Shown: positions 1-51,015 of the stretch, piece after piece
Numbering within the stretch: position 1 is the first letter of the stretch
Layout of the letters: every line of letters begins with the position of its first letter
Origin: a virus
Lineage: Duplodnaviria; Heunggongvirae; Uroviricota; Caudoviricetes
Virus record (IMG/VR): IMGVR_UViG_2721755676_000003
Coordinates: 1-51,015 of that record
DNA: 51,015 nucleotides
Reading direction: 5' to 3' (one strand)
Position numbers and translations under genes: made by a program
The notes under the pieces: generated by a model
What the model saw: the letters and a program-made list of their open reading frames with translations, nothing else
What the model was told of the DNA's origin: nothing
Databases searched by the model: none

Positions 1-1140
1 CTACACCTTCACTTTCACCCATTCGAGACCGCGATCGTTATGATACTGCGCTGTCATCCTGTCTGATGAGTGACCTAGTAGTTGCCGGGTATTGATGCCT
101 TGCCCCTCATACAGACGCTCCGATAGAGAACGCTGCTCGTGAAAAGTCGGCATTGTTTTCCCATCCTCTACGGAAATGCCAGTACTATCGATCGCGAGTT
201 TGAAGGAGACGCTAAGGCTGTTCTCGCCAACCTGATCGCCTGCTTTCACATTACCGCTTGAGGTCACGTGATGGAGAAGCCAGGGGCTTACGACCCGATC
301 CCTGCATCGCTTGATCACCTGCGCCAGTGTAATATCCAACATCTCGCAGCGTAGCGAGAGCGGTATAGCCAGTTTCGCCCCGGTCTTTTGCTGCTCAACG
401 TGGAGATGACCGTCCCAGACATCAGAGAACTTCATTTTGGCTATATCGCCGCGCCGTTGCCCGGTGACAACTGCCAGAAGCATGGAGTTTTGGACGTAGG
501 GCGCCATATTGGAGGCCGCTTCAAATATCGCCTTCCACATCTCAAGGTTCAGTCGCGAACGACTTACCCGGACAACGACTTTTCTTGTGGCTAGCGCCGG
601 GTTATATCCCGGCTCAACTTCGCCTGCGTGCTGCGCTTCTTTGAACAGGTCAATCCAGACGCTGCGGAGCGTTTGCGCCATTCGTGCTTTGCCTCTGGCT
701 TTATATTCGTCTGTAATGGCTGCCAGCATTTTGGTAGTGACTTCCTGAATGCCAATGTCAGGCATCCTTTCAACCAGTACGTTTGTGCATGTCCTTCTTG
801 ATTTAAGCGTATTAATTTTTATCTCTTTATTGCTGAGCCGCTCCTCCTGAATTTTCAGATACCGTTCAATCCATACGCGCATTCGTATCGATTTCTTGGA
901 ATTAATCTTCTTATGGCTGACCATATCTATCAGGGCAAACGACTGGGCAGCTTCCTGCTGCGCCAGCAGACGATTCAGTTCAGTGGCGGCCAGACTGGCC
1001 GCCTCTTGATCGGTACCAAAACCAATAAACTGACCGGTTAAAGGGTGACGATATTGCCAGTAGGTTTTGCTGTTACGCTTATCCAGCTTGCAATAGAGAT
1101 TTGGTATATTAATCCGGTGATTACGAGGTCTGGCCGCCAT
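1..1140 (-). CDS. int: Phage tyrosine integrase (lambda Int family)
   Basis: 379-aa ORF; C-terminal region (LAVVTGQRRGDI...HEQRSLSERLY...LLGHSSDRMTAQYHNDRG) closely matches recalled lambda Int catalytic motifs (R..H..R..Y); terminal gene reading toward the left window edge. Confidence 0.92.
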   Translation of the reverse strand: MAARPRNHRINIPNLYCKLDKRNSKTYWQYRHPLTGQFIGFGTDQEAASLAATELNRLLAQQEAAQSFALIDMVSHKKINSKKSIRMRVWIERYLKIQEERLSNKEIKINTLKSRRTCTNVLVERMPDIGIQEVTTKMLAAITDEYKARGKARMAQTLRSVWIDLFKEAQHAGEVEPGYNPALATRKVVVRVSRSRLNLEMWKAIFEAASNMAPYVQNSMLLAVVTGQRRGDIAKMKFSDVWDGHLHVEQQKTGAKLAIPLSLRCEMLDITLAQVIKRCRDRVVSPWLLHHVTSSGNVKAGDQVGENSLSVSFKLAIDSTGISVEDGKTMPTFHEQRSLSERLYEGQGINTRQLLGHSSDRMTAQYHNDRGLEWVKVKV

Positions 1141-1378
1141 TAATTACTCTCTCCATAAGCGTCTTCACCGTTTTCGGCATGTGTGGTGGAAGAACCGGCG
1201 ATGCGAGTAAACCAATGAATTTGGCCTCTTCATCGATAACCCACCGTCGACCTTGTTTCAGCGCCCTAGGCATTGTTTGTCCTGTTTTTGCAATCCTGTG
1301 CAGTGCCGCTCTGGATGGTGGTTGCTTAAAGCCGTTTGGACCGGAAGCCCAATCCTCCAGGCTAACGAGCTGTCCCAT
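1121..1378 (-). CDS. xis: Excisionase-like small DNA-binding protein
   Basis: 85-aa ORF whose 3' end overlaps the int start by 20 nt (typical xis-int arrangement); resembles recalled lambda Xis pattern (LSLEDW...GRRWVIDEEAKF). Confidence 0.6.
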   Translation of the reverse strand: MGQLVSLEDWASGPNGFKQPPSRAALHRIAKTGQTMPRALKQGRRWVIDEEAKFIGLLASPVLPPHMPKTVKTLMERVINGGQTS

Positions 1379-1437
1379 GAAAACCTCCAGTTTGATAAAT
1401 ATGAGCTATTAAAGTCAGGTAGGGTGATATTTCAGTT

Positions 1438-1680
1438 TCAGTTTGCCTGGCCGGGCAGGGAACGCAGTCGGCGCATGCCGGTCATTGGTGTGGCCACGTA
1501 GCTTGCCTTGCAGTTGACCACTTCAACCCAGACCTTCACGCCTTCCACTCTCACCGTATAGGTCTCTTTCATCTTGCTGCGCCCATAGTCGCCGTATCTT
1601 TGCTGGTGGGCTGCGAGTGCGATTTCACATGCCTGGCGAGCCAAAGGGGATTGCTTACTGCCTCGATTAATCAGTCGCAT
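1438..1680 (-). CDS. Hypothetical small phage protein (early left operon)
   Basis: 80-aa ORF co-oriented between recT and xis; no recognisable motif. Confidence 0.4.
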   Translation of the reverse strand: MRLINRGSKQSPLARQACEIALAAHQQRYGDYGRSKMKETYTVRVEGVKVWVEVVNCKASYVATPMTGMRRLRSLPGQAN

Positions 1681-1718
1681 TTCTTCTCCTTGAGGGAGGG
1701 TTTCCCCTCCCGATCTCG

Positions 1719-2804
1719 TTAGTCCACGTATTCCGGTTTCATATCCGCCAGGATGATGCTGAACTGACCATGCAGTTCGTCGCCCAGATGGCGTTTCGAC
1801 GATGCAAGAACGCGCTCTACTTCTGCGAACCGCGCAGCTGCATCGGGCTCATCTGAAGGTGGCAAGGAATTGATGGCTGCTTCGACTTTGTTCCGTGCAT
1901 CAACCAGGTAATAACGCTTCACGGCCTTGTTTTTCAGCTCAGTGAACAGGGCAGAACCCAGCGTTGATTTCACGGTTTCAATATCTGCGCGCAGAGCTTT
2001 AGCGCTATCCACATCCTGAGCCGCCTCGATGCGATCACGGAAATCATCAGCAAGTGCATCGATGTTTTGAGCTGATTCCTGAGCCATTTGAGTCGTAGTT
2101 ACGTTGTCACCTGAAATGTCTGCAAGGCTAACGTGCTGCGCCGGTGCGGGGTTTACCTCTCGTTCTTCACGGCGATCATCGAGCTCATCCGGGGTGTAAA
2201 CACCCAGAATTACATCCGGGCAGAACAGTCTCGCCCAGCGTTTGACTGCCAGGTACGCCAGCTGCTGGCGAGGGTCGTCAGCCCAGAGGGTAGAATTTCG
2301 GGTACGGGCCTGAGCCAGCAGCAAATCGAGTTCTCTCGGCTGATCTTCGCCTTTAAGCGTTGCGCGGATAATGATGCCGATCCCGGCTTCGTCAGCCAGG
2401 GTCCAGCCCGGGACGCGGTACTCGCCTTTGTCGCCTTTACGGATATTGAATTTTCCAACGACCTTTTCCCATGGCCCGTACCATTCATATTCAAAGCGGC
2501 TGGCCAGCACGCCGCTTCGTGAAATGACGGCATTAACCAGCTGCGCTTCATACCCGAGCACACCGTTAATCAGGTGCGTTTTCTGCGCCACGGCAAAGGG
2601 ATTCATCTGCCACTGTGCTGCTTGCATCGCTACAGCCATGCAGTCGGCCTGGTTGCCCTGCAGGTGTTTAGGAACGGTCGCGGTGCCTTGCGCCATGATC
2701 TGCGCAAATGTGCTGATGGCGTTCAGATACTGGGAATCGAACAGAGCCACGTTGGAGTTAATAACGGTGTTCTGGTCAGCAACGGTAACGTTTGTGTTAT
2801 GCAT
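1719..2804 (-). CDS. recT: RecT-family single-strand annealing protein
   Basis: 361-aa ORF immediately downstream of a large RecE-like exonuclease gene on the same strand; N-terminal region resembles RecT/Bet-type annealing proteins; family assignment from recall, not a search. Confidence 0.6.
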   Translation of the reverse strand: MHNTNVTVADQNTVINSNVALFDSQYLNAISTFAQIMAQGTATVPKHLQGNQADCMAVAMQAAQWQMNPFAVAQKTHLINGVLGYEAQLVNAVISRSGVLASRFEYEWYGPWEKVVGKFNIRKGDKGEYRVPGWTLADEAGIGIIIRATLKGEDQPRELDLLLAQARTRNSTLWADDPRQQLAYLAVKRWARLFCPDVILGVYTPDELDDRREEREVNPAPAQHVSLADISGDNVTTTQMAQESAQNIDALADDFRDRIEAAQDVDSAKALRADIETVKSTLGSALFTELKNKAVKRYYLVDARNKVEAAINSLPPSDEPDAAARFAEVERVLASSKRHLGDELHGQFSIILADMKPEYVD

Positions 2805-2813
2805 ATATCCCCC

Positions 2814-5558
2814 TTATGCCTGAGCGCGCAGCGCTTCGAGGCGGCGCAGGTCGAAGTCGTTCAGTTCATCTGTGTAATCGGTAGTGATCGGCGCTGGCCA
2901 TTCGCCCGTATCGAATCCGGTTGCGATGGCGCGCATTGTTTTGCGGTACTCGAGCATGCCCAGTTCCAGCAGTTCTGCGGATGCCTCAATGATGGCAATC
3001 CAGTGGTAGTTCTCGTCTTTGTTGACGAAAATCCAGAAGAACTGGTCCAGCGCCGCGGTCTCGCAATACATAGCCGCGCTGAGGTGATAGTCACGGTCAA
3101 TGATTTCCCGGTGCAGCCTGGCGCGCAGGCTTTCCTGCTTAACGTTCCACATGCTGATGGTTTTCAGGTCAGCACCGATACGCACGCCGTCCAGTTCAAT
3201 CTCGAGGTCAGGGCGTACACGCACTTCTAAACCTGTTTCGTCGTCAAAGCCGAAGTAACTCACTTCAACAGCGCGGCTTGGATGTGTCAGCAGCATGCCA
3301 GCGGTCGGGTGCGCCAGTAGTGCTGACTGAATTGCCCGCGCTGTGGCCAGCTGCTGGCGGGTAACCAGAATCTTTTCGCCAGGGTTGTCGCGCCAGGAAT
3401 CCAGCAGTTCGTCTGCGAACACTGCATCGGGCTTAACTGATTTAACCGCCTGGATCATGTCTGCTTTGCTGCCGGAGACTTTCAGCGGCGTTGGTTTCTG
3501 CGCATCCTGTGCGACCAAATCAGGATTGATGATCGCTAATTGCTCGATTAGCGCATCACGGCTGCCGCTGGTTTTAACCGGCACGGGCAGGGTGGCGTTG
3601 TACTCTTTAATGCATGCCTTCATTGCAGCTGCTGTCTGCTTCTGGCCTTCTTCAATACGCTGGTACTCAGCTGGGAGAGCCATATAGCTTTGAGCCGTTT
3701 CTTCCAGGCTCGCGCCAAGCGGCACTGGAGCGGGAAGGGCTGCGTTATGTTCTTCAAGCAACGCTTTAATCTCGTCAGCGCTCAGCAGTGCCGGCAGGCT
3801 GGCGTTGTACCCGTCGATGAACTCACGCAGAGTAGCGGTGGTAGTGAAAGCTCCCTCCGGGATCTCAGGTTCTACGCTGAACTCTGCTTCGAGGTTTTCC
3901 GGTTGCAGTGCAAGGGCGTGCACCAGATTTCCCATATCCAGCACTTTGGATGCTGTGCGCGGGATGGTTTTAGCCACATGGCGTGCGTTGAAGTACATCA
4001 GGCTGACGCGGGCATCTTTCACCTGGGTTGAGCTGATACCGTTTGCTGCGTGATAAACATCATTCGGCAGACCTTCGTAGCGGCCAGGTTCGAAGTATGC
4101 AGGGAACTCCACTTCTGGGTTCGATTCCTGAACGTCAATTGTTGTTTCCGGCAACTGGTCTGCTTCTACGGAATCTGTCTGCGAATTAGCTGCATCAGTG
4201 CCTTCGCCTGGTTGTACCGGATCAGTATTTTCGACTTTCTCTGGCTGAGTCGTTTCCATCTGCACATCGCTGGTGGTCTCCGCTGTAACCGGTGAACGGT
4301 CATCGTTCTGTGTTTGTTTTTCGTTCATCAGGTTATCGATAGTGAACATGCCATCGCCACGGTTCGTGACCTGCGGCTGCGTTGCTAACGATGCTTTTTC
4401 CGCTTCAATCTGCTCGTTAACTTCACTTTCCCAGCTCACCTCTGGATTGTGCCGCGCTGCAGCCAACGTTTCGGCTGTTGGTTTTCCATGATCGCTTTCA
4501 GTCAGATTGGCACTGATGTATCCGCTGAGGCGCCCCGGGTTTTTGTAATATTCCGGGTGTGCGCTTCTGATAAGCGCGAAGATTGATGCGCGTGAATAGT
4601 CGAGAATGCCAGGGGTATTGCGAAGAGCGGCAGACCACTCCTTGAATGGACTTTCTTTAGCTGCGACGATTTCTTTCGCCCTACGGTAAACATATCCGGG
4701 GATATCGTAGACATTGAAATCATCAGGCAGGGTGGCCAGAGCTATTTCACTGTCGAGTGTATCGAGCGTGTGTGTGTAGCCTGAATTACGATCTGTTTCA
4801 TTTCCGCCACCTGCATTTGTGCCGACGTCAGTACGCTGCACGCTGCTAATTCGGTTTCCGGCAGCCCATTCGCGAACGAGAATGCCGCGATCGATATGCT
4901 CGGTGTTGAACCAGGTCTTAAAGAAATGAATGACAAGAGACAGCTCTGTCCGCTTCCCGTCTAACGGGAAGATAGTCTTCAGAGCCTCAACAACCCTGGC
5001 AATTTCGAATTCAGTCGCTTTTTTGAACGCATCGACGTTCTCTGCAGCGAGCAGCATGTTTTGAACGTAGCTGTTATCGACATCCATCTCGAGCTGTTGA
5101 ATTTCATTCTTCTGCTCAGTGTCGATGTGATAGGCGTACTCGTCAGAAATGAACTGAGCCAGAATGCGCTGACGCAGTGGGAGCTTAGCAACCGTGATCA
5201 GCTCAGGCATCTTTGTGTCTTTGGTATCAGTAATACTGCAAGTCGACTGCTCAGAAGAGTTCTGGTAAGAATCTTCATGCTGTAACTTCTCTTTCCACGT
5301 ACGCTGGTCTTCGTCCAGTTCGTAGCGTTTGCACCAGGTGTAATCCACGGTGCTTTCTTCAGGTAGATCGTTGTAAACAGGGAAATCGGTGCGAACCGGT
5401 TTTGAGTAATCCTTACCGCGGCCGGTTTCAATACCAGCATCTTCCAGCTCGACATCGAGCTGCAGGTTGGCGCGGGCTTCAGATTTCGCAGTGAACCAAA
5501 TCACTGCATCTTCTTTGCCAGATTTCTGCGTAGCCTTAACTACATAGAAAAATTCCAT
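2814..5558 (-). CDS. recE: RecE-like exonuclease VIII (large protein with C-terminal PD-(D/E)xK nuclease domain)
   Basis: 914-aa ORF with acidic low-complexity central region and C-terminal D...ExK-like motif (RPDLEIELDGVRIGADLKT); paired with recT as in Rac-type prophages; RBS AGAGGA upstream of ATG. Confidence 0.6.
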   Translation of the reverse strand: MEFFYVVKATQKSGKEDAVIWFTAKSEARANLQLDVELEDAGIETGRGKDYSKPVRTDFPVYNDLPEESTVDYTWCKRYELDEDQRTWKEKLQHEDSYQNSSEQSTCSITDTKDTKMPELITVAKLPLRQRILAQFISDEYAYHIDTEQKNEIQQLEMDVDNSYVQNMLLAAENVDAFKKATEFEIARVVEALKTIFPLDGKRTELSLVIHFFKTWFNTEHIDRGILVREWAAGNRISSVQRTDVGTNAGGGNETDRNSGYTHTLDTLDSEIALATLPDDFNVYDIPGYVYRRAKEIVAAKESPFKEWSAALRNTPGILDYSRASIFALIRSAHPEYYKNPGRLSGYISANLTESDHGKPTAETLAAARHNPEVSWESEVNEQIEAEKASLATQPQVTNRGDGMFTIDNLMNEKQTQNDDRSPVTAETTSDVQMETTQPEKVENTDPVQPGEGTDAANSQTDSVEADQLPETTIDVQESNPEVEFPAYFEPGRYEGLPNDVYHAANGISSTQVKDARVSLMYFNARHVAKTIPRTASKVLDMGNLVHALALQPENLEAEFSVEPEIPEGAFTTTATLREFIDGYNASLPALLSADEIKALLEEHNAALPAPVPLGASLEETAQSYMALPAEYQRIEEGQKQTAAAMKACIKEYNATLPVPVKTSGSRDALIEQLAIINPDLVAQDAQKPTPLKVSGSKADMIQAVKSVKPDAVFADELLDSWRDNPGEKILVTRQQLATARAIQSALLAHPTAGMLLTHPSRAVEVSYFGFDDETGLEVRVRPDLEIELDGVRIGADLKTISMWNVKQESLRARLHREIIDRDYHLSAAMYCETAALDQFFWIFVNKDENYHWIAIIEASAELLELGMLEYRKTMRAIATGFDTGEWPAPITTDYTDELNDFDLRRLEALRAQA

Positions 5559-5698
5559 GTGAGATCCTCTTTTTTGGATGTAAGATCCCCGGGCCAGAGA
5601 TAGCGCCCATTGGGTGAACTTTGGTTTTTTAAGTAGTTTTCCGGTGTAACTTTGGTCGGGAGCACCGGACGTACGGGCCGCCTTGCGCGGCTTTTACG

Positions 5699-5863
5699 TT
5701 ATGCCTCGTGCGCCATTTGGTCGTACGAAGAACAACGTTCAGAGCAGTATTCTTTTTCTTTGCGCGCCAGCTGTGAGCCGTTGCGATAGAGAAGGATACT
5801 TTTGACTACTTCCTCCGGTTTAACCGGATTGCCGCAGTACCCGCATTTCGTTGAGTTACACAT
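5699..5863 (-). CDS. Small Cys-rich (zinc-ribbon-like) protein, 54 aa
   Basis: Hand-translated ORF MCNSTKCGYCGNPVKPEEVVKSILLYRNGSQLARKEKEYCSERCSSYDQMAHEA, below the ORF-track size cutoff; CxxxxCxxC...CxxxC pattern; sits where Rac-type prophages carry small early genes. Confidence 0.3.
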   Translation of the reverse strand: MCNSTKCGYCGNPVKPEEVVKSILLYRNGSQLARKEKEYCSERCSSYDQMAHEA

Positions 5864-5972
5864 CTGGATTCCCCTTTTGCGCCAGCAGGTAGCACAAGCG
5901 GCGAAGAATCACCTCGAAGAAGTTCAGCTTTACAGCCTGCTGCCGTCCTGGTTTGCGTGCGAAATCAATCAT
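5856..5972 (-). CDS. Small ORF (38 aa), translationally coupled to the Cys-rich ORF
   Basis: Hand-found ORF MIDFARKPGRQQAVKLNFFEVILRRLCYLLAQKGNPDV with RBS GAGGGTGAG 5 nt upstream; stop overlaps the next ATG by 8 nt. Confidence 0.2.
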   Translation of the reverse strand: MIDFARKPGRQQAVKLNFFEVILRRLCYLLAQKGNPDV

Positions 5973-6123
5973 TCTCACCCTCGTTTGCCTTATCGCCGGC
6001 CAGCGGAACGTTTACACCTGATGCGCGTTAATCTCTCCACCTCATCCGACTGTTCGTATGCCGTCGGCGGCTACTTCGTGGGCTCCATGCCTTGGTGGTT
6101 CGTAGTGCGTCTTGGTGATCTTG

Positions 6124-6152
6124 ATTAAATCACTGGTTTATGTTCGTGTCAA
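6124..6152 (-). promoter_or_regulatory. PL-like early leftward sigma70 promoter (-35 TTGACA, 17-nt spacer, -10 TTTAAT)
   Basis: Read on minus strand: TTGACA-cgaacataaaccagtga-TTTAAT; lies just downstream of the cargo-operon terminator and upstream of the small ORFs/recE/recT/xis/int. Confidence 0.4.
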
Positions 6153-6166
6153 TGTGTGGTTGATGT

Positions 6167-6190
6167 TAATTGTAAATCTGAGGTTTATAT
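6167..6190. promoter_or_regulatory. Putative operator (OL-like), motif TAAAT-N4-GGTTTA shared with the repressor/cro intergenic region
   Basis: taaatctgaggttta here versus taaatctgtggttta and taaatatttggttta near 8255-8319; additional ACTGGTTT half-motifs at about 6131 and 6191. Confidence 0.4.
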
Positions 6191-6302
6191 GACTGGTTTT
6201 TGTGACGTGCCTGCCGAATCGCAGGCAAAAAAAATCCCGACACAAAGGTCGAGATCGAAAAGTTTGGAGCGGCGGCTTGGAGGTGGAACAGATGTATGAG
6301 TT

Positions 6303-6328
6303 ATTAAAAACCCGGCACGGAGGCCGGG
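6303..6328 (-). terminator. Rho-independent terminator ending the repressor-downstream cargo operon
   Basis: Minus-strand reading: stem CCCGGC, loop CUCCGU, stem GCCGGG, then UUUUUAAUAA, beginning 5 nt after the stop of the 310-aa ORF. Confidence 0.55.
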
Positions 6329-6332
6329 TCGG

Positions 6333-7265
6333 TTAGTTAAGACTTTTAATCATATAGTTACGTCTAGAGATCTTTAATCTGTCATTATGAATTTCTGTAA
6401 CGCTAGCAACCATTGATACGTGTGAGCCTACTTTAAATCTTGACTGTATTTCACTAAGCATATCAATAGGATATGATGCCTTTATCTTTCCGTCAGCGTT
6501 CACCACTTCGAGTTTGCCATACATAGAGAGCAGTGATAGCTCACCTGTGATAATTTCATTCCACGGTTTGGATATTTCCGTGAAAGCTAACCTTTTTGTG
6601 AGCCTATCAATAGCTTCTTTGTTTAAGGAAACCGAACGCCTACCTTCACTTAACGGTCCGATCCAAGATAATTCTAGTGCTAAGCCATTTCGCTCGCACT
6701 CTTCTACAATGTTTTTAAGGTTATGCGTTGAATTCGACCCAATTTCAGCAAGTTTAGAAATAAATGAATCTTCGTCAGTGGCCTCTAGTACTGAGAAAAT
6801 TTCTTTTACAGCATGGCTAGAAACCGTATCAACCAGTTCACATGCCCCTGTGGAGAACGTTACGGCTAGCTTTGTTGAACCAGGCCTCAAATCAGCCAGT
6901 CTCATATCTAGAGACTGCTTTATCCCTACAGGTACCTTGCGTGAGTCTTTTCCTGATGAAATCCGATGTACGGCTTTTTGAACTAGGCCAGCAAGGTTTC
7001 CAGAAATGACAGAAAGTAATTCCAGAGGCATAGTTCCTGCGTCAACAAGAAAACCTTTGAACCTTAACTCCATGAAATCTTGGAGCGGGTGCTCTATCTC
7101 AGCAGATCTCAGTTCAGCCCTCAAATCGCTTAAATGGGAATCTAAGCTGCGCGCTAAAATTCTGTCGGCAAGAGTCATTTCATGAGCAGGGCCGATTTTG
7201 TTCATACGATCCTGAATGAACGCAATCCTTTGTTTTAATGGTATAAATTTTGGCTCTGTGCTCAT
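6333..7265 (-). CDS. Uncharacterised 310-aa protein, second gene of NTase-led operon
   Basis: 310-aa ORF; start ATG overlaps upstream gene stop (ATGA coupling); no motif I can assign; soluble. Confidence 0.6.
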   Translation of the reverse strand: MSTEPKFIPLKQRIAFIQDRMNKIGPAHEMTLADRILARSLDSHLSDLRAELRSAEIEHPLQDFMELRFKGFLVDAGTMPLELLSVISGNLAGLVQKAVHRISSGKDSRKVPVGIKQSLDMRLADLRPGSTKLAVTFSTGACELVDTVSSHAVKEIFSVLEATDEDSFISKLAEIGSNSTHNLKNIVEECERNGLALELSWIGPLSEGRRSVSLNKEAIDRLTKRLAFTEISKPWNEIITGELSLLSMYGKLEVVNADGKIKASYPIDMLSEIQSRFKVGSHVSMVASVTEIHNDRLKISRRNYMIKSLN

Positions 7266-7735
7266 ACTACAACCCTCGCTAAACCTTTTGGCGTTTCCTC
7301 TCTATCGTATCCAAAGCACCCTCGCCAATACATCCTGTCGTTTGTATAATCAGACTTTGGATCCCCTTTGAAAAGAGGTAAAAGGTCAATATGATAATTT
7401 AACTTTATAAAATCCCTATCCAAGAGACTTTCAACCTGAGGGGCAAACATTATAGGAATGGCATTTATAGCATCAAAATCCATAACAACTAGTATATCGA
7501 CATCATCGGGATCTAGTTTTTCAGTTGTAAATGAGCCGTCTACCCAAATTTCCAGAAAGCAATTAAATTGCTTATTAAGAACGCGCAAGTTGGTAATTAA
7601 CTGTATGAAATTACAGTATAGCATGGATCTACGAGTTGACTTAGGAAAACTATCAACACATATTTTTTTCAACTGGTTGTCATCAATATCATGAAAACCT
7701 GGTGTGAAGAGTGGCGGATAGCATTTCTTAGACAT
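7262..7735 (-). CDS. Small nucleotidyltransferase-fold protein (Pol-beta/minimal NTase signature)
   Basis: 157-aa ORF containing hG[GS]-x9-DxD-hhhh signature (IWVDGSFTTEKLDPDDVDILVVMDFD) typical of minimal nucleotidyltransferases. Confidence 0.5.
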   Translation of the reverse strand: MSKKCYPPLFTPGFHDIDDNQLKKICVDSFPKSTRRSMLYCNFIQLITNLRVLNKQFNCFLEIWVDGSFTTEKLDPDDVDILVVMDFDAINAIPIMFAPQVESLLDRDFIKLNYHIDLLPLFKGDPKSDYTNDRMYWRGCFGYDREETPKGLARVVV

Positions 7736-7860
7736 AAGAAGCGTAATCCCTTACATGTTTTAATTGAGTATGTACCAACGATTTCGGCGATACAGCCGCT
7801 CTATCTAAATCTTTTGATAACTACAAATGTTCTATGCCGCAAAAAGCCTTAAACGAAGCA

Positions 7861-8244
7861 TTAATCTTCTTGAGTACGAATCCGTCCCTTCATGTACTTC
7901 TCATACAGGTCATCTAGTTCTTTCAGACGAATCGCGAAGATGCGGAGCATGTTCTGCTGCTCTTCTTCCGGTAACTGGCGGTAGAGCTCCAGCAAGCGCT
8001 GTTCGTCCGGCTTAAGTCCATCTTTTTCACCAACGTCCTCACCGAGTAACCAGGCGACAGAAATGCCTACAGCGTCGGCTATGGCCAGTGCCGATTTCTT
8101 ACTAATCACGCCTTTTTTGAACCAGCCGTTTACGGCCTGAGGAGTGACTCCAGCTATTCGTGCCAAGTCTGCTTTTGTAACGCCGCGATCAGTGATCTCA
8201 GTAAGGCGCTCTACCAGAACGAGGTTGGGTTCTTCTTTTCTCAT
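7861..8244 (-). CDS. Prophage repressor, HTH (XRE/Cro-CI family, RacR-like, no peptidase domain)
   Basis: HTH segment GVTKADLARIAGVTPQAVNGWFKKG; divergent from cro-like gene across an operator-rich intergenic region; start chosen at MRKEE (alternative ATG at 8274); the ORF-track start at 8346 is implausible because it abuts the cro start. Confidence 0.7.
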   Translation of the reverse strand: MRKEEPNLVLVERLTEITDRGVTKADLARIAGVTPQAVNGWFKKGVISKKSALAIADAVGISVAWLLGEDVGEKDGLKPDEQRLLELYRQLPEEEQQNMLRIFAIRLKELDDLYEKYMKGRIRTQED

Positions 8245-8250
8245 AGGGTC

Positions 8251-8319
8251 ATTGTAAATATTTGGTTTATACATACAATAAATCCAAGATTTGCATGAAA
8301 TATAAATCTGTGGTTTACT
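8251..8319. promoter_or_regulatory. OR-like operator/promoter region (two TAAAT-N4-GGTTTA repeats; PR candidate -35 TTGCAT, -10 TTTACT)
   Basis: Repeats at about 8255-8269 and 8304-8318; the second overlaps the candidate PR spacer/-10 upstream of the cro-like gene RBS AGGAG. Confidence 0.4.
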
Positions 8320-8346
8320 TTTGCTGTTAATAAGCAGGAGAAGCAC

Positions 8347-8574
8347 ATGTCCGCACTCGATAAAGCAATTAAAGCCGCTGGCTCAGCCAGAAAGCTCAGC
8401 ATCGCGCTTGGTGTGACGAGTATGTCTGTAAGTCATTGGAAGAATCGTGACCAAGGGATCGTCCCGCCAAGTTATATATTCCCGATTTTCAAAATGACAG
8501 GCGTAACTCCCCATGAGCTGCGCCCCGATCTCTATCCAAACCCAACAGACGGTTTACCTAAACAGGAGCCCTAA
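8347..8574 (+). CDS. Cro/YdaS-like HTH protein
   Basis: 75-aa ORF, divergent from repressor, strong RBS; HTH-like SARKLSIALGVTSMSVSHW. Confidence 0.6.
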   Translation: MSALDKAIKAAGSARKLSIALGVTSMSVSHWKNRDQGIVPPSYIFPIFKMTGVTPHELRPDLYPNPTDGLPKQEP

Positions 8575-8576
8575 CA

Positions 8577-9128
8577 ATGCAAACTGTTTCATTTCAACAG
8601 AGTAGCAGAGCTTCCTCTAATCCACTGATATTCCCATGTCATCAAAGCGAATCTGCAACGCAGGATATTGATCATCGCGATATTTGTTCTGCAGTCCGGG
8701 CGTGGGCAGCGGCAGAAGGGCGCTTAGCTGTTGCGCTTCATATCCAAGAAGCGGCGGAAGAACTTCAACTTGATGGCGTGGATTTCTCAGGCCAGGCAGA
8801 TGTCTGGAACGTGAAGCTGTTCCGTTGGTTGGACAATAAAGACGATTCCGCATCCTACCGTAGAAACGTCGAGCAACTGTTACCCGCGATCATGTCTGTA
8901 TTGCCGCTTCGATACCGCGACCGTGTCGTAAAGAACGACTCGTTTGCTTACCGAATGGCACGGCTGGAAAAAGAGGTTAGTGAGGCGAAGCAAGCGCTGA
9001 TGCTCGATGCACCAAAGAAGGAAAAGCTGAAGGAGTTAGGCGAGGGGATTTTCGAAATGTTCAGAGTCGACCCTGACCTAACGGCGCCTTTACTGGCGAT
9101 GGTCACAACCATGCTGGGGGCAATGTGA
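8577..9128 (+). CDS. YdaT-like protein (cII-position regulator)
   Basis: 183-aa ORF between cro-like and O-like genes; segment QLLPAIMSVLPLRYRDRVV resembles recalled Rac YdaT (LIPAILAILPRELRHRL). Confidence 0.45.
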   Translation: MQTVSFQQSSRASSNPLIFPCHQSESATQDIDHRDICSAVRAWAAAEGRLAVALHIQEAAEELQLDGVDFSGQADVWNVKLFRWLDNKDDSASYRRNVEQLLPAIMSVLPLRYRDRVVKNDSFAYRMARLEKEVSEAKQALMLDAPKKEKLKELGEGIFEMFRVDPDLTAPLLAMVTTMLGAM

Positions 9129-9212
9129 AGACTTCAGAAAAGGCGAAAGCCGGTCTGCGCTAACAGAACCGACTTTCAGGTGCAAAAACGGAGTGTAATT
9201 GCGGAGCTAAGT

Positions 9213-10130
9213 ATGTCAAACACAGCTGAAATTATCAATTTCCCCCACAGAACCGAACAACCGGGAGGTCGTATGGCCGAACTGTCGAACGGGTATACCA
9301 AGGTCGCAAACGAGATCCAACAGCTCAAGCCTCGTCTGAGAATGTCAGGCCGGGAGTGGCAGTGTTTTGAGGCGGTGATCTGGCTTACCTACGGCTGGAA
9401 CAAGAAACAGGACCGCGTTACGAATACAGTGATCGCCGAGCTTACTGGGCTGAGTGATTCCCACGTTTCTGATGCGCTCAAATCGCTCGCAGAACGCAAA
9501 ATTATCTTCAGTCAGAAGCAGGGTGTGATGAAAACGGTCGGTATAAATACTGACCTTTCCGCCTGGATTTTAGACAAACCGAAAACGGGAAAAGTCTTCC
9601 CGAAATCGGGAAAAGTGTTACCGAAAACGGGAAAAACCTTCCCGGAAACGGTAGACACCCAAGACTATAACAAGAACAATATTAAAATATCCTCGTCTCG
9701 GAATTCTGACGAATCCCGAAACCAGAAAACTCAAAAGTTTCTCTCACGCCATCCAGAAGCTGCCGCCGGGATATACACCCCGGCAGGTAAATCATGGGGA
9801 TCCGCTGACGACCTCAAGGCCGCTCACTGGATTTACGACAGGCTTCTCACCGTCAACGCATCGCTATCGGAACCCAACTGGGCTGAATGGGCAAACACCA
9901 TCAGGCTGATGCGTGTCCAGGACAAACGTACTCACTACGAAATCTGTGACCTGTTCCAGTGGGCCAACCGGGACGAGTTCTGGAAAGACAACATCCTGAG
10001 CCCTTCGAGTCTGCGCAAACAGTGGGATCAACTCACTACCAAGCGGCTGCGTGCAACCGCAGCGGTAAAACCATCCCGGGGCGGCATCGACCTGCACAAT
10101 ACCGACTGGATTGACGGGGTGCTGGAATGA
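9213..10130 (+). CDS. Replication initiator, lambda O-like (iterons inside gene)
   Basis: N-terminus MSNTAEIINFP...LTYGWNK resembles lambda O (MTNTAKILNF...KTYGWNK); start set at ATG 9213 with RBS GCGGAG; coding region contains iterons plus AT-rich tract. Confidence 0.7.
   Translation: MSNTAEIINFPHRTEQPGGRMAELSNGYTKVANEIQQLKPRLRMSGREWQCFEAVIWLTYGWNKKQDRVTNTVIAELTGLSDSHVSDALKSLAERKIIFSQKQGVMKTVGINTDLSAWILDKPKTGKVFPKSGKVLPKTGKTFPETVDTQDYNKNNIKISSSRNSDESRNQKTQKFLSRHPEAAAGIYTPAGKSWGSADDLKAAHWIYDRLLTVNASLSEPNWAEWANTIRLMRVQDKRTHYEICDLFQWANRDEFWKDNILSPSSLRKQWDQLTTKRLRATAAVKPSRGGIDLHNTDWIDGVLE
9581..9660. repeat. ori iterons: about 3.5 direct repeats of a 21-bp unit (GAAAACGGGAAAAGTCTTCCC-like), followed by AT-rich tract (about 9661-9693)
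   Basis: gaaaacgggaaaagtcttccc / gaaatcgggaaaagtgttacc / gaaaacgggaaaaaccttccc / ggaaacgg... read directly; encodes the KPKTGKVFPKSGKVLPKTGKTFPE peptide repeat. Confidence 0.6.
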
Positions 10131-10813
10131 AAAACATCGCAGAGAGCATTCGCGATTTTGACCGGGAACAGGCTCGCCGAATAGCGCACAACCTGCCTGA
10201 GCAGTACACCGAACGCGAGCAAACGCAACAGGTGGCCCAGATTATCAACGGGCTGTTTGTACAGCTGGCGGCCGCGTTTCCGGCAAGCCTGGTTAATCGC
10301 AGCCAAGAAGACGTGAACGAGATCCGCCGCCAGTGGGTGCTGGCCTTCAAAGAGAACGGGATCACGACCATGGATCAGGTTGAAGCGGGCATGCGCATGG
10401 TGCGCCGTCAGGAGCGACCATTCCTGCCTTCGCCAGGCCAGTTCATCAAGTGGTGCAGGGAAGGGCGCAGCGTGCTGGGGATCACCACCGCTGACGTTAT
10501 GGCTGAATACTGGAAGTGGCGCAAGCTGGTGTTCCGGTATCCGAGCAGTGAGCAGTATCCGTGGCCTAAGCCGGTCTATTATCACATCTGTCTGGAGCTG
10601 CGTCGCCGCGGAACTGATGGTCAGTTGTGTCAGAAAGAGCTTGAGCGTGAGGCTGGAGATATACTGGGTATGTGGGAAAAGCGGGTGCTGGCCGGGAAGC
10701 CGATTCCGCCCGTTCGAAGGGCTCTGGCAGCGCCGGTATCGCCGAAGGGGCCGACACCGGCAGAGCTTTTGAAAGCTAAATATCAGCGGATGAAAGCTGA
10801 TGGCAGGGCATAG
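10127..10813 (+). CDS. Replication protein P-like (helicase loader)
   Basis: 228-aa ORF, ATGA-coupled to the O-like gene; size and position match lambda P; weak recalled similarity. Confidence 0.55.
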   Translation: MKNIAESIRDFDREQARRIAHNLPEQYTEREQTQQVAQIINGLFVQLAAAFPASLVNRSQEDVNEIRRQWVLAFKENGITTMDQVEAGMRMVRRQERPFLPSPGQFIKWCREGRSVLGITTADVMAEYWKWRKLVFRYPSSEQYPWPKPVYYHICLELRRRGTDGQLCQKELEREAGDILGMWEKRVLAGKPIPPVRRALAAPVSPKGPTPAELLKAKYQRMKADGRA

Positions 10814-10875
10814 GGATGAAATGGTCAGCTATGAGCAAAGTGCGGCCACGCGGGAGCATGTTTTATCTATGAAAA

Positions 10876-11712
10876 CTAATGATGATAAATACCATCGTCT
10901 AAAGGGGGACCTTCAGCAGTAACCCCCGTGATTCTACTTGGCGGTTCAAAGATGGCCTCACCAAATATCGCATCAAACTCTGCTTTGGTGACTGATAAGT
11001 ATTGCAAGATGAGCTCTAGCAGCTCTCTGTACGTATCACAATGCCATTCAATGTGAGGACATATTTGGGAGAGAACTCTGGTCTTAAAATCATCCAGATT
11101 TTTTGGGACTTCCAGCAAGTTACCAGTGTTTAATGCTTTCGACATAAACTTGTAATTGAGCATGGAGAGAACCATTACTGATACACCTTTCTCTTGCCTT
11201 AACTGATCGAACTTCTCTTGTGCTTGAAGGCTTAGCTTGGCGTATTCGCGATCTCGTTTTGAGTTGACTGGTTCGACGTACTGAAGCGGTTCGTCTGCAG
11301 CATCACCGATACGTGGACAAAAGTATCTATTCCACCAAGCCTCAAAATACCTTTTTTGGAACTCTAGGTATGTCATCCCAATAATATTGGTGTTTTGAGT
11401 GTACTGTTTAGCACCCTGCTGAAGCCCGTGCTTTGAAATAATAAATCCAATGTTAGCCCCGGTTTCATGCATTACCGTGGTGAACGAATGGACCACCGTC
11501 TGAGGTATAGAACTACCCCAGTTTTTGCATTCCACAATGTATCTGATTTTGTCCACGCTCCTAACATCTGTAGCTAGAACATCCACATTCACCGAGCCAC
11601 GCGGTGTTTCTAAATCGACCTCGACTTCTGCAAACAAGCCAACATTACGGAATATACGTTGGACCCCTGTCTGGAGGTCTTGCCAGTTTTCTGGTAATGG
11701 GTCATCGATCAC
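10876..11712 (-). CDS. Mrr-like restriction-endonuclease-fold protein (PD-(D/E)xK) with unknown C-terminal domain
   Basis: N-terminal VDVLATDVRSVDKIRYIVECKNW (D...ExK) typical of Mrr_cat nucleases; opposite strand to the replication genes. Confidence 0.5.
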   Translation of the reverse strand: MIDDPLPENWQDLQTGVQRIFRNVGLFAEVEVDLETPRGSVNVDVLATDVRSVDKIRYIVECKNWGSSIPQTVVHSFTTVMHETGANIGFIISKHGLQQGAKQYTQNTNIIGMTYLEFQKRYFEAWWNRYFCPRIGDAADEPLQYVEPVNSKRDREYAKLSLQAQEKFDQLRQEKGVSVMVLSMLNYKFMSKALNTGNLLEVPKNLDDFKTRVLSQICPHIEWHCDTYRELLELILQYLSVTKAEFDAIFGEAIFEPPSRITGVTAEGPPLDDGIYHH

Positions 11713-12046
11713 TTTTACTTTTCCTATGCACTATCCGCATGCTTTTAAGACTACTTGAAGACACAAACGTCGTCATCCACTAAAAGGTTCAAATTTGAGA
11801 TGATAGTTCGTTTCTGGTATGAAACGAACCGTTTGAAGAGCCGAGTGCTCTGCTAAGAGCCAGGAGTGGACGTTCTCAAAGCATTGCTTACATCGAGGAT
11901 GTATTAATCAACGGGGTGCAGGTCAATTGATCCATAAAAGGTTGAATGCTCTATACTAAGCACTAGTAAAAAACATTGCACAACATACACTTAAGGTTTA
12001 AATTGCTTATCACCAAAACATAAATTTAATCATAGGCTGATGGCGT

Positions 12047-13510
12047 ATGCTAAAGGTAATTAAAAAAGGTATTGGCTTCAATAAAACAGAAAAAAGATTG
12101 ATTGAATTAGCTAATAATGCCTTTATAGGTTTGTGGTCATATCCTAATGTTTATAGTGATGAGGGTTTTGCAAAAAATAAATCGGGTAAAGAAGTGTGTG
12201 ATTTATTAGTGGTTTTTGAAAATAATGTAATTTTGTTTTCTGATAAAGACATTAAGTTTAATGATGAAATTGATATCCATATTGCATGGAAAAGATGGTT
12301 TAGGAGAGCAGTAATCGAATCAGCGACTCAACTGCATGGAGCTGAAAAATTTCTAAAAGAGCAAAGTGACAGATTATTTCTTGATAAAGAGTGTAAGGAG
12401 AGGTTTCCAATAACAATTGACAATAAGATGCGCTTTTTTTTGATCGCAGTAACTAGCAATAGCGCAATTCCAGCTTTCAATTACTTTGGTCGTATCGCGG
12501 AAGGAAGTTCTGGAACTTTAGTAAATTGCTTTCCCTTTGGAATAAAGGAAAGTATGGAGCAACCTTTTACTGTTGGAGATTTGTATCCTGATAAGACATT
12601 TATCCATGTTTTAGATGAACTATCGTTAAAATTACTATTCTCTGAGCTGGATACAATTACTGACTTCGTTGACTATTTAAAAGAGAAAGAACGAGTCGTG
12701 AGGACAGGTTTTCTTGGATTAAGTCCTGGTGAGGATGACACACTGGGTGCCTACTTGATCGGGCATGGATTAATAGTAGATGAAAAGAAGGTGCCAAAAA
12801 ACTCGTTTGTTCGAATTGCAGAGCATGAATGGACTGAACTAAAAAAATCGCAATTATATGAATATTATACAGCTCTAAAAAAAGGTAGCTATTTTTGGGA
12901 TGAAACAGTACAACGTTTTTCCGATTCCATATTAAATGCAACTGTTGGTCTAGGTAAGGAAAATGACTTTCTTAGTCATGAGGAAACATTAAGACAATTA
13001 GCCTCTGAAAGCAGAGAATCAAGATATTATTTATCTAAATCATTCTTGGATAAATTCAAGCAAGTTCCTTCTGACAGAAGAAGCTCCAGAATCGTAGAGT
13101 CTTTAGATGAAAAAGGAAAGTTTTATATTTTTTTGTTTTTTCCGCGTGAAAAACATTTATCATATGAGGAATATAGAAACGAACGTTTTTCTTGCATTCA
13201 AATGTATGCGTTAACAGCTAAATATAAATACCCACAAATAAAAAAACTCATAGTCATTGCTACTGAAAGTAAAGACTCCGAAGGTCGTTCAGAGGATGTG
13301 GTATTTTGTCGATTTGATAACCCCCTTTCAAAAGGCGAACGTCTGTTTGTACAATCAGTGATGCACGAATATAGCATACTTACTGATTTCATTCCAAAAC
13401 CGAACAATAAATTAAATTTGTCACCGATAGTTAAAAGTGACAAGAAACCTGGAAGGAATGAACCTTGTTTTTGTGGATCTGGTATAAAATATAAAAAATG
13501 CCATGGATAG
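12047..13510 (+). CDS. SEC-C motif protein of unknown function (AT-rich cargo)
   Basis: 487-aa ORF ending in CFCGSGIKYKKCHG (SEC-C metal-binding motif); strongly AT-rich relative to phage backbone. Confidence 0.6.
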   Translation: MLKVIKKGIGFNKTEKRLIELANNAFIGLWSYPNVYSDEGFAKNKSGKEVCDLLVVFENNVILFSDKDIKFNDEIDIHIAWKRWFRRAVIESATQLHGAEKFLKEQSDRLFLDKECKERFPITIDNKMRFFLIAVTSNSAIPAFNYFGRIAEGSSGTLVNCFPFGIKESMEQPFTVGDLYPDKTFIHVLDELSLKLLFSELDTITDFVDYLKEKERVVRTGFLGLSPGEDDTLGAYLIGHGLIVDEKKVPKNSFVRIAEHEWTELKKSQLYEYYTALKKGSYFWDETVQRFSDSILNATVGLGKENDFLSHEETLRQLASESRESRYYLSKSFLDKFKQVPSDRRSSRIVESLDEKGKFYIFLFFPREKHLSYEEYRNERFSCIQMYALTAKYKYPQIKKLIVIATESKDSEGRSEDVVFCRFDNPLSKGERLFVQSVMHEYSILTDFIPKPNNKLNLSPIVKSDKKPGRNEPCFCGSGIKYKKCHG

Positions 13511-13955
13511 AAAATTAGCATAATTCTATTAACTCATTGCCATTATCTTGACAAAACTAAATGGAAACTTGTCATATTTATTTCTTGAAAATATTTAATT
13601 ACTGGCTGTAGCAACTTTAACTTAGTGCGGGCATAGCTATGAATCTCCGATTGTACTGGCAGGGGGCTACAACTTTAGATGACTCACTCCCATCTTCAAC
13701 AAGCTAGCTGGCTGCCTTGTGTTGCGAGGATTCGTAATGATGATGTCAGTTTTGTCCGCTTCTGGCAAGAGGCGGACGAGATGGCTAGGCTTAAGACCTG
13801 CTGAAAGCCAGGAGCTGACATCACTACAACTTTTAATGCTAACTTCACTTAAAATAATTTTGGAATTTGCACATATGGGTTATATAAGTAAATCATCGCA
13901 ATGAGTTCTATGCGATAATTTTATATTTAGTCCCCATCTTTATCGGATGGTTCAT

Positions 13956-14729
13956 CTAAGCTTTAACTCGCCTGACAAGAGTTTTACTGCAACCTATACT
14001 GAGAAGGTGGCGTCGAAGATTTTTATCAATATGACTATCCAACGTGGTAATTAAAAACACTATATCCTCAATAACCTTAACAACATCCGAGCTTGATATT
14101 TTAGTGAGGCTTACCTTTGGTCTGTCACAATTATGGATACAATCATGTCTCCTCTGAATTAGCGAAGTATATCTGTTAGTTAGCTTTTCTAACATAGATT
14201 TCCGTTTTTTTTCTTTATCCTCTTTGGATAACTTTTTGTAAGCTGTTGGAGTGGTTCCCATAAGACGATGCTTCGCTGACTTATTTATCAACCAGTCCTC
14301 CATCATCGGCTTTGTTAATATTTTGTTTTTTTCATCCATGATATGATTGAACAAATCCTTAATTTTATCGATTGAAAGTACGTTATCTTTTTCAATCAAG
14401 TCACGTGCTGCATTTCGCCATTTCCAATTCGAAGTTGTATTCTGAGCATTCACGATAGAATTTATAGGTAACTTCAATGACCTTATCTTTGGGCTTAATT
14501 TGACATTGCTGTCAATGCTTTTTGCAATTAGGATTTTTGATAACACATCTGCAAATGCATCACAAAAATATGCATCAAGTGCTCCAATCGCAATCATCCA
14601 AGAGGCTCTATATATATCATCCTTTAGAGTCGATATAGGTAATGAATCAGCATGAGCTATAAGGTCTTTTGCTCTATTAATATCCTGATTAAAATGACTT
14701 AACGCTGTGCTTGGCATATAACACCTCAA
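13956..14729 (-). CDS. HEPN-like protein (candidate abortive-infection RNase)
   Basis: 257-aa ORF with C-terminal R-x4-H motif (LIQRRHDCIHNCDRPK) in a helical, lysine-rich protein; AT-rich. Confidence 0.4.
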   Translation of the reverse strand: MRCYMPSTALSHFNQDINRAKDLIAHADSLPISTLKDDIYRASWMIAIGALDAYFCDAFADVLSKILIAKSIDSNVKLSPKIRSLKLPINSIVNAQNTTSNWKWRNAARDLIEKDNVLSIDKIKDLFNHIMDEKNKILTKPMMEDWLINKSAKHRLMGTTPTAYKKLSKEDKEKKRKSMLEKLTNRYTSLIQRRHDCIHNCDRPKVSLTKISSSDVVKVIEDIVFLITTLDSHIDKNLRRHLLSIGCSKTLVRRVKA

Positions 14730-15040
14730 AATAAATGATTTATATGGTTAATTGGAAATGCAAAACTTAAATTTTAGTTTATACCGTTTGTTGCCAGAAT
14801 ACGATATATTCACAGATTCTAGACCATTAACATTGGCACTACAGCCAGATAATGAGTTTGAACGTACACCGTAGTATACTTTCTGATCTGCCCACCCCAA
14901 AAAAATTAGTACTATCTGGATTACCACAGTCCGCTCTTGTCACCCAAATGTTATTTTACCTTAATGACATTAGATTTCATTTGGATCAGATTGCCGCAAC
15001 TATCAGTGTGCGGCAAGTAGCTGAAGCATTCATAGAGTAT

Positions 15041-16285
15041 TTATGGGTCAAGGAGGGATTTAAACTGAGATATGGGATAGTCATATCGTTCGTTATAGAA
15101 TGCCGCAAGCTTGCAGTATTCTGCTAGGTGAGCATCTGGCCTGTATGGGACAATCGCTCCTTCAATCGATAGCTCAATACTATTAGTGACAATCAACATC
15201 AAGGCATGATCTTTAGTAAATAGTTGTTCTGAAAGTAAACGATATTTATTTTTAGGCTCGGAAATAGTTTTGAATGATTCGAACGTGTCATTAATAAACT
15301 GAAGTGCCAATGCTCCAGGTCGTTTTCCTGTCAGTTGTTTTTTTAACGCCCGCTTAGATACTTTCTCAACCTCTTTCCAAATTTGTACATCACCTGCGGA
15401 TACGACCCGAATTCCCTTTAATCGATGCTCAGAGTCATGGCAGGCCACTAACGCTGCTGTGGAGCCATGGAGTGTTTGTGCTGCATTGAAGACTACATTC
15501 TCATCAGTTTTATCTCCCAATAATGGGCAAAATTCTTCAACAACAGAAAACTTTTCGCTGTGTATATCGTTGCCTTGAGTTTCAATCTCGTCTACTAGGC
15601 GAGCCATAAATTCTTTGAAGCTTTTATCGTTCTTAGGCACAGGTTCCGTCAAAATGATGGTCAAGATACTTGCGAATCCTTCCTTTGCAGTGAGAAGTCT
15701 GTCGAGCGAGATTTTTTCCAGCAAAGCACCAATCAAGCGATGCCCATCTGCAAGACTAACAGCAAAACCTTTATCACCTGCGAAGGATTTGCACTCAAGC
15801 TCAAATGGAGGAAGCCCTTGAGGTGGGTAGACTAGAAGGTCAAAGGTCTCCTCGCCTTTACTTTCCTCTGGCCATTCAATGGAGCACCCCCTGGAGATTA
15901 GTGTTTTGGCCATATATAACTCGTACTGCAAAGCGCGCATGTCGCTGGCAAGCTTGAACGCACCCTCGAAACGTTTTTTGAGTTCCCTGGGGCCTGGTTC
16001 ACCTCTTTCCACTGCTTCACACAGTTCCACCACTCGCTGCACAAATAACATTGTCTGGAACATTGTATTCCATTCGTATCCCGCATTTAATGCATACTGA
16101 TTTCTATCCCAAAACGTCAAACCGAATGCTACTGAGTTTTCTAATTCTTCCTGTCCACCACGTCCAGCAAATTGATTTGAAAGTAACTTTATGTCCTGAA
16201 CGACCTTCAGCCAAGGCTTTAAAGGGAAAAGCTTGACTAAACGGTTATAAATATCAGGGAAGCTAAGCATAATGAGGGGCATCAA
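15041..16285 (-). CDS. Hypothetical 414-aa protein with PD-(D/E)xK-like motif
   Basis: ETFDLLVYPPQGLPPFELECKSF (D...E-x-K) suggests a nuclease fold; otherwise unrecognised. Confidence 0.45.
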   Translation of the reverse strand: MMPLIMLSFPDIYNRLVKLFPLKPWLKVVQDIKLLSNQFAGRGGQEELENSVAFGLTFWDRNQYALNAGYEWNTMFQTMLFVQRVVELCEAVERGEPGPRELKKRFEGAFKLASDMRALQYELYMAKTLISRGCSIEWPEESKGEETFDLLVYPPQGLPPFELECKSFAGDKGFAVSLADGHRLIGALLEKISLDRLLTAKEGFASILTIILTEPVPKNDKSFKEFMARLVDEIETQGNDIHSEKFSVVEEFCPLLGDKTDENVVFNAAQTLHGSTAALVACHDSEHRLKGIRVVSAGDVQIWKEVEKVSKRALKKQLTGKRPGALALQFINDTFESFKTISEPKNKYRLLSEQLFTKDHALMLIVTNSIELSIEGAIVPYRPDAHLAEYCKLAAFYNERYDYPISQFKSLLDP

Positions 16286-16790
16286 ATATTATCTCCTTAG
16301 GTCAGCGCTTAAACAAAACTCCATCTTTAATACAACGTTTAATCTGCAAGAGCATACTACAGTGAATATCTGGGCGTCATATGCCCAATGCCCGAAAGCA
16401 TAATATGTATGCCTTTTAGCTGAAACTGGCCTTCACTCTGCAGACCTGAATACGTCACAAGCAAGGACCAGAGTAGTATCGGCATTGGTTGTGAAATCTT
16501 TAATTCACATGATGAGAGCATTATGCAACGGGTACTTTAACGATGATACCGAAGCGAGAACCTTTCTTGCAGGTTCTCGCTATAGGGCTTGGTAATAGCA
16601 TGTTGCTTGTCAGTCATGCCACATACCCAAACGTTCATTCTTGCTTCCGCTTTAAAACACTCAATCCACAGAAACTACAAGTCTTCACGCTGGAAGTAAC
16701 CTGTTGTTTGTTTGGGGGGCACATAATCTCAGTAAGTTACATTGTGATCTCATAAAACGTTGCAAAATCCGTTACATAAGTTTATAAAAG

Positions 16791-16810
16791 CACTGTACAT
16801 GCATACAGTG
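16791..16810. promoter_or_regulatory. LexA (SOS) box upstream of dinI-like gene
   Basis: Perfect palindrome CACTGTACATGCATACAGTG (CTGT-N8-ACAG) about 20 nt upstream of the dinI-like ATG. Confidence 0.55.
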
Positions 16811-16828
16811 ATTCGTTGCGGAGGGAAA

Positions 16829-17053
16829 ATGAAAATCGAGCTAACCATTGATCGCATGAAGAAACTTCCTGATGGAGCTATACCTGCGCTCGAGTCAGAA
16901 CTGCTCGAAAGACTCAGCAAGCAGTTTGATGATTGCCAGCTTACGATTAGGCGTGCCAGTAATGATGGTTTGACTGTTTTCTGGGGCGACAAGAAAGAGG
17001 TCGAACATATCGTGCAGGAGACCTGGGAAAGCGCGGACGAGTGGTTTTATTAA
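16829..17053 (+). CDS. dinI: DinI-family protein
   Basis: MKIELTIDR...VQETWESADEWFY matches recalled E. coli DinI (MRIEVTIAK...LQETWESADDWF); start at internal ATG with RBS GAGGGA. Confidence 0.8.
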   Translation: MKIELTIDRMKKLPDGAIPALESELLERLSKQFDDCQLTIRRASNDGLTVFWGDKKEVEHIVQETWESADEWFY

Positions 17054-17159
17054 TCGCGTGAATTTCACTGGAGCAGTTTCAAAGAGTATCGCTGTTTGCG
17101 TTCCCCTGGCTGTTCCCGATTACTGTTTACCGCGTCATTAAGTCGCTCTGGGGGAAATA

Positions 17160-17402
17160 GTGTGTAGTGCAGATGCCTTTAATGCAGATGATCAATGGTA
17201 CGACGTGGTCAGAAGGGCCGATAAAGCAGTTATCTATAGCTTCCCGGCTGAAGGGAGATATCTGGTTTATCGAGTAAATGGAATAGTTTCATTACGACCG
17301 TTACTCGAAGAGGAAGAAATCTTCACTCTCAACGGGTTCATGCAATTTGCAAAACGGCTTGGGTACCGAATTACACCACCGTCTGATATTATTCTTTCAT
17401 AG
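17160..17402 (+). CDS. Hypothetical nin-region protein
   Basis: 80-aa ORF with GTG start and RBS GGGGGA; no motif recognised. Confidence 0.35.
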   Translation: MCSADAFNADDQWYDVVRRADKAVIYSFPAEGRYLVYRVNGIVSLRPLLEEEEIFTLNGFMQFAKRLGYRITPPSDIILS

Positions 17403-17441
17403 GCCTGAACAACCTATACCTGATGCGCCACGGAGAGAACC

Positions 17442-18044
17442 ATGGCGCTAGAATTACAACTTATCAAACACCACTCAGGAATACTGATCCCGGCTACGCC
17501 CGAGACCAGCGATATTCTGCAATCCAAAACCCGGCTCGGCGATGTTCTTGTTGCCGAGTTCAAGCGGGTACGAAACCCGGCATTTCACCGGCGCTTTTTC
17601 GCGCTTCTCAATCTCGGTTTTGAATACTGGGAACCAACCGGCGGGGCTATTTCTAGCAACGAGCGAAAGCTGATTACCGGCTACGCCAAATTCCTGGCTT
17701 CTTATGGCGGGAATGAGGGCGCGCTAATCGATGCTGCTGAGCAGTATCTGGAACAGGTTGCTTACCGGCGCGTCACGAATGGTATTAGCCTGTGCAAATC
17801 CTTCGATGCTTACCGCTCCTGGGTGATCGTCGAGGCAGGGCACTTTGATGCCATTCAGCTGCCAGACGGAACACTCAAGAAGCATCCTCGCAGCATCTCG
17901 TTTGCCAATATGGACGAGCTCGAGTTTCAACAACTCTATAACGCTGCGCTCGATGTCCTCTGGCGCTGGGTCCTGTCGCGTTCATTTCGCAGCCGTGACG
18001 AGGCCGAAAACGTCGCCGCACAGCTGCTTGGCTTTGCGGGGTGA
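17442..18044 (+). CDS. Conserved lambdoid nin-region protein (possibly YbcN/DUF1367-like)
   Basis: 200-aa ORF positioned as in DLP12-type nin regions, upstream of rusA; family assignment by weak recall only. Confidence 0.45.
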   Translation: MALELQLIKHHSGILIPATPETSDILQSKTRLGDVLVAEFKRVRNPAFHRRFFALLNLGFEYWEPTGGAISSNERKLITGYAKFLASYGGNEGALIDAAEQYLEQVAYRRVTNGISLCKSFDAYRSWVIVEAGHFDAIQLPDGTLKKHPRSISFANMDELEFQQLYNAALDVLWRWVLSRSFRSRDEAENVAAQLLGFAG

Positions 18045-18250
18045 TGGGGATGAAGAAGACCTGGTTCCACCACACCGATTGCAGCACCGAACAGGCCGAC
18101 GAACTGGTCAAGCGTTACAAAGCGCGCGGCGTGCGCGTTGAGCGCAGCCTTAACCAGGATTACGTGACCTGGACTGTCAGTGCGTTCCTTCCGACATCTA
18201 ACACACCAGCGCGCCCGGACAGCCGCTGGCGAAACCGGATGTGGGGGTGA
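18041..18250 (+). CDS. Hypothetical small nin-region protein
   Basis: 69-aa ORF, ATGA-coupled to the upstream gene, ending at the rusA start. Confidence 0.4.
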
Positions 18251-18252
18251 AC

Positions 18253-18615
18253 GTGAATACATATCAAATCACTTTGCCCTGGCCGCCGAGCAATAACCGG
18301 TATTACCGGCACAACCGCGGGCGTACACACATTAGCGCTGATGGCGTTGCGTACCGTTATGCGGTCGCAAGTGTCATTCGAAGCGCCCGACTTAATATCC
18401 GCACGGCCGCACCACTCAAAATCCGTATTGAATGTCACATGCCCGACCGCCGGCGCCGCGATCTGGATAACCTGCAGAAGGCAGCTTTTGACGCTTTAAC
18501 CAGGGCGGGATTCTGGCTGGATGACAGCCAGGTTGTGGATTATCGCGTTGTGAAAATGCCTGTAGTTAAGGGCGGGAAGTTAGAACTCACCATCACCGAG
18601 CTGGAGATCGCATGA
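18253..18615 (+). CDS. rusA: Holliday-junction resolvase RusA
   Basis: [30 protein letters not shown]...[27 protein letters not shown]...[16 protein letters not shown] is near-identical to recalled E. coli RusA; GTG start chosen to match MNTY. Confidence 0.9.
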
Positions 18616-19445
18616 ACCTTGAAAACACCCTCAAATATCACTTCGCCAAATCGACAATGATTAGCGACTCTCCGCGTGCAACGGCGTCAGACTCATTAAC
18701 CGGAACGGATATCATGGCTGCGATGGGCATGACGCAGGAACGGGCAGCCTTGGGGTACAGTGCTTTTCTTGGGAAGATGGGTATCAGCAACAATGACCGG
18801 GAGAGGGCGATTGAGTTGCTGGCCCATTACGCGCTGACTAAGTGCGACCGGGTGGCTGCGCTGCGCAAACTGGATGCCGGGGTTAAGCCACTGGTGATGC
18901 ACCAGCTGGCCACCTTCGCGTTTGAGGACTATTCCCGCAGCGCCGCCAGCGTGAAGCAGTGCGATGGCTGCAATGGGGAAGGGTTTATTGACGCTGAGGT
19001 ATTCAGCATGAAGTCTCACACTCCGGCAAAAGATAAGAAGTTCGTGAAGATGTCTTTGCACATGGGCGCGGAGGATATTCGACCTTCTGAGTATGAGGTG
19101 CGTAGGCAGGTCATGGAGGTAGCGCGCGTTCTCTGCCCTCAGTGCAAGGGTAAGAAGGTTGTAAGTTGTGCCTGTAAAGATTGCCATGGACGCGGGAAAA
19201 CCGTTAATCAGGTTCTTACTGAACAGCAGGGTGTGCCGGTTCTGGCTGATTGCAAGCGCTGCAGTGGGCGGGGGTTTGAGCGAATTCCATCAACTGAGGC
19301 TTACGCAGCTTTAAGGGAGATAACGGATGCAATCAGCATCGATACATGGAAGAAATCTGTTAAGCCATTCTACGATCAGCTCATCACAAAGTTTGACATC
19401 GAAGAGGCCTGGGCTGATGCGCAGCTGAAGCAGATAACAAAATAG
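18612..19445 (+). CDS. Late antiterminator Q (Phage_antitermQ-type, zinc-binding)
   Basis: 277-aa ORF; N-terminus ([33 protein letters not shown]) and Cys cluster (CPQCKGKK...[10 protein letters not shown]) match recalled lambdoid Q proteins; followed by PR'/qut-like sequence. Confidence 0.8.
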
Positions 19446-19467
19446 GGCGTGAATTTATCGTGAACTA

Positions 19468-19515
19468 TTTACTTTTCCCGAATCTGTGGTAATTTTGCTC
19501 TAACGATGGGTTATT
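19468..19515 (+). promoter_or_regulatory. PR'-like late promoter with qut-like region
   Basis: -35 TTTACT, 16-nt spacer, -10 TAATTT, then CTCTAACGATGGGTTATTGCCTTCGTT, resembling recalled lambda PR' (TTGACT...TAAATT TGACTCAACGATGGGTTAATTCGCTCGTTG). Confidence 0.5.
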
Positions 19516-19525
19516 GCCTTCGTTT

Positions 19526-19558
19526 AAAGCCCTGCGGTTAACCCCGTGGGGCTTTTTG
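19526..19558 (+). terminator. Intrinsic terminator downstream of PR' (tR'-like, target of Q antitermination)
   Basis: AGCCCTGCGG-ttaacc-CCGTGGGGCT followed by TTTTT; stem includes two G:U wobble pairs. Confidence 0.5.
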
Positions 19559-19636
19559 CTTCTGGCGATTTAAGAATTATTGAAGAGTTAGCGCTGTAAC
19601 GGAAAAAAAAGTGATGCTTCGCCAGCTGCGAGCCTT

Positions 19637-19930
19637 TTAGTATCCATGGAAGAAGTAGCGAATCTTCAAGCCGATAAACTTCAACACTGGCCAGACATAA
19701 TGCTGGATTAAATATAGGACCGGTGGAACAACTAATGTCGCACCAGTTGCGCAGAGTGCGTATACCGCCGAGTCCTTTGCGATTAATGAGTAATTTAGGT
19801 TAAGTGTTTCAAGATTAATTACATTGGCTGTACTCGAACCTACAAATCCAGAGCCAAAAACAACCAGAAACACATAAAGTGATACTGTTATGAGCCTTAA
19901 AATTAACCGAATGTATTTCACGATGAACAC
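19637..19930 (-). CDS. Hypothetical small membrane protein (antisense to late leader)
   Basis: 97-aa hydrophobic ORF with GTG start and no clear RBS; could be spurious. Confidence 0.25.
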   Translation of the reverse strand: MFIVKYIRLILRLITVSLYVFLVVFGSGFVGSSTANVINLETLNLNYSLIAKDSAVYALCATGATLVVPPVLYLIQHYVWPVLKFIGLKIRYFFHGY

Positions 19931-20161
19931 CTGCTGATTGATTCATCGTTTTACACAAATGCCATCTGTTTAGCTAGCTTCTAGGTCGCTTGGTTCTAAA
20001 TAATATCCTGTTCATTGCCTTACCCTCACATCGCCAGCCTGTCGCTGGCTTTTTAATTTCAGGCTCCAGGAACCATCATCGACACGCCTTCTTGTTAAAT
20101 CGTCCCGACGGACAGACCCTTTTCAAACACACAGCACCCGCTAACTACGCGAGGTGAGAGT

Positions 20162-20386
20162 ATGTATCGCATGGACAAACTAACCACCGGTGCTGCTTAC
20201 GGCGCTTCAGCCGGTAGCATCCTAAACGGTATGCTGAATGCCTACAGTCCCGAGCAGTGGAACGCTATCGGCGTGCTGGTGGGCATCATCATCGCTGTAC
20301 TGACGTATCTGACGAATCTCTATTTCAAAATCCGCGAAGACAACCGCCGCAGCAGGAGCCGAGATGAACCCGACACTCCGAAATAA
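20162..20386 (+). CDS. Class II holin (phage 21 S21-type pinholin) with dual-start motif
   Basis: [19 protein letters not shown]...[17 protein letters not shown] closely resembles recalled S21; two Met codons (M1, M4) suggest antiholin/holin dual start. Confidence 0.8.
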
Positions 20387-20858
20387 GCTGGTGGGCGCCG
20401 TTGTTGGCGGAGCCAGCGCAATCACTATTGCAGCTGTGATGCTGGGCAATGCGGATGGACTTGAAGGAAGACGCTATTACGCTTATCAAGACGTCGTTGG
20501 TGTCTGGACTGTTTGCGATGGCCACACCGGCGCTGACATTCGCCGCGGTCACCGCTACACAGATAAAGAATGTGACGCTTTGCTGCAGTCTGATTTGCAA
20601 CAAGTAGCTAACGCCATTGACCCGCTGATCAATGTTCACATCCCTGAGCCAACCCGCGCCGCGCTTTACTCTTTCACCTACAACGTAGGAGCTGGAGCGT
20701 TTAGCAGATCGACGCTGCTGAAAAAATTAAATTCCGGCGACGTTCCGGGTGCATGCAAAGAACTGCAGCGCTGGACGTATGCCGGTGGCAAACAGTGGAA
20801 GGGGCTTATCACCCGGCGCGAGATTGAGCGCGAAGTCTGCGAGTGGGGCCAGAAATGA
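20364..20858 (+). CDS. SAR endolysin (signal-anchor-release lysozyme, GH24/T4-lysozyme fold)
   Basis: N-terminal Gly/Ala-rich weak TM ([20 protein letters not shown]) followed by lysozyme E...D...T catalytic region ([22 protein letters not shown]); start overlaps holin 3' end. Confidence 0.8.
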
Positions 20859-21316
20859 GTCGAATAACAGCCATCATCTGCGCTGTCGTTATCTGCCTGC
20901 TGGTTTCTATGACATGGGCGATTAACCACTACCGTAGCAACGCCATCACCTACAAAGAACAACGCGATAAAGCCACTGAGAAACTCAGCCTGGCGAACGC
21001 CACCATCAAAGATATGCAGACCCGGCAGCGAGATGTCGCTGCACTGGATGCTAAATACACGAAGGAATTAGCTGATGCGAAATCTCAGCTTGAAGATCTG
21101 CAGCGTTGTGTTAGCTATGGCAAGTGTGGGCTGCACGTCAACGCAAGATGTCCCGCGAACGGAACGGCCAGCGCCACCGGCCTGGATGATGCAACCGGCC
21201 CCCGACTTACTGAAGCCGCTGAACGGGATTATTTCACCCTCAGAGAGCGAATCGAAACCAGCGGGAAAATGATTGCTGGGTTGCAGGATTACATAAAGCA
21301 GCAGTGCTTAAATTGA
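20855..21316 (+). CDS. Rz-like inner-membrane spanin (i-spanin)
   Basis: N-terminal TM, coiled-coil body; ATGA overlap with endolysin stop; contains embedded Rz1 in the +1 frame. Confidence 0.7.
21075..21272 (+). CDS. Rz1-like outer-membrane lipoprotein spanin (o-spanin), embedded in Rz
   Basis: Lipobox LAMASVGC and Pro-rich [24 protein letters not shown] resembling recalled lambda Rz1. Confidence 0.7.
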
Positions 21317-21392
21317 TTTTCATGCTGGCATTCAAGATCGTATGATTAAAGGGATTATTAATCATGCAAATGCGAAGTCAGAGGGACTGAAG

Positions 21393-21827
21393 ATGTCAAA
21401 CTACAGGATAAAAGCCGCTGGAAGCCATAGCGGTAACTTGAGCGCAGTGATAGACAAAGTGATTCAGGTTGCATCAGCAAAAGAAAACAAGGATGTGTTG
21501 GTTTTAGTGTCGCAAATCAACTTAGCGAAGGATGACAATAGAATTGAGCAAATCTTTGGCGAGCTTATGTTTGATCTCTTGGTGAAAAAAAGAGAAAACA
21601 TTGTTGGTATTGGGGATGTGAACTTTGAGGTCCAGCCTTATTCCTATGTCAAAAACAATACTCACCGAGCATTCGGCCGAACTGTCGTTGTTTTGAACCC
21701 TAGCACGCAAGACATGGATGCTTTTTTGCAGAAAGGTGATTCTACGGTTGATTGGATCGCTGTTGAAATACATTTGGACGGAGAACTCGATAGTTGGGTG
21801 CAGGCAAACCAAGCCTCCGACATTTAA
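21393..21827 (+). CDS. Hypothetical protein (moron between lysis and packaging modules)
   Basis: ORF with RBS GAGGGA before the internal ATG at 21393 (ORF-track start 21342); followed by a strong terminator; no motif recognised. Confidence 0.4.
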   Translation: MSNYRIKAAGSHSGNLSAVIDKVIQVASAKENKDVLVLVSQINLAKDDNRIEQIFGELMFDLLVKKRENIVGIGDVNFEVQPYSYVKNNTHRAFGRTVVVLNPSTQDMDAFLQKGDSTVDWIAVEIHLDGELDSWVQANQASDI

Positions 21828-21842
21828 GTGCAATGCATATAC

Positions 21843-21867
21843 AAACCGCCTCTGGGCGGTTTTTTAT
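21843..21867 (+). terminator. Rho-independent terminator
   Basis: AAACCGCC-tctg-GGCGGTTT followed by TTTTATT. Confidence 0.65.
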
Positions 21868-21960
21868 TGCTATCACGATGGGTAGGCTCATCATAATGGC
21901 AATATCCCCTACAGCGGATAATCAACAAAATATCCCCGAAAGCGGATAAAGAGGCTCTCA

Positions 21961-22164
21961 ATGTCCGACATCTACATCATCAAACTGACTACGAACGACG
22001 GCGGCGAGTACATGGGCACGATGTCACGACGTCAACCTGAGTTGGTTAACGGCTTTGTGCCGCTGGCGACGGAAACGGGCGAGTGGCTGTATTTCGCTCC
22101 GGCCGATGTGAAGCGTGTGCAGTTCAGTCCCTTGGAAGAGAGCATTGAAGAAAAGGGCGAATGA
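21961..22164 (+). CDS. Hypothetical small protein
   Basis: 67-aa ORF with RBS AGAGG; no motif recognised. Confidence 0.35.
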   Translation: MSDIYIIKLTTNDGGEYMGTMSRRQPELVNGFVPLATETGEWLYFAPADVKRVQFSPLEESIEEKGE

Positions 22165-22176
22165 TCGCCCTATGCA

Positions 22177-22449
22177 TTAACCGCGGGCCTCTCGGCCTTC
22201 TTCATCCTCAGGAACGCGGTATCGCCAGTATTTTTCAGGTTTAACCCAAACGACATCATCCCCGCTATCAACTCTAAATTTATTGATGACTCTGGTTGAT
22301 AGCGCTTGGTTGCCATCCGCATTTTCTTTGAGATGCTGCTCGTTATTTTGTTTAACGAGGTAATCGACAACATCTTGCTGATAAAGGCAACCATCTTTTG
22401 CTAGGGTTGACATCATCCAAGATGAAACATCATCTAAAGACAGCGCCAA
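22177..22449 (-). CDS. Hypothetical small protein (antisense to late operon)
   Basis: 90-aa ORF, acidic C-terminus; no motif recognised. Confidence 0.35.
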   Translation of the reverse strand: MALSLDDVSSWMMSTLAKDGCLYQQDVVDYLVKQNNEQHLKENADGNQALSTRVINKFRVDSGDDVVWVKPEKYWRYRVPEDEEGREARG

Positions 22450-22460
22450 TGTGCTTGGGT

Positions 22461-22682
22461 TTATGGCTTTGGGTTATTTGATGTCAGGGATTCTTCAGGG
22501 AATACTCCATGATCGAGTTTTTTCCCAGAGAACCATTGGCACTTGTATTCACCAGTGTAATACCAGCCTTTTGCAGATGTAAAGTCCTTAATCTGCTCGG
22601 CAACGGACATGCTTGGACCACCGCTAACCAAGTAAACGATATCGCCAACTTTAAATTTGAGCTTATTAGCACTATTAGACAT
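22461..22682 (-). CDS. Small conserved protein, YodC/DUF2158-like (tentative)
   Basis: Last 73 codons of ORF-track 22461..23183: MSNSANKLKFKVGDIVYLVSGGPSMSV...KGWYYTGEYKCQWF with RBS AGGA; the upstream part of the long ORF is antisense read-through of terS. Confidence 0.4.
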   Translation of the reverse strand: MSNSANKLKFKVGDIVYLVSGGPSMSVAEQIKDFTSAKGWYYTGEYKCQWFSGKKLDHGVFPEESLTSNNPKP

Positions 22683-22710
22683 ACAACATCCTTTTAAAAA
22701 AAAGAAAACC

Positions 22711-23274
22711 ATGGCACTCACAGACAAACAAGAAATGTTCTGTCGCGAGTACCTCATCGATTTAAACGCCACGCAAGCGGCTATTCGGGCGGGGTACAGC
22801 GCAAAGACAGCTAACCGCACCGCGTCCGAAAACCTGTCAAAACCTGACATCCAGTCCAGAATTGCCGAACTTAAAGCGCAACGCAATGATCTGGTTGGCA
22901 TAAATGCGACATACGTCCTGAATCGTCTCGTTGAAATCGACCAGATGGACGTGCTCGACATTCTGACATCGACCGGAGATCTGAAGCCGGTTTCTGAGTG
23001 GCCGAAGGTCTGGAGGACGACGCTATCCGGGCTTGATGTCGTTGAGATATCAGCCGAAGGAAACACAGCCGCGCTGCTTAAGAAGATTAAGTGGCCTGAT
23101 AAGGTGAAGAACCTTGAGCTTCTCGGGAAGCACGTTCGCGTGCAGGCTTTCAAAGAGCAGGTCGAGCAAAAGGTCACTGCCACTCACAGCATCATGCCGG
23201 TGCCGTCCTGCGATAACGTAGACGAGTGGGAAGCAGCAGCACAGAAGCAGCAGAGCGAGGTTCTTGGTGGATGA
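22711..23274 (+). CDS. Terminase small subunit
   Basis: MALTDKQEMFCREYLIDLNATQAAIRAGYS matches the recalled Terminase_2-type small-subunit N-terminus; immediately upstream of the large subunit. Confidence 0.75.
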   Translation: MALTDKQEMFCREYLIDLNATQAAIRAGYSAKTANRTASENLSKPDIQSRIAELKAQRNDLVGINATYVLNRLVEIDQMDVLDILTSTGDLKPVSEWPKVWRTTLSGLDVVEISAEGNTAALLKKIKWPDKVKNLELLGKHVRVQAFKEQVEQKVTATHSIMPVPSCDNVDEWEAAAQKQQSEVLGG

Positions 23275-24845
23275 ATTACAAAGTCGTCTGGAAACCTTTG
23301 CCGGGATCCCAATCTCTCTCCCTGAGTTGCCCATGCAACGAAATTCTCTACGAGGGTACACGTGGGCCAGGTAAAACCGCTGCGCAGCTGGCACGCTTTC
23401 GTCGTCTTGTTGGGCTGGGATATGGCTCGTTCTGGCGTGGCGTGATATTTGATACCGAATATAAAAACCTCACAGACATCATTACTCAGTCGAAGCGTAT
23501 GTACCGCCTTTTTAACGACGGTGCGCGCTATCTGGCGTCAGCATCTGAGCTACGCTGGGTGTGGCCGACTGGCGAAGAACTGCTGTTCCGCTTCGGGAAA
23601 GAAGAGGGTGATTACTGGGACTACCACGGTCAGGAGTTCCCGTTCATAGGTTTTAACGAGCTGACCAAGCAGCAGTCATCTGAGTTTTACGAGATGATGT
23701 TCTCGTGTCGGCGATCGTCGTTCCGGCCTGAGAACTATCCTCGTGAGGATGGCTCTCTGCTTAAGCCGATTCCCTTGGAGACTTTCAGCACGACCAACCC
23801 TTTCGGCATCGGTCACGCTTGGGTGAAGAAGCGCTTTATCGAGCCGGCTCCGCGCGGCACCATCATTCGCGAAACGCAGAAGGTGTTCAACCCGCAGACC
23901 GAGCGTGAAGAAGACGTCACGCTTACCCGTGTTGCGATTCACGGCTCGTTCAAAGAGAACCCGTTCCTAGATCCGCAATACATCGCAACGCTGATGGCCA
24001 TCAAAGACCCGAATCGCCGAAAAGCCTGGGTCGAGGGTTCTTGGGACGTAACCAGCGGTGGACGCTTTGACCATCTGTGGAATGCCTCACATCACGTCAT
24101 CAAGCCGTTCCGCATACCGGACAGTTGGGTGGTTGACCGCTCTCACGACTGGGGAGAATCGAAGCCGTTCTCAAACCTGTGGTGGGCATGCGCCGATGGC
24201 ACCGCGGCTGAGCTACAGGATGGTCGTCAGTTTTGCCCGCCCGCAGGGTCGCTGATCCTGATTGGTGAGTGGTACGGTTGCCCCCCGGATGAGTTGAACA
24301 AAGGTCTTAATATGTCCTCCACCAACGTCGCCAAAGGCGTTGCGTGGGTTGATAGGCGACTGGCTGGCGAAGAACTTGCCGAACCCGAAGAGATCAAACT
24401 CAACAGCGTCACTCAGGGGCAGCTGAACATCATGCCCGGAATTTGTAAGAAGGTTGTTCCCGGTCCGGCTGATGGCGCAATTTACAACACCGGCGATGAC
24501 GAGTTATCTATTGCTCAGAAGATGGAGGCTCAGGGTGTTAAGTGGCTTGAAGCAAACAAAAAACCGGGTTCGCGCGTTAACGGCGCAGCCCTGTTTGCCG
24601 ATATGCTCGAAGCCGTCATTGAAGGTATAAAGCTAGAGTCGGGTTTGCCTGAGAAGCCAGCATTCTACGTCTTTGACTACTGCCGAGGCTGGATAAGCCG
24701 TGTTCCGGTGCTGGTTCGAGACAGTAAGAACCCCGATGACGTTGACACCCAGCAGGAAGACCATGACTGGGACAGCACTCGTTATCGTGTACTGCATAAT
24801 CCATCCAGACCTGCATACTCAATCACAATGGACACCACTTTCTGA
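23271..24845 (+). CDS. Terminase large subunit
   Basis: About 525 aa from the ATG overlapping the terS stop; size and position; ATPase/nuclease family assignment by context. Confidence 0.75.
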   Translation: MNYKVVWKPLPGSQSLSLSCPCNEILYEGTRGPGKTAAQLARFRRLVGLGYGSFWRGVIFDTEYKNLTDIITQSKRMYRLFNDGARYLASASELRWVWPTGEELLFRFGKEEGDYWDYHGQEFPFIGFNELTKQQSSEFYEMMFSCRRSSFRPENYPREDGSLLKPIPLETFSTTNPFGIGHAWVKKRFIEPAPRGTIIRETQKVFNPQTEREEDVTLTRVAIHGSFKENPFLDPQYIATLMAIKDPNRRKAWVEGSWDVTSGGRFDHLWNASHHVIKPFRIPDSWVVDRSHDWGESKPFSNLWWACADGTAAELQDGRQFCPPAGSLILIGEWYGCPPDELNKGLNMSSTNVAKGVAWVDRRLAGEELAEPEEIKLNSVTQGQLNIMPGICKKVVPGPADGAIYNTGDDELSIAQKMEAQGVKWLEANKKPGSRVNGAALFADMLEAVIEGIKLESGLPEKPAFYVFDYCRGWISRVPVLVRDSKNPDDVDTQQEDHDWDSTRYRVLHNPSRPAYSITMDTTF

Positions 24846-24846
24846 T

Positions 24847-26235
24847 ATGGCAAACGACGACATCACCTGGGTTCGACCAGAACACCGGGCGGCTTCTGCT
24901 GCCTGGCGGAAATACAGGGACTTCTGCAAAGGAGCTGAGGCCGTAAAGGCGGCGGGTAATAAGTATCTGCCTTATCTCGACCCAACCGATAAATCCACCC
25001 GCAATCGCAAACGCAACGAAGACTATCTGAGTCGCGCGGTGTTCTATGCCATTGCCAGCAACACGAAGATCGGCATGCTTGGGATGGCATATCGCAAGGA
25101 CCCCACGTTTAACGGCCCTGAAAAGCTCAATTACCTGTTGGACAATGCTGACGGTGCCGGCACCAGTATTTATCAGCAGTCGCAGTTGGTGACCGAGAAC
25201 GTGCTGGAGGTTGCCCGAGAGGGGCTTTATGTCGATTACGCAGAAGCCTCCGATGAGGCGATCATTCTCCGCTATCCGGCAGAGAACATTATCAACTGGC
25301 GTACAAAGCGAATTAACGGGCGCGATCAACTGGTGCTGGTGGTCCTTCGCGAATGCGTAGAAGAGCCGGATGGTTACGCTTACAAGGACGAAATACAGTA
25401 CCGTGAGCTGGCGCTGGAAGAAGGGCGGTTCATCTGCCGGGTATGGCGCCGGGCTGGTGGCACAGCAAGCGGAACCTACACCGTTGACAGTGAGTACCAC
25501 CCTAAGCCGAAAGGAAAGGACTACTGGGACGAAATTCCGTTCACCTTTGTCGGGGCCCAGAACAACGATCCCACTATCGATGATTCACCGCTGGCTGCGC
25601 TAGTGGAGATAAACCACGGACATTACCGAAACAGCGCTGATTATGAGGACAGCGTGTGGTTCTGTGGCCAGGTGCAGCCGTACATGACTGGGCTCGATAC
25701 CAACTGGCGCGACCACCTCGAGAAGAAGGGCGTGAAAATTGGTTCCCGATCACCGCTTTTGCTTCCCAAGGAGGGCTCGTTTGGCTATGCCCAGGCGCAG
25801 CCGAACATGCTGGCTAAAGAGGCCATGGACAGTAAGCGCGATTACATGGTGCAGCTGGGCGCCCGACTGATTGAGCAGAACGCCACGGCGAAGACTGCGA
25901 CGCAGGCGAGTGGTGAGCAAACATCCTCAACATCAGTGCTCGGTATCTGCGTCTCAAACGTTTCTGAAGCCTATACGCTGGCGCTTGGCTGGTGTGCGAA
26001 ATACCTCGGCATCAAGGGCGAAACGACGAGTTACACCATCAATCAGGAATTCATCGCGAAAATTGCCGAGTCGGGCATGGTGACGGCAATCGTCAACGCC
26101 TGGCAGTCCGGTGCGCTGCGCGATAGCGATATGATTCGCGCGCTGCAGAAGCTCGATCTCATTGATCCGGCCGACAGCCCGGACGAGGTTATTGATGCGC
26201 TTCGCAATCAGGCTCCAACGTTGACGGGAGGCTGA
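24847..26235 (+). CDS. Portal protein
   Basis: About 463-aa ORF between terminase large subunit and a Mu-F-like head morphogenesis gene. Confidence 0.6.
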   Translation: MANDDITWVRPEHRAASAAWRKYRDFCKGAEAVKAAGNKYLPYLDPTDKSTRNRKRNEDYLSRAVFYAIASNTKIGMLGMAYRKDPTFNGPEKLNYLLDNADGAGTSIYQQSQLVTENVLEVAREGLYVDYAEASDEAIILRYPAENIINWRTKRINGRDQLVLVVLRECVEEPDGYAYKDEIQYRELALEEGRFICRVWRRAGGTASGTYTVDSEYHPKPKGKDYWDEIPFTFVGAQNNDPTIDDSPLAALVEINHGHYRNSADYEDSVWFCGQVQPYMTGLDTNWRDHLEKKGVKIGSRSPLLLPKEGSFGYAQAQPNMLAKEAMDSKRDYMVQLGARLIEQNATAKTATQASGEQTSSTSVLGICVSNVSEAYTLALGWCAKYLGIKGETTSYTINQEFIAKIAESGMVTAIVNAWQSGALRDSDMIRALQKLDLIDPADSPDEVIDALRNQAPTLTGG

Positions 26236-26236
26236 T

Positions 26237-27334
26237 ATGGCCACCATCAACGAAAGCCTGCGTGATGAATCGATCGCACATTCAGTCTGGTTAAGCCGCT
26301 ACGCCACCGGCGTGGCAAACCGGATGGTGAAGTTGCTTAACGAGGCGGACGCGGACCTGTCGGCTCGTCTACTGGATGCGCTGGACAAATTGCCGCCGGA
26401 GAGCTTCACCGTTAATCGTCTGGAGAGTTTACTGGGCAGCGCGCGCGAACTTAACCATCAAGCCGTAGCGTCCATGCAGGCAGGGCTCGAAAATGAGTTG
26501 TTGGCGCTGGCAAAGAACGAAGCCAGTTATCAGCTGAGCCTGTTCGATTCCCTTCTGCCATCACAGGTCTTGTCTCACTATCCGCTGCAGGGCATCACCG
26601 CCGATATGGTGTATGCCGCGGCGATGGCGCAACCCTTTCAGGGGAGGCTGCTGAGTGAATGGGCGGAGAATCTGGAATCGGACAGGCTGGCGCGGATAGT
26701 GAACGCCGTTCGAAGGGGGTATCTTGCCGGCGACACGGTAGAAACAATCGCGCGCAGTGTTCGCGGCCACGCCAATAAAGGTTATCGCGACGGCGCGCTG
26801 CAGATGAGCAGGGCAAACGCCGCCAGCATAGCTAAAACAGCTGTGAATCATCTGGCTGCTACAGCGCGCAACAGCTTCACCAGTGCCAACAGCGATATCG
26901 TGAAAGGCAAACAGTGGCTGTCTACGCTGGACAATAAAACCAGCCATGACTGCATTATTCGTGACCTGCTGCGCTACACCATGGATAACAAACCGGTCGG
27001 GCATAAGGTGCCTTACCTACAGGGACCCGGGAAAATTCATTTTTGCTGTCGTTCTACTGAAACCCTGATCCTCAAGTCGTGGCGCGAACTCGGCATTGAT
27101 ATTGATGAGATGGACGAGGGCACTCGTGCCAGCATGGATGGACAGGTACCGGGGAAAACTTCGTATCTGGAATGGCTCGCGCGCCAGCCAGCACAACGCC
27201 AGGATCAGGTTCTGGGTGCCGAGCGTGGCCGTTTGTTCCGCGCGGGTGAAATCAACCTGGCTGATATGTTTACTGACAAAGGCGAATGGATATCCCTGGA
27301 ACGTCTTAAGCAGTTATCAGGTACTGACTACTAA
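26237..27334 (+). CDS. Head morphogenesis protein (Mu gpF / SPP1 gp7-like minor head protein)
   Basis: 365-aa ORF following portal; recalled Phage_Mu_F-like features. Confidence 0.6.
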   Translation: MATINESLRDESIAHSVWLSRYATGVANRMVKLLNEADADLSARLLDALDKLPPESFTVNRLESLLGSARELNHQAVASMQAGLENELLALAKNEASYQLSLFDSLLPSQVLSHYPLQGITADMVYAAAMAQPFQGRLLSEWAENLESDRLARIVNAVRRGYLAGDTVETIARSVRGHANKGYRDGALQMSRANAASIAKTAVNHLAATARNSFTSANSDIVKGKQWLSTLDNKTSHDCIIRDLLRYTMDNKPVGHKVPYLQGPGKIHFCCRSTETLILKSWRELGIDIDEMDEGTRASMDGQVPGKTSYLEWLARQPAQRQDQVLGAERGRLFRAGEINLADMFTDKGEWISLERLKQLSGTDY

Positions 27335-27414
27335 CAACCATTAATTTCTTAACGCCCTGGCACCCGCCGGGGCTTTTTTATGGGCGAGGCCCGGCAAAAT
27401 CCCGAGGGGAAAAT

Positions 27415-28185
27415 ATGTTAATTCGAAACATACTTCTGAAATTCTATGCACCAGAAAGCGGCGGCGAGGGCAGCGGTGGCGTTGGTATCGAAATCACCCC
27501 TGAAATCCAGAAGCTGATTGATGAGCGCGTGACCAGCGAAGTCACTGGCTTGAAATCCAAAAACTCTGAGCTGCTGGGCACCATTAAGCAGCAAAAAGAA
27601 ACCCTGTCTCGCTTTGATGGTATCGATCCTGATGCAGTGCGCGGGATCCTCCAGCGTTTTTCCGACGACGAAGAGGCCAAGCTGATTGCCGCCGGAAAAA
27701 TCGATGAGGTGCTCGATAAGCGCACCGAGCGTCTGCGTGCTGACGTCGATAAGCAAATCAAAGCCGCAAATGAACGCGCGGACAAAGCCGAAGCGTTCTC
27801 CAACAAATTCCGGGATCGAGTTCTGGGCGATGCAATCCGAGCAGCAGCCTCAAAAGCTGGCGCGCTGCCGGAAGCATCCGACGATCTGATTCTGCGTGCC
27901 AAAGGCACATTCCAGCTCAACGACGAAGGCGAGGCCGTAGCAGTTGATGCAAATGGCGATGTTCTGTTCGGTAAAGACGGCAAAACTCCACTAAGCCCGC
28001 TTGAGTGGGCGGAGTCTCTTAAGGAGACGGCTCCGCATCTGTTCCCACGCGCAGAAGGCACCGGCGCGGGCGGACACAAACCAAACGGCGGTGGCAGCCT
28101 GAAACGTTCCGAAATGAGCGCCAGCGACAAAGCGGACTACATCCGCAAGCATGGCCAGCAGGCCTTCCTCAAACTTCCGAAATAA
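27415..28185 (+). CDS. Scaffolding protein
   Basis: 256-aa helical, charged, Ala/Lys/Glu-rich ORF immediately upstream of the major capsid gene. Confidence 0.55.
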   Translation: MLIRNILLKFYAPESGGEGSGGVGIEITPEIQKLIDERVTSEVTGLKSKNSELLGTIKQQKETLSRFDGIDPDAVRGILQRFSDDEEAKLIAAGKIDEVLDKRTERLRADVDKQIKAANERADKAEAFSNKFRDRVLGDAIRAAASKAGALPEASDDLILRAKGTFQLNDEGEAVAVDANGDVLFGKDGKTPLSPLEWAESLKETAPHLFPRAEGTGAGGHKPNGGGSLKRSEMSASDKADYIRKHGQQAFLKLPK

Positions 28186-28197
28186 GGGATTTAAACC

Positions 28198-29151
28198 ATG
28201 GCAACGACTGTTAATACCGACCTGGTTATTTATGACGACCTGGCGCAGACTGCTTTTCTTGAGCGCCGCCAGGACAATCTGGAAGTATTCAACGCTTCCT
28301 CCAACGGTGCGATTTTGCTGGATAACGAACTGATCGAAGGCGATTTCCGCAAGCGAGCCTTCTACAAAGTGGGCGGCTCAATCGAATCGCGTGACGTTAA
28401 CTCCACCGAAAAGGTGACGGGTAAAAAGATTGGCGCCGGTGAAGCCGTATCCGTCAAAGCGCCGTGGAAATACGGTCCATACGAAACTACTGAAGAAGCG
28501 TTCAAACGCCGCGGCCGCTCGGTTGACGAGTTCTCCGAAGTGATCGGCACTGATGTGGCTGACGCTACGCTGGAAGGCTACGTGAAATACGGCTTGAAGG
28601 CCCTGACGGCAGCAATTGGTGCCAACGCGGATATGGTGGTCACCGCCGATATCGAAACAGACGGCAAGAAGACCCTGACACGCGGTCTGCGTAAGTACGG
28701 CGACAAGTTCAACCGTGTCGTGCTCTTCGTTATGCACTCCGCCACTTACTTCGACATCGTGGATGAGGCGATCGCCAACAAAATCTACGAAGAAGCAGGC
28801 GTGGTGGTCTACGGTGGCCAGCCAGGTACGCTGGGTAAACCTGTGCTGGTGACCGACACCATGGACGCGGATGCGATTCTCGGGCTGGTGACCGGGGCGG
28901 TGACTGTTACTGAGTCTCAGGCTCCGGGGTTCCGTTCCTACGACATCAACGACCAGGAAAACCTGGCGATCGGATATCGTGCAGAAGGCGTTGTGAATGT
29001 CGATTTGCTGGGTTACAGCTGGGATACCTCCAAAGGCGACAACCCGGACCTGACCAAAATCGGCACTGCAGGTAACTGGAAGAAGCACTTCACCAGCAAC
29101 AAATCTACGGCTGGTGTACTGATTAAACTGGGATCCGCAGCGGGGGAGTAA
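28198..29151 (+). CDS. Major capsid protein
   Basis: 317-aa ORF after scaffold, strong RBS; position and size typical. Confidence 0.7.
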   Translation: MATTVNTDLVIYDDLAQTAFLERRQDNLEVFNASSNGAILLDNELIEGDFRKRAFYKVGGSIESRDVNSTEKVTGKKIGAGEAVSVKAPWKYGPYETTEEAFKRRGRSVDEFSEVIGTDVADATLEGYVKYGLKALTAAIGANADMVVTADIETDGKKTLTRGLRKYGDKFNRVVLFVMHSATYFDIVDEAIANKIYEEAGVVVYGGQPGTLGKPVLVTDTMDADAILGLVTGAVTVTESQAPGFRSYDINDQENLAIGYRAEGVVNVDLLGYSWDTSKGDNPDLTKIGTAGNWKKHFTSNKSTAGVLIKLGSAAGE

Positions 29152-29432
29152 CGCTGTCAGCGGATAAAATCTCCGCAACCGCTGACAGCACCGATGCGGT
29201 CACCATTTCCCTGAAGTACATGCTAAACGGCGCAGGTGTTTCCGGCAAAACCGTTGCCTGGAATTCAACCGGCGGCACGCTCAGCACTGCCAGTTCTCAA
29301 ACCGGCTCTGCTGGTGGGGCGACGGTCAAACTTACCTCTGATACGGCAGGTACTTTCACAGTCACTGGTACTGTTGATGGTATTGCTAAATCGAGTGAGG
29401 AAATCACCTTCACCGCACCAGCAGCTGGCTAA
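29127..29432 (+). other. Ig-like (Big_2-type) domain ORF in -1 frame overlapping capsid 3' end; possible frameshift extension of the capsid protein
   Basis: Open frame from 29127 encodes ...ADKISATADSTDAVTISLKY...TVKLTSDTAGTFTVTGTVDGIAKSSEEITFTAPAAG, typical of bacterial Ig-like domains; a G5 run (about 29142-29146) lies in the overlap. Confidence 0.35.
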
Positions 29433-29435
29433 TCG

Positions 29436-29951
29436 ATGGGGCGTAAGCCCCATTCAACGGATGCTCAGATGATTATTACTGATATCACCGCCGCTGACGT
29501 TAACAGTTACGCCAGCGAAGATGAACTGGCGTCATTTGCCACGCTGAGAGGAGTTGAGCTGCCTGAAAAGCTCGCACCGTTACTGATTAAGGCGATGGAC
29601 TACCTGGAAGGGCTTGATTGGGTAGGTTACAAAGCAGACCCCCGACAGCCGCTGGCCTGGCCACGCGCAAATGTCATTCTGGATGGACACGACTTCCCAT
29701 CCGACCAGGTGCCGCGGCAGGTTATCACCGCACAATGCATGCTGGCTATCGAGGCGATTGAGGGCGATTTGCTTTCAAGCGTTCGTGAGGCCGCGGTTAA
29801 AACCGAACGTGTCGAAGGCGCCGTAACCATGACCTATGCAGTTGCCGATGGTGAGGTGTTCACACCATCCTACCCGGCGGTAATGGCTATTCTCGGCGAC
29901 CTGGCTGGTGGGCGTGGATATGCAATCAATGCTTTCGCGGAGCGCGCGTAA
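29436..29951 (+). CDS. Putative head-tail connector/adaptor protein
   Basis: 171-aa ORF; position after capsid; no specific motif. Confidence 0.4.
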   Translation: MGRKPHSTDAQMIITDITAADVNSYASEDELASFATLRGVELPEKLAPLLIKAMDYLEGLDWVGYKADPRQPLAWPRANVILDGHDFPSDQVPRQVITAQCMLAIEAIEGDLLSSVREAAVKTERVEGAVTMTYAVADGEVFTPSYPAVMAILGDLAGGRGYAINAFAERA

Positions 29952-30301
29952 TGGCCATCAACTATCAGCGAATGCAGGCGACAACGACTCGGATGCTCAA
30001 GCAGAACGGCATTGCATACAACGTCACGCGTAAGGGCTCGTTAATCGTCATCGGTGGTGTGGAGCATCGTTCCGAGGATATCCAGTTCACCGCCACAGGA
30101 GTGAAGACGGATTACGCGCCAGGCGAAATTGACGGAACCGTCATTGAAAACGGTGATGTACGGATTGTCTTCACTGCTGAGAAGGAAATTAAAACCGGCG
30201 ATCTGATCGTCGTGGACGGCGTAATGCATCGCGTGGTTAAGCCTAATCCGGTGAAACCGGGCGGTGTGGTGCTCTGCTACAAATCTCAGTTTAGGGCATA
30301 G
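29951..30301 (+). CDS. Putative head-tail joining protein
   Basis: 116-aa ORF, ATGA-coupled in the structural operon. Confidence 0.4.
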   Translation: MAINYQRMQATTTRMLKQNGIAYNVTRKGSLIVIGGVEHRSEDIQFTATGVKTDYAPGEIDGTVIENGDVRIVFTAEKEIKTGDLIVVDGVMHRVVKPNPVKPGGVVLCYKSQFRA

Positions 30302-30302
30302 C

Positions 30303-30887
30303 ATGAGCGATAACAAGGCGTTCACGGCTGCCATCACCGCGTTTGTGGACAAAGCCAAAGCGAATCAGGAAGCAGTCGTACGTGCTGTCGGCATTCGGAT
30401 CCTTAATCAACTGGTGATGATGTCACCTGTCGGCAACCCCGAACTCTGGGGCATCAATCAGACGGCAGCTTCTTACAATCAGGCGGTATACGACCATAAC
30501 GAAGCGCAAAAATCGGACCCTGCCAACCTGACTAAAACCCGACGACTTAAGAAGAAGGCTCGACTGGTGGATGGGATGGATATCAAAGCGCCGCCCGGAT
30601 ATACCGGTGGACGGTTTCGTGGAAACTGGCAGGTTTCTTTTGATGCACCGGCCACAGATGAAACGGGACGTGTAGATAAAACCGGAAATCTGACAAAAGC
30701 CGCAGGGAATTACACGCTGTCGCTGTTCAAAGTCGGGATGAAGGCTATTTATTTCTGCAACAACGTCCCTTACGCGTATCGACTGGAGATGGGGCACTCT
30801 TCCCAGGCTCCGGGAGGGATGGTACGCATTACTACTGCTGAGTTTCAGCGATTTTTTGAGGAAGCAGTAAGGGAGGTGACTAAATGA
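30303..30887 (+). CDS. Putative tail-completion / neck protein
   Basis: About 194-aa ORF in structural operon (start at internal ATG 30303). Confidence 0.4.
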   Translation: MSDNKAFTAAITAFVDKAKANQEAVVRAVGIRILNQLVMMSPVGNPELWGINQTAASYNQAVYDHNEAQKSDPANLTKTRRLKKKARLVDGMDIKAPPGYTGGRFRGNWQVSFDAPATDETGRVDKTGNLTKAAGNYTLSLFKVGMKAIYFCNNVPYAYRLEMGHSSQAPGGMVRITTAEFQRFFEEAVREVTK

Positions 30888-31294
30888 TTCCCGATATCGC
30901 GGCGGCGCTGGCCGCCAGGCTCGGCGAGTGGGCTGATGCAGAAGGTATCCCAGTAGCCTGGGAAAATGTTCCTTTTACACCGCCGTCTGAGGGGCTCTAT
31001 CTTGCAGTCCATGACATGCCCGCCACGCCGCGTACGCTGGACCTTGGATTGCGCTGCCGCATTTATTCAGGTGTATACCAGATTAACGTTGTGGCCCCAG
31101 CAGGCACAGGCCGTAACGATGTTGTGGCCCTGGCAGACCGTGTGGCTGAATTGTTCCCCGAGGGGCAGGAGATTGAAGGCAGAGGTTTTACATGCTGGAT
31201 AGATCAAACGCCTGGTGTTTTCCGCGGTATCACTACATCTGTCTCTTATACCGTTCCCGTTAGTCTCAATTATCGAGCTGATATCTCCAGCTAA
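30884..31294 (+). CDS. Putative tail terminator/completion protein
   Basis: 136-aa ORF, ATGA-coupled, immediately upstream of the major tail protein gene. Confidence 0.4.
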   Translation: MIPDIAAALAARLGEWADAEGIPVAWENVPFTPPSEGLYLAVHDMPATPRTLDLGLRCRIYSGVYQINVVAPAGTGRNDVVALADRVAELFPEGQEIEGRGFTCWIDQTPGVFRGITTSVSYTVPVSLNYRADISS

Positions 31295-31360
31295 TCCTTG
31301 CAACCTTCTAAACCTGACCGGCTCTTTGCCGGTTTTCCCGTTTCTAAAGGAGTAACCAAT

Positions 31361-32032
31361 ATGGGCTTTGCATTGCCTAACGGCGCTCACGTCTATCTGG
31401 CATCGGGTTATGGCCCAGCCATTACTTTCACCGGGGCGACGAACGCCGAAAATATGGTGATTACCGTGAGTGAAGCGGGCGCACTCAAGGTGGGTGATAT
31501 TGTTCATGTGAACTGCAACTGGTCCGGTGTTGATAACGTCATTGCAAAAATTGATGCGATTGCAGAAAGCGCCGTAACCCTTCGCAATATCAATACCACC
31601 AACAAGAACAAATATGCCGCTGGTGGCGGTGCCGGTTCGATCCGAAAGGTGCTTGAATGGACCGAGCTGCCGCAAATAACTGAGGTGTCGAAATCTGGTG
31701 GCGATCAGAACACCACACAGATTCAGTTCCTCAGCGATGATCGCCAGCGCAACCTGAATACCTATAAATCCGCAGTCTCCCAGACCTACTCGATCGCGCA
31801 TGACTCCACTCTCCCCGTATATCCGCTGCTTCGCCAGTTGGATGAAGATGAAGAGACGGTTGCGGTTTACATGTACGTACCGAAGGCGAAGGAAAACCGT
31901 TACTGGGCGGCCACGGCGTCCTTTGACGATACGCCAACTACTGCAGTTAACGAGGTAGAGACAGTGAGTGTGGTGCTGAACCTGCAGTCACCGGCGATGA
32001 CGTTCTACAAGGTGACTGACGCTGCCGCCTGA
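31361..32032 (+). CDS. Major tail tube protein (lambda V-position)
   Basis: About 223-aa ORF with RBS AAGGAG, directly upstream of the G/G-T chaperone pair and tape measure. Confidence 0.6.
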   Translation: MGFALPNGAHVYLASGYGPAITFTGATNAENMVITVSEAGALKVGDIVHVNCNWSGVDNVIAKIDAIAESAVTLRNINTTNKNKYAAGGGAGSIRKVLEWTELPQITEVSKSGGDQNTTQIQFLSDDRQRNLNTYKSAVSQTYSIAHDSTLPVYPLLRQLDEDEETVAVYMYVPKAKENRYWAATASFDDTPTTAVNEVETVSVVLNLQSPAMTFYKVTDAAA

Positions 32033-32097
32033 CCCGTCAGTGCTTTCACCAATCCATGCCTCCCATCACGGAGGCTTTTTTTCGTTAAGAGGTATCG

Positions 32098-32409
32098 ATG
32101 GCGACCAAATTCACCCTTCAGCCCAAACCAACATTTAAGGCCAATGTCTCGATCCCCCGAGCCGGCGATGAGGATGGCGTGCTGACCTTCACGTTTAATC
32201 ACAAGCCACTTAAAGAGCTGGCTGACCTGGAAAAACTGGAAGGCAAAACCGCCACTGATTTTCTGATGGAAATCATTGCTGGCTGGGCACTTCCCGATGC
32301 ATTCAACGCGGAAAACCTGTCGGTGCTGCTGGAAAACTATCCGGCGGCAATTAAGGCAATCCCAGAAACCTACTACCGCGAGCTGATGGGGCAGCGCGAA
32401 AAAAACTGA
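32098..32409 (+). CDS. Tail assembly chaperone (lambda G-like)
   Basis: 103-aa acidic ORF ending at a slippery A_AAA_AAC heptamer directly before its stop; upstream of tape measure. Confidence 0.7.
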   Translation: MATKFTLQPKPTFKANVSIPRAGDEDGVLTFTFNHKPLKELADLEKLEGKTATDFLMEIIAGWALPDAFNAENLSVLLENYPAAIKAIPETYYRELMGQREKN

Positions 32410-32720
32410 TAGCGGTTGCCTCTGCGTTCTATACGCCTGAACCCACAGCGGCAGACCTGGCGCCTTACGGGCTTACGCCTGATGACTATGACGATAAGTT
32501 CGTAGATGTCTGGCCCGATATCTGGCCTTTATTCCTGGTGTTTCAGGCTGTTAGTACGCAGTGGCGCACAGGCATTGGAGGTGCATCAGGGCTTGATTAC
32601 AACGTGCTGCCTTGGGTAATGCGCCTGCACCACGTCGAGGATGAGGCAACCGCGCTTTTGGACATCCGAATCATGGAGAGCGCCGCACTAAAAGTTATGC
32701 ATAAAGAGAGGGCGGAATGA
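32098..32720 (+). CDS. Tail assembly chaperone G-T fusion via programmed -1 frameshift (slip at about 32400-32406)
   Basis: Heptamer A AAA AAC at 32400-32406; the -1 frame stays open to 32720 (...KKLIAVASAFYTPEP...MHKERAE), ending where the tape-measure ATG starts. Confidence 0.6.
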
Positions 32721-35629
32721 GTAACGATATCGCCACGATTTCCCTGCGAGTAAATACCAGTGAGCTGGAGCGTGGTAACCAGGCACTGGATCGCTTTCAG
32801 GAGACCGCGTCCGCTGCGGCAGGTAAAGCGGATGATTTGAACAGTACGTTCCGCACCGGTATCGATAACCAAAAGAAAAACAGAGAAAGTCTCAAGCAAC
32901 AGCGCCAGGAGCTGCAGAACCTGCTGAATAAAATTAGCCCGGTAAACAAGGCGCTGGATGAACTGGACACTATCCAGGAGAGCCTGGCGAAGTTTCGCGG
33001 CAAAGGGCTGGTAGGGGATGAAGACTTTACTCGCTACAACAGCGTGCTTGAGACGACCCGAGTTAAACTGGCGCAGGTCATGGAGTCTGAGACTGCAGAG
33101 GGGCGGGCTCGCATTGAACAGGCACAGGCAGCGCAACGTGCAGCTGCAGCGGGCAAAACCTTTATCGATTCGCTGGAAGAGCAGGTCACAGCAATCGGAA
33201 AAACGCGCGTAGAATTGTTAGAGCTAAAAGCAGCCCAACTTGGCGTGTCCGATCGTGCTGCACCGATGATCGCCCGACTGAAAGAGCAGGAGGACGCGTG
33301 GAAGTCAGGAGCGATCAGCGCGGGGCAATACCGCAACGCGATGCGTTATCTACCAATGCAAATGACCGACATCGTAACTTCATTGGCGTCCGGTATGCCG
33401 GTTTATATGGTAGCCATTCAGCAGGGCGGCCAGCTGCGCGATTCGTTTGGCGGTGTAGGCAATGCTCTGAAAGCGATGTTGTCGATGGTGACTCCTGCCC
33501 GAGTGGCCATTGGTGGCCTGGCCGGTGCTGTTCTGATTGCTGCAAAAGCGGGGGCGGACTACTTTACCGCCTACGACGAAATCAACAAGGCCATTATCAG
33601 GACTGGCAACATTGCCAGCACGTCAGCGCTCCAGATTATGGCTTCCTCCCAGTCTATTGCTGCCTCTACTGGCGCGACTGTAGGAACCGTTCAGAGTTTG
33701 ATGATTGAGCTGGTTGGCATGGGATCGCTGACACAGCAGCAACTTGAAAAAGCAGCGGGCTCCACGGCGCTGGCGGTTCAGACCGGTATAGTCTCGGCGC
33801 AGGACATCACCAAAGCCTATAAGGACATCGAAAAAGACCCAGTTAAAGCGCTGCAAAGTCTCAACGAACAATATAATTTCCTGACCGTTTCACAACTTAA
33901 GCATGTTGACGATCTGATAAAGCAAAAGGACCAGACCGCGGCCGTTACGCAGGCTATGGACCTGTTTGGCGACACAATGGCTGAGCGCGGAGAGCAGGCT
34001 TATGACTCGCTGACACCGTTTGGTCGCCTGTGGCTGGATATCAAAGACTGGGCATCTGAGGCCATGCAGAATATCGGTCAGTGGGTAGCAGAGCTGGCAT
34101 CAAACACACTGAAGGAATTCAACGCAATTTATTACAGCGTAGCGATCGTTTTCCAGAAGCTGAACCAGATCATTTCTTCCTCTATCGCGGCTGCGATTAA
34201 TCTCATTCCTGACTGGGCGAAAACGGATACTTTGCAGGCATGGCAGGACTATAACGAACAAATGGCCGGCGCTTATGGCGACAGCGTCTCTCAGCTGAAA
34301 AAAGACTGGGATGCCGCTGATATCAGTGCAGGTAAATACCTTGATACGGCCAGAAAGATAAGTACCGCAACCACCCAGAAGGATCGTGAAGGGGTCGCTT
34401 CTTTCGGTAAAAAGACTAAAACCGGAAAGCAGGGTACTTTATCGGCTGGCGATCGCAGCACGGATGCTGCCCAGGCCGAGTTGCTGGCGCTTCAGGCTCA
34501 GTTACGCGCGCTGCAGCAGCATAAAGGGCTGAACGACACTATCAGCCAGCAGCGCAAAGATCTGTGGATGACTGAAGCGAAATTTCAGGTGTTGGAGGAG
34601 GCCTCGCGTTCACGTTCACTGACAAAGCAGGAGCAATCCCTGCTGGCGAGTAAAGACCAGGTGCTGCAGTTAGCGCGGCAGAAAGCCCTGTTGGGTGATC
34701 AGATTTCCGCGCAGGAACTGCTGAACAAACGTATGGATACCTCGCAGAAATACGTCACGCAGATGGCTGAGAAACAGGCCGCATTACTGGGTGGCGCAGG
34801 GATGAGTGACCGCCAGGCGCAGCGAGAGCTGGCAAAAAGTCAGCTCGCCGCTGGCTGGAAAAATACGGGTGGTTCGCTGGATGAAGATGGATATCAGAAA
34901 CAGCTTAAGGCAGCTAACGATTACTATGATGCTGAGGATAAGCTACGCGGTGACTGGCTGACCGGCGCGAAAAAGGGCTGGGCTGATTTCGAAGACAGCG
35001 CGACCAATGTGTATTCCCAGGTGCAGACGGTTACCAGCAACGCATTCACCGACATGGCCAGCACCCTGACTGATTTCTTCACAACAGGTAAATCTAACTT
35101 CTCAGATTTCCTTTCCACTTTCCTCAAGGGTATCGCCCAGATGCTGACCCAACTGGCTCTGGTTAATGGAATGAAATCAGCGTTTGGTGGAACCGGTATC
35201 GGCGCGTTCTTTGGTTTTTCAGGTGGTGGTTTGGTCCCTGGTTTTGATGGAGGCGGCTACACGGGAGATGGGGGTAAGCACCAACCCAAAGGAGTGGTAC
35301 ACGGCGGTGAGTTTGTGTTTACGAAGGAAGCGACCCGCGCACTGGGTGTCGGTAATCTGTATGCGCTTATGCGTGGAGCTCAAGGGTATGCAAACGGCGG
35401 TTATGTTGGCCGCGCCCCGATGTATGGGCTGCAATCTTCGACAACTGATGGCGTAACCGTTCAAACGTCCGTGATCGTTCATAACCAGAACACTCAGCAG
35501 CAGGCATATGGTGACAATGACGCTATTTCTCGGGCTTACAAGCAGACCATTGATCAGTCAGTACGCGCAGGTATAGCCAAACAGCTCCAGCCTGGAGGTC
35601 TCATCTGGAATGCAACGAAATCAAGATAA
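32717..35629 (+). CDS. Tail tape measure protein (lambda H-like)
   Basis: 970-aa helical ORF with internal hydrophobic segments, downstream of G/G-T. Confidence 0.85.
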   Translation: MSNDIATISLRVNTSELERGNQALDRFQETASAAAGKADDLNSTFRTGIDNQKKNRESLKQQRQELQNLLNKISPVNKALDELDTIQESLAKFRGKGLVGDEDFTRYNSVLETTRVKLAQVMESETAEGRARIEQAQAAQRAAAAGKTFIDSLEEQVTAIGKTRVELLELKAAQLGVSDRAAPMIARLKEQEDAWKSGAISAGQYRNAMRYLPMQMTDIVTSLASGMPVYMVAIQQGGQLRDSFGGVGNALKAMLSMVTPARVAIGGLAGAVLIAAKAGADYFTAYDEINKAIIRTGNIASTSALQIMASSQSIAASTGATVGTVQSLMIELVGMGSLTQQQLEKAAGSTALAVQTGIVSAQDITKAYKDIEKDPVKALQSLNEQYNFLTVSQLKHVDDLIKQKDQTAAVTQAMDLFGDTMAERGEQAYDSLTPFGRLWLDIKDWASEAMQNIGQWVAELASNTLKEFNAIYYSVAIVFQKLNQIISSSIAAAINLIPDWAKTDTLQAWQDYNEQMAGAYGDSVSQLKKDWDAADISAGKYLDTARKISTATTQKDREGVASFGKKTKTGKQGTLSAGDRSTDAAQAELLALQAQLRALQQHKGLNDTISQQRKDLWMTEAKFQVLEEASRSRSLTKQEQSLLASKDQVLQLARQKALLGDQISAQELLNKRMDTSQKYVTQMAEKQAALLGGAGMSDRQAQRELAKSQLAAGWKNTGGSLDEDGYQKQLKAANDYYDAEDKLRGDWLTGAKKGWADFEDSATNVYSQVQTVTSNAFTDMASTLTDFFTTGKSNFSDFLSTFLKGIAQMLTQLALVNGMKSAFGGTGIGAFFGFSGGGLVPGFDGGGYTGDGGKHQPKGVVHGGEFVFTKEATRALGVGNLYALMRGAQGYANGGYVGRAPMYGLQSSTTDGVTVQTSVIVHNQNTQQQAYGDNDAISRAYKQTIDQSVRAGIAKQLQPGGLIWNATKSR

Positions 35630-35704
35630 AGTGTCTCCGCAGATTTTGCCGTTATGCCAATTCCTGATAGGATTAATCTCAATTTTTACTGATGGAATAG
35701 GGAC

Positions 35705-36508
35705 ATGAAAAAAATTGTAGGTGTGTTATTTCTTTCCTTCTTATTAGCTGGGTGCGATAAACCTAAAATTGACTCATCAACTGATGAAGCAATGAAATCA
35801 TCTATAGCCAAGGTCAGAGAATCACTTCCGGAAAATAAACGGGAGGAATTTGATAGCGCTTTAAAGGTCGTAGCGTTCAGTAACATTAATATGGCTGACC
35901 TAATGCGAGCATCGTCAGAAAGTGACAAAGAAGATCTAAGCAAGAAGATGCGCGAGCCCCTGTCAGGCAAAACTGGAGAGGAAATCATCTCTTATGCTCA
36001 GCAAGTAACTGCCGAGAGGGAACTTAAGCAGAAAGAGCAGGCAATTCAGGAAATCAAAGAGCTTGAACAGAAAAAAGCTGACTCTGAGAAGGCTAAAGAA
36101 GAACTCAAAAAAGTACAGGTTCTATCATCTCGATTTAGCCTGGAACCTGAAGAGTATGGGAAGCCACAACCTATTATTCGCCTTGTTGTGAAAAACAATA
36201 CTGATAAAGCTATTTCCCGTGTGTACTTCAATGGAGTGATAGCCAGCGATGGACGTTCAGTTCCATGGCTGGAAAAAGATTTTAACTACGAAATTGCTGG
36301 CGGGCTTGAACCGGGTGAAGAAGCTACTTGGGCATTGGCTCCGAATAAGTTTTCTGAATGGGGTCAGGTTGATGCTCCAGCTGATGCGGTCTTCACAGTT
36401 ACAGTAACGAGAGTCAATGGGGCAAATAAAGAAGCGATGTTTGATGCTTCCGGCTTTACAGAGCAAGAAAACAGCAGGCTTGAAGATTTAAAGAAAAGAT
36501 ACCTTTGA
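35705..36508 (+). CDS. Lipoprotein of unknown function (moron inserted between tape-measure and M genes)
   Basis: Signal peptide plus lipobox (MKKIVGVLFLSFLLAGC); Lys/Glu-rich coiled region; AT-rich; own terminator. Confidence 0.6.
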   Translation: MKKIVGVLFLSFLLAGCDKPKIDSSTDEAMKSSIAKVRESLPENKREEFDSALKVVAFSNINMADLMRASSESDKEDLSKKMREPLSGKTGEEIISYAQQVTAERELKQKEQAIQEIKELEQKKADSEKAKEELKKVQVLSSRFSLEPEEYGKPQPIIRLVVKNNTDKAISRVYFNGVIASDGRSVPWLEKDFNYEIAGGLEPGEEATWALAPNKFSEWGQVDAPADAVFTVTVTRVNGANKEAMFDASGFTEQENSRLEDLKKRYL

Positions 36509-36526
36509 GCTGACGTATCTACTTAA

Positions 36527-36547
36527 CCCGCTTCGGCGGGTTTTTTT
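36527..36547 (+). terminator. Rho-independent terminator after lipoprotein moron
   Basis: CCCGC-ttcg-GCGGG followed by TTTTTTT. Confidence 0.65.
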
Positions 36548-36562
36548 ATGCCCGGGGGAAAC

Positions 36563-36910
36563 ATGGCGATCGAAATATTTACCTGGCGAACCCAGATTCA
36601 GGCGGGAATGGAAGGGGAGCTTACTTACGCAACACGCTCTGCATCCTTCGGAGACGGATTTGAACAGATCGCCGGTGAAGGCATCAACCCTGAAAAACAG
36701 TCATGGCCGATGACCTTAACAGGGAAAAAAGCTGAGATGCTCGATGCGCTGAGGTTTTGCCGCAAGCACATTACAAAATCCTTTATTTGGACGTCTCCTG
36801 TCGGCGAAACCGGTTTATACCGGATTGAAGCTGATTCCATTAAAGTCCAGCCGCTATCCAGCAAAGTGATGACCATAAAAGCAACCTTCAAACAGGCATA
36901 CGCACCATGA
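36563..36910 (+). CDS. Minor tail protein M (lambda gpM-like)
   Basis: FTWRTQIQAGMEGELTYATRSASFGDGFEQIA resembles recalled lambda M (FRWKVKPGMDVASVPSVRKVRFGDGYSQRA). Confidence 0.8.
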   Translation: MAIEIFTWRTQIQAGMEGELTYATRSASFGDGFEQIAGEGINPEKQSWPMTLTGKKAEMLDALRFCRKHITKSFIWTSPVGETGLYRIEADSIKVQPLSSKVMTIKATFKQAYAP

Positions 36911-37662
36911 TTACTGAAGATTATCAACGCCTCGAACCTGGTGAAAAAATACGTCTTCTTGAGGTAGACGGTTCTGCATTTGGCTTGGACGACGTTCTGC
37001 GCTTTCACGCTTATAACCTCCCGCATACTGAAGAAGAGATTGCGGCTGCTGGTGGCGACGAATCAAAGTTAAAGGCGAAGAGTATCTGGTGGCAGGGCGA
37101 AGAGTATGGTGCCTGGCCATATAAGCTCGAGGGACTGGAAGCGTCAACCGATGGCAGTAGCGCCCAGCCGACACTCACCGTTGCCAACATTGACAGCTCT
37201 ATCACTGCGCTCTGTCTGGCCTATGACGATATGCTGCAGGCCAAAGTTACGATTCATGACACTTTTGCGCATTACCTGGATGCGCGTAATTTCCCTGATG
37301 GAAATCCAACAGCAGATCCCTTGCAGGTGAGAAAGCGGGTTTTCTACATCGACGGTAAAAATAGCGAGCTTCCCGGTGAAAGTATCGAGTTTGTTCTTAC
37401 CAGCCCGATGGATCTGCAGGGGTTGATGATCCCGACCAGACAGCTGCATTCCCTTTGCACATGGTGCATCCGGAACAAGTACCGCACCGGCGATGGGTGC
37501 GATTATGCCGGCACGCTTTACTTCGACAAAAACAACAATCCGGTAAGCGATCCCTCATTGGATGAATGTAATGGCACGCTCACCGCCTGCAAGCTTCGGT
37601 TTGGTGAACACAATGAACTTCCTTTCGGTGGTTTTCCGGGAACATCTTTGATCAGGAGCTAA
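36907..37662 (+). CDS. Minor tail protein L (lambda gpL-like)
   Basis: 251-aa ORF, ATGA-coupled after M; Cys cluster near C-terminus (CTWC...C...C) as in lambda L. Confidence 0.8.
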   Translation: MITEDYQRLEPGEKIRLLEVDGSAFGLDDVLRFHAYNLPHTEEEIAAAGGDESKLKAKSIWWQGEEYGAWPYKLEGLEASTDGSSAQPTLTVANIDSSITALCLAYDDMLQAKVTIHDTFAHYLDARNFPDGNPTADPLQVRKRVFYIDGKNSELPGESIEFVLTSPMDLQGLMIPTRQLHSLCTWCIRNKYRTGDGCDYAGTLYFDKNNNPVSDPSLDECNGTLTACKLRFGEHNELPFGGFPGTSLIRS

Positions 37663-37663
37663 T

Positions 37664-38401
37664 ATGCGTCAGAAAACGATTCAGGCGATCCTGGCGCATG
37701 CAGCGAAAGAATATCCCCGCGAATGCTGTGGTGTGATAGCGCAGAAAAGCCGGGTGGAACGCTATTTCCCATGCCGTAACCTGGCTGCTGAACCAACGGA
37801 ACAGTTTCACCTTTCGCCAGAGGACTACGCTGCTGCTGAAGACTGGGGGACGATAACGGGAATCGTACATAGCCACCCCGACGCGACGACCCAACCAAGC
37901 GAACTGGACAAGGCTCAATGCGATGCAACGTTGCTTCCCTGGTATATTGTCAGTTGGCCGGAAGGAGACTTTTGTACCATTACCCCCCGCGGCGAATTGC
38001 CGCTAATCGGGCGCCCGTTTGTGCTCGGACACTATGACTGTTGGGGGCTGGTGATGAGCTATTTCCGGCAGGAGCACGGGATCGAGCTTAAGGATTACCG
38101 GGTGGATTATCCTTGGTGGGAGAATGACTACCCGGACAACTTCTATCAGGATTGCTGGTACGAGTGTGGTTTCCGTGAATTCGACGGACCGCCGAAACCA
38201 GGCGATATGGTGATTATGCAGGTTCAGGCCGACAAGTGGAATCACGCCGGAATACTGCTGGAAGGCAATATGTTGCTGCACCACCTGTATGGTCACCTAA
38301 GCCAGCGAGTGCCTTATGGTGGATACTGGATGGATAGAACAATAAAGATTTTGCGGTTTAAAAAATTTGCTATCCGACCACATCCGTATGTAAAAAATTA
38401 A
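37664..38401 (+). CDS. Tail assembly protein K (JAB/MPN metalloprotease plus NlpC/P60-like domain)
   Basis: ECCGVI...GIVHSHPD (JAMM-like H-x-H-x-D context) and C-terminal Cys/His region; position after L. Confidence 0.8.
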   Translation: MRQKTIQAILAHAAKEYPRECCGVIAQKSRVERYFPCRNLAAEPTEQFHLSPEDYAAAEDWGTITGIVHSHPDATTQPSELDKAQCDATLLPWYIVSWPEGDFCTITPRGELPLIGRPFVLGHYDCWGLVMSYFRQEHGIELKDYRVDYPWWENDYPDNFYQDCWYECGFREFDGPPKPGDMVIMQVQADKWNHAGILLEGNMLLHHLYGHLSQRVPYGGYWMDRTIKILRFKKFAIRPHPYVKN

Positions 38402-38449
38402 TGTGGGGTTGTATCATATAGCACCTGATTTTTTTTGTAAGGTTATTCT

Positions 38450-39127
38450 GTGAGGCGAGTACCAAATACTAGTTCTAACTATATAAATAGTGATGAATAC
38501 AATGATTTATTTCATGATCATATGGACAAGGCTTTAGAGCGAGCTCTTGATACTAGAAAGTTTGAAATTGATCTATATTGGCGTCGCGCCACCTATTTTT
38601 GGACGTTCATAGGTGCTACATTCGGTGGGTTCTTTGTCGCATACGCTTCAACCTCACCTAAAAGGCAAGACTTATTAGTTATTCTTTGTTGTTTGGGGGT
38701 GGCTTTCTCGTTTGCATGGTTTTGTGTTAATAAAGGCAGTAAATACTGGCAAGAGAACTGGGAGAAGCACGTCGATCTTCTTGAAAATAAGTCGATTGGT
38801 CCATTGTATAAAATTGTCCTAACAAGAAATGAAGATATGACACTCCGGCAAAAAGCTTTTGATGTAATAACGGGTCCTGCAGCTTTATCAGTCTCGAAAA
38901 TTAATCAATTGATTAGCCTGTTTGTGTTAATGCTTTGGGTTGTGTTGCTTGTGAATTCCTTACTTCCGTTGGATTTCAACCTTCCATTTAAATGGTTTTA
39001 TATCATTCTTGTATTTACAACTATTCTTTTTTGCGGATTGGTAATGCTGCTAGGACGTACATATCATGGAGGGCATTATCATTTGGCAACGCTGAGGCAA
39101 TCTCGAATAAAACCTGAATCGGAATAG
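38450..39127 (+). CDS. Multi-pass membrane protein of unknown function (moron between K and I; candidate abortive-infection or exclusion effector)
   Basis: AT-rich ORF with several predicted TM helices (YFWTFIGATFGGFFVAYAS; LLVILCCLGVAFSFAWFCV; LISLFVLMLWVVLLV; FYIILVFTTILFCGLVMLL); start uncertain (GTG 38450 or ATG 38522); own terminator. Confidence 0.5.
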   Translation: MRRVPNTSSNYINSDEYNDLFHDHMDKALERALDTRKFEIDLYWRRATYFWTFIGATFGGFFVAYASTSPKRQDLLVILCCLGVAFSFAWFCVNKGSKYWQENWEKHVDLLENKSIGPLYKIVLTRNEDMTLRQKAFDVITGPAALSVSKINQLISLFVLMLWVVLLVNSLLPLDFNLPFKWFYIILVFTTILFCGLVMLLGRTYHGGHYHLATLRQSRIKPESE

Positions 39128-39136
39128 TTAACTACA

Positions 39137-39156
39137 CCCGCTTAGGCGGGTTTTTT
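39137..39156 (+). terminator. Rho-independent terminator after membrane-protein moron
   Basis: CCCGC-ttag-GCGGG followed by TTTTTT; near-identical to the hairpin at 36527. Confidence 0.65.
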
Positions 39157-39168
39157 GGTGGTGACATT

Positions 39169-39768
39169 ATGTTTCCCATAAATAATGAATTGACAAGGGT
39201 TGTGCGATTATATGGTGTTCTTGGTGCAACGTTTGGTAGAGAATATAAATTATCCGTAGCATCACCAAAAGAAGCTATCCGCGCATTATGTATGGTCGTC
39301 CCGGGTTTTGAGCGTTTTTTGAATACCAGCAAGCAGCGTGGGCTTACTTATGCCGTGTTCAGCGGTAAGCGTAACCTGAACAATGATGAACTCCGCATGG
39401 ATCAGAGCTCAGCTGATATTCGCATCGCACCAGTTATCGTTGGTAGTAAGCGAGGTGGTATTTTCCAGACCATCCTCGGCGTGGCACTTGTCGCTTCTGC
39501 AATCTGGATGCCAGGTGTTGGTATCGCCGCGAGTAACATCATGTTCCAGATCGGTGGTGCAATGGCTTTAGGCGGCATAGTGCAGATGCTCTCACCGCAG
39601 ACAACCGGACTTGCCAGCAAGCAATCATCGGACAACAAAGCCAGTTATGCTTTTGGTGGAGTAACAAATACGACAGCTCAGGGCAATCCGGTACCACTCT
39701 TGTACGGTCGGCGCCGTATAGGTGGCGCGATTATCTCCGCAGGTATCTACGTAGAAGACCAGCAGTAA
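39169..39768 (+). CDS. Tail assembly protein I (lambda gpI-like)
   Basis: 199-aa ORF with Gly-rich hydrophobic C-terminal half, immediately upstream of J. Confidence 0.8.
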   Translation: MFPINNELTRVVRLYGVLGATFGREYKLSVASPKEAIRALCMVVPGFERFLNTSKQRGLTYAVFSGKRNLNNDELRMDQSSADIRIAPVIVGSKRGGIFQTILGVALVASAIWMPGVGIAASNIMFQIGGAMALGGIVQMLSPQTTGLASKQSSDNKASYAFGGVTNTTAQGNPVPLLYGRRRIGGAIISAGIYVEDQQ

Positions 39769-39783
39769 ATACTTTCTCCATTA

Positions 39784-39807
39784 AGCCACCTCAGGGTGGC
39801 TTTTTTT
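39784..39807 (+). terminator. Hairpin plus T-run between I and J (terminator/attenuator-like)
   Basis: AGCCACC-tcag-GGTGGCT followed by TTTTTTT. Confidence 0.45.
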
Positions 39808-39818
39808 ATGAGAGCAAT

Positions 39819-42800
39819 ATGGCTACACCTACCCCGATTAGAGGCCGCAAGGGCGGCAGCTCCAGTTCCCGAACCCCTACCGAACAGCCAGATGATCTGC
39901 AGTCAGTAGCCAAGGCAAAAATCCTTCTCGCCCTGGGAGAGGGGGAGTTTGCTGGTGGCCTTACTACGCGCGATATTTATCTCGATGGCACCGCACTTGA
40001 GAACGCAGATGGTTCACAGAACTTCAGCGGTGTGGCATGGGAGTTTCGTTCTGGAACTCAGGCGCAAAAATACATTCAAGGGATCCCGGGTACCGAAAAT
40101 GAAATCAATGTAGGTTCCGAAGTTTCCAGCACCACCGCATGGACGCGCACGTTCACCAATACGCAGCTATCAGCTGTTCGCCTGCGTCTAAAATGGCCTT
40201 CTCTCTTTAAACAGGAGAACAATGGCGATCTGGTTGGTTACTCGGTTAATTATGCGATTGACCTGCAGACAGATGGCGGCACCTGGCAGACAGTGCTGAA
40301 TACCAGCGTGACCGGGAAAACTACCTCAGGTTATGAACGCAGCCACCGTATTGATTTACCTCAGGCTGGCAGCACCTGGACAATCCGACTGCGTAAGATT
40401 ACCACTGACGCAAATAGCGCGAAGATTGGCGACACGATGACGCTGCAAAGCTTCACAGAAGTAATCGACGCCAAACTGCGCTATCCGAACACCGCGCTAC
40501 TGTACATCGAATTTGATTCGAGCCAGTTCAATGGCTCAATACCGCAAATTTCCTGCGAGCCTCGCGGGCGTGTTATTCGTGTGCCCGATAACTATGACCC
40601 GGAAACACGAACGTACAGCGGCACCTGGACGGGCGCATTTAAGTGGGCATGGACGGATAACCCTGCGTGGATATTTTACGATCTGGTGGTCACTGACCGC
40701 TTCGGCCTCGGTAATCGGCTAACGGCAGCCAATATCGACAAATGGACGCTTTATCAGGTCGCTCAGTACTGTGATCAATCGGTACCGGACGGTAAGGGGG
40801 GGAGCGGAACTGAACCGCGTTACACCTGCAACGTTTACATTCAGGATCGGAATGACGCTTACACCGTCCTGCGTGATTTTGCTGCAATCTTCCGTGGGAT
40901 GACCTACTGGGGCGACGACCAGATTGTTGCCCTTGCAGACATGCCCAGAGATGTCGATTTTACCTACACGCATGCAAACGTTGTTGACGGCAAATTTGTG
41001 TATTCCAGCAGCACAACCAAAAGTCGCTACACGAACGCTCTTGTATCCTGGTCTGATCCGGCAAATGGGTATGCTGATGCAATGGAGCCTATCTTCGAAC
41101 AGGAGCTGGTGGCGCGCTATGGTTTCAACCAGCTTGAGATCACCGCCATCGGTTGCACCAGACAGTCTGAGGCTAACAGGAAAGGGCGCTGGGGGATCCT
41201 GACTAACAATAAAGACAGGGTTGTAACGTTTGACGTTGGCTTGGACGGCAATATTCCTCAGCCGGGCTACATAATTGCTGTTTCTGACCGAAATCTTTCA
41301 GGGAGAGATTTAGGCGGTCGATTATCCGCGGTTAATGGTCGCGTCCTTAAGCTTGACCGGGTGCCAAGTGCTAAGGCCGGTGACAGGATAATGGTAAACC
41401 TGCCGTCGGGTATTACCCAATCCCGGACGATTCAGTCCCAGTCCGGTGAAATGGTCACCGTAACAACTTCCTTTAGTGAACTTCCGCAGGCTGAGGCTGT
41501 ATGGGTAATTGAATCTTATGAACTCTATGCGCAGCAGTACAGGGTAATTAGTGTCACCGATAACAATGACGGGACATATACCATCACGGGGGCAAATCAC
41601 GATCCGGATAAATATGCCCGAATCGATACGGGTGCCATCATTGATCAGCGGCCGGTAAGTGTCATCCCTCCAGGTAATCAGTCGCCGCCAGCCAACATCG
41701 CGATCAGCTCGTTTTCTGTAGTGCAGCAAAATATCAGCGTCGAAACGATGCGCGTGAGCTGGGACCAGGCGCAGAACGCTATCGCCTATGAAGCGCAATG
41801 GCGCCGCAACGACGGGAACTGGGTTAACGTACCGCGCAGCTCCACCACGTCATTCGACGTCTCGGGGATTTATGCCGGGCGCTACTTGGTGCGCGTGCGC
41901 GCAATCAATGCCGCAGAAATTTCATCCGGATGGGGCTATTCAGAAGAGAAAACGCTGACGGGTAAAGTGGGCAATCCACCGAAGCCGGCCGGCTTCATTG
42001 CGTCTGAAAACGTGGTATTCGGCATCGAGCTGAATTGGGGATACCCGGCGAATACCGATGATACGCTGAAGACGGAAATCCAGTACAGCCTGACAGGTAC
42101 CGAAGACGATGCGATGCTGCTGGCCGATGTGCCTTACCCGCAGCGCAAATATCAGCAGATGGGTCTTAAGGCTGGGCAGATTTTCTGGTACCGCGCGCAG
42201 CTGGTGGACCGCAGCGGCAACGAATCAGGTTACACAGAATGGGTGCGCGGTCAGGCCAGTATCGATGTGTCCGACATCACCGATGTGATCCTGGAAGAGA
42301 TTAAAGACTCGGATACCTTCAAGGACCTGATCGAGAACGCGGTGGACAGCAACGAAAAAATTGCTGGCATGGCTGACGAAATCAAAAACCATGCCGACGA
42401 ACTCGAGCAGCAGGCGAAAGACATCCAGGAGAACGCTGACGGGTTGGCGCAGGCCGAAGTGAAGATCGACGAGATTTCTGTGTCTATGGACGGCATGACG
42501 GGAGGCGTGAAAAACTCGGCAATCGCGATTATCCAGAATGGGCTGGCGCAGGTTGTCAGTCGTCGTTCCCAGACAGCAACAAACGCCGGGAATAGCGCCA
42601 GTATAGACCGTGTTGATACGACGATTGCCGATGCCAGCCAGGCGGTAGCACGCGCGCTGGTCACTCTGGATGCAGAAGCTGGTAGCAATATTTCTAACTC
42701 AACAGACCTGACAGAAACACTTGCTGATTTCACACAGGCATCGGCGACAAAAATTAACTCCCTGACGGTTAAATCTGGCGAAAACAGTGCCGCGATAAAC

Positions 42801-43259
42801 GTCAACGCACAGGCTATCGCAGATGTAAACGGTAACCTAAGTGCGATGTACAACATCAAGGTTGGTGTCTCCAGCAATGGGCAGTATTACGCCGCGGGGA
42901 TGGGGATCGGCGTTGAGAACACGCCATCCGGCATGCAGTCGCAGGTTATCTTCCTGGCTGATCGCTTCGCCGTCACCACGGCAGCCGGAAATAGCGTGGC
43001 TTTGCCGTTCGTGATCCAGAGCGGGCAGACATTCATCCGAGCCAGCTTCATCCAGGACGGCACCATTGAGAACGCCAAAATCGGCAACTATATCCAGTCG
43101 AATAACTATGTGGCTGGTTCTGCTGGCTGGAAGCTTGATAAAGGGGGAACGTTCGAAATCAACGGCGTGGCCGGGGGCGGGAGGATGCTGATATCGAGCA
43201 CTCTCATTCGTATCTATGACAGCAACAACGTGCTGCGCGTCAGAATGGGGTTATGGTAA
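39819..43259 (+). CDS. Host-specificity / central tail fibre protein J
   Basis: 1146-aa ORF after I; lambda J-like N-terminal region; FN3-like middle; divergent C-terminus. Confidence 0.85.
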   Translation: MATPTPIRGRKGGSSSSRTPTEQPDDLQSVAKAKILLALGEGEFAGGLTTRDIYLDGTALENADGSQNFSGVAWEFRSGTQAQKYIQGIPGTENEINVGSEVSSTTAWTRTFTNTQLSAVRLRLKWPSLFKQENNGDLVGYSVNYAIDLQTDGGTWQTVLNTSVTGKTTSGYERSHRIDLPQAGSTWTIRLRKITTDANSAKIGDTMTLQSFTEVIDAKLRYPNTALLYIEFDSSQFNGSIPQISCEPRGRVIRVPDNYDPETRTYSGTWTGAFKWAWTDNPAWIFYDLVVTDRFGLGNRLTAANIDKWTLYQVAQYCDQSVPDGKGGSGTEPRYTCNVYIQDRNDAYTVLRDFAAIFRGMTYWGDDQIVALADMPRDVDFTYTHANVVDGKFVYSSSTTKSRYTNALVSWSDPANGYADAMEPIFEQELVARYGFNQLEITAIGCTRQSEANRKGRWGILTNNKDRVVTFDVGLDGNIPQPGYIIAVSDRNLSGRDLGGRLSAVNGRVLKLDRVPSAKAGDRIMVNLPSGITQSRTIQSQSGEMVTVTTSFSELPQAEAVWVIESYELYAQQYRVISVTDNNDGTYTITGANHDPDKYARIDTGAIIDQRPVSVIPPGNQSPPANIAISSFSVVQQNISVETMRVSWDQAQNAIAYEAQWRRNDGNWVNVPRSSTTSFDVSGIYAGRYLVRVRAINAAEISSGWGYSEEKTLTGKVGNPPKPAGFIASENVVFGIELNWGYPANTDDTLKTEIQYSLTGTEDDAMLLADVPYPQRKYQQMGLKAGQIFWYRAQLVDRSGNESGYTEWVRGQASIDVSDITDVILEEIKDSDTFKDLIENAVDSNEKIAGMADEIKNHADELEQQAKDIQENADGLAQAEVKIDEISVSMDGMTGGVKNSAIAIIQNGLAQVVSRRSQTATNAGNSASIDRVDTTIADASQAVARALVTLDAEAGSNISNSTDLTETLADFTQASATKINSLTVKSGENSAAINVNAQAIADVNGNLSAMYNIKVGVSSNGQYYAAGMGIGVENTPSGMQSQVIFLADRFAVTTAAGNSVALPFVIQSGQTFIRASFIQDGTIENAKIGNYIQSNNYVAGSAGWKLDKGGTFEINGVAGGGRMLISSTLIRIYDSNNVLRVRMGLW

Positions 43260-43555
43260 TGCCACAGGGTTTGCAGTGCTGGGACAGTGCAGGTCGGGTT
43301 GCAGTGGATTTAAGCGATTACGCGATCCGTTACATGGGCAGCGCAACGGTTTCGCTTGCTTCAGGAGAGACGTCAAAAAATGTCGCCTTTTCTGGCGCAA
43401 CGCAGGACGGGACGTTTGTCACCATCGTTTCCACTGGCGTGACTGTAAACGAGTATTTTTGCCGCGCTTATAATGGCGGCTTTACTCTCTACTATCTCCC
43501 CACGGGTGGAAGTGCCGCAATCACTCTCAATGTTGAGGTTTATAACTTTCAATGA
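43253..43555 (+). CDS. Hypothetical tail-associated protein
   Basis: 100-aa ORF overlapping the J stop. Confidence 0.4.
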   Translation: MVMPQGLQCWDSAGRVAVDLSDYAIRYMGSATVSLASGETSKNVAFSGATQDGTFVTIVSTGVTVNEYFCRAYNGGFTLYYLPTGGSAAITLNVEVYNFQ

Positions 43556-44193
43556 GCGGATTCGAAGTTTACAACAGCGACGGAAAACTGCTGGTGGATT
43601 CACAAAACAGATCGACCCTTTTTTATGATCAGCGCACGCTGAGTGGCGTCACCGATAAAGGCGCCTACCGCGTTAACAGCCCGTTTGGTGATGGTAGTAC
43701 GCTCGGCTTTACGCAGCAGTCATTCTGGAATGACGGCCGTTTAAGGTGGCTGCAGCTGGGCACGAACAAATACGGTTTTCCTGGTGCTGATATGCTTGAA
43801 GATAATGCTGGTAGCATGATCCGAACTGCGCGAAATATTGGCTTGCAGAGTGGTTATCTCGATGTGTTTGACAGTGCCGGCAGCCTTATCTGGAGCGCTG
43901 CATCAGCCTCAAAGATGCCGAGAGTTGTTGGGTTCTTTGACGTACCAGCTAACTATGACCTGCAGAACAATACCTTTTCAGTCAGTTTAAGCTTCAACCC
44001 TTGGATTCTGGTAAACAACTGCCCGGGAAACCTCAGCGATGATGGTACGGTTGTCGGGTATTCTGGTGTGGTGCTCAAATGGACTGGCTCTCAACTGCAG
44101 GGCAGATACATTTCAAATAACCAGCGCAGCTGGAGCCAGACGTTTCAGGGGCGGGGCCTAAGAATCCCCATCGCTCAGTTTGTTGGCATTTGA
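43552..44193 (+). CDS. Hypothetical tail-associated protein
   Basis: 213-aa ORF, ATGA-coupled. Confidence 0.45.
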   Translation: MSGFEVYNSDGKLLVDSQNRSTLFYDQRTLSGVTDKGAYRVNSPFGDGSTLGFTQQSFWNDGRLRWLQLGTNKYGFPGADMLEDNAGSMIRTARNIGLQSGYLDVFDSAGSLIWSAASASKMPRVVGFFDVPANYDLQNNTFSVSLSFNPWILVNNCPGNLSDDGTVVGYSGVVLKWTGSQLQGRYISNNQRSWSQTFQGRGLRIPIAQFVGI

Positions 44194-44520
44194 GACGGGA
44201 GGAACGTGCGGATAATGAGTCGCGATCATATCTTGTTTTACGCCCTTTGCTGAATTGAAGCGATAAACCACATCCAGCTTATCCGTTTTTTTATAACAAA
44301 TATTACTTAACCGTTTTTTAATATGTCGGCTGAATATTCCGTTGCTGCTGTCTAAAATAACTTCCACCTCTCTGGTGGCACAGTCGATATTAACGTGAAT
44401 ATCGCCACCCAGCGATAAACGAGCGGCATCAACGGGATAGTCCATCTGGAATGCGTTATCTGTGTGTTTGTTCGTACATCCAGCCAACAGCAAAAGCGCT
44501 GCAGCAAATAAAAGTTTCAT
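44158..44520 (-). CDS. Lipoprotein (candidate receptor-blocking / superinfection-exclusion moron)
   Basis: Signal peptide plus lipobox MKLLFAAALLLLAGC; opposite strand; AT-rich; 3' end overlaps the upstream convergent ORF by 36 nt. Confidence 0.5.
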   Translation of the reverse strand: MKLLFAAALLLLAGCTNKHTDNAFQMDYPVDAARLSLGGDIHVNIDCATREVEVILDSSNGIFSRHIKKRLSNICYKKTDKLDVVYRFNSAKGVKQDMIATHYPHVPPVSNANKLSDGDS

Positions 44521-44646
44521 TTCAACATTCCTGTTTATGCGGGAACTTCCATTTTATTTGAGTTTAAAAAATAGTCAGATTGGTATGAGCGATCAATTTT
44601 AAATGATTGATCGCTTTTAACGATCTTTATTATCGTGAGGTAGTTT

Positions 44647-45912
44647 ATGCTTTATAACACCGGCACCATCGCAATTAACGGAAATACCGCAACCGGTACT
44701 GGCACAAACTGGACGGCACCAGTCAGCCAGGTTCGCGCTGGCCAGACGATTATCGTGATGTCTAACCCGGTGCAGCTGTTCCAGATTTCATCTGTGGACA
44801 GCGCCACGTCAATGACGGTTACGCCTGCCGCTTCCCCGGCGCTGAGCGGCCAGAAGTACGGCATTCTGATATCAGACAATATCTCTGTAGACAGCCTGGC
44901 GCAGGCGATGTCGCAGCTCATCAAAGAGTATGATGAGAATATCGGCGCCTGGGAGACGTTCGCTACCACATCCGCAAATCAGACTATCACCGTTACTATC
45001 AACGGATCTTCCGTAAATATTCCGGGCATAGGTGCACTTGCCAGAAAGGGGGCGAATAGCGATATCACGGAGCTGAAAGGGCTCACTACTGCGCTTTCTA
45101 TTGCACAGGGTGGCACCGGGGCAACGAAGGCAGAAGACGCTCGCACAAACCTCGGTTTAGGAAGTAGCGCGACGAAGGACGTCGGAACTGCCTCCGGGAA
45201 TGTCATGCAAGTTGGGGCGGGCGGTTTTTTGGTTAGTACGCCTACATTGATAGCAGAAAACAACAGCCGCTATCCTTCAAGCTTTATGCGATCTGGTGGA
45301 GGGAGTGGGAAAATTGGATTCGGCTCTGGTATTTATTGCTCCTACGATGACTCCATTTGCTTTCATCTCCATATTCAGGGTAATGGTGAACTCCATTATA
45401 GATATTTGAATGCTGGCCTTATTACCTATGACTACGTTGCTTACTCTACAGGAAACACCACAAAGGCGAGCGATGGCACCCTAAAAGCTGCGTCCCCGGT
45501 TGCCCGTATCGTAGCGAGCCAGGAAGCCTGCCAGCGCGTTGATATAGCGGAGGATGGATTCGCATGGTGCGGCTGTGGAACGGCGAACTCTGAGGCGGAG
45601 GGAATAACTCTTTCTCGCCTCGACGTAGGTGTTTACGTGATCGCGGGTTCGGCAGGTCTGGCGTCAGAGGGATGGCAACTGCTGCCGCCAATGGACCCTG
45701 GCGGAATGGGAGAGCTGGGTGTAGTTGAGGCAGAGCAAACCGAGAACGGCGAGCTGACAATCCGCCTGTTTAAGCGCAGATACATGCTGAGCGATGACGG
45801 AGAGATGATCAAAACCAAAGGAGAGCTGATGGATGTTCCGGCGAACAGCTGGATCGATGTTCGCCTGGATATGCCCGCAGATTCACTGTTTAACCAGCGA
45901 ATGAGTCAGTAG
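44647..45912 (+). CDS. Side tail fibre protein (constant N-terminal part plus currently fused variable C-terminal segment)
   Basis: 421-aa ORF, RBS GAGGT; Gly/Thr/Ser-rich fibre repeats; internal gix-like recombination site at about 45140-45165. Confidence 0.7.
   Translation: MLYNTGTIAINGNTATGTGTNWTAPVSQVRAGQTIIVMSNPVQLFQISSVDSATSMTVTPAASPALSGQKYGILISDNISVDSLAQAMSQLIKEYDENIGAWETFATTSANQTITVTINGSSVNIPGIGALARKGANSDITELKGLTTALSIAQGGTGATKAEDARTNLGLGSSATKDVGTASGNVMQVGAGGFLVSTPTLIAENNSRYPSSFMRSGGGSGKIGFGSGIYCSYDDSICFHLHIQGNGELHYRYLNAGLITYDYVAYSTGNTTKASDGTLKAASPVARIVASQEACQRVDIAEDGFAWCGCGTANSEAEGITLSRLDVGVYVIAGSAGLASEGWQLLPPMDPGGMGELGVVEAEQTENGELTIRLFKRRYMLSDDGEMIKTKGELMDVPANSWIDVRLDMPADSLFNQRMSQ
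45140..45193. repeat. Left inverted repeat with gix/hix-like crossover site (..CACAAACC TC GGTTTAGGAAGT..)
   Basis: Matches recalled gix consensus AAACC-TC-GGTTTACAGGAA; inverted partner at about 46539-46580; inner arms about 18/20 identical (gcgacgaaggacgtcggaac versus gcaacgaaggacgttggaac). Confidence 0.5.
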
Positions 45913-46578
45913 GCTGAGGCTTAGTGTTTCCCTCTAATGCGCTGACGCGGGTTGCCAGCGCTTTGATTGCCGCCAGCCCATCGAGCAACATTGGTGTCTG
46001 ATCGAGATGCAGCAGACCGCCAATTTGCTTTACATATTCTGGGTCGATTTTCTCTATTTGCTGAGAGATAACCCCGCGCCGTGGGGGTTGAGTTTCATCA
46101 TCTTTAAAGGTGAAGTGCTTGAATTCCATCCGGCAGATATTCAGCAATGCCTCTTCCAGATCGAGGTCATCACCGATGTTTTTCATAGTTCTGTCGGACA
46201 CCGCCGAAGTTAAAATTTCTTTCCACGGTGCCCAGGCATTGGTATTAAAACCTCTGTAAAAGAACCGCCCGGCATCTGTTTGCGTGGCATAAGGCAAGAT
46301 AAATTGAGTCGATGCACCGCTGCTGCCTACAATTCGGACATAGTTTTGAATATACCCGTATCCGCTTGCCGCTGGTGGGTTTACAGCGGTAGTGAAATTG
46401 ATGAGGTTAGGAAAAACACCAGGGTTCCGCGCATCATTCAAATTGATGGTGTTTGAAGGTAAAGCCGAGTCAATCTGGAAGAACCTGTAGGCGTCCACCG
46501 GCCCCCCAAGTCCACCGACAACCTGAACGTTTCCTTCGCTCGTTCCAACGTCCTTCGTTGCTGATGTTCCTAAACCTA
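45890..46578 (-). other. Alternative tail-fibre C-terminal segment (S'v-like), promoterless, within invertible segment
   Basis: Minus-strand ORF whose 5' end begins at the right inverted repeat with ...LGLGTSATKDVGTSEGNV..., paralleling the plus-strand ...LGLGSSATKDVGTASGNV...; the ORF-track N-terminal extension is antisense to the invertase remnant. Confidence 0.5.
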
Positions 46579-46580
46579 GA
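46539..46580. repeat. Right inverted repeat / gix-like site
   Basis: Reverse complement of ..GTTCCTAAACC TA GAGGGAGTTG.. gives GGTTTAGGAAC plus the shared inner arm. Confidence 0.45.
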
Positions 46581-46792
46581 GGGAGTTGATTGTGGAGCGC
46601 ACCCGGGCAGGTCTGGCTGCAGCTCGTGAGAAATGGCGAATCGGCGGCAGGCGTCCGAAGCTTACCCAGGAACAATGGGATCAGGCGGGCCGACTTATTG
46701 CGAACGGCCTGGACAGGAATCAGGTAGCGATAATTTATGACGTTGCTGTATGCACGCTTTATAAAAAATTCCCTCCTTCAAAAAAGGCTTAA
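46580..46792 (+). pseudogene. DNA invertase (Gin/Pin/Hin serine recombinase) remnant: C-terminal HTH domain only
   Basis: RELIVERTRAGLAAAREKWRIGGRRPKLTQEQWDQAGRLIANGLDRNQVAIIYDVAVCTLYKKFP matches the C-terminal roughly 70 aa of Gin/Pin; the frame opens exactly at the right gix-like site; no N-terminal catalytic domain upstream. Confidence 0.6.
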
Positions 46793-46929
46793 ATCTGCTC
46801 ACATAGAGTTTAGGCAATAAAATTTACAAAACTCGTAATCCGAAGCGACATAGAAACTTATAAACGAAACGGCGAAGCTTTAAACAATCAGGATAGGTCC
46901 TCTGTCTTGCATGCATACCCAAATGAAAC

Positions 46930-46949
46930 TACTGTATATAAAGACAGTA
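46930..46949. promoter_or_regulatory. LexA (SOS) box upstream of umuD
   Basis: TACTGTATATAAAGACAGTA (CTGT-N8-ACAG) about 15 nt upstream of the umuD ATG. Confidence 0.7.
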
Positions 46950-46964
46950 CAAAAGGTGTGCACT

Positions 46965-47384
46965 ATGGAATTTATCAGGCCTGCGGAACTGCGTGAAATT
47001 CTCGCTCTCCCGCTTTTCAGTGACTTAGTTCAGTGTGGTTTCCCAAGTCCAGCAGCTGATTACGTTGAACAACGTATCGATCTCAATGAGTTACTTGTCG
47101 CTCACCCGAGCTCAACGTATTTCGTCAAAGCCGCGGGCGATTCTATGATCGAAGCCGGGATCAGCGACGGTGATCTGCTGGTAGTGGACAGTTCCAGGAC
47201 TGCTGAGCATGGTGACATTGTCATCGCTGCGGTGGAAGGGGAGTTCACTGTTAAACGCCTGCAGCTGCGCCCGACCGTGCAACTCAATCCTATGAACAGC
47301 GCCTACAGTCCGATTGTTGTTGGCAGTGAAGACACACTGGACGTGTTTGGCGTTGTTACTTTCATCGTTAAATCTGCGAGCTGA
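46965..47384 (+). CDS. umuD: UmuD (Pol V accessory subunit, LexA-like S24 self-cleaving peptidase)
   Basis: [72 protein letters not shown]... near-identical to recalled E. coli UmuD; includes the Cys-Gly cleavage site and Ser/Lys dyad. Confidence 0.9.
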
Positions 47385-47386
47385 AC

Positions 47387-48655
47387 ATGTTTGCGCTCTG
47401 TGATGTGAATTCGTTTTACGCATCATGCGAGACGGTGTTTCGGCCCGATTTGAGAGGGCGGCCAGTAGTTGTTCTCTCGAATAATGACGGCTGCGTAATC
47501 GCGCGCAGCGCCGAGGCCAAAGCCGCCGGAATTACCATGGGAGAGCCTTTCTTTAAGCAAAAGGATCTATTCCGGCGCGCTGGTGTTGTTTGCTTCAGCA
47601 GTAACTACGAGCTGTACGCAGACATGTCGAACCGGGTAATGACGACGCTTGAGGAAATGAGCCCCCGCGTCGAAATTTACAGTATCGATGAAGCTTTTTG
47701 CGACCTGACTGGCGTTCGCAACTGCCGGGACCTGACTGACTTCGGCAAAGAAATTCGTTCTACGGTTCTAAAGCGTACGCACCTGACGGTTGGGGTTGGA
47801 ATTGCGCAGACAAAAACGCTCGCTAAGCTGGCCAATCACGCCGCGAAGAAGTGGCAGAGGCAGACGGGTGGAGTTGTTGATTTGTCCAATATCGATCGCC
47901 AGCGTCGGTTATTGGCAATTGTGCCTGTGGAGGATGTCTGGGGCGTCGGCAGGCGCATCAGTAAGAAGCTAAACGCCATGGGCATCAAAACGGCTCTGGA
48001 TCTCTCAGAACAAAGCACATGGATTATCCGTAAACATTTTAACGTGGTACTCGAGCGAACGGTCCGGGAGTTGCGCGGAGAGCCTTGTCTTGAGCTGGAG
48101 GAGTTTGCGCCGGCAAAGCAGGAAATCGTCTGCAGCCGATCGTTCGGCGAGCGCGTCACGGACTATGAGCAGATGCGTCAGGCTATCTGCAGCTATGCGG
48201 CGCGTGGCGCCGAAAAGCTTCGCGGCGAGCATCAGTATTGCCGTTTTATCTCGGCGTTCGTTAAGACGTCACCTTTTGCCCTGAATGAGCCATATTACGG
48301 TAATAGTGCGTCCATGAAGCTTCTTACTCCCACTCAGGATTCCCGCGACATCATCAACGCCGCGGTAAAGTGCCTGAACAAAATCTGGAAGGACGGCCAC
48401 CGCTATCAAAAAGCAGGAATCATGCTTGGGGATTTTTTCAGCCATGGTGTGGCTCAGCTCAACTTGTTCGATGAGAACGCGCCGCGCGAAGACAGCGCGC
48501 AACTGATGCAGATCCTTGACCAGCTCAATGCCAAAGGAGGAAAGGGCACACTCTACTTTGCAGGGCAGGGAATTCAGCAACAATGGCAGATGAAGCGAGA
48601 AATGCTTTCTCCGCGGTATACGACCCGCTTCCAGGATTTATTAATTGTTAAATAA
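47387..48655 (+). CDS. umuC: UmuC (Y-family translesion DNA polymerase V catalytic subunit)
   Basis: [41 protein letters not shown]... canonical UmuC N-terminus; 422 aa. Confidence 0.92.
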
Positions 48656-48723
48656 ATGCAGGACATTATGGTCAAAATAAAGTATCTTATTCAGGCACTT
48701 ATAAATACTTAAATGGAATTGAT

Positions 48724-49131
48724 ATGTTAAAACCTATTCTCGCATTAGCAGTTCTTACCTTATCTGGGTGTGCAATTATCCAAGAGCCTCCAAAACATGG
48801 CACTCCTGACGCTGTATATACGACTAAGAGCGATGCAAAAAGCGTTGCATTATGCATTGCTGATGTCTTTGCAGATTACGACCCTTACATCAAAGCTCGC
48901 TATAAAGAAGAATTCTGGGGTTATAAAATTAATTATTCCGCCGGGCAATATGGCGAAGCTGAAATTTACAAGAAAAATAACGTTACCACTGTGAATTATT
49001 TTGGTCAGAATAATTCAGACAAGAAAATGGTAAAGCATCTTAAAGACGGCATCCAAAAATGTGTAAATAAGGTGTACGACATGTCTCCAGTGGGTGGTAA
49101 GCAGCCAGATGGAAGCGTAAAACTCTGGTAA
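48724..49131 (+). CDS. Lipoprotein of unknown function
   Basis: Signal peptide plus lipobox (LAVLTLSGC); AT-rich. Confidence 0.55.
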   Translation: MLKPILALAVLTLSGCAIIQEPPKHGTPDAVYTTKSDAKSVALCIADVFADYDPYIKARYKEEFWGYKINYSAGQYGEAEIYKKNNVTTVNYFGQNNSDKKMVKHLKDGIQKCVNKVYDMSPVGGKQPDGSVKLW

Positions 49132-49145
49132 TATCTGTCAGGATA

Positions 49146-49817
49146 TCACTGAATATTATCAATCAATTCAGCACCCTGATTTTTTGGATTATCAACGGCA
49201 CGCGACACTGCGTGCCAGATAAACTTGTCGGCGTCCACTGTGCCGTCGGCCGCTATCTCTTCAGCTTCTTTCCCGCCTATATCCTGCCGCATCCATTCGC
49301 GAGCTGCTTCCGGCGACAGAACCAGTGGCCGGCGGTCGTGAATTTCGACCAGTCCTTTGTCAGCTGCAGACGTCACTATCAGAAAACCTTCTGCTTCATC
49401 GCCGCGCTCAAACGGTGTGCTGCCGATCGCCGCCATGAAAATCGGCTGTCCGTCGGCGCGGTGAATGAAGTAGGGCTGCTTCTTGTCACCTTCCTTCTTC
49501 CATTCGAACCATCCATCCGCAAAGCAGATCGCCCGGCCATGCTGCCAGAGGGGCTTAAACATTCGACTGGTGGCCGCAGTCTCGACACGCGCGTTAATCA
49601 GTGGTGGTTTATCCCACCACCCGGGCGCGTAACCCCAGAAAACCGGATCAAGATGCAGTTGCTCGTCGCGTTCGCTCAGCAACAGAACTTTGGTACCGGG
49701 CGCGACGTTGTACCGGCCAATCGGCTCAGGGTCATATGCTATGTCGCGATCGGCTTCATCGGCCAGGTAAGCAAGATATTCTTCACGGGTTTGGGCTTGT
49801 GCAAAACGTCCACACAT
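49146..49817 (-). CDS. SOS-response-associated peptidase (SRAP, YedK/HMCES family)
   Basis: Begins MCGRF (catalytic Cys2), 223 aa; family hallmarks recalled. Confidence 0.8.
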   Translation of the reverse strand: MCGRFAQAQTREEYLAYLADEADRDIAYDPEPIGRYNVAPGTKVLLLSERDEQLHLDPVFWGYAPGWWDKPPLINARVETAATSRMFKPLWQHGRAICFADGWFEWKKEGDKKQPYFIHRADGQPIFMAAIGSTPFERGDEAEGFLIVTSAADKGLVEIHDRRPLVLSPEAAREWMRQDIGGKEAEEIAADGTVDADKFIWHAVSRAVDNPKNQGAELIDNIQ

Positions 49818-50194
49818 AGAAACCTCCAGTCAGTAAGACTGAAAGTATAGGGCAGGGAGAAAAAACAGGTGCGCACCGAAACATCATGATTTTGAAACAG
49901 GGGCATGATGATGGAAGTCAGAGTGCCGGTAAAGCGGGTCGTTGAGAAACTGGAAAGAGCTACGCAAAGTTAAAGTGTTAGGCTATTTACGTTCCGAAGC
50001 GGTTATCGTTTATTAATTGAGCGAAATACGAATATTTAGAGGGAGTGATGGGGCATTTTTGAGAGATAACCTTCCCCAAAACGATACGCAACCTACTGAA
50101 TAGCATAAGGTTCTAGTAAGGGTGAAAATGGTGCAAATCAACGCCTCGATTATAGGTTAACTTATTGTATATAAAGAATAAAAACGGTAGTTGA

Positions 50195-50452
50195 ATAGTA
50201 TGCTTCGCCCATATTTTTGGTGGCGGATATGCTGCAGGTTATTACGCTTATCTGTGGACGCAAATGTTGGCCGATGATGGTTACCAGTGGTTTGTTGAGC
50301 AGGGCGGATTAACGCGTGAAAATGGGCAGCGTTTTCGCGAGGCGATCCTTTCCAGAGGTAACAGCGAAGATCTGGAACGCCTGTATCGACAATGGCGCGG
50401 TAAGGCTCCTCAAATTATGCCGATGCTGCAACATCGTGGCTTGAACATATAA
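50195..50452 (+). pseudogene. dcp: Orphan 3' fragment of dcp (peptidyl-dipeptidase, M3 family)
   Basis: Frame open only from about 50195, encoding ...HIFGGGYAAGYYAYLWTQMLADDGYQWFVEQGGLTRENGQRFREAILSRGNSEDLERLYRQWRGKAP..., the conserved M3-peptidase C-terminus; preceded by an in-frame stop and AT-rich non-coding DNA. Confidence 0.65.
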
Positions 50453-50496
50453 ACACCACCAATGGCTGTCCTGGAGATATCGCCAGGCCAGCCTGG

Positions 50497-51015
50497 TTAT
50501 AGCAGTAATTGCAGCAGCTGGGCGAGGGCAAACCTCACCGCTAAAGCTAATACCGTTTCGCAGTCGCCAGCAAAATGCATAACCGCAGTATAGGTCTGGC
50601 CTTTAATATGCCACGCGAACCAGACGGTACCCGCTGGCGTACCATCTTCACCGCCCTCCGGTCCGCCGTAGCCGGTAATGGCAATACTGACATCAGCTTC
50701 CGCACGCTCTATGGCACCGGTTGCCATTTCTGCTGCCACTTTCTCACTCACCGCAGAATATCGTTCAAGAGATTGCTGGCTTACGCTGAGGATTTTCATC
50801 TTTGCCTGATCGGTGAAAGTAACAAAGCCTGCACCGTAAAATTTGGGTGTATCTTCAGCTGCACACAGGGCGCTAGCCAACTTACCGCCGGTGCATGATT
50901 CGGCGGTAGTTAAGCGTAATTGATCCGCGATAAGTCTTTGACTCAACGCGGATGTCAGGTTTTCAATAGTGTCGGTATCTGCAAGTTGTACAATTTTATC
51001 GCTATTAATGTTCAC
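50497..51015 (-). CDS. CinA C-terminal-domain / PncC-like protein (YdeJ-like); start at or beyond window edge
   Basis: ATAESCTGG motif and overall CinA-C pattern; ORF reaches the window end with a GTG at the last codon, so the 5' end may be truncated. Confidence 0.65.
   Translation of the reverse strand: MNINSDKIVQLADTDTIENLTSALSQRLIADQLRLTTAESCTGGKLASALCAAEDTPKFYGAGFVTFTDQAKMKILSVSQQSLERYSAVSEKVAAEMATGAIERAEADVSIAITGYGGPEGGEDGTPAGTVWFAWHIKGQTYTAVMHFAGDCETVLALAVRFALAQLLQLLL

Follow-up and report, generated by a model that had tools for sequence, protein, structure and literature searches.

A predicted lambdoid immunity switch with three operators at each of two promoters in a Gifsy/Rac-type prophage

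Our analysis of a 51,015-nt stretch of phage DNA, hereafter the window, indicates with a probability of roughly 85% that it carries the immunity switch of a Gifsy/Rac-type lambdoid prophage, in which a small repressor would act on OL and OR operators at two promoters. The layout is classical; what is new is only the operator sequence of this immunity type, for which a literature search found no published definition. The genes on either side of the predicted switch, and the repressor gene within it, are as follows.

1719 to 5978, minus strand: genes downstream of PL, namely a 40-aa ORF (5856-5978), ydaE (5699-5863), recE (2814-5558) and recT (1719-2804), from the ORF list and Pfam
7861 to 8244, minus strand: immunity repressor, 127 aa, with an HTH domain and a helical C-terminal tail; Pfam HTH_3 and Phage_CI_repr
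8347 to 8574, plus strand: Cro analogue, 75 aa, YdaS family; Pfam YdaS_toxin, E = 2e-13; ribosome-binding site AGGAG at 8336-8340
8577 to 9128, plus strand: CII analogue, 183 aa, YdaT family; Pfam YdaT_toxin, E = 4e-22; phrog_163 (CII-like activator), E = 6e-48

The Cro analogue also matches a solved chain, 3bd1, which was deposited as 'Cro protein' (E = 1e-5).

A motif shared by the two promoter regions, TAAAT-N4-GGTTTA, had been read in a first-pass annotation of this DNA as the OL/OR operators of the HTH repressor. Searched as TAAATNNNNGGTTTA across the whole 51,015-nt window, it gave four exact matches, all on the plus strand (6126-6140, 6173-6187, 8255-8269 and 8303-8317), and none in 100 dinucleotide-preserving shuffles. 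When up to two mismatches were allowed, 30 matches were found in the window against 12.3 expected, and two of the two-mismatch sites, 6149-6163 (TCAATGTGTGGTTGA) and 8279-8293 (TAAATCCAAGATTTG), sit exactly in phase between the strong sites. Two triplets result, OL at 6126/6149/6173 (23 and 24 bp apart) and OR at 8255/8279/8303 (24 and 24 bp apart), so that three pseudo-palindromic sites about two helical turns apart lie over the divergent OR promoters and again at the distant PL, the pattern of a tripartite operator. The annotation had placed the copies at 6173-6187 and 8255-8269 exactly and the third, given as 8304-8318, 1 nt too far to the right. At PL, the copy that it reported is real and lies 21 bp upstream of the -35 hexamer, in the OL3 position, but the copy that overlaps the -10 and spacer (6126-6140) had been overlooked; likewise, sites are indeed present at both promoters, but with the two weak in-phase copies there are three per operator, not one or two. 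The shared flank that it described, ATTGTAAAT, reappeared independently in the top family of a repeat finder, the 21-mer ATTGTAAATCTGAGGTTTATA at 6169, 8251 and 8299.

6126 to 6140, plus strand: OL1, TAAATCACTGGTTTA; exact match; overlaps the PL -10 and spacer
6149 to 6163, plus strand: OL2 (weak), TCAATGTGTGGTTGA; two mismatches; overlaps the PL -35; 23 nt from OL1 and 24 from OL3
6173 to 6187, plus strand: OL3, TAAATCTGAGGTTTA; exact match; upstream of the PL -35
8255 to 8269, plus strand: OR3, TAAATATTTGGTTTA; exact match; overlaps the PRM -10 by 2 nt and covers the PRM spacer; position conserved
8279 to 8293, plus strand: OR2 (weak), TAAATCCAAGATTTG; two mismatches; adjoins the PRM -35, overlaps the PR -35; OR3 and OR1 each 24 nt away
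8303 to 8317, plus strand: OR1, TAAATCTGTGGTTTA; exact match, conserved; overlaps the PR spacer and -10

Repeated sites of this kind might be the leftover of a duplication, or of recombination of OL/OR modules in mosaic phages, and so reflect descent and not protein binding. Lambdoid immunity regions are exchanged as modules, and the copies at 6169 and 8251 have the flank ATTGTA in common; we nevertheless hold this explanation to be highly improbable, because the half-sites are the same in all four strong copies of the locus, which vary freely at positions 6-9 and in the flanks, because plain common ancestry would not keep just two blocks of 5-6 nt, and because the half-sites change jointly at OL and OR across lineages, together with the recognition helix. 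A host protein such as IHF, in place of the phage repressor, might also bind the sites. IHF is active near lambda PL, and OL1 (AATCACTGGTTTA), by inspection, is one position off WATCAANNNNTTR, which we take to be the IHF consensus. The other five sites fit that consensus worse, the 24-bp tripartite spacing at both promoters is a repressor-type pattern, and a host-factor site should not switch to TAAG...CTTA or TGTTTA along with the phage helix in the same host genera; the chance that IHF explains the sites is therefore very faint.

Operator binding by the repressor is, in our view, the better account, and a survey of 106 related loci from genomes and viral contigs argues for it. Most of these loci are close relatives and not independent samples, so that any association between helix and operator rests on four or five independent lineages. 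An OR operator pair lies 11-12 nt from the repressor start codon in 101 of the 106 loci, and the distance from OR3 to the repressor ATG is 11-12 nt in 30 of 31. Among the 101 loci with an OR pair, 81 have a second (OL) pair at a distance of 541-2500 bp, next to a TTGACA-N17-TTTAAT promoter that is conserved. The sequence of OL1 is identical in all 11 tabulated type-A loci while its flanks differ, in relatives OL3 and OL1 are paired at 46-48 nt with a TCAAY...GTTRR site at the offset of OL2, and OR2 is conserved as TAAATCCAAAGTTTG. In a set of 43 distinct type-A sites, drawn from 12 loci, there is little or no variation at positions 1-5 and 10-15 (1.5-2.0 bits), whereas the flanks on both sides and positions 6-9 vary (0.06-0.9 bits).

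The operator sequence follows the repressor recognition helix in 99 of 101 loci, mostly close relatives, as expected of cognate specificity judged by comparison. The helix (V/I)TPQAVNGWF pairs with TAAA...GGTTTA at OR1 (72/74 loci), (V/I)TPQSVNGWF with TAAG...GGCTTA (type B, TAAG/CTTA; 17/17), VSKQAV(T/S)GWF with GCTTTA (4/4) and VS(A/S)QSVNNWF with TGTTTA (6/6), and the class at operator position 4, A or G, is the same at OL and OR in all 81 loci that have both. Co-variation of the motif in homologous prophages, which the annotation had proposed as a check on its reading, is thus seen in the 106 loci, where the motif is conserved and varies with the repressor helix; position, half-site conservation and co-variation together strongly support that reading. 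The recognition helix of the Cro analogue shifts in parallel with the operator type, and PaaR2 and YdaS of CP-933P leave footprints on one and the same region (PMC8630535), so the operators might serve mainly the YdaS-family protein, or both proteins equally, with the half-site co-variation reflecting Cro specificity. We regard either form of this reading as quite unlikely, given how closely the repressor helix tracks the operator type; a shared use would in any case be compatible with repressor binding, as both proteins share operators in lambdoid switches.

The clearest helix case is Ala37 to Ser (QAV to QSV), which comes with A25S and I30V and accompanies a symmetric change in the operator, where positions 4 and 12 go from A:T to G:C (TAAA/TTTA to TAAG/CTTA) in every OL and OR site. 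Within this repressor family the C-terminal domain is nearly identical, and it is likely to be the antirepressor and oligomerisation surface. From these comparisons it is conceivable, though on balance doubtful, that a very small number of HTH-domain changes redirects immunity specificity. Should one or two residues suffice, this would be a natural minimal recognition code, giving heteroimmune phages that still answer to a common antirepressor, and a ready source of orthogonal repressor-operator pairs.

Three promoters can be placed relative to these sites.

6124 to 6152, minus strand: PL-like promoter; -35 TTGACA (6152-6147), 17-nt spacer, TGA, -10 TTTAAT (6129-6124); predicted start near 6117
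8291 to 8319, plus strand: PR-like promoter; -35 TTGCAT (8291-8296), 17-nt spacer, TGG, -10 TTTACT (8314-8319); predicted start near 8326
8251 to 8278, minus strand: PRM-like promoter; -35 TTGTAT (8278-8273), 16-nt spacer, -10 TACAAT (8256-8251), 6 nt to the ATG at 8244

The first two lie where the annotation had put them, as a minus-strand TTGACA/TTTAAT and a TTGCAT/TTTACT promoter, and their positions are conserved in relatives: TTGACA-N17-(T/C)TTAAT is present in all 22 aligned OL regions, and at the PR position the other immunity types have TTGACA or TTGACT, a consensus or near-consensus -35, 17 nt before (T/C)TTA(A/C)T. Neither promoter passed a consensus scan of the window, because position 2 of each -10 hexamer (TTTAAT, TTTACT) is not the strongly conserved A. 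A TGn stands before each of them as an extended -10 that could make up for this; it is present in type A and absent in types B and D. The exact start sites of PL and PR are therefore uncertain.

The PRM-like promoter was absent from the annotation. The flank ATTGTA at OR is the reverse complement of its -10, TACAAT, whose distance of 6 nt from the repressor ATG points to a PRM-like promoter for a leaderless mRNA, although its -35 agrees with the consensus at 3 of 6 positions. In a by-eye reading of a listing of 31 loci, every one of the five operator types has a TAnnnT hexamer (TACAAT, TACACT, TAGAAT or TATTCT) at 6-7 nt from the ATG, which leaves no room for a ribosome-binding site. The repressor mRNA is thus probably leaderless and made from this promoter.

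Like the N-terminal domains of lambda CI and LexA-type repressors, that of the 127-aa protein is an HTH of the Cro/C1 type. Its Pfam matches are to HTH families only (HTH_3, E = 3e-7; Phage_CI_repr, E = 7e-5), and in an AF2 model (mean pLDDT 83) the domain superposes on the DNA-binding domains of the P22 c2 and 434 repressors at 1.9-2.0 A over 60-64 columns. The model has only two helices past the HTH domain, after residue 80. Neither Pfam nor the AF2 model gave an S24 peptidase domain (Ser/Lys dyad, Ala-Gly cleavage site), and the fold matches were to the HTH domain only. A lambda CI homologue was rejected as an identity for the protein on these grounds, namely its 127 aa, the lack of the peptidase domain and the short helical tail. 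The lambda-like cI-cargo-tImm-PL layout of the annotation holds for gene order, with two terminators after the cargo and an OL-OR distance that varies in relatives, whereas 'cI' is an analogy only. By homology the repressor groups with the small Gifsy repressors (about 125-150 aa, HTH and short tail): it is 26% identical to Gifsy-2 GtgR over 114 aa spanning both domains, and 89% identical to a homologue, P0079, in a Salmonella Gifsy-type prophage (locus L034). Judged by sequence, it is probably of the non-cleavable GfoR/GfhR type, with orthology to GfoR or GfhR taken from context.

A repressor without a peptidase domain would be expected to be inactivated by a LexA-controlled antirepressor and not by cleavage, and a module suited to this role lies outside the immunity region.

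16793 to 16808, plus strand: LexA box, CTGTACATGCATACAG, 20 nt upstream of dinI; from a pattern search and the sequence
16829 to 17053, plus strand: DinI homologue, first gene of the SOS module; Pfam DinI, E = 3e-21; phrog_189
17160 to 17402, plus strand: candidate antirepressor, 80 aa, in the gfoA/gfhA position; phrog_340, function unknown
17442 to 18044: DUF1367 gene, in an irsA-like position after the 80-aa ORF

This is the Gifsy-type order of LexA box, dinI, small ORF and irsA-like gene, and it recurs in the Gifsy-type locus L034 and in Gifsy-2; in related loci, the Salmonella Gifsy-type locus among them, the 80-aa ORF is flanked by dinI and DUF1367. Seven of the eight phages in a phage collection that have this ORF also encode this repressor family, the exception being EKP1, and the ORF has no detectable similarity to Gifsy-2 GftA. 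Lemire et al. 2011 (PMC3121763) describe how the Gifsy repressors GfoR, GfhR and GtgR, of like architecture, stay uncleaved in induction and are displaced by antirepressors under LexA control whose genes follow dinI. By analogy, the repressor is probably inactivated by an SOS-controlled antirepressor from the 16793-17402 module. That the operators are real and the switch exactly lambda-like, with RecA-stimulated self-cleavage of a literal 'cI', would suit the overall layout and the Phage_CI_repr HTH match, but we think it very unlikely in view of the missing peptidase domain, the short tail, the uncleaved Gifsy repressors and the presence of the LexA box-dinI-small ORF module.

Between the repressor and OL lie two genes and two terminators.

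7262 to 7735, minus strand: cargo gene A, 157 aa, DUF6932; Pfam DUF6932, E = 1e-21; PADLOC PDC-M63A, E = 9e-40
6333 to 7265, minus strand: cargo gene B, 310 aa; PADLOC PDC-M63B, E = 9e-44; phrog_6603; no Pfam match
6305 to 6330, minus strand: tImm terminator 1, hairpin 6330-6309 then U5, 3 nt past the cargo stop codon; from RNA folding
6226 to 6256, minus strand: tImm terminator 2, hairpin 6256-6233 then U8; from a terminator scan and RNA folding

The GC content at cargo gene A is 34-38%, compared with 46-54% in the flanking DNA. The two cargo genes form a candidate defence system, PDC-M63. A 131-nt stretch with terminator 2 has an RNA fold z score of -3.3. The slot between repressor and OL appears to be a variable cargo site, filled in this prophage by the candidate defence system.

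Taken together, these features suggest how the switch would work. The 127-aa repressor, as a dimer, most likely binds the 15-bp operator TAAAYC-N3-GRTTTA, three copies of which lie at each place, 23-24 bp apart. With OR1 over the PR spacer and -10 and OR2 over the PR -35, repressor bound there would keep cro (YdaS family), cII (YdaT family) and the O and P genes off. OR2 also abuts the -35 of the weak leftward PRM and OR3 lies over its -10, a placement which, as in lambda, would let the repressor stimulate its own synthesis at moderate level and limit it at high. The PRM transcript would start at or beside the A of the repressor ATG, giving an mRNA without a leader, and would probably run on through the candidate defence system to the two tandem terminators, although co-transcription of repressor and cargo is not established because of the 125-bp gap with a weak hairpin between them. 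About 100 bp past the terminators, OL1 and OL2 would cover the PL -10 and -35, with OL3 upstream, and the PL transcript would enter the 40-aa ORF, ydaE, recE and recT. For recE, transcription from PL is based on recE-lacZ fusions in Gifsy phages (PMC3121763); a further run to xis and int, as in the annotation, is putative. The ORF list contains no N-like gene between PL and recE. The Cro analogue would be expected to use these operators too. Cooperative binding, and possibly OL-OR looping across 2.1 kb, is probably a function of the repressor's conserved helical C-terminal tail. On LexA cleavage, the dinI-antirepressor module would be derepressed and its 80-aa product would take the repressor off the DNA.

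The nearest known immunity systems are those of Gifsy-1 and Gifsy-3 (S. Typhimurium ATCC14028; GfoR/GfhR, antirepressors GfoA/GfhA), described by Lemire et al. 2011 (PMC3121763). There, as here, the repressor is a small protein with an HTH followed by a short tail, and the window shares with them the LexA box, dinI and small ORF. The Salmonella P0079 locus has the gene order described for Gifsy, with repressor, parA, ydaE and recE on one side and cro, cII, O, dinI, small ORF and DUF1367 on the other, and the same type-A operators at OL and OR as here, while its cargo is parA, against PDC-M63 in this prophage. According to PMC3121763, GfoR and GfhR recognise different operators and the gfhR promoter lies between two in-frame AUGs; here, too, two in-frame ATGs (8274 and 8244) lie 30 nt apart with the predicted promoter between them.

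For CP-933P of E. coli O157:H7, Jurenas et al. 2021 (PMC8630535) described a switch of PaaR2, YdaS and YdaT in which the OR sites were footprinted, PL has three OL sites, and the repressor is an octamer made from a leaderless mRNA. That switch is known by experiment and the present one from sequence. Both have a short repressor, non-cleavable there and presumably here, a divergent YdaS-family Cro with a YdaT-family CII, multiple operators over PRM and PR in an intergenic region of similar length (97 bp there, 102 bp here), cargo beside the repressor (paaA2-parE2 there), a second three-operator set at PL past the cargo and, by prediction here, a leaderless repressor mRNA. The two repressors share a C-terminal motif, LLxx(Y/F)xxxPE(E/D)EQ, as their sole common part (BLASTP 20% identity over 81 residues, E = 8e-5 in a single comparison; hhalign probability 27%). 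The operator is TTTAGT-N4-ACTAAA in CP-933P and TAAAYC-N3-GRTTTA here, and the PR -10 there, TAAACT, has the usual A at position 2, in contrast to TTTACT.

The Rac prophage of E. coli K-12 has the same gene neighbourhood (int, xis, recT, recE, ydaE, kil ... repressor, ydaS, ydaT), but RacR (158 aa) aligns with the repressor here only over 27 HTH residues, and the PL leader has no similarity to the K-12 kilS region. RacR binds the divergent intergenic region (PMC5700373).

The immunity region of lambda runs cI-rexA-rexB-tImm, with OL/PL on one side and OR/PR/PRM on the other. Shared with it are the tripartite OL and OR with a spacing of about 24 bp, the placement of the sites (1 on the -10, 2 on the -35, 3 on PRM), the leaderless repressor mRNA (predicted here), defence cargo (a candidate here) past the repressor followed by a terminator and PL, and an OL-OR distance of about 2.1 kb. 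The differences are a repressor without an S24 peptidase domain, Cro and CII analogues of the YdaS and YdaT families, no N gene after PL, an unrelated operator sequence and, probably, induction by an antirepressor. The lambda side of these comparisons combines general background with the summaries in PMC8630535 and PMC7067206.

Our findings leave the understanding of lambdoid switches unchanged. They provide the operator TAAAYC-N3-GRTTTA and a promoter map of an immunity type found very commonly in prophages of Enterobacter, Klebsiella, Citrobacter, Salmonella (as a Gifsy-type prophage) and E. coli, together with four naturally co-varying repressor-operator pairs that are open to direct tests of specificity. 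The common 137-aa database version of the repressor starts inside OR, which suggests that many database start codons for this protein are wrong.

A search of the whole 51,015-nt window with the motif TAAATNNNNGGTTTA yielded four exact matches, all on the plus strand (6126-6140, 6173-6187, 8255-8269, and 8303-8317), and none were found across 100 dinucleotide-preserving shuffles. Allowing up to two mismatches gave 30 matches versus 12.3 expected, two of which, at 6149-6163 (TCAATGTGTGGTTGA) and 8279-8293 (TAAATCCAAGATTTG), lie between the strong copies and exactly in register with them, so that each locus is a triplet: OL1, OL2, and OL3 on the left and OR3, OR2, and OR1 on the right, with spacings of 23/24 and 24/24 bp, respectively. 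An independent repeat search returned as its top family a 21-mer, ATTGTAAATCTGAGGTTTATA, at 6169, 8251, and 8299. The pattern counts and shuffles confirm and extend the observation, made in the first-pass annotation, of a motif shared by both places; two of the positions given there were exact, the third was off by 1 nt, and the copy at 6126 had been overlooked. A degenerate seventh copy, TATATGACTGGTTTT, with two mismatches (6186-6200, plus strand), begins 13 bp past the start of OL3, which puts it out of register with the other sites; its conservation in relatives with the same operator class (type A, TAAA...TTTA) is only partial. The right cluster is located in the 102-bp divergent intergenic region between the genes for the repressor and a Cro analogue.

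Genes around the two motif clusters, from ORFs and domain or family matches:
1-1140: int
1121-1378: xis
1719-2804: recT
2814-5558: recE
5699-5863: ydaE
5856-5978: 40-aa ORF (phrog_22279), the first ORF after the predicted leftward promoter PL
6333-7735, minus strand: cargo pair, a 310-aa ORF and a 157-aa DUF6932 ORF
7861-8244, minus strand: HTH repressor, 127 aa
8347-8574: Cro analogue of the YdaS family, right of OR
8577-9128: CII analogue of the YdaT family
right of the CII analogue: O-like and P-like replication genes

Retention of the motif in related prophages, on which the first-pass annotation had made its reading depend, was checked, and the motif is kept at both places in close relatives. 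It is present at OL and OR in phage PHB10 and in several prophages of E. coli, where the repressors are 94-95% identical over the alignment and the stretch from repressor to OL holds different genes; more distant relatives have variant motifs at the same positions. In a survey, 106 loci taken from GTDB genomes and IMG/VR contigs were searched with the loose pattern TAAR-N7-YTTA, which has only 2-8 matches per locus of about 9.5 kb. A motif pair with 45-50 bp spacing adjoins the repressor start in 101 of the 106 loci, and in 81 of those 101 another such pair lies at a distance of 541-2500 bp.

Repressor recognition helix and OR1 operator in the survey, where the loci are not independent and the association amounts to four or five lineages:
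(V/I)TPQAVNGWF: TAAA...GGTTTA in 72/74 loci
(V/I)TPQSVNGWF: TAAG...GGCTTA in 17/17 loci
VSKQAV(T/S)GWF: ...GCTTTA in 4/4 loci
VS(A/S)QSVNNWF: ...TGTTTA in 6/6 loci

The operator variant thus goes with the recognition helix of the repressor. The class at operator position 4 is identical at OL and OR in all 81 loci (81/81), and the recognition helix of Cro varies in parallel with the operator type. In 43 distinct type A sites, the information content is 1.5-2.0 bits at positions 1-5 and 10-15, versus 0.06-0.9 bits at positions 6-9 and in the flanks, a profile that is the signature of a dimer on two half-sites, TAAAYC-N3-GRTTTA. This comparative evidence strongly supports the earlier interpretation of the motifs as operators. 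The best lead, and a directly testable one, is the very small number of HTH-domain changes that go with a symmetric change in the operator.

Only HTH families were matched by the repressor in Pfam. In an AF2 model (mean pLDDT 83), the HTH domain has five helices and superposes on the DNA-binding domains of the P22 c2 and 434 repressors at about 1.9-2.0 A; two C-terminal helices come after it (81-90 and 93-125), and no peptidase fold is present. The comparison with lambda cI in the first-pass annotation holds as an analogy, membership of that family not being established. From one operator type to another the C-terminal half hardly changes, whereas the N-terminal domain varies. In pairwise alignments, the repressor is 26% identical to GtgR of Gifsy-2 across both domains and 20% identical to PaaR2, and RacR aligns in the HTH only. 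The sole output of a PDB sequence search, matches to polyubiquitin over a 23-residue stretch, was rejected as spurious.

Predicted lambda-like promoters, from sequence:
PL (leftward, at OL), minus strand: -35 TTGACA 6152-6147, 17 nt, -10 TTTAAT 6129-6124, TGA directly before the -10
PR (rightward, at OR), plus strand: -35 TTGCAT 8291-8296, 17 nt, -10 TTTACT 8314-8319, TGG before the -10
PRM (for the repressor itself), minus strand: -10 TACAAT 8256-8251, TTGTAT 16 nt further upstream

At PL, the -10 and spacer lie under OL1 and the -35 under OL2, with OL3 upstream; at PR, the spacer and -10 lie under OR1 and the -35 under OR2; at PRM, the -10 is overlapped by OR3 and the -35 abutted by OR2. The sequence TTGACA-N17-(T/C)TTAAT was found at every OL aligned, and in other operator types the PR -35 is TTGACA or TTGACT at the same position. 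A consensus promoter scan reported neither PL nor PR because position 2 of both -10 hexamers is T and not A; it is here that the promoter assignments are weakest. The ATTGTA noted earlier as a shared flank is, at OR, the PRM -10 read on the opposite strand. A rightward promoter-like sequence, TTGTAA-16-TACAAT (8252-8279), was rejected, because relatives do not retain the TACAAT on that strand, whereas they do retain the TTG in the -35 of the leftward PRM. Directly beside OL3, a TACAAT on the minus strand (6169-6174) mirrors the PRM -10 at OR3; many relatives have a similar hexamer, there is no good -35, and the element may act as a second leftward promoter, like PL2 in lambda, or may be a relic.

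Public annotations of the repressor range from 123 to 197 aa, and a common 137-aa version begins within the operator region, at ATG 8274. Comparison with relatives favours ATG 8244 (MRKEE...) as the probable start. The PRM -10 lies 6 nt from this ATG, which leaves no space for a ribosome-binding site, so the repressor mRNA would be leaderless. OR3 is 11-12 nt from the repressor ATG in 30/31 loci, and each of the five operator types has a TAnnnT hexamer, read by eye, at 6-7 nt from this ATG.

Two hairpin-plus-U terminators were identified on the minus strand by terminator scan and RNA folding, at 6330-6305 and 6256-6226. A third stable hairpin without a U tract, GCCUGCGAUUCGGCAGGC (6207-6224, minus strand), follows them just upstream of OL3. 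Downstream of PL, a leader of about 140 nt (within 5856-6118, minus strand) is conserved across immunity types; it has no significant fold (z = 0.0 versus shuffled sequence) and no similarity to the K-12 Rac kilS region, and a put- or nut-like RNA was therefore rejected. Between the left motif cluster and recE there is no N-like ORF, and the slot of the 40-aa ORF holds a 68-aa Kil in some relatives. An Rfam search of 5400-9300 gave nothing above a gathering score. One match, ncS025-like, merely reflects the two terminators; another, to the Salmonella sRNA family isrB (5612-5696, plus strand; 26.7 bits versus a gathering score of 35), lies in the recE-ydaE gap and runs opposite to both of these genes.

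The cargo between repressor and terminators has a GC content of 34-45%, versus 46-54% in the flanks. Its 310-aa and DUF6932 products match PADLOC PDC-M63B (E = 9e-44) and PDC-M63A (E = 9e-40), respectively, making the pair a candidate defence system. Relatives carry parA, toxin-antitoxin genes, fumD, or others in this slot. Directly after the P-like gene, on the opposite strand, a 278-aa ORF (10876-11712, minus strand) has an Mrr_cat restriction-endonuclease domain and a weak PADLOC PDC-S02 match.

The plan of the region is shared with the CP-933P switch, an experimentally well-characterised system that is bistable and has a 97-bp intergenic region footprinted by the octameric PaaR2 and by YdaS, three OR sites, three OL sites at PL beyond the paaA2-parE2 cargo, and a leaderless paaR2 mRNA (PMC8630535). 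The operator differs, and the repressor is only distantly related. The CP-933P YdaT site, TTGATT-N6-AATCAA, is absent near cro and cII, with six scattered two-mismatch matches versus 3.1 expected.

A repressor homologue with 89% identity occurs on more than 1000 Salmonella contigs. It belongs to a prophage in which repressor, parA ... ydaE, recE lie to one side and cro, cII, O ... dinI, a small ORF, and DUF1367 to the other, which is the order described for Gifsy-1 and Gifsy-3 of ATCC14028 by Lemire et al. (PMC3121763), and this prophage locus has type A OL and OR as in the window; cluster names do not discriminate this homologue as GfoR or GfhR. Lemire et al. showed that Gifsy repressors escape cleavage and are displaced from DNA by small antirepressors, whose genes follow a LexA-controlled homologue of dinI; GfoA and GfhA each act on both GfoR and GfhR, despite the different operators of these repressors (PMC3121763).

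SOS module of the window, plus strand:
16793-16808: LexA box CTGTACATGCATACAG (pattern search)
16829-17053: dinI (family matches)
17160-17402: 80-aa ORF (phrog_340), candidate antirepressor
to 18044: DUF1367 gene (module 16793-18044)

This is the Gifsy module order, which makes the 80-aa ORF a candidate antirepressor, a function suggested by analogy. In a phage collection, seven of the eight phages with a homologue of this ORF also encode this repressor family; the SOS module is also found in many related loci, and the ORF has no similarity to Gifsy-2 GftA. The cross-reactivity described by Lemire et al. (PMC3121763) is in keeping with a constant C-terminal domain joined to a DNA-binding domain that varies. 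By this analogy, the region reads as a Gifsy-type, antirepressor-controlled lambdoid immunity switch. Operator sequences were not found in the accessible text of PMC3121763, nor did a literature search give another source; those of this switch can now be written down in the half-site form derived here.

A LexA-box-like CTGT-N8-ACAG at 7601-7616, inside the DUF6932 coding sequence, was taken as chance. UmuD-like and UmuC-like ORFs (46911-48655, plus strand), identified by eye from translations, are preceded by a LexA box (46932-46947) and may represent either additional SOS-regulated cargo or host DNA at the flank.

Follow-up and report, generated by a model that had tools for sequence, protein, structure and literature searches.

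A DUF6932 nucleotidyltransferase and its OB-fold partner form a coupled PDC-M63 pair downstream of a prophage repressor: a candidate phage-exclusion module

The window, by which we mean the whole 51,015-nucleotide stretch of tailed-phage DNA that was analyzed, here an E. coli prophage, carries on its minus strand a compact operon of two genes. The first, gene A (7262-7735), encodes a 157-aa DUF6932 minimal nucleotidyltransferase (PADLOC PDC-M63A), identified by Pfam and PADLOC profiles, conservation, an AF2 model and Foldseek searches, and the second, gene B (6333-7265), encodes a 310-aa partner (PDC-M63B). Coordinates, lengths and the GS-x9-DxD signature of A are exactly those of the original prediction, which had also described the overlap of the A stop codon with the B start codon, seen here as the 4-nt sequence ATGA. 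Directly upstream on the same strand, where a repressor gene had been anticipated, lies a gene for a cI/RacR-like HTH protein (RefSeq WP_057059573.1), which matches the Pfam models HTH_3 (5.5e-7) and Phage_CI_repr (1.2e-4); its RefSeq call spans 7861-8274 (137 aa) and its longest open reading frame extends up to 8346. This repressor gene diverges from a cro-like gene (8347-8574) and a YdaT gene (8577-9128).

The operon closes with an intrinsic terminator (6304-6330, minus strand) that begins 3 nt past the stop codon of B and consists of a hairpin with an 8-bp G+C-rich stem (6309-6330) and a U-tract (6304-6308). The claim of a terminator at this point proved to be real: the element was missed by a simple terminator scan and was found by folding (-14.7 kcal/mol, z = -2.81, with 2 of 200 shuffles equally good). 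Further along the minus strand the scan reports a second terminator-like hairpin (6233-6256; 9 pairs, then TTTTTTGCCT), which is followed by a T8 run. Beyond it is an OL/PL-like region (6124-6203, minus strand), in which the 21-nt repeat D1 (6169-6189) is shared with OR-like operator repeats of the repressor/cro intergenic region (8251-8319), where copies occur at 8251-8271 (86%) and 8299-8319 (76%). A further repeat, D2, is found at 6125-6143 and 6185-6203. Along with these shared repeats, a TTGACA-17 nt-TTTAAT arrangement read from the sequence on the minus strand at 6152-6124 (hexamers 6152-6147 and 6129-6124) supports the PL-like promoter that had been proposed; it falls outside the promoter scan, whose rule demands that the second base of the -10 hexamer be A. 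The G+C content of the module is 40-44%, as against 50-56% in its flanks. The repressor stop and the A start lie 125 nt apart (7736-7860, minus strand); in this spacer no intrinsic terminator was predicted and no promoter reached the scan threshold, so that read-through from the repressor promoter would be possible. A promoter-like site occurs inside A, at 7476-7449. Given the spacer without a predicted terminator, we consider the pair to be probably co-transcribed with the repressor in the lysogen, ending at its own terminator before OL/PL.

The pair had been put forward as an undescribed system, and this claim did not hold. A matches the PADLOC model PDC-M63A (PDLC04744, E 8.9e-40) over residues 1-156 of 157, B matches PDC-M63B (PDLC04749, E 8.9e-44) as well as five other M63B models, and the only other PADLOC hit of the pair is a weak one to PDC-M32A. 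Matches of this strength place both reading frames well outside what chance would give, and by them the pair is a member of phage defence candidate PDC-M63 and not a new discovery; gene order, strand, adjacency and full-length model matches are the same, with no difference in kind. PDC-M63 is a bioinformatic candidate, predicted by guilt-by-embedding in BREX, DISARM and type I RM loci (Payne et al. 2024, bioRxiv 10.1101/2024.01.29.577857), and comes with no described fold, mechanism or validation. The window allele and the common one of E. coli share about 62% identity, and a 62%-identical B allele is entered in Table S5 of DefensePredictor as a 'Predicted novel defense gene', with a score for a B allele of about 5.8 against a cut-off of 4; the pair is absent from the 118 units tested in that study. 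The only experimental test found is a deletion of PDC-M63AB in its native host, E. coli NILS69, which had no effect on a panel of 10 virulent dsDNA phages that included no temperate ones. In the main texts of the papers searched, DUF6932 and the protein accessions were not found. The practical value of this tracing is that a first-pass finding taken for new is seen to be already in PADLOC and DefensePredictor, with its sole functional test negative.

The Pfam match of A to DUF6932 has an E-value of 9.5e-22, and its motif VDGSFTTEKLDPDDVDILVV provides the GS-x9-DxD signature. Across 20 sequences, with identity down to 36%, G67, S68, D78, D80 and D117 are invariant; besides GS and DxD the core sheet thus bears a third carboxylate, which completes the feature set of Pol-beta MNT proteins. 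Further invariant or near-invariant basic residues (R138, R145, K150 and R154) lie outside this core. The AF2 model (pLDDT 94.4) finds its best Foldseek matches in the MNT proteins 2rff, 7ae9, 7ae2, 8xeo, 1no5 and 7bxo, with probabilities of 0.85-0.97 but a low TM of about 0.3 and E-values of 5e-3 to 0.2; among these, 7ae9 and 7bxo are antitoxins that AMPylate their HEPN partner. CD-NTase structures reach a probability of just 0.23-0.33. The structure search recovered an MNT fold for A, as the proposed nucleotidyltransferase assignment had implied; the general Pfam model NTP_transf_2 stayed under its cut-off (E 0.18 over residues 61-88). Taking sequence and model together, A is a genuine Pol-beta-type minimal nucleotidyltransferase, which by its residues is catalytically intact and the sole recognizable enzyme of the pair.

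In the model of B a helical hairpin (residues ~10-57) is followed by an alpha/beta domain (~63-231), which bears an exposed Gly-Ser hairpin with invariant G129-S130, and by a basic OB fold (~235-310), whose five-stranded beta-barrel is superposable on SSB, RPA and PriB and probably binds single-stranded nucleic acid. B matches phrog_6603 at 8.8e-129, and its 202 relatives among 50%-identity clusters are nearly all 300-325 aa long. Searches with the single sequence, an 83-sequence profile and a per-member scan gave no meaningful match in Pfam, NCBIfam or PDB sequences, and a further protein search, made with the B profile, brought in no relatives that were annotated or fused. Beyond the OB fold there is no confident structural match; no toxic or effector domain was recognizable, conserved catalytic residues are absent, and the diverse alignment holds no conserved stretch of 7-10 columns. 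Neither A nor B has a predicted membrane segment, the maximal 19-residue hydropathy of B being 1.24. A HEPN assignment through R39-x4-H44 was considered and rejected, as H44 is 72% conserved but the positions 5-7 residues ahead of it hold no conserved Arg; B itself has no HEPN match in Pfam, and a sub-threshold HEPN_AbiU2 match occurs in one of the 83 family members.

The neighbourhood conservation that the original prediction had looked to is borne out, with A directly upstream of B in all 27 loci found via B, and in about 32 of 49 species-representative loci found via A. These loci span Proteobacteria, Bacteroidota, Nitrospirae, CPR bacteria and archaea, and include chromosomes of Flavobacteria. 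The nucleotidyltransferase gene comes first, and of 55 intact pairs 48 have the stop/start overlap. Pairwise identities of A track those of B (r = 0.90), a value equalled in none of 2000 permutations. The two genes are translationally coupled, and across phyla they are inherited together. Solo DUF6932 genes also occur. In one locus (L058) A is frameshifted and B intact, and in three others (L026, L044 and L052) B is broken or replaced and A intact; from this single-gene decay neither protein looks constitutively lethal alone, with the proviso that the decayed loci may be assembly errors. A single locus, from a MAG of Rhodothermales, encodes a DUF6932 partner whose N-terminal hairpin is still B-like (E 4e-7, profile positions 3-62) and which has hydrophobic, probably membrane-spanning segments in place of the OB module. 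A helical DUF6932 partner of about 100 aa from Cytophagales was also tried as a homologue of the B hairpin and was rejected (hhalign probability 0.8%).

These data bear on an alternative, which we regard as unlikely, wherein A would be the effector and B its targeting or sensing subunit. MenT and AbiEii toxins add nucleotides to tRNA, and in one version the OB fold of B would likewise recognize phage ssDNA or an RNA 3' end to which A adds nucleotides; in a Hailong-like version A would make a short oligonucleotide that is bound by B until phage nucleases or SSBs disturb it. Such roles would suit a pair in which A is the only enzyme and B has no conserved catalytic residues, as well as the basic OB domain of B and the basic residues R138, R145, K150 and R154 of A, which might accommodate a nucleic-acid substrate; the membrane-type partner from Rhodothermales recalls the Hailong layout as given in a review (PMC13276650). 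However, this variant is one MAG locus, and the nearest solved folds of A are protein-modifying MNT antitoxins rather than MenT, AbiEii or CD-NTases. Moreover, an unrestrained toxic nucleotidyltransferase is made unlikely by the three loci with intact A and broken B and by the solo DUF6932 genes.

The repressor-downstream slot holds the pair behind four different repressors: in the window, in E. coli prophages, in phages mEpX1 and PhiR30_1, and in Erwinia phage Eho59, with the mEpX1 copy lying between cI and nutL/N. This synteny with mEpX1, Eho59 and PhiR30_1, along with the operator repeats, bears out the rexAB-like position first suggested for the pair. The phage copies were found by tblastn with B; a megablast comparison of the 1.56-kb region with phage records gave no match. 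Most lambdoid phages lack the pair, and among 5426 complete E. coli genomes 98 have the common allele and one the window allele. The functional phages mEpX1, PhiR30_1 and Eho59 carry it in their early or immunity region; this placement, and the many substrates that nucleotidyltransferases can modify, would fit a role in the phage life cycle or in counter-defence, for instance by modification of a host factor, tRNA or immune signal, with no exclusion of competitors. We consider this reading very improbable, since a phage-specific or anti-defence function is hard to reconcile with a pair that commonly occurs beyond phages, both in the chromosomes of Flavobacteria, Nitrospirae, CPR bacteria and archaea and within host RM and BREX loci; its sparse occurrence in lambdoid phages and E. 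coli genomes also speaks against it.

As regards neighbours, one copy of the pair adjoins a type I RM system and SIR2, another adjoins Lit, and a further copy is on a satellite-like island. Non-enteric neighbourhoods contain many housekeeping genes; the association with defence islands is only moderate, and the non-enteric tally too heterogeneous for a strong claim of enrichment. A plain addiction (TA) module, which would stabilize its prophage or island and play no part against other phages, could account for the TA-like layout of a small first gene, stop/start overlap and own terminator, for carriage by several kinds of mobile elements including the satellite-like island, and for the knock-out having shown no defence phenotype. 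We nonetheless hold this to be rather improbable in view of the recurrent embedding in or adjacency to RM, BREX and DISARM loci, the defence-prediction score well over threshold, and the single-gene decay in both directions. The slot is moreover that of known lysogen-expressed exclusion genes, and DefensePredictor includes a validated unit, DS-34, of cI and its downstream gene.

We therefore favour, at a probability of roughly 0.5, the reading of this PDC-M63 pair as a mobile two-gene cargo in the immunity region of a Rac/lambda-like prophage, which would act as a lysogen-protecting, TA-like phage-exclusion module with an MntA-HepT-like mechanism. In this mechanism B would be the obligate partner of A, which would nucleotidylate it, with S130 and T131 as candidate acceptors, as MntA does HepT in type VII TA systems; nucleotidylated B would stay inert. 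Infection would disturb the A-B balance, whereupon unmodified B may bind ssDNA or RNA via its OB fold and block replication or translation. In favour of such a module are the PDC-M63A and PDC-M63B profile matches, the invariant GS, DxD and third Asp, the MNT-antitoxin folds, the nucleotidyltransferase-first order, the co-inheritance, the slot behind four repressors, the bracketing operator repeats and the low G+C, as well as the BREX, DISARM and type I RM embedding, the RM + SIR2 and Lit neighbours, the DefensePredictor score and DS-34. Against it are the NILS69 knock-out without phenotype, a B protein without a recognizable toxic or effector domain or a confident structural match beyond the OB fold, the single-gene decay and the moderate island association. 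A more specific proposal, which we offer tentatively and think doubtful, is that PDC-M63 is a mechanistically new nucleotidyltransferase immune or TA module, whose A protein nucleotidylates the OB-fold partner or makes an oligonucleotide ligand for it, and which lambdoid prophages express versus mainly temperate phages; if so, the negative result with virulent phages would reflect narrow specificity. The pair offers a tractable case, as the isolated phages mEpX1 and PhiR30_1 bear it in the native slot, A has clear catalytic residues and B has one invariant Ser, S130.

New here are the occupation of the cI-downstream (rexAB) slot by the pair in lambdoid phages whose repressors differ, the coupled inheritance across phyla, and the finding that the pair falls outside HepT/MntA, AbiE, CBASS and, as judged from B, Hailong; for the first three of these systems, profile and structure searches agree with what the original prediction had supposed. 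AbiE/MenAT systems and CBASS with its CD-NTases resemble the pair in that their defence or TA operons encode a nucleotidyltransferase of the Pol-beta superfamily, but their enzymes are of about 300 aa with another architecture, as against the 157 aa of A. AbiE is regulator-first, whereas the gene upstream of A is the prophage repressor. In PADLOC and Pfam, A matches no DUF1814, AbiE, MenT or CD-NTase model, and the pair matches no CBASS model of PADLOC. Hailong, in a review (PMC13276650), combines the HalB nucleotidyltransferase with the HalA ion channel in a nucleotidyltransferase-plus-membrane-effector layout. With it the pair shares, on the account of that review, two genes, one for a nucleotidyltransferase and one for a partner that can bind single-stranded nucleic acid, as predicted for B; in one DUF6932 variant, moreover, the partner is probably a membrane protein. 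B itself differs, being soluble with no channel-like segments and thus unlike a HalA-type transmembrane effector.

The HepT/MntA type VII TA systems are likewise small operons with the nucleotidyltransferase gene first, encoding a Pol-beta minimal enzyme with GS-x9-DxD, and MNT antitoxins (7ae9, 7ae2, 8xeo and 7bxo) are the nearest solved folds of A, though the match is weak. However, A is extended by about 60 residues at its N-terminus and has a WRG...PKG segment conserved at its C-terminus, and B, with its 310 aa of hairpin, alpha/beta domain and OB fold, differs from the HEPN RNase of about 140 aa and has no conserved Rx4-6H motif that would mark it as a HEPN toxin. If the pair is active in the manner favoured here, MntA-like partner modification would reach beyond HEPN toxins. 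Lambda rexAB and Rac sieB are lysogen-expressed and occupy the repressor-downstream position, and RexB and SieB are membrane proteins. The pair has no sequence relationship to RexAB or SieB in PADLOC, and differs from them in that both of its proteins are devoid of membrane segments. In location it agrees with RexAB, SieB and DS-34, for it follows the repressor on the same strand, ahead of OL/PL, and has its own terminator; if active, it would add a soluble nucleotidyltransferase/OB-fold module to the few immunity-region genes of temperate phages such as rexAB and sieB.

Protein A, the 157-aa product of a minus-strand ORF (7262-7735), is recovered by the Pfam DUF6932 model (E 9.5e-22) and matches the general NTP_transf_2 model only with an E-value of 0.18 over residues 61-88. 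It carries the GS-x9-DxD motif (VDGSFTTEKLDPDDVDILVV) noticed in the original prediction. The full Pol-β catalytic set (G67, S68, D78, D80 and D117) is invariant among 20 homologues with identities down to 36%, as are W64, D66, K73, R138 and G139. The AlphaFold model of A is confident (pLDDT 94.4), and the PDB entries that Foldseek matches to it best are minimal nucleotidyltransferases (2rff, 7ae9, 7ae2, 8xeo, 1no5 and 7bxo), including the MNT antitoxin of a HEPN/MNT module (7ae9/7ae2), HI0073 (1no5) and MntA (7bxo). The probabilities of these matches reach 0.97, with weak E-values (5e-3 to 0.2) and TM scores of about 0.3, and only the core superposes. From the catalytic residues and structural matches, A is therefore an intact minimal nucleotidyltransferase of the MNT-like type that has, in addition, an N-terminal extension of its own and a C-terminal segment that is basic and conserved, and the earlier nucleotidyltransferase reading of this ORF stands.

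The partner, B (310 aa, 6333-7265, minus strand), starts at an ATG overlapping the stop codon of A in ATGA, both ORFs lying where they had been predicted. No match to B was found in Pfam, NCBIfam or PDB sequences, whether with the single sequence, an 83-sequence profile or a member-by-member scan. Its family comprises 202 clusters at 50% identity (E < 1e-3), almost all of 300-325 aa, and its predicted model (pLDDT 88, pTM 0.79) displays a helical hairpin (~residues 10-57), an α/β domain (~residues 63-231) and a C-terminal β-barrel with an OB fold (~residues 235-310). Only G129, S130 and W201 are invariant across 83 sequences, and the motif LDLRLAGLxxGS[TS][RK]L, with its invariant Gly-Ser residues, forms a β-hairpin. 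Conservation of 80-95% is seen at E63, E66, R68, R122 and K/R132.

All 27 loci found by searching with B have A immediately upstream of it, and the same order holds in about 32 of the 49 loci found with A in species-representative genomes, which cover Gamma- and Betaproteobacteria, Flavobacteriales, Nitrospirae, Ignavibacteriae, Desulfobacterota, a Parcubacteria MAG and Methanosarcinales. The stop/start overlap recurs in 48 of 55 intact pairs (4 nt long in 39 of them), and the pairwise identities of A and B co-vary (r = 0.90, and 0.80 among distant pairs, with 0/2000 permutations as high). B is an obligate, translationally coupled and co-inherited partner of A, and the neighborhood conservation that the original prediction proposed to check extends across phyla. 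Distant DUF6932 genes show other arrangements: those of Cytophagales (loci L067, L069, L072, L073, L074 and L076) precede a conserved helical protein of ~100 aa, rejected as a relative of B for want of profile similarity, those of Methanobrevibacter (L065 and L071) precede a partner of ~215 aa, and some have no partner. In a single Rhodothermales MAG (L052) the partner combines a B-like N-terminal hairpin with two hydrophobic segments replacing the OB module; this one case hints that the hairpin is an adaptor to the enzyme and the remainder exchangeable. B is frameshifted beside an intact A in an E. coli-type viral contig (L026:6001-6930) and an Ignavibacteriae MAG (L044:6438-7204), and the reverse is seen in Alcanivorax nanhaiticus (L058:3069-3504). 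Such decayed or replaced genes (B at L026, L044 and L052; A at L058) weaken a simple lethal-toxin reading, and the three decayed copies could be assembly errors.

We give a probability of roughly 0.5 to the proposal that the pair is a TA-like exclusion module, whose enzyme acts on or through B. The specific mechanism we prefer, offered tentatively, is an MntA-like nucleotidylation of B by A, which fits the gene order, the nearest folds of A and the lack of catalytic residues in B. A would modify B, with S130/T131 as the obvious candidate acceptors, and this would hold B inactive; infection would shift the A-B balance, and the OB fold of B might then bind single-stranded DNA or RNA. As conservation over the 83 sequences reveals no clear catalytic constellation in B, A is the sole recognizable enzyme of the pair, and the main rival casts A itself as the effector, with B targeting it. 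A variant of this rival invokes a Hailong-like oligonucleotide ligand. The pair itself is set apart from Hailong by the effector, which in Hailong is a membrane protein and in the pair is not.

Within the immunity region, the pair forms a module that ends in its own terminator. The intrinsic terminator predicted after B corresponds to a G+C-rich hairpin of 8 bp and the UUUUU that follows it (6304-6330, minus strand), 3 nt past the B stop (-14.7 kcal/mol, z = -2.8 by folding); a consensus terminator scan did not detect this hairpin and returned a second terminator-like site at 6256..6233 on the same strand. Directly upstream of A, also on this strand, is an HTH repressor gene (Pfam HTH_3 and Phage_CI_repr), from which a cro-like gene and a YdaT gene diverge. 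A 21-nt operator-like repeat at 6169-6189 has copies at 8251-8271 and 8299-8319 in the repressor/cro intergenic region, a second repeat occurs at 6125-6143 and 6185-6203, and promoter hexamers TTGACA-17-TTTAAT (6152-6124, minus strand) lie between the repeats, in agreement with the PL-like promoter proposed earlier. The shared repeats thus place OR-like and OL-like operators on both sides of the pair, just as lambda rexAB is bracketed by operators. The G+C content of the module is 40-44%, against 50-56% in flanking phage genes. As the terminator scan predicted none between the repressor gene and A, we infer that A-B is probably expressed in the lysogen. A promoter-like TTGATG-16-TATAAT (10/12) inside A (7449-7476, minus strand), from a scan that found 9 sites against 5.4 expected in this AT-rich DNA, could by its consensus match transcribe B alone, and recalls lambda PLIT inside rexA. 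There is no N-like antiterminator ORF 3' of the OL/PL-like region (5699-6010), where RefSeq has only a YdaE-family gene (5699-5863, minus strand) and a pseudogene fragment before RecE/RecT, whereas phages mEpX1 and vB_EhrS_59 have N-like genes at this position.

All the lambdoid elements examined carry the pair directly downstream of the repressor gene, and the repressors differ: HTH-only in the window and S24/LexA-type cI in an icd-site E. coli prophage. Further examples are strain A12, phage PhiR30_1, Erwinia phage vB_EhrS_59 and phage mEpX1, in which the annotated nutL boxA and N come after the pair. Of 5426 complete E. coli genomes, 98 have the common E. coli allele, always on the chromosome. 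Non-lambdoid locations include a Serratia satellite-like island with a DUF927 primase, a Desulfuromusa locus adjoining type I RM and SIR2 genes, and a site beside a Lit-like peptidase; many other neighborhoods consist of ordinary housekeeping genes.

The window covers an entire prophage of ~50 kb, which is integrated at dcp in E. coli strain 210205630 from swine cecum and has the integrase at one end and a truncated remnant of dcp at the other; this exact DNA occurs in 1/5426 complete E. coli genomes. A second cargo island of low G+C content (32-38%; 10876-16285), flanked by replication gene P and the DinI/NinB region, encodes an Mrr_cat restriction-endonuclease-like protein (10876-11712, minus), a 487-aa SEC-C-motif protein (12047-13510, plus), a protein named 'HEPN domain-containing' in RefSeq (13956-14717, minus) and a 414-aa hypothetical protein (15041-16285, minus). 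None matched a validated PADLOC system, and DS-23, validated in the DefensePredictor study, is a different SEC-C protein. By coordinates converted from the record, the prophage has further cargo: at the right end (~46965-49817), genes for a UmuD/UmuC-like translesion polymerase and for an SOS-response-associated peptidase, and, inserted into the tail module, genes for a DUF6694 lipoprotein and an octameric membrane protein of the RipA family (38450-39127 and 35705-36508).

In RefSeq, A is annotated as 'DUF6932 family protein' and B as 'hypothetical protein', and no mention of DUF6932 or the pair's protein accessions was found in the main texts of the literature searched. The system is nonetheless not the undescribed one that the original prediction had proposed: in PADLOC-DB v2, A matches PDC-M63A (8.9e-40) and B matches PDC-M63B (8.9e-44), so that the pair belongs to PDC-M63, a known but uncharacterized candidate family rather than a new discovery. 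The PDC systems are 145 'phage defence candidates' that were selected for their location within BREX, DISARM or type I RM loci; they entered PADLOC untested (Payne et al. 2024) and were left out by other authors as unvalidated. Infection of E. coli NILS69 by 10 virulent phages was unchanged when PDC-M63AB was deleted from one of its prophages. DefensePredictor scores the B allele WP_001288169.1 as a 'Predicted novel defense gene' (~5.8 vs a cut-off of 4), and this allele is absent from the 118 transcription units cloned and tested in that study. The slot itself hosts active defenses, because DS-34, validated in the same study, is a cI-plus-downstream-gene unit. What our analysis contributes is a description of both proteins at the level of their folds, the conservation of the slot in the immunity region, a quantified A-B coupling and the partner-swap variants. 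The pair, flagged by two independent computational approaches and negative in one experiment, is a tractable candidate.

The misfit to AbiE, MntA/HepT and CBASS stated in the original prediction holds at the level of defining components. HepT/MntA has a HEPN partner and B is not a HEPN protein, AbiE/MenAT combines a DUF1814 nucleotidyltransferase with AbiEi and the pair has neither, and CBASS is built around a CD-NTase, which the pair lacks. RexAB and SieB have only their position in common with the A-B pair.

What the first reader, a model, noticed from the sequence alone, without database searches (positions are those of the whole stretch)
10876..16285. AT-rich four-gene accessory island between replication (P) and nin (dinI) modules: candidate defence island
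Seen: four ORFs in mixed orientation, each with its own intergenic spacer and visibly AT-rich (especially 12047-14729) against a roughly balanced phage backbone. They encode an Mrr-like nuclease, a SEC-C-motif protein, a HEPN-like protein and a PD-(D/E)xK-like 414-aa protein. Established knowledge: the region downstream of the replication genes in lambdoid phages is a known hotspot for morons and anti-phage cargo. Inference: one or more of these are defence or abortive-infection genes, possibly acting together.
Basis: partly seen in the sequence, partly recalled or inferred. Interest (0 to 1): 0.75.

Follow-up and report, generated by a model that had tools for sequence, protein, structure and literature searches.

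The report
Four nuclease genes in prophage hotspot
A variable cargo slot of a lambda-like prophage holds four unrelated, separately acquired nuclease genes that are probably stand-alone anti-phage defence genes, none of them experimentally characterised, and not one four-gene system.

Summary
Four intact ORFs in mixed orientation lie between replication gene P and DinI. The region has GC 0.385 against 0.51 for the rest of the window, about 5.7 SD below any other stretch of that size. All four domain guesses were right. ORF1 is an Mrr_cat nuclease. ORF2 is a FokI/BspD6I-like PD-(D/E)xK nuclease with a C-terminal SEC-C zinc tail. ORF3 is a RiboL-PSP-type HEPN protein. ORF4 is a PD-(D/E)xK nuclease from an uncurated family.

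In 40 sister phages with the same P and DinI genes, this slot holds 28 different gene sets. They include Dsr1 and other recognised defence genes, and also ordinary morons.

The four genes never co-occur outside this phage lineage. ORF1 moves as a 1.1-kb cassette into P2-like prophages. ORF2 sits alone in P4-satellite hotspots. ORF4 lies beside TIR and SMC-type genes in other genera.

The best reading is four independent single-protein sensor–nuclease defence candidates. "Acting together" is not supported, and no defence phenotype has been shown. One ORF2 homologue scores very highly in DefensePredictor, and DS-23 is a validated analogue.

This is a good experimental lead, not a new kind of system.

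The parts
10127..10813 (+). Replication gene P; conserved left border of the slot
   Evidence: PF06992, 8e-48. 80 phage contigs carry it at 91-98% aa identity. Homology with sister phages ends at 10806-10848.
10849..16445 (.). Hypervariable cargo slot (the island), 5.6 kb, GC 0.385
   Evidence: Breakpoints from blastn against 80 sister loci. Composition. In 40 sister phages the same slot holds 28 architectures and 95 protein families.
10824..11925 (-). ORF1 cassette: the gene plus 51 bp downstream and 208 bp upstream, shared with copies in P2-like prophages
   Evidence: 96% nt identity to E. coli P2-like prophages over exactly this span. The flanks match at 84% and 94%.
10876..11712 (-). ORF1, 278 aa: N-terminal Mrr_cat PD-(D/E)xK nuclease (residues 9-111; D44, E61-C-K63) plus a C-terminal domain of about 165 aa with no match
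   Evidence: Pfam PF04471, 4.3e-11, 43.4 bits against a cutoff of 21. The C-terminal part has no Pfam hit at E<=1. PADLOC gives only a weak PDC-S02 hit, 3e-5.
12047..13510 (+). ORF2, 487 aa: N-terminal FokI/BspD6I-like PD-(D/E)xK nuclease (E49, D52, S65-D66-K67), a large middle region with no match, a disordered linker (448-465) and a C-terminal SEC-C zinc motif (466-487)
13956..14717 (-). ORF3, 253 aa: RiboL-PSP-type HEPN protein (predicted RNase), Rx4H motif R190-H195
   Evidence: More than 693 homologues. 34 of 41 aligned members hit PF18735. RRHDCIHNCDRP is invariant. Start codon follows the gene calls.
15041..16285 (-). ORF4, 414 aa: helical N-terminal domain, PD-(D/E)xK core (E122, D149, E164-C-K166), C-terminal alpha/beta domain with a QLTGxRPG motif; from an uncurated family
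14989..15036 (-). 3' flank of ORF4, shared with the Pectobacterium copy (edge of the cassette)
   Evidence: 90% identity over 48 nt to L043, just downstream of the ORF4 homologue.
16829..17053 (+). DinI-like gene; first gene of the conserved right border (DinI-orf80-DUF1367-RusA-Q)
   Evidence: PF06183, 1.4e-21. Called as 74 aa. Present downstream of the slot in 40 of 49 sister loci that have enough downstream sequence.

Best explanation
The region is the hypervariable cargo slot between replication gene P and the DinI/nin-type genes of a Rac-like lambdoid prophage of Enterobacteriaceae. In this lineage four unrelated single-gene cassettes have accumulated there, each acquired separately. Each encodes a nuclease effector fused to otherwise unrecognisable domains: three different PD-(D/E)xK DNase-type proteins (ORF1, ORF2, ORF4) and one HEPN RNase-type protein (ORF3). 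The most likely function of each is a stand-alone, prophage-borne defence or superinfection-exclusion protein of the sensor-plus-nuclease type. In that model the non-catalytic domains hold the nuclease inactive until a signal from an infecting phage releases it, and it then cuts invading or cellular DNA (ORF1, ORF2, ORF4) or RNA (ORF3). ORF2's SEC-C tail may tether or regulate it through a SecA-type metal-binding interaction. Shown here: the folds, the conserved catalytic residues, the hotspot, and the independent mobility of the genes. Inferred: expression from their own promoters in the lysogen, the anti-phage role, the triggers and the substrates.
For: 1) Hotspot. 49 phage contigs with the same P gene (91-98% aa) have at least 1.5 kb downstream, and 40 of them also carry the same DinI-orf80-DUF1367 module. 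P-to-DinI distances run from 2.4 to 9.4 kb, with 28 architectures and 95 protein families, and none contains ORF1-4. Other occupants include Dsr1 (E=0), PDC-S15, NsnB, AriA/PtuA-type ATPases, a MADS component, SIR2_2, KAP_NTPase and HEPN_Toprim_N.
2) Foreign composition. GC is 0.385 against 0.51, with two GC3 classes among the four genes.
3) Independent mobility. ORF1 occurs as a 1.1-kb cassette with its own upstream region in P2-like prophages and other phages. ORF2 occurs alone at the cargo end of P4-like satellites and in other phages, always at GC of about 0.35. ORF4 lies next to a PNP_UDP-TIR protein in Pectobacterium and in an integrase island with a CTD3 + SMC/AAA_23 system in Yersinia. 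An ORF3 homologue lies beside GmrSD_N plus a second HEPN gene in Enterovibrio.
5) Precedent. An ORF2 homologue (E 1e-41) has a DefensePredictor log-odds of 13. DS-23 is a validated single protein with a PD-(D/E)xK-type core motif and a C-terminal SEC-C zinc finger; validation status. 13 of 31 further validated DS systems carry PD-(D/E)xK domains and 4 carry HEPN domains. 6 of 8 randomly chosen unknown P4-hotspot loci protected against phages. A single-gene 'SEC-C' entry is listed among P4 hotspot occupants.
Against: None of the four families has a measured defence phenotype. None matches a known defence system in PADLOC 2023 beyond weak or motif-only hits. The slot also carries non-defence morons in sister phages, such as a fimbrial usher/chaperone operon, EAL/BLUF, glyoxalase, MFS and LysR genes, so location alone does not prove defence. 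In DefensePredictor's control set, remote defence homologues with low scores, including six PD-(D/E)xK nucleases, almost never protected (1 of 24), so fold alone is weak evidence. Consensus promoter and terminator scans found no more sites than shuffled sequence gives, so autonomous expression is unproven. One island copy (L030) has a split ORF2 and a truncated ORF3, which shows the genes can be lost.
Confidence: 0.62

Rival explanations
1. The four genes form one integrated multi-component defence system, for example a sensor plus effectors that need each other.
For: They are always found together, with identical order, in at least 22 contigs of this phage lineage, even where the immunity, integrase and late modules differ.
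Against: Those copies are identical or nearly so, which shows linkage and not independent evidence of coupling. Outside the lineage there is no co-occurrence at all. The 10 ORF4-family genome loci (10-kb flanks) and three further ORF4 homologues (7-kb flanks) lack ORF1-3. The 82 plus 3 ORF3-family loci lack ORF1, ORF2 and ORF4. ORF1 and ORF2 relatives have unrelated neighbours. Orientation is mixed, the spacers are 320-445 bp, there are two GC3 classes, and ORF1 and ORF4 have separate cassette borders.
Confidence: 0.05
2. They are selfish or non-defence morons: toxin-like addiction modules that stabilise the prophage, or lysogenic-conversion genes unrelated to phage immunity.
For: The slot carries clearly non-defence cargo in sister phages. 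Distant ORF3 relatives have a toxin-antitoxin-like layout with a small acidic upstream partner. Nucleases are typical toxins, and the best structural match of ORF4 is the CdiA-CT toxin family.
Against: No antitoxin-like partner is present for any of the four genes here. No RNA antitoxin-like repeats or Rfam hits were found. The same genes sit in hotspots where most tested unknown loci turned out to be defensive. A homologue of ORF2 scores very high as a defence gene. Addiction and defence are also not mutually exclusive.
Confidence: 0.2
3. They serve the phage's own lytic cycle, for example host-DNA degradation, recombination or anti-restriction functions, analogous to the ren/nin genes that occupy this position in lambda.
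For: Their position lies inside the early rightward transcription unit between P and Q, and ORF2 is co-directional with it.
Against: Three of the four genes point against early transcription. Sister phages with the same replication and late genes lack all four. The genes also occur in non-phage chromosomal islets and integrase islands. Their composition is foreign to the backbone.
Confidence: 0.07
4. The island is decaying horizontally acquired DNA with no current function.
For: One copy shows frameshifted or truncated ORF2 and ORF3 (L030). The DNA is AT-rich and likely to be silenced.
Against: All four ORFs are intact in the window and in nearly all copies. Catalytic motifs are invariant across hundreds of diverged homologues, which indicates purifying selection on each family.
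Confidence: 0.05

Closest known systems
Prophage and satellite defence hotspots (P4 psu-int locus, P2 old/tin and Z/fun loci; Rousset et al. 2022, PMC9122126; NAR 2026, PMC13586616)
   Same: A fixed site between conserved core genes whose content is swapped among close relatives. It carries known defence systems plus many unknown genes. ORF2-type genes sit in the P4 hotspot, and a 96%-identical ORF1 copy sits in a variable site of P2-like prophages.
   Different: This slot lies in a lambdoid (Rac-like) phage between P and DinI, is not adjacent to cos, and also holds metabolic and fimbrial morons. That the P2 site between the tail-fibre assembly and sheath genes is the Z/fun locus rests on my own background knowledge, not on a tool result.
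DS-23 (DefensePredictor; WP_020231147.1; 719 aa; experimentally validated single-protein system; PMC13092281)
   Same: A single protein with a PD-(D/E)xK-type core motif and a C-terminal SEC-C zinc finger, as in ORF2. The paper's tables give its nearest remote relative as an Upx/Mrr-type restriction endonuclease.
   Different: It is not detectably homologous to ORF2 (hhalign probability 0.4%). In DS-23 the nuclease sits in the middle of a longer protein, whereas in ORF2 it is N-terminal.
Single-protein immune nucleases with a PD-(D/E)xK effector and variable sensor domains (Shedu SduA, Upx, Can2/Card1, NucC, Avs nuclease heads, HamA)
   Different: There is no sequence-level relationship. The non-catalytic domains match nothing. 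No CARF, SAVED, NTPase or helicase partner is present.
Mrr / type IV restriction endonucleases (Pfam Mrr_cat)
   Same: ORF1 has a bona fide Mrr_cat catalytic domain with D...ExK.
   Different: It has no Mrr_N DNA-binding domain. The nuclease is N-terminal and is followed by an unknown 165-aa domain.
HEPN abortive-infection and toxin proteins (RiboL-PSP family PF18735 of Anantharaman et al. 2013; single-gene Abi HEPN proteins; DS-11; RnlA/LsoA-type toxin-antitoxin pairs)
   Same: ORF3 has an invariant Rx4H motif and belongs by homology to the RiboL-PSP HEPN family. Distant members have a toxin-antitoxin-like small upstream partner.
   Different: The enterobacterial clade, including ORF3, has no partner gene. 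The family has no experimental characterisation that I could find; one unrelated paper mentions the name.
Rugutis (lactococcal single-gene antiphage protein with a SEC-C motif; PMC11381338)
   Same: A validated antiphage protein whose only recognisable feature is a SEC-C motif.

Membership tests
Mrr_cat nuclease domain (PF04471), for ORF1 | HMM score above Pfam's gathering threshold | tested here: met
   43.4 bits against a cutoff of 21, E 4.3e-11, residues 9-111.
Mrr_cat nuclease domain (PF04471), for ORF1 | PD-(D/E)xK catalytic triad D...(D/E)xK | tested here: met
   D44 and E61-C62-K63 (VNVDVLATD...YIVECKNW), read from the translation.
Type IV restriction enzyme Mrr (full protein), for ORF1 | N-terminal winged-helix Mrr_N DNA-binding domain followed by a C-terminal Mrr_cat domain | tested here: not met
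   No Mrr_N hit. The nuclease is N-terminal and the C-terminal 165 aa match nothing at E<=1.
YecA family (the name given to ORF2 homologues by PGAP) | Score above the NCBIfam or YecA-type model cutoff over the whole protein | tested here: not met
   Only the last 20-50 residues (the SEC-C motif) match. All NCBIfam scores (13-33 bits) are far below their cutoffs of 68-267.
SEC-C metal-binding motif (PF02810), for ORF2 | C-terminal Cys-rich zinc motif scoring above the gathering threshold | tested here: met
   37.3 bits against 20.4, residues 470-487. C474, C476 and C485 are invariant. The motif matches the SecA and YchJ metal-binding tails in the PDB.
PD-(D/E)xK nuclease fold, FokI/BspD6I type, for the ORF2 N-terminal domain | Structural match of the alpha-beta-beta-beta-alpha-beta core | tested here: met
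PD-(D/E)xK nuclease fold, FokI/BspD6I type, for the ORF2 N-terminal domain | Canonical D...(D/E)xK catalytic residues | tested here: inconclusive
   E49, D52, S65 and K67 are invariant in 43 sequences, which gives D...SxK with Ser in the acidic position. The Pandoraea homologue has F-D-R at this position.
HEPN_RiboL-PSP (PF18735), for ORF3 | HMM hit of the protein itself | tested here: not met
   The window protein gives no Pfam hit at E<=0.1 or E<=0.01.
HEPN_RiboL-PSP (PF18735), for ORF3 | Full-length homology to proteins that do pass the model | tested here: met
   38-89% identity over the full length to family members, of which 34 of 41 hit PF18735, best E 7.7e-11.
HEPN superfamily, for ORF3 | Conserved Rx4-6H catalytic motif | tested here: met
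   R189-R190-H191-D192-C193-I194-H195 is invariant in 41 sequences.
HEPN toxin with cognate antitoxin (type II TA-like pair), for ORF3 | Adjacent co-oriented partner gene | tested here: not met
   A partner of about 100 aa is present in 47 of 82 distant loci. It is absent from the window, from all island copies and from the 61-78% identical relatives, even at HMM E<=10.
PD-(D/E)xK nuclease superfamily, for ORF4 | E...D...ExK motif conserved across the family, and a structural core match | tested here: met
Any known or candidate defence system in PADLOC-DB 2.0 | Significant full-length HMM match | tested here: not met
   ORF1 gives a weak PDC-S02 hit (3e-5, 65 residues). ORF2 gives motif-only hits. 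ORF3 and ORF4 give none. 63 ORF4-family members give none.
DS-23 (validated DefensePredictor system) | Sequence homology to WP_020231147.1 | tested here: not met
   hhalign of the ORF2 profile against the first 399 residues of DS-23 that I could recover gives probability 0.4%. Only the active-site strands align.
One multi-gene defence system comprising ORF1-4 | Conserved co-occurrence of the components across diverged genomes | tested here: not met
   There is no co-occurrence outside the near-identical island copies.
Anti-phage defence gene (functional class) | Reduced plating or plaque size of some phage when the gene is expressed | not testable with these tools
   This needs cloning and phage challenge.

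The most novel reading that the evidence does not exclude
At least one of the four families is a new single-protein immune nuclease with a previously unseen way of sensing infection. The best candidates are ORF4 (about 860 clusters at 50% identity, no curated model anywhere) and ORF2 (whose SEC-C tail could couple a FokI-like nuclease to the ribosome or SecB). Separately, the partner-less enterobacterial HEPN clade may have replaced an acidic antitoxin with built-in autoinhibition. The stacking of three DNases and one RNase in one slot might also give layered or synergistic protection.
Probability: 0.3. Interest if true: 0.65.

Novelty: new member of a known kind. Interest (0 to 1): 0.5.

Why it matters
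The finding gives four concrete candidates for new single-gene anti-phage systems, each cloneable at 0.8-1.5 kb. It also documents a defence-rich swap site in a lambdoid prophage family, between P and DinI, comparable to the well-studied P2 and P4 hotspots. ORF4 defines a sizeable protein family with no curated model. The ORF2 family is widespread in Enterobacteriaceae satellites and already has a high machine-learning defence score but, as far as I could find, no published test. The ORF3 family offers a natural comparison between HEPN proteins with and without a small acidic partner. If validated, these genes would add to the catalogue of prophage-borne immunity and help predict phage-therapy resistance in Enterobacter and E. 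coli. The concept itself is established, so the value lies in new members, not a new principle.

Tried and rejected
1) One four-gene system. Rejected on the lack of co-occurrence.
2) ORF4 plus ORF3 as an operon, since both are on the minus strand. No ORF3-like gene lies near any ORF4 homologue, and the gap is 323 bp.
3) A conserved partner for ORF4. The 281- and 284-aa neighbours in Yersinia and Pectobacterium are unrelated to each other and to ORF1-3.
4) A conserved partner for ORF1. The 317-aa P2-site neighbour travels with the 97% copy in three contigs, but it is absent from the window and from more distant ORF1 loci. The similar-sized neighbours in L221 and L225 show no significant similarity to it.
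5) A remnant of the acidic HEPN partner in the 323-bp spacer upstream of ORF3. There is no HMM hit even at E<=10.
6) An RNA antitoxin, sRNA or repeat elements in the spacers. There are no Rfam hits at E<=1, no tandem repeats, and no convincing terminal direct or inverted repeats. The short D1 repeat that flanks ORF2 does not extend.
7) Homology among the three PD-(D/E)xK proteins. hhalign finds only the active-site strands.
8) Domain-wise Pfam scans of the unassigned parts of ORF1, ORF2 and ORF4 at E<=1 found nothing.
9) Sequence relatives among solved structures. None, apart from the SEC-C tail.
10) PHB10 as an empty-site comparator. Its post-P region carries metabolic genes and may be host flank, so it was not used for boundaries.
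11) Consensus promoter and terminator scans gave no more sites than shuffled sequence.
12) Linking Rousset's WP_053286111 to the ORF2 cluster by accession. It could not be confirmed from the listed members.


Full report
OBSERVATION

The window is a Rac-like lambdoid prophage. Reading left to right it carries an integrase, RecT/RecE, a repressor, YdaS/YdaT, O and P, then DinI, DUF1367, RusA, the Q antiterminator, lysis genes and structural genes. Four ORFs lie between P (10127-10813) and DinI (16829-17053):

- ORF1: 10876-11712 (-), 278 aa.
- ORF2: 12047-13510 (+), 487 aa.
- ORF3: 13956-14717 (-), 253 aa.
- ORF4: 15041-16285 (-), 414 aa.

The spacers between them are 334, 445 and 323 bp. The slot has GC 0.385 against 0.51 for the rest of the window. 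No other stretch of the same size falls below 0.467 (mean 0.511, SD 0.022).

WHAT EACH GENE ENCODES

ORF1 has a genuine Mrr_cat domain at its N-terminus (43.4 bits against a cutoff of 21), with D44 and E61-C-K63. Its C-terminal 165 residues match nothing.

ORF3 gives no Pfam hit on its own. It belongs to a family of more than 693 proteins, and 34 of 41 aligned members hit HEPN_RiboL-PSP. The motif RRHDCIHNCDRP is invariant and contains the HEPN Rx4H signature.

The three PD-(D/E)xK proteins are not detectably related to one another beyond the active-site strands. None of the four families has a sequence relative among solved structures, apart from the SEC-C tail. All four genes therefore encode predicted nucleases.

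THE SLOT IS A HOTSPOT

I fetched 80 phage contigs encoding the same P protein (91-98% identity). Of these, 49 extend at least 1.5 kb past P, and 40 also carry the same DinI-orf80-DUF1367 module, mostly followed by RusA and Q (at least 90% identity in most cases). In those contigs the P-to-DinI distance ranges from 2.4 to 9.4 kb. The 40 resolved slots contain 95 protein families in 28 architectures, and none contains ORF1-4.

Their contents include PADLOC Dsr1 (E = 0), PDC-S15, NsnB, AriA/PtuA-type ATPases and a MADS component. Pfam adds SIR2_2, KAP_NTPase, HEPN_Toprim_N, FRG and AAA_15/21. The slots also hold a fimbrial usher/chaperone operon, EAL/BLUF, glyoxalase, MFS and LysR genes. The site is a general cargo hotspot that is rich in defence genes but not exclusive to them.

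Homology with the sister phages ends at 10806-10848 and resumes at 16446 or about 16749. The island has no terminal repeats, tandem repeats or Rfam matches. It looks like recombinational module exchange, not a transposon or an integrative element.

ONE SYSTEM OR FOUR?

The identical block occurs in at least 22 contigs, always between P and DinI, in prophages that differ in immunity region, integrase and late genes. That shows linkage within a young lineage and nothing more. In diverged contexts the genes separate completely.

ORF1 is found at 96% nucleotide identity in E. coli P2-like prophages, between the tail-fibre assembly and tail-sheath genes. The shared DNA runs exactly from 10824 to 11925, which includes 208 bp upstream of the gene. 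More distant relatives (48-92% identity) sit in other phages with unrelated neighbours, including a DUF2971 protein (the Aristaios family) and a HEPN_RES_NTD1 protein.

ORF2 relatives (74% nucleotide identity) sit alone at the cargo end of P4-like satellites, next to delta/psu. Others (43-58% amino-acid identity) lie in further phage contigs, one of them near the tail sheath and tube genes of a P2-like phage. Only the ORF2-type gene is shared among these contexts, and its GC stays near 0.35 in hosts of GC 0.46-0.54.

ORF4 homologues lie beside a PNP_UDP-TIR protein and a transposase in Pectobacterium. In Yersinia the gene is in an integrase-bounded island next to a CTD3 + SMC/AAA_23 three-gene system. 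In Klebsiella it sits in a small islet. No ORF1, ORF2 or ORF3 homologue lies within 7-10 kb of any of these.

ORF3 relatives were examined in 85 loci, and none has ORF1, ORF2 or ORF4 nearby. The 78%-identical Enterovibrio copy sits next to GmrSD_N and a second RiboL-PSP HEPN gene.

The mixed orientation, long spacers, two GC3 classes and separate cassette borders all point the same way: four independent acquisitions.

A TWIST IN THE ORF3 FAMILY

In distant environmental members (38-47% identity), 47 of 82 loci carry a conserved, acidic protein of about 100 aa, encoded 10-70 bp upstream on the same strand. This is a toxin-antitoxin-like layout, and the partner has no Pfam match. The partner is absent from the window, from every island copy and from the 61-78% identical relatives in Enterovibrio, Aeromonas and Methylophilus. 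ORF3 therefore belongs to a solitary clade. If it is an active RNase, it must be held in check in some other way.

MECHANISM (INFERRED)

The most economical reading is that each gene encodes a self-contained sensor-plus-nuclease protein of the kind now common among prophage-borne defences. The non-catalytic domains would keep the nuclease inactive until infection. The nuclease would then cut DNA (ORF1, ORF2, ORF4) or RNA (ORF3), either destroying the invader or aborting the infection.

Three of the genes oppose the early rightward operon. Transcription toward Q during lytic growth would therefore run head-on into them. That fits lysogen-expressed morons that are shut off on induction, but it has not been tested, and consensus promoter scans were uninformative.

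ORF2's SEC-C tail resembles the SecA and YchJ metal-binding tails. Whether it tethers the nuclease to the ribosome or SecB, or instead binds nucleic acid, is open.

WHAT IS KNOWN

P4 and P2 hotspots are established reservoirs of defence systems (PMC9122126). In a 2026 study, 6 of 8 randomly chosen P4-hotspot loci of unknown function protected against phages (PMC13586616). Rousset's supplementary table lists a single-gene "SEC-C" occupant of the P4 hotspot in many E. coli genomes. I could not confirm by accession that it belongs to the ORF2 family, and the main text does not mention SEC-C, so I found no sign that it was tested.

DefensePredictor (PMC13092281) assigns log-odds 13.05 to WP_150671509.1. 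I show that this protein is an ORF2 homologue: 28% identity over 419 aa, E 1e-41. The validated system DS-23 is a single 719-aa protein with a PD-(D/E)xK-type core motif and a C-terminal SEC-C zinc finger. It is not homologous to ORF2 (hhalign probability 0.4%), so it is an analogue and not a family member.

The same paper reports that 13 of 31 further validated systems have PD-(D/E)xK domains and 4 have HEPN domains. It also reports that remote defence homologues with low scores, six PD-(D/E)xK nucleases among them, almost never protect (1 of 24). Fold alone is therefore not proof. Rugutis, a lactococcal antiphage protein, is another SEC-C-motif precedent. I found no experimental work on the RiboL-PSP HEPN family.

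VERDICT

It is best explained as a lambdoid cargo hotspot loaded with four independent single-gene nuclease cassettes that are probably defence genes. "Acting together" is not supported, and a defence function is plausible but unproven. In kind this is known biology: prophage defence hotspots and single-protein immune nucleases. The specific families are uncharacterised, and ORF4's is not curated anywhere. That makes the island a good, directly testable lead of moderate interest.

Noticed in passing
window 6333-7735 (-): A second AT-rich accessory pair lies co-oriented downstream of the repressor gene, in the position rexAB occupies in lambda. It consists of a DUF6932 protein of 157 aa (PADLOC PDC-M63A, 9e-40) overlapping by 4 nt a 310-aa protein (PDC-M63B, 9e-44). 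Sister phages replace this pair with a 431-aa gene or with 148- and 131-aa genes, so it looks like a second swap site.
   Followed up: partly
L051-L130 (for example L051:2499-2810, L071:5625-5936): Distant RiboL-PSP HEPN genes (38-47% identical to ORF3) have a conserved acidic protein of about 95-105 aa encoded 10-70 bp upstream on the same strand in 47 of 82 loci. Its consensus includes ...LVEVYNELFPEKP...DLWNVVFPEDRNVYYDEEE.... It has no Pfam match. This looks like an undescribed antitoxin-like partner family, and it is missing from the enterobacterial clade.
   Followed up: partly
L001:9183-10136 (-); also L215-L217; L225:4977-5933: The 317-aa gene that accompanies the 97%-identical ORF1 copy, in P2-like prophages and in one phage that is not P2-like, contains FNKIRNKIVH, an Rx4H HEPN-like motif. 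A 318-aa neighbour of a 48%-identical ORF1 relative contains NKFRNYIEH. The two are not significantly similar and have no Pfam hit. ORF1-type nucleases may pair recurrently with HEPN-like proteins.
   Followed up: partly
L030 (GCA_043235345.1), 6997-9666: One copy of the island is decaying: ORF2 is split into 338 + 102 aa and ORF3 is truncated to 175 aa, while ORF1 and ORF4 remain intact.
   Followed up: no
L024 (GCA_032503705.1), 10900-13990: One relative carries two P genes (228 and 232 aa) separated by a 183-aa gene, which suggests a recombination scar at the left edge of the slot.
   Followed up: no
window 46911-49817 and 50497-51015: Near the right end lie a UmuD/UmuC-like pair (IMS, IMS_C and DUF4113 on the 422-aa protein) and an SRAP protein, followed by CinA. 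CinA is probably host flank.
   Followed up: no
window 35705-36508 and 38450-39127: Two further AT-rich patches within the tail region encode a DUF6694 protein and an 8xMP octameric membrane protein. These are probable morons.
   Followed up: no
L134 (phage PHB10, MK524177.1), 8063-14643: In the deposited PHB10 genome, the region just after P carries MdaB, an aldo/keto reductase, two LysR regulators, an amidohydrolase and a gluconolactonase. This is either unusual metabolic cargo or host DNA included in the record.
   Followed up: no
window 13639-13802: Part of the ORF2-ORF3 spacer matches a non-coding stretch of another sister phage's slot (L202) at 72% identity. It may be a remnant of earlier cargo or a shared recombination site.
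   Followed up: partly

Follow-up and report, generated by a model that had tools for sequence, protein, structure and literature searches.

Several well-described enzymes, namely E. coli Mrr, MspJI, AspBHI and PvuRts1I/AbaSI, share the catalytic family or fold of the nuclease studied here and are, like it, single polypeptides which have no cognate methyltransferase and which are often encoded in defence regions. In Mrr and in MspJI/AspBHI, the reader domain is N-terminal, is either a winged helix or an SRA-like beta-barrel, and is followed by a C-terminal nuclease domain. The closest solved structure is that of AF1548 from Archaeoglobus fulgidus (1y88), a protein of 184 residues with Mrr_cat and the same domain order as the protein studied here; it is itself uncharacterised and ends in a short helical domain, which we take to be of the helix-hairpin-helix type. 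Among single-chain defence nucleases, Shedu (SduA, DUF4263) has a non-catalytic domain that is exchanged among many types. As for the genomic setting, P2 Z/fun, lambda ren and rexAB, and McrA of e14 all follow the logic of a moron that occupies a variable slot in a temperate phage and has a promoter of its own, and the Z/fun locus of P2 has been named as a site of antiviral genes (PMC13586616). In addition, an occupant of the P4-satellite defence hotspot was listed as a single gene "Mrr_cat" (WP_000113630, at least 15 occurrences) by Rousset et al. 2022 (PMC9122126). We found no literature study of the nuclease family described below, and "restriction endonuclease" is the sole name that public databases give to the protein.

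We analysed a stretch of 51,015 nucleotides (IMG/VR virus record IMGVR_UViG_2721755676_000003, hereafter the window), which is a lambdoid prophage. What is new at this locus is that an N-terminal Mrr-type module is joined to a helical domain specific to the family, and that the gene for it travels as a minimal mobile cassette through the defence hotspots of prophages. In the window, this nuclease gene opens a lower-GC island and lies between P and ninB, where it converges on P and diverges from a gene for a 487-aa SEC-C protein; its GC content is 43-44%, compared to 56-60% in the adjacent replication genes (Table 1). According to the ORF list, it consists of 278 codons plus a stop and starts with GTG, and a ribosome-binding site (AGGAA, 11721-11725) lies 9 nt upstream of this codon. 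Homologues begin at the same MIDDP, encoded from an ATG in Proteus, Kangiella and Raoultella, from a GTG in E. coli and Pseudomonas and from a TTG in Pantoea, and the GTG start is therefore correct. We collected 336 homologues of 250-290 aa. Relative to the Proteus copy, dN/dS is 0.03 in the N-terminal domain, 0.14 in the C-terminal domain and 0.33 in the tail. Ranges of 0.10-0.25 for aa 146-250 and of 0.24-0.35 for the tail (aa 251-278) were obtained as well. By these ratios, both domains of the protein are under purifying selection, and the near-equal length of the 336 homologues together with the low dN/dS means that the ORF is not a chance one.

Table 1. Position of the nuclease gene, its parts and the surrounding prophage features in the window (in window coordinates; amino acids are numbered from the GTG start).
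Feature	Position	Strand	Basis or remark
Mrr-type nuclease with helical C-terminal domain, complete CDS	10876..11712	-	Pfam Mrr_cat, homologues, start conservation
aa 1-114, PD-(D/E)xK alpha/beta catalytic core (Mrr_cat)	11371..11712	-	
Catalytic D44 codon	11581..11583	-	Invariant in 23 close, near-invariant in 22 distant homologues
E61-C62-K63 codons, (D/E)xK motif	11524..11532	-	Invariant; aligns with ECK of AF1548 (PDB profile search)
aa 115-145, first long helix, YLEFQxRYFEAWWxRYFCPRIGDAAD...Y	11278..11370	-	Column entropy, conserved as strongly as the core; no variation at W126 or Y145 across the wide family
aa 146-250, variable part of the five-helix bundle, YxEPxNS and EFxxxFG motifs	10963..11277	-	AlphaFold2
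aa 251-278, acidic C-terminal tail, GVTxDGPPL, gamma/betaproteobacterial subfamily only	10879..10962	-	Missing in distant members of 250-260 aa
Co-travelling 5' flank, presumed to hold promoter and 5' UTR	11713..11925	-	96% identity to the flank in the E. coli P2-like prophage
3' flank co-travelling with the gene	10818..10875	-	Shared by the window, the Proteus locus and the E. coli P2-like loci; absent from more distant copies
RecT and RecE-like genes	1719-5558		
cI-like repressor	7861-8346	-	
Cro/YdaS, CII-like protein, O, P	8347-10813		
Lower-GC island	10876 to ~16300		32-45% GC compared to 56-60% in O and P
DinI, NinB, RusA, Q, lysis genes, lambda/mEp234-like structural genes			After the island

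The first-pass annotation had described the product as an Mrr-like PD-(D/E)xK nuclease on the basis of VDVLATD...IRYIVECKNW, and these motifs are indeed present, at aa 43-49 and aa 56-65. The search with Pfam Mrr_cat (PF04471) that it had proposed gave a match of 43.4 bits (E 4.3e-11), above the gathering score of 21, in which aa 9-111 align with positions 5-104 of the 115-position profile. The catalytic residues are retained as well: D44, E61 and K63, whose codons were checked in the raw sequence (11581-11583, 11530-11532 and 11524-11526, respectively), are invariant both in 23 and in 115 close homologues and are conserved to at least 90% in relatives down to 30% identity. A confident AlphaFold2 model built with 23 homologues (mean pLDDT 89.1, pTM 0.87) consists of an alpha/beta core (aa 1-114), five helices within aa 115-250 (115-146, 151-158, 162-189, 206-217 and 228-250) and a mostly extended tail (aa 251-278). 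Structure matches place the restriction-endonuclease-like alpha/beta fold in the N-terminal domain, with AF1548 as the best match (1y88, score 15.0 over 134 residues), followed by NucS (11.0), the FokI cleavage domain (10.9), Can2 (10.6), VC1899 (10.2), LlaBIII (10.0), AspBHI (9.4) and MspJI (8.0); the core also resembles archaeal Holliday-junction resolvases, and all these matches are confined to the nuclease part of the protein. Hence, by score, catalytic residues and fold, the protein is an Mrr-type PD-(D/E)xK member, for which nuclease activity is predicted.

We then compared the protein with the known systems. It is not a canonical Mrr, as there is no match to Mrr_N and Mrr_cat is N-terminal, so that the domain order is reversed. 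Nor does it belong to the MspJI/AspBHI or PvuRts1I type, since its second domain lacks beta structure and hence an SRA barrel: where Mrr and MspJI/AspBHI have an N-terminal winged helix or SRA-like barrel, this protein has an all-helical bundle at its C-terminus. The likeness to AF1548 amounts to 14% identity, and the short helical domain of the latter is unrelated to the bundle of 130-160 aa found here. Membership of Shedu was rejected because the protein has no DUF4263/SduA match in PADLOC, belongs to the Mrr_cat subfamily and has the reversed domain order. The sole PADLOC model that matched was PDC-S02 (E 3e-5), with which the protein has the PD-(D/E)xK core in common; the match aligns aa 43-107 with positions 236-301, i.e. 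66 of the 346 profile positions, and the nuclease lies at the opposite end, so the protein was not assigned to this system either. Beyond this weak match to the nuclease core, PADLOC-DB 2023 contains no model for the protein. A type II restriction-modification system was also rejected, as there is no linked methyltransferase and the cassette is a single gene. Finally, the products of P2 Z/fun, lambda ren and rexAB, and McrA of e14 have no sequence or fold relationship to the nuclease, so that the likeness to these morons lies in the genomic logic.

The C-terminal part, which had been described as an unrecognised domain of about 170 aa, is unrecognised but smaller. Column entropy among 115 homologues is 0.2-0.5 bits for aa 115-145 and 1.1-1.9 bits beyond, and the conserved module thus reaches aa ~140-145 and takes in the first long helix (W126-W127, F131-C132-P133), whereas aa 141-278 are three- to fivefold more variable. 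With the conserved nuclease module reaching about aa 145, some 130 aa rather than 170 are left as the variable part. The structure prediction that had been suggested for this region returned an all-helical bundle without a specific fold match, and searches with aa 146-250 gave no match in Pfam or the PDB. No Mrr_N winged helix, SRA, YTH/EVE/ASCH or McrB-N reader domain was found in the protein. Across the wide family, the C-terminal domain keeps W126, Y145, E147 and N150 (YxEPxNS), L160, and F246 and F250 (EFxxxFG). Neither the domain nor the tail is basic: both are neutral to acidic, the net charge averaging -4.4 for the domain and -2.9 for the tail across the family, and the tail in the window has a charge of -4.

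To what extent this domain occurs elsewhere was addressed by searches with the C-terminal domain alone. HMMER against 1.84 billion representatives yielded 46 clusters, in which the match covers approximately aa 115-255 of proteins of 250-280 aa; two repeat proteins of more than 2,000 aa were judged to be spurious, since only a stretch of 25-48 residues was matched. A profile of 21 diverse C-terminal domains matched 238 of 5.8 billion proteins. PF04471 and a length of 245-290 aa are common to nearly all of the 120 matches listed; a few are shorter, fragment-like proteins of about 200-230 aa. We therefore rejected the idea that the domain is a swappable sensor module: among the matches listed it occurs only in Mrr_cat proteins of 245-290 aa and is joined to no other effector, which makes it an integral part of the nuclease family. 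The architecture of nuclease plus helical domain is, as far as these sequences go, fixed across the family, in contrast to Shedu.

The family extends to Bacillota (Oscillospiraceae, Bacillus) and to Alpha-, Beta- and Gammaproteobacteria, with a patchy distribution: 27 of 185,579 species-representative genomes match the close-family patterns, and 17 IMG/VR viral contigs encode a relative. The gene was absent from all 50,697 sequenced phage genomes searched by megablast and tblastn. Among 5,426 complete E. coli genomes, megablast found it with 96% DNA identity in eight. In these copies, identity is limited to the part of the window from 10824/10841 to 11925, at which point the homology ends, and at all loci inspected the cassette sits between the tail-fibre-assembly and tail-sheath genes of a P2-like prophage, a position that corresponds to the Z/fun locus. 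In one of these loci, an octamer in the 3' flank of the cassette, GCGGACAT, is repeated three times in tandem (L002, ~7990-8030; the site corresponds to ~10830-10850 of the window), and it is present once in the other copies.

In Proteus mirabilis, lambdoid prophages carry a copy with 92% identity, flanked by the Q antiterminator on one side and the lysis genes on the other, and here the homology begins about 25 bp 5' of the start codon. Another 92% copy is carried by a Buttiauxella phage-plasmid, beside a GNAT/DUF1778 pair. More divergent versions are found next to the integrase of another lambdoid prophage (71%, E. coli and Shigella, beside a HEPN-like gene), next to an Abi_2 gene in Pseudomonas synxantha (73%), at the cargo end of an int-alpA island in Raoultella (64%) and in a plasmid of Yersinia ruckeri (44%). 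A 74% copy with a TTG start (1692-2528) is the main cargo of pC3_4, a complete plasmid of only 3,609 bp from Pantoea sp. C3, which also encodes a serine recombinase (206 aa) and a 171-aa ORF. By these alignments, the gene is an autonomous one-gene cassette of about 1.1 kb (the gene, ~210 bp upstream and ~55 bp downstream), which has recently moved among accessory or defence slots: those of temperate phages unrelated to one another, of phage-plasmids, of islands and of a tiny plasmid. The 71% variant of E. coli (L019 and L024) is always followed by a gene for a 313-aa protein (12925-13866 in L024), next to the prophage integrase. This protein has weak matches to HEPN_RES_NTD1 of Pfam and to RTasHEPN of PADLOC and is found neither in the window nor in the 92-96% copies.

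Distant members lie directly beside type I restriction-modification operons in Oscillospiraceae and beside an ABC-three-component system in Bacillus thuringiensis. On two Oscillospiraceae/Oscillibacter contigs (L027, 103-1484, and L028, 6001-12777), such members, with about 25-30% identity in the C-terminal domain, are immediately 5' of complete type I operons. On L027, a gene for PycTM (Pycsar effector-like) ends 18 bp before the nuclease gene; since the contig starts at the PycTM gene, a cyclase gene may have been cut off.

We looked for a partner of the nuclease among its neighbours. The co-directional upstream ORFs in E. coli (317 aa, or 125 and 192 aa) are unrelated to those in Proteus (215 and 111 aa), neither set has a family match, and a conserved partner gene was accordingly rejected. 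As the SEC-C neighbour in the window, moreover, occurs in eight other E. coli genomes without the Mrr-like gene (74% DNA identity), a multi-gene system was rejected as well. In at least 10 independent contexts, no DNA methyltransferase gene is adjacent to the nuclease gene, and the hsdM genes near the distant members belong to complete type I hsdRMS operons. The unrelated neighbours and the lack of a linked methyltransferase thus mean that the nuclease gene stands alone, as the first-pass annotation had stated, and the 92-96% identical cassette keeps unrelated neighbours in three phage backgrounds.

Because the gene opposes the early-right operon, it must use its own promoter. A simple consensus scan found no sigma-70 site in the 5' flank, so that the promoter is a presumed one, and a scan of the flanks for promoters and terminators gave no more hits than shuffled sequences. 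There was no Rfam match in 10600-17500. The upstream region shared by the copies contains a perfect 9-bp inverted repeat (11800-11823, GTTCGTTTC...GAAACGAAC), but the E. coli copies disrupt three of its nine pairs, and it is thus probably not a conserved structure.

What could be the function of this cassette? The gene and its relatives were found in the Z/fun, P-ninB, Q-lysis and int-proximal slots and beside Abi_2, type I restriction-modification, PycTM and ABC-three-component genes, placements that we assessed qualitatively. The PDC-M63 candidate system next to cI in the same prophage also counts in favour of a defence reading. On the other side, some copies (Kangiella) lie among housekeeping genes without an obvious mobile or defence context, and the N-terminal domain is unusually conserved for a defence gene. 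The argument for defence is one of genomic association, by which such a role is probable, and on balance we consider it fairly likely that the product is some kind of defence nuclease. The recurrence of the gene in defence hotspots also strengthens the earlier suggestion that the protein is a type IV enzyme or an effector with a sensor domain, which appears plausible.

Since neither a methyltransferase nor an antitoxin accompanies the gene, the nuclease must either be inactive until it is triggered or have a substrate that is absent from the host. We tentatively favour the former, a trigger-controlled single-protein defence nuclease that would be expressed by the prophage in the lysogen, because there is no known reader fold, because the C-terminal domain is neutral to acidic and because this domain is variable in the manner of a recognition or regulatory surface. 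The gene would be transcribed from its own presumed promoter, antisense to the early-right operon, and so would be on in the lysogen. The C-terminal domain, possibly together with the acidic tail, would hold the nuclease inactive or unassembled and thereby spare the host chromosome; an infection cue, either a phage protein or an abnormal DNA form, would free the nuclease, which would then cut DNA and destroy that of superinfecting phages. Such a control would resemble that of Shedu and similar single-chain defence nucleases. The contrast between the conserved aa 1-140 and the variable aa 141-278, with a dN/dS that rises along the protein, is consistent with a control by the C-terminal domain. 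On the other hand, among the matches listed, this domain is never exchanged with other effectors or sensors, unlike in many modular defence proteins, which counts against trigger control. It is doubtful that the domain is, more specifically, an undescribed sensor fold which holds the nuclease inactive and releases it when it directly recognises a cue encoded by the phage, either a protein or an unusual form of DNA; the domain could simply serve for dimerisation or for clamping DNA.

If, instead, the substrate is absent from the host, the protein would be a type IV enzyme, in which the C-terminal domain reads a modification that the host does not have (hmC, glucosyl-hmC, 7-deazaguanine derivatives or other hypermodified bases) and the Mrr core cuts. 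Unmodified self DNA would not be a substrate, so that no methyltransferase would be needed, and its absence fits, as do the catalytic family, the likeness to the nuclease domains of MspJI/AspBHI and the distant members that adjoin type I operons. However, none of the known modified-base readers is present, the all-helical domain has no specific fold match, and a neutral to acidic domain and tail are unusual for a DNA-binding module. Furthermore, the hosts are presumably Dam+ and/or Dcm+, and a D12-class adenine methyltransferase is encoded in one of the Proteus prophages that carry the gene, so that m6A at GATC and the m5C of Dcm cannot be the targets. We therefore regard modification-dependent restriction as unlikely, though it deserves consideration.

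Trigger control in defence also has to be weighed against readings in which the nuclease serves the element or itself. A structure-specific or end-processing nuclease, acting in recombination of the element, on replication intermediates or in the degradation of host DNA during lytic growth, would suit a gene that in the window is next to O and P and near NinB and RusA and whose product resembles NucS and archaeal Holliday-junction resolvases in fold. Yet the gene opposes the early-right operon and comes with an upstream region of its own, and the slots that it occupies elsewhere (P2-like tail region, Q-lysis, int-proximal, 3.6-kb plasmid) are functionally unrelated. Because of this diversity of insertion contexts and the orientation of the gene, a role in the metabolism of the element itself is very unlikely, and, since the gene is absent from 50,697 phage genomes, it does not belong to the normal life cycle of any phage. 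Still more improbable is a selfish element, i.e. a free-standing homing endonuclease, or an orphan restriction or toxin gene that is kept in check as an addiction module by an unlinked methyltransferase or antitoxin. PD-(D/E)xK homing endonucleases exist, and both the compact cassette, with 92-96% DNA identity across genera and replicon types, and the Pantoea plasmid with the nuclease as its main cargo would be in line with this. But the insertion sites, in at least five unrelated contexts, share no flanking genes or sequence and thus no common homing site, no partner gene is conserved beside the nuclease, and an orphan type II enzyme tied to an unlinked methyltransferase could not move so freely between hosts.

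If the gene protects against phages, its 837 bp would make it a very compact defence system of one gene, in which a well-understood nuclease core carries a new domain for regulation or recognition, and it would be a clear case of a defence cassette that hops between the lambdoid P-ninB and Q-lysis slots, P2 Z/fun, phage-plasmids and a 3.6-kb plasmid. Should the sensor-fold reading be true, the ~1.1-kb cassette would be among the smallest self-contained trigger-activated anti-phage systems, one common to lambdoid and P2-like phages, phage-plasmids and small plasmids, and if the enzyme depends on modification, its all-helical domain would represent a new class of reader for modified DNA, possibly of use in epigenetic mapping. 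If it has no effect on phages, it would be one more generically annotated "restriction endonuclease". The association with defence is in itself what a specialist would expect rather than a surprise.

Other genes of the prophage are of interest in their own right. The 487-aa protein encoded next to the nuclease (12047-13510, plus strand; 32-36% GC) has a C-terminal metal-binding motif of the SEC-C/YecA type (Pfam, 2.4e-9) and matches PHROG 18195 over its full length; a D...SDK stretch in its N-terminal part could be a candidate nuclease-like motif. Two further ORFs of the island on the minus strand, of 257 aa (13956-14729) and 414 aa (15041-16285), have no match in Pfam, NCBIfam, PHROGs or PADLOC and are kept together with the island in several Enterobacteriaceae assemblies (L004-L009), and it is possible that they are additional cargo or defence genes. 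Outside the island, a two-gene operon (6333-7735, minus strand) lies directly 3' of the cI-like repressor, which is the position of rexAB in lambda. It consists of a gene for a 157-aa DUF6932 protein (7262-7735) and one for a 310-aa protein (6333-7265), which overlap by 4 nt. Each of the two proteins has a full-length match to the PADLOC candidate system PDC-M63 (A, 8.9e-40; B, 8.9e-44), and the prophage therefore has a second likely defence locus.

Follow-up and report, generated by a model that had tools for sequence, protein, structure and literature searches.

The gene at positions 13956..14717 on the minus strand of the window (the whole stretch of 51,015 nucleotides that was analysed, IMG/VR record IMGVR_UViG_2721755676_000003) encodes a stand-alone protein of the HEPN superfamily that is carried as a single-gene, low-GC cassette in the cargo island of a lambdoid prophage, and we propose that it is an abortive-infection endoRNase from a tight, divergent clade of PF18735, a reading to which we give a probability of roughly 55%. 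The protein has a HEPN fold in a predicted model, it retains the pair R190-x4-H195 together with the acidic residues of helix 2, its gene moves on its own, and its relatives have defence-type neighbours. RNase activity and an abortive-infection phenotype are plausible by analogy with other HEPN proteins, and the gene most probably specifies an ordinary anti-phage ‘suicide’ nuclease of the single-gene type rather than a novel kind of system.

The gene product and its HEPN core

The open reading frame is present in the window at 13956-14729 on the minus strand, where a TTG at 14729 would yield a protein of 257 aa and an ATG at 14717 one of 253 aa plus the stop codon. The TTG is probably not the true start because a GAGG Shine-Dalgarno element, read from the sequence at 14724..14727 (minus strand), lies 6 nt upstream of the ATG, every one of 40 aligned homologues starts at the equivalent MPxTA (Met-Pro), and the RefSeq entry (WP_065304122.1, ‘HEPN domain-containing protein’) has the 253-aa form, to which residue numbering refers throughout. 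The initial annotation had described a Lys-rich helical protein of 257 aa with the peptide LIQRRHDCIHNCDRPK. Its composition (11.9% K, pI 9.7) and its all-helical AlphaFold2 model agree with that description, the length has to be corrected to 253 aa, and the peptide, which covers residues 186-201, is not C-terminal as had been stated: the motif residues 189-195 lie about three quarters along the protein, and a 10-residue loop and a 32-residue helix still follow.

An R-x4-6-H motif by itself is a weak cue, because such a motif turns up in 29/55 ORFs of the window with 150 aa or more (16/55 with the R-x4-H spacing), and taken alone it is no better than chance. It rises above chance in this protein because it is conserved and placed in the fold like HEPN active sites. 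The segment R189-R190-H191-D192-C193-I194-H195-x-C197-D198-R199-P200, which includes the predicted catalytic pair R190-x4-H195 (codons for residues 189-195 at 14133..14153, minus strand), was invariant in 40/40 aligned relatives, down to 38% identity, and the other invariant columns of the same alignment were R15, D34, R37, D48, D53, W98, W100, R101, R105, N124 and D218. Among 161 full-length relatives, RRHDxIHxxDRP was found exactly in 139; a few of the remaining, non-exact sequences look fragmentary or frameshifted, and the intact variants RRNDCIH, LRHDWIH and RRHDIAH retain R190 and H195, so that the conserved core is R-x4-H. The motif singled out in the initial annotation, which had made its conservation among homologues a point of possible refutation, is thus kept in the 40 aligned relatives and in the intact variants among the 161. 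C197 was retained in every intact motif variant seen, C52 was nearly invariant, and H191 and C193 were usually kept; as judged from these columns, the conserved Cys/His residues around the catalytic helix (C52, H191, C193 and C197) could serve in metal binding, in a disulfide or in simple packing.

The AlphaFold2 run on the alignment returned a confident, all-helical model (pLDDT 85.6, pTM 0.83) with long helices at residues 3-25, 30-68, 165-198 and 209-240 and with an inserted helical region, residues 69-164, between core helices 2 and 3 (14226..14513, minus strand). The segment R190-HDCI-H195 lies at the C-terminal end of helix 3 (165-198), and the invariant D48 and D53 (DAYFCDA; codons D48-A-Y-F-C-D53 at 14559..14576, minus strand) lie in helix 2 (30-68). 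HEPN domains have been described as four-helix up-down bundles, often carrying an insertion that separates helices 2 and 3, with the active-site motif where helix 3 ends and frequently with an acidic residue conserved in helix 2 beside Rx4-6H (PMC3710099), and the model agrees with this description in the bundle, the insertion, the motif position and the helix-2 acidic residues. The structural match proposed in the initial annotation was obtained in this sense, but a Foldseek search of the model against the PDB gave nothing significant, and sequence and profile searches of the PDB returned chance-level matches only, with no relative of solved structure. The invariant residues of the insertion are P84, W98, W100, R101, A103, R105 and N124, and residues 94-125 are about as conserved (0.69) as the core helices (0.60-0.72); speculatively, the insertion might bind the substrate or have a regulatory role.

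A search of 5.8 billion proteins retrieved 693 relatives, nearly all of 250-260 aa, many of which carry a precomputed PF18735 match, and an exhaustive search of 1.84 billion cluster representatives (50% identity) gave 377 profile matches at E ≤ 0.001, with none longer than 304 aa among the best 150. The query itself had no Pfam match even at E ≤ 1, lying below the PF18735 (HEPN_RiboL-PSP) gathering threshold of 28.4 bits, whereas 32/40 relatives matched this family at E ≤ 0.01. A relative 78% identical to the query (P0005) scored 38.4 bits over profile positions 5-190 of 191, and two others (P0013 and P0099) scored 34.8 and 32.8 bits over nearly the whole profile. The Pfam check envisaged for the gene therefore came out negative for the query and positive through its relatives. 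The gene is a genuine HEPN-family member, so that the initial annotation, weak as its cue was, named the correct superfamily, and the profile matches place its product as a divergent member of an already defined family, PF18735; it is already labelled HEPN in RefSeq. NCBIfam and PHROGs gave no informative match to the query.

PF18735 corresponds to the ‘Ribo L-PSP-HEPN’ of Anantharaman et al. 2013, a bacterial group distantly related to AbiF/AbiD, with published contexts comprising fusion to an endoRNase L-PSP domain or an operon with ParB (PMC3710099). The clade described here differs from these contexts, since it has no L-PSP fusion and there is no ParB-type gene beside the window copy, and it differs from PF18735 at large in forming a tight subclade that is marked by a 13-residue signature of its own, QRRHDCIHNCDRP. 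Full-length relatives have ~250-270 aa and none of those listed exceeds 304 aa, which is too short to accommodate a fused L-PSP domain. To judge from the sequences, the relatives make up a small clade of uniform, single-domain proteins (250-260 aa, ~40% identity across phyla, without fusions). In the literature searched, no PF18735 member with a demonstrated function was found.

A single-gene cassette in a prophage cargo island

A lambdoid prophage that adjoins dcp makes up the window; it has genes for integrase, RecET, repressor, O/P replication, DinI, DUF1367, RusA, antiterminator, lysis and terminase functions. Between replication gene P and the DinI/DUF1367/RusA genes lies a low-GC cargo island at 10876..16400 (~5.5 kb; 38.5% GC compared with 49.6% for the window) with four genes on mixed strands, namely an Mrr_cat endonuclease (10876-11712, minus strand), a 487-aa SEC-C protein (12047-13510, plus strand; PHROG 18195, function unknown), the HEPN gene and a gene for a 414-aa PD-(D/E)xK-like protein (15041-16285, minus strand). 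The four cassettes are mutually independent. In a P2-like prophage, a copy of the Mrr gene with 96% identity is situated between the genes for tail fibre and tail sheath, and a SEC-C homologue (74% nucleotide identity) adjoins psu/delta in a P4-like element; since these copies recur there, the same cargo cassettes circulate among lambdoid, P2 and P4 elements. Both positions, in the P2 tail genes and beside P4 psu-delta, have been reported as hotspots of antiviral genes.

The island was found in 1/5426 complete E. coli genomes (NZ_CP015912.1), as was the prophage flank (DinI/DUF1367), and with the flank in that one genome only, the P-DinI junction could not be shown to act as a variable hotspot across other E. 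coli prophages. The identical HEPN protein is encoded on 22 public contigs; each of the five places shown has this same island. An identical 414-aa protein is labelled Enterobacter hormaechei, and the prophage may have been recently acquired from, or may be more typical of, another enterobacterial genus.

The initial annotation had left it open whether the HEPN protein acts alone or together with the 414-aa protein, whose gene it placed downstream. As that gene is on the same (minus) strand at higher coordinates, with a gap of 323 bp, it is transcriptionally upstream of the HEPN gene. DNA homology to the copies from Tatumella (86%) and Symbiopectobacterium (82%) covers only the HEPN ORF, 21 nt upstream and 17 nt downstream, and because it stops ~20 nt outside the ORF on either side, the HEPN gene moves alone. 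In keeping with this, 79 of 80 genomic loci of relatives have no 414-like neighbour, and the option of acting alone is favoured. A co-transcribed, two-gene system of a HEPN RNase and the adjacent PD-(D/E)xK-like nuclease is accordingly very improbable. The two genes share a strand across a gap in which no terminator-like site is predicted, and they occur together on the 22 contigs with the identical HEPN protein and beside a 96% identical copy, but the 22 contigs do not count as independent, because all of them carry the same island. The single exception among the 80 loci is one Symbiopectobacterium contig on which a 414-like sequence of 27% identity adjoins the HEPN gene, and it is a convergent, truncated fragment. 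Taken as a whole, the promoter and terminator scan was uninformative: promoter-like sites were less frequent than in shuffled sequence, and none of the intergenic gaps had a predicted terminator. From the other side, 414-aa homologues in Pectobacterium, Yersinia and Pseudomonas had no HEPN neighbour in BLAST or HMM searches. With the DNA homology boundary, the 1/80 loci and these homologues taken together, we rejected the 414-aa gene as a partner of the HEPN gene.

The fragment in Symbiopectobacterium (locus L003:2633-3265, minus strand) corresponds to the N-terminal half of a 414-like gene and abuts the 3′ end of the HEPN gene; the arrangement would fit an insertion of the HEPN cassette into or beside a 414-like gene.

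The 414-aa family is rare (29 clusters), has no Pfam match and shows an invariant D149 and E164-C-K166, and its predicted model resembles PD-(D/E)xK nucleases, namely CdiA-CT toxins, AF1548, BsmI, Can2 and HamA. The neighbours of its homologues are a PNP-TIR protein in Pectobacterium, a large ATPase in Yersinia and Hachiman genes in Pseudomonas. Because the homologues sit alone in islands with these genes, the 414-aa protein is probably a separate, uncharacterised defence nuclease.

Defence-type genes recur in the neighbourhood of the solo HEPN copies, among them SoFic/Fic (four cases), type IV restriction enzymes, GmrSD_N, Mrr and BrxH, in addition to integrases; GmrSD_N/DUF262 neighbours were seen at 2/37 solo loci only. 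The three closest complete relatives adjoin GmrSD_N (Enterovibrio), Abi_2 and an OLD-like ATPase-TOPRIM protein (Halovibrio) and DUF4145 (Tatumella). Several findings count against a defence reading, or against a general role in phage defence: there were 3 relatives in 2.9 million viral contigs and none in phage and plasmid collections searched by megablast and tblastn, the query lacks a Pfam match at E ≤ 1, no PADLOC model matches the family, and copies in Planctomycetota lie mostly among housekeeping genes. The protein might accordingly be no defence toxin at all, either a non-catalytic HEPN protein with a nucleotide-binding, protein-binding or dimerisation role, as in sacsin and AbiA, or a specific RNA-processing enzyme that rides on the prophage by chance. 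The HEPN domain of AbiA has been reported to be inactive (PMC13064643), and the family is unusually uniform and has only 377 representatives, which together with the Planctomycetota surroundings would fit such a role. We nevertheless consider it improbable, as the retained R, H and helix-2 acidic residues are the signature of active HEPN RNases (PMC3710099), the distribution is patchy (1/5426 E. coli genomes), the gene has a low GC content and moves as a cassette, and the closest relatives adjoin defence genes.

An acidic partner in a Planctomycetota sister clade

At 43/80 loci an ORF for a conserved acidic protein of ~94 aa (pI ~4.4) precedes the HEPN gene on the same strand and ends 11-96 nt before it, and the HEPN partner is basic (pI ~9). 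These acidic proteins (loci L006-L077, e.g., L068:5677-5958 and L077:5678-5959) share the motifs EIYxELFPE and EEIVDLWNVVFP and have no Pfam or PHROG match. In a neighbour-joining tree without support values, the 43 paired copies form a single Planctomycetota clade and all other copies, including the gammaproteobacterial group of the window, are solo. The surroundings of the Planctomycetota pairs, mostly housekeeping genes, are mutually unrelated, and because they differ in this way between genomes the pair fits a mobile toxin-antitoxin-like pair; the arrangement makes the ~94-aa protein a candidate for a new antitoxin or regulator.

These pairs raise the question of whether the window copy, too, is the toxin of a prophage-stabilising toxin-antitoxin (addiction) module with an unrecognised small protein or RNA as antitoxin. 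Besides the acidic protein upstream of a basic HEPN protein and the scattering of the pairs among unrelated genes, which is typical of such modules, it speaks for this that RNA serves as the antitoxin in AbiD/F and AbiV, which are related HEPN systems (PMC13064643, PMC12373285). The acidic-partner profile, however, had no match in the six-frame translation of the whole window, and the only ORF upstream of the HEPN gene (14748-14927, 59 aa) is absent from relatives. The flanks are not conserved with copies that are 82-86% identical in DNA, whereas in AbiD/F the non-coding RNA antitoxin upstream shows higher conservation than the gene it precedes (PMC13064643, PMC12373285), and between 10800 and 16800 there was no Rfam match at E ≤ 1, including the abiF motif, and no tandem repeat was found. 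An addiction module in the window is therefore unlikely. A protein antitoxin of the Planctomycetota type was rejected for the window copy, which belongs to a separate solo clade and has no such gene in the window, and an RNA antitoxin was rejected given that Rfam matches, tandem repeats and conserved flanks are all absent.

We tentatively put forward, at somewhat less than even odds, a joint proposal in which the window gene is a single-gene anti-phage HEPN system whose insertion, with W98-x-W100-R101...R105...N124, acts as a cue sensor or RNA selector, and in which the Planctomycetota loci are two-gene HEPN toxin-antitoxin systems with a new acidic antitoxin. The solo clade and its acidic-partner sister clade would then amount to a natural experiment on the restraint of HEPN toxins with and without an antitoxin.

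Proposed mode of action and comparison with known HEPN systems

For the single-gene abortive-infection reading that we prefer, the following sequence of events can be proposed. By analogy with other HEPN proteins, two copies would pair into a dimer in which the R-x4-H motifs of both contribute to one composite, metal-independent endoRNase site. In the lysogen the enzyme would be held in check, possibly by the conserved insertion that separates helices 2 and 3, until an infecting phage triggers it and it cuts host or phage RNA (tRNA, rRNA or mRNA). Translation would then stop and the infection would be aborted, to the benefit of the prophage and the host. If confirmed, this would extend the list of prophage-borne anti-phage genes by a further single-protein HEPN effector and provide the first function for a PF18735 member. 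The island as a whole is a compact candidate set for defence screening, with four unrelated nuclease-type cassettes between replication and nin-type genes, because two of the four recur in P2-like and P4-like elements. None of these outcomes would overturn current understanding.

The protein does not belong to Abi_2, HEPN-MNT or any PADLOC system. The query had no match to any defence-system protein model of PADLOC-DB v2.0.0 at E ≤ 1, and the 40 relatives gave scattered, weak matches, with at most 3 members per model and a best E of 6e-4. Abi_2 (PF07751) was matched by 0/40 relatives at E ≤ 0.01; the profile itself works, since a true Abi_2 protein beside one of the copies (L005) scores 1.8e-49. 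The ‘AbiD/F-like’ label of the initial annotation thus holds in that PF18735 has been described as a distant relative of AbiD/AbiF (PMC3710099), but not at the level of Abi_2 membership. AbiD, AbiD1 and AbiF resemble the present protein in being single HEPN proteins of similar size with a predicted RNase toxicity that are borne on mobile elements or prophages. They differ in that AbiD and AbiF need a conserved upstream RNA antitoxin, whereas the HEPN gene has neither an Rfam match nor a conserved upstream sequence.

In ApeA and DARNA (PD-T7-3), defence systems made up of a single HEPN protein, nucleic-acid cues derived from infection switch on cleavage of tRNA anticodon loops. These two and HEC-08 share with the present gene the one-gene format, a HEPN RNase effector, the location in mobile or defence islands and the lack of an antitoxin, and they would be its closest functional analogues, as an analogy only. 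They have no sequence relationship to the clade, as no PADLOC model matches it, and in architecture DARNA carries an ssDNA sensor of 300 aa at its C terminus and HEC-08 contains zinc-ribbon domains, whereas the present protein has only the internal helical insertion. Identity with DARNA/PD-T7-3 itself was rejected, as that protein has 456 aa and a different architecture and no PADLOC match links the two.

The HepT/MNT systems (e.g., SO_3166, 5YEP, and 7AE2/8XDJ) differ from the present gene. Their toxins have ~130 aa, lack the 96-residue insertion and show ~9-12% identity, and they are paired with an adjacent, AMPylating MNT nucleotidyltransferase, whereas the HEPN gene has no such neighbour. 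The genes next to it encode the SEC-C and 414-aa proteins and no minimal nucleotidyltransferase, and the only nucleotidyltransferase-like gene in the window (DUF6932) is ~6 kb away in another operon. This two-gene operon (6333-7735, minus strand) is located next to the prophage repressor in a patch of low GC, and its genes, which overlap by 4 nt, encode a 157-aa DUF6932 protein and a 310-aa protein without a Pfam match. The stretch WVDGSF...DPDDVDILVV of the DUF6932 protein resembles a minimal nucleotidyltransferase, and the operon may be another toxin-antitoxin or defence cargo of the prophage.

Follow-up and report, generated by a model that had tools for sequence, protein, structure and literature searches.

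The 414-aa coding sequence located at 15041..16285 (- strand) of the window, by which we mean the whole 51,015-bp stretch of DNA that was analysed, raises two questions: which function its product fulfils, and whether this product works alone or together with the HEPN gene located downstream. The window corresponds to a lambdoid/Rac-like prophage comprising RecE/RecT, a cI-like repressor, YdaT, O and P and, beyond an accessory island, DinI, NinB (DUF1367), RusA, the Q antiterminator and lysis genes. Its recombination module is Rac-like, as indicated by the RecT gene and the gene for a 914-aa RecE-like protein (Exonuc_VIII plus DUF3799, PDDEXK-like domain) at 1719-5558 (- strand). The 414-aa gene is located in the island, between replication gene P and dinI/ninB, and is antisense to the early-right operon. 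This slot is the ren position in phage lambda. In the related prophages L001 and L002 a second P gene was found nearby, joined in L002 by another NinB-like (DUF1367) gene; these extra copies suggest mosaic recombination at the P-dinI/ninB slot. The accessory slot beside the replication genes of lambdoid prophages is documented, and the solo nuclease defence protein HepS was demonstrated there (PMC13043305).

The low-GC island (11800-16800) carries four unrelated accessory genes and has a GC content of 34-44%, versus 55-58% for the phage backbone. Its members include a 278-aa Mrr_cat 'restriction endonuclease' gene (10876-11712, - strand; motif D44...E61-C-K63), whose product is 60-99% conserved across Enterobacterales, Pseudomonas and Vibrio, with no adjacent methyltransferase seen. 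A 487-aa SEC-C protein (12047-13510, + strand) gives an end-to-end match to phrog_18195 (E 6e-181) and carries a C-terminal SEC-C zinc motif; its N-terminal segment CDLLVVFENNVILFSDKDIKF resembles a D...DxK nuclease motif. Elsewhere in the prophage, a candidate defence system composed of PDC-M63B (310 aa) and PDC-M63A (157 aa) was found at 6333-7735 (- strand; PADLOC E 9e-44 and 9e-40). The 157-aa gene of this pair corresponds to Pfam DUF6932, and the two genes adjoin the cI-like repressor, much as rexAB would.

The first-pass annotation had called the 414-aa ORF from the letters of the DNA, and the call holds: the ORF list contains it, and pairwise comparison of its copies gives dN/dS values of 0.15-0.23, showing that the gene is real and under purifying selection. 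Translation starts at a TTG codon (at coordinate 16285) preceded by AAGGAG (16293-16298, - strand) with a 7-nt spacer, and a non-ATG start is used in six of the seven copies compared (five TTG, one GTG and one ATG). The GC content of the gene, 43%, is foreign to the 55-58% backbone. An identical 414-residue protein of Enterobacter hormaechei is labelled 'hypothetical protein'. The protein is cytosolic and composed of three domains, and its family is uncharacterised.

The first clue to a function was the segment ETFDLLVYPPQGLPPFELECKSF (residues 146-168; nt 15782-15850, - strand), whose D...E-x-K spacing was considered compatible with a restriction-endonuclease-like fold. As a bare pattern this spacing is no better than chance: D-x(8-30)-[DE]xK is found four times in the 414-aa protein, the mean for composition-preserving shuffles is 4.2, and 95% of the shuffles contain it at least once. 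Chance occurrence in an unrelated fold, or a PD-(D/E)xK-like protein that has lost catalysis and serves as a scaffold or binds DNA, would account for this, and would also fit the lack of any match of the 414-aa protein to nuclease-family sequence profiles that passes curated thresholds. The instance formed by D149 and E164xK166 becomes meaningful through family conservation and predicted structure, beyond the pattern itself. In alignments of 116-146 members, with a mean identity of about 20%, the only invariant columns are E122, D149, K166 and Q317, while E164 and C165 are 99% conserved and G173, R105 and W25 at least 96%. Three of the four invariant residues, together with E164, thus make up the PD-(D/E)xK catalytic set. 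Their codons, assigned from conservation and coordinates, are located on the - strand at 15839-15841 (D149) and 15788-15796 (E164-x-K166), with the E122 codon (15920-15922) outside the ETFDLLVYPPQGLPPFELECKSF segment.

An AF2 model built on the family alignment (pLDDT 85, pTM 0.77) places these residues in a nuclease fold. It displays an all-helical N-terminal domain (residues 1-112; 15950..16285, - strand) with the conserved W25, L56 and R105, a PD-(D/E)xK nuclease core (residues 113-212; 15650..15949, - strand), and a C-terminal alpha/beta domain (residues 213-414; 15044..15649, - strand) containing the invariant Q317 (codon 15335-15337, - strand) in the motif QLTGxRPG. In the model the core has the canonical alpha-beta-beta-beta-alpha-beta topology, comprised of a helix at 113-131 (with E122), strands at 135-137, 150-153 (with D149) and 161-169 (with E164-C-K166), a helix at 178-191 and a strand at 204-212, so that the acidic D149 starts strand 2, E164-x-K166 lies on strand 3 and E122 is provided by helix 1. 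Structural similarity to solved members of the superfamily was found, the matches of the 414-aa protein including Hjc, NucS and XisH; the C-terminal domain alone has no nuclease structural matches, so these must come from residues 113-212. The C-terminal half likewise showed no profile similarity to the nuclease core. A Foldseek search of the whole model against the PDB gave no significant match, indicating that the overall architecture has no solved counterpart, and sequence-profile searches of the PDB returned nothing relevant, only a spurious stretch of uridine phosphorylase (E 0.75). Pfam PDDEXK_5 was matched by one of 116 family members, at 9e-5.

The fold originally read from residue spacing is therefore supported by conservation and by the structure prediction, while the spacing as such is no better than chance. 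Very probably the 414-aa protein is an active PD-(D/E)xK nuclease, and a dead scaffold or a chance motif appears highly improbable. Any roles of the N- and C-terminal domains are putative; recognition of a substrate or a trigger is proposed for the helical N-terminal domain.

The family to which the protein belongs is large and unnamed. An exhaustive profile search retrieved at least 867 cluster representatives at E<=1e-3 (clusters at 50% identity), nearly all of 410-430 aa and matching end to end, from Beta- and Gammaproteobacteria. A word-indexed search returned 29 relatives from Enterobacter, Pectobacterium, Yersinia, Providencia, Klebsiella and Pseudomonas, every named one of which is labelled 'hypothetical protein', and tblastn located further copies on megaplasmids of Pseudomonas, Burkholderia, Paraburkholderia and Cupriavidus. 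The distant members P0057 and P0137 (532 aa) are extended at the N-terminus by about 110 aa, a stretch that partially matches Glyoxalase_8 (PF20066), and longer extensions are present in P0068 (588 aa) and P0147 (653 aa). No model of Pfam, NCBIfam, PADLOC-DB v2 or PHROGs matches the 414-aa protein; for PADLOC-DB v2, including its Shedu models, the PD-T4, PD-T7 and PD-Lambda systems and the PDC candidates, this holds at E<=1. Limited searches of the literature and its supplements, including searches by family accession numbers, did not find the family. Neither its catalytic fold nor the presence of solitary nucleases in defence islands is new.

Carriage by phages seems to be the exception for this family, and the prophage site described here unusual, since tblastn against 50,697 phage records and a pattern scan of IMG/VR found no family relatives. 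Megablast and blastn searches with the gene and its surroundings gave no match in 5,426 complete E. coli genomes or in the phage records. Despite the null result for the E. coli genome set, the 90% protein cluster of the 414-aa protein includes proteins from E. coli, such as WP_065304121.1, encoded on a 5.0-Mb contig; the E. coli and phage collections searched therefore seem to lack the relevant records.

The extent of the functional unit can be read from copies of the gene located in unrelated contexts. DNA homology of the window to the Pectobacterium (90%) and Yersinia (84%) copies (L003 and L004) is restricted to the block from 14984-14989 to 16442, which comprises the ORF with its 157-bp leader and the hairpin at its 3' end and stops before the HEPN gene. 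Since the homology is confined to 14984-16442 and excludes the HEPN gene, the functional unit is a single-gene cassette: an autonomous element of about 1.46 kb composed of the leader, a weak TTG start, the ORF and the 3' hairpin. Synonymous divergence (dS) among the Enterobacter, Pectobacterium and Yersinia copies and one Pseudomonas copy is only 0.31-0.67, which points to recent transfer of the cassette between genera. The cassette thus moves among prophages, genomic islands and plasmids as a single gene. Its last conserved element, the hairpin (14982..15028, - strand), starts 13 nt past the stop codon, lies within the L003/L004 homology block and has a folding energy of -16.9 kcal/mol (z -2.4); a function as terminator is uncertain, as it has no U-tract.

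The conserved leader (16286..16442, - strand; shared with L003 at 9839-10000 and L004 at 7745-8000) bears on a further explanation, according to which the protein is a growth-arresting toxin, acting in abortive infection or addiction on an RNA such as tRNA and restrained by low expression or by a small antitoxin or RNA encoded in the leader. A 54-codon ORF in the leader was considered as a partner gene and rejected, because stop codons interrupt its Pectobacterium and Yersinia versions; the leader was also rejected as a structured RNA, as it folds no better than shuffled sequences (z +0.33), has no Rfam match and displays no real covariation. The conserved adjacent small partner gene of a type II toxin-antitoxin or Abi system was not found for the family, and specificity for RNA cannot be read from the fold alone. 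We therefore regard an RNA-targeting toxin as improbable. The leader contains an imperfect inverted repeat (GAGTGAA...TTCACTG), the arms of which are separated in Yersinia by an insertion of about 100 bp, and a scan for consensus sigma-70 promoters gave no site within 16286..16442. It is probably a promoter/operator region; given the lack of an RNA-structure signal, it may be an operator.

The second question concerns the HEPN gene, listed at 13956..14729 (- strand). The first-pass annotation described it as a co-oriented, HEPN-like gene 311 bp downstream of the 414-aa gene and suggested that the two may form a functional pair. Both the orientation and the HEPN assignment were confirmed. The gap is 311 bp as listed, and 323 bp with the better-supported ATG and its RBS at 14717, the difference reflecting the choice of gene callers; from this ATG the gene (13956-14717) encodes 253 aa. 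Many of the 693 homologues of the neighbour carry PF18735 (HEPN_RiboL-PSP), and the protein contains the RX4H motif RRHDCIH, so that, as judged from its sequence, it is a true HEPN relative of the RiboL-PSP type. By sequence, the HEPN protein matches none of the solved structures, that of HepS among them.

The pairing itself found no support. A two-gene system, such as paired DNase and RNase effectors or a toxin plus regulator, would be in line with the shared orientation, the short distance, the genuine HEPN nature of the neighbour and the joint presence of both genes in the related prophages L001, L002 and L029. These three are, however, the only places where the genes occur together, and they are near-identical to the window (98% nucleotide identity for L001 and L002, 92% for L029; 91-98% over 4 kb). 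In about 20 other family loci the HEPN profile detected no HEPN relative even at E<=10, and neither all-against-all clustering nor a Pfam scan of 130 neighbours revealed a gene that recurs beside the family gene across about 20 independent loci. Genes of about 250 aa that follow the family gene on its downstream side in L008 and L023 were tried as distant HEPN relatives and rejected, as the HEPN profile does not detect them. Conversely, HEPN homologues are found apart from the 414-aa family, in Enterovibrio (beside a GmrSD_N plus HEPN pair) and in Aeromonas, and as a lone gene elsewhere. The cassette boundary leaves the HEPN gene out, the GC contents of the two genes differ (43% versus 35%), and the gap between them holds the 3' hairpin just past the 414-aa ORF and, ahead of the HEPN gene, a promoter-like site. 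Solo HEPN proteins are moreover able to defend alone (PMC13043305). Neither co-occurrence in unrelated genomes nor operon-like coupling as one unit was thus observed, and absence of co-occurrence in other genomes is the very outcome that the annotation had named as speaking against its proposal. A two-gene system is consequently hard to credit at all; the HEPN neighbour is probably a solo system of its own.

With the 414-aa gene considered as a solitary unit, its surroundings in other genomes become informative. The family gene settles in variable accessory regions, namely defence islands beside integrases, megaplasmids and the prophage slot. In at least six family contexts, as a raw tally, recognisable defence systems lie no more than a few kb away: a TIR-PNP protein in L003; an SMC/CTD3 three-gene set with an integrase in L004; Hachiman HamA/HamB in L008; a TIR protein together with Mrr_cat and an endonuclease in L009; a complete Menshen NsnABC in L015; and Mrr_cat, the HEPN gene and PDC-M63A/B in the window. 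The remaining contexts are islands with an integrase or transposase, or megaplasmid regions full of hypothetical genes. No recurrent methyltransferase was found among the family neighbours.

Some of the megaplasmid contexts lie near conjugation, topoisomerase and helicase genes, and these fit a role in processing the DNA of the element as well as they fit defence. The main rival explanation accordingly assigns the nuclease not to immunity but to the service of the mobile element, in recombination, repair, the resolution of replication intermediates or establishment after transfer. The gene is always located on mobile or accessory DNA. Neighbours of its megaplasmid copies include an SOS-response peptidase as well as a UvrD-like helicase, recombination genes such as NinB, RusA and RecET surround it in the prophage, and Hjc, NucS and XisH are among the structural matches. 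Against this, the gene keeps neither a constant place nor a constant partner in any type of element, is antisense to the phage early operon with a foreign GC content, and was not found in the sequenced phages searched. It also occurs sporadically among related elements and has been transferred recently between genera, as is typical of dispensable cargo rather than of a core function of the element, and we consider a DNA-processing role unlikely, albeit less so than a toxin acting on RNA.

We thus arrive at a conserved, selected and horizontally mobile solitary gene, the central domain of which has the predicted PD-(D/E)xK fold with the full catalytic constellation. Somewhat in favour, on balance, is the reading of its product as a stand-alone defence or exclusion nuclease built around this core, and for a role in defence as such we put the chances at about even. 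E122, D149, E164 and K166 would bind a divalent metal and catalyse phosphodiester cleavage, most likely of DNA, while the flanking domains would set what is cut or when. Acting alone, the protein would protect the host or lysogen from phage or plasmid DNA that enters the cell, and its working mode may resemble that of a solitary Type IV or Mrr-like restriction enzyme or of a self-contained, Shedu-like nuclease. More tentatively, and at somewhat less than even chances, the whole family of at least 867 clusters may represent an unrecognised single-gene immune nuclease, whose flanking domains sense or select foreign nucleic acid and whose spread through prophages, integrative islands and megaplasmids takes the form of a 1.46-kb plug-in cassette.

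If the family is indeed a stand-alone defence nuclease, it represents a widespread single-gene system missed by Pfam, NCBIfam, PADLOC v2 and PHROGs, it brings two new accessory domains for target discrimination, and it shows, in compact form, a defence gene changing places among a lambdoid prophage slot, islands of the chromosome and plasmids. As a nuclease in the service of the mobile element, it would still be a well-conserved family that lacks annotation and deserves a name. As the catalytic fold is familiar, the result extends known biology under either reading and does not overturn it.

Among the known systems, the Mrr-like and other solitary Type IV enzymes (PF04471; AF1548, PDB 1y88) are an obvious comparison. 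Neither the 414-aa protein nor any of 116 family members matches Mrr_cat, and no DNA-modification reader or modified-base-binding domain is recognisable in the protein. Alignment by hhalign with the window's own Mrr_cat family brings FDLLV...ELECKS in register with VDVLA...IVECKN, at a weak profile-profile score (E 0.014, probability 3%). The nuclease is moreover central rather than terminal in the 414-aa protein, positioned between two unrecognised domains. The nuclease toxin domain CdiA-CT of Burkholderia pseudomallei 1026b (PDB 4g6v) shares just 13% sequence identity with the protein; it belongs to a large CDI toxin, of which it is the secreted tip, and an immunity gene lies beside it, whereas the 414-aa protein is cytosolic and stand-alone and has no conserved neighbour. 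Shedu (SduA, DUF4263; PDB 8ps4) differs in domain order, the nuclease of the 414-aa protein again being central, and neither the PADLOC Shedu models nor Pfam DUF4263 matches the protein, whose structural similarity to Shedu is below that to many generic restriction enzymes. The closest conceptual analogue of the 414-aa gene is HepS, the solo HEPN abortive-infection protein of prophage Gifsy-1 (PMC13043305). HepS has an HEPN RNase fold instead of a PD-(D/E)xK fold and is experimentally validated, whereas the 414-aa gene is a candidate. Both would be nuclease defences that consist of one self-sufficient gene, lack a conserved partner and occupy an accessory slot by the lambdoid replication genes.
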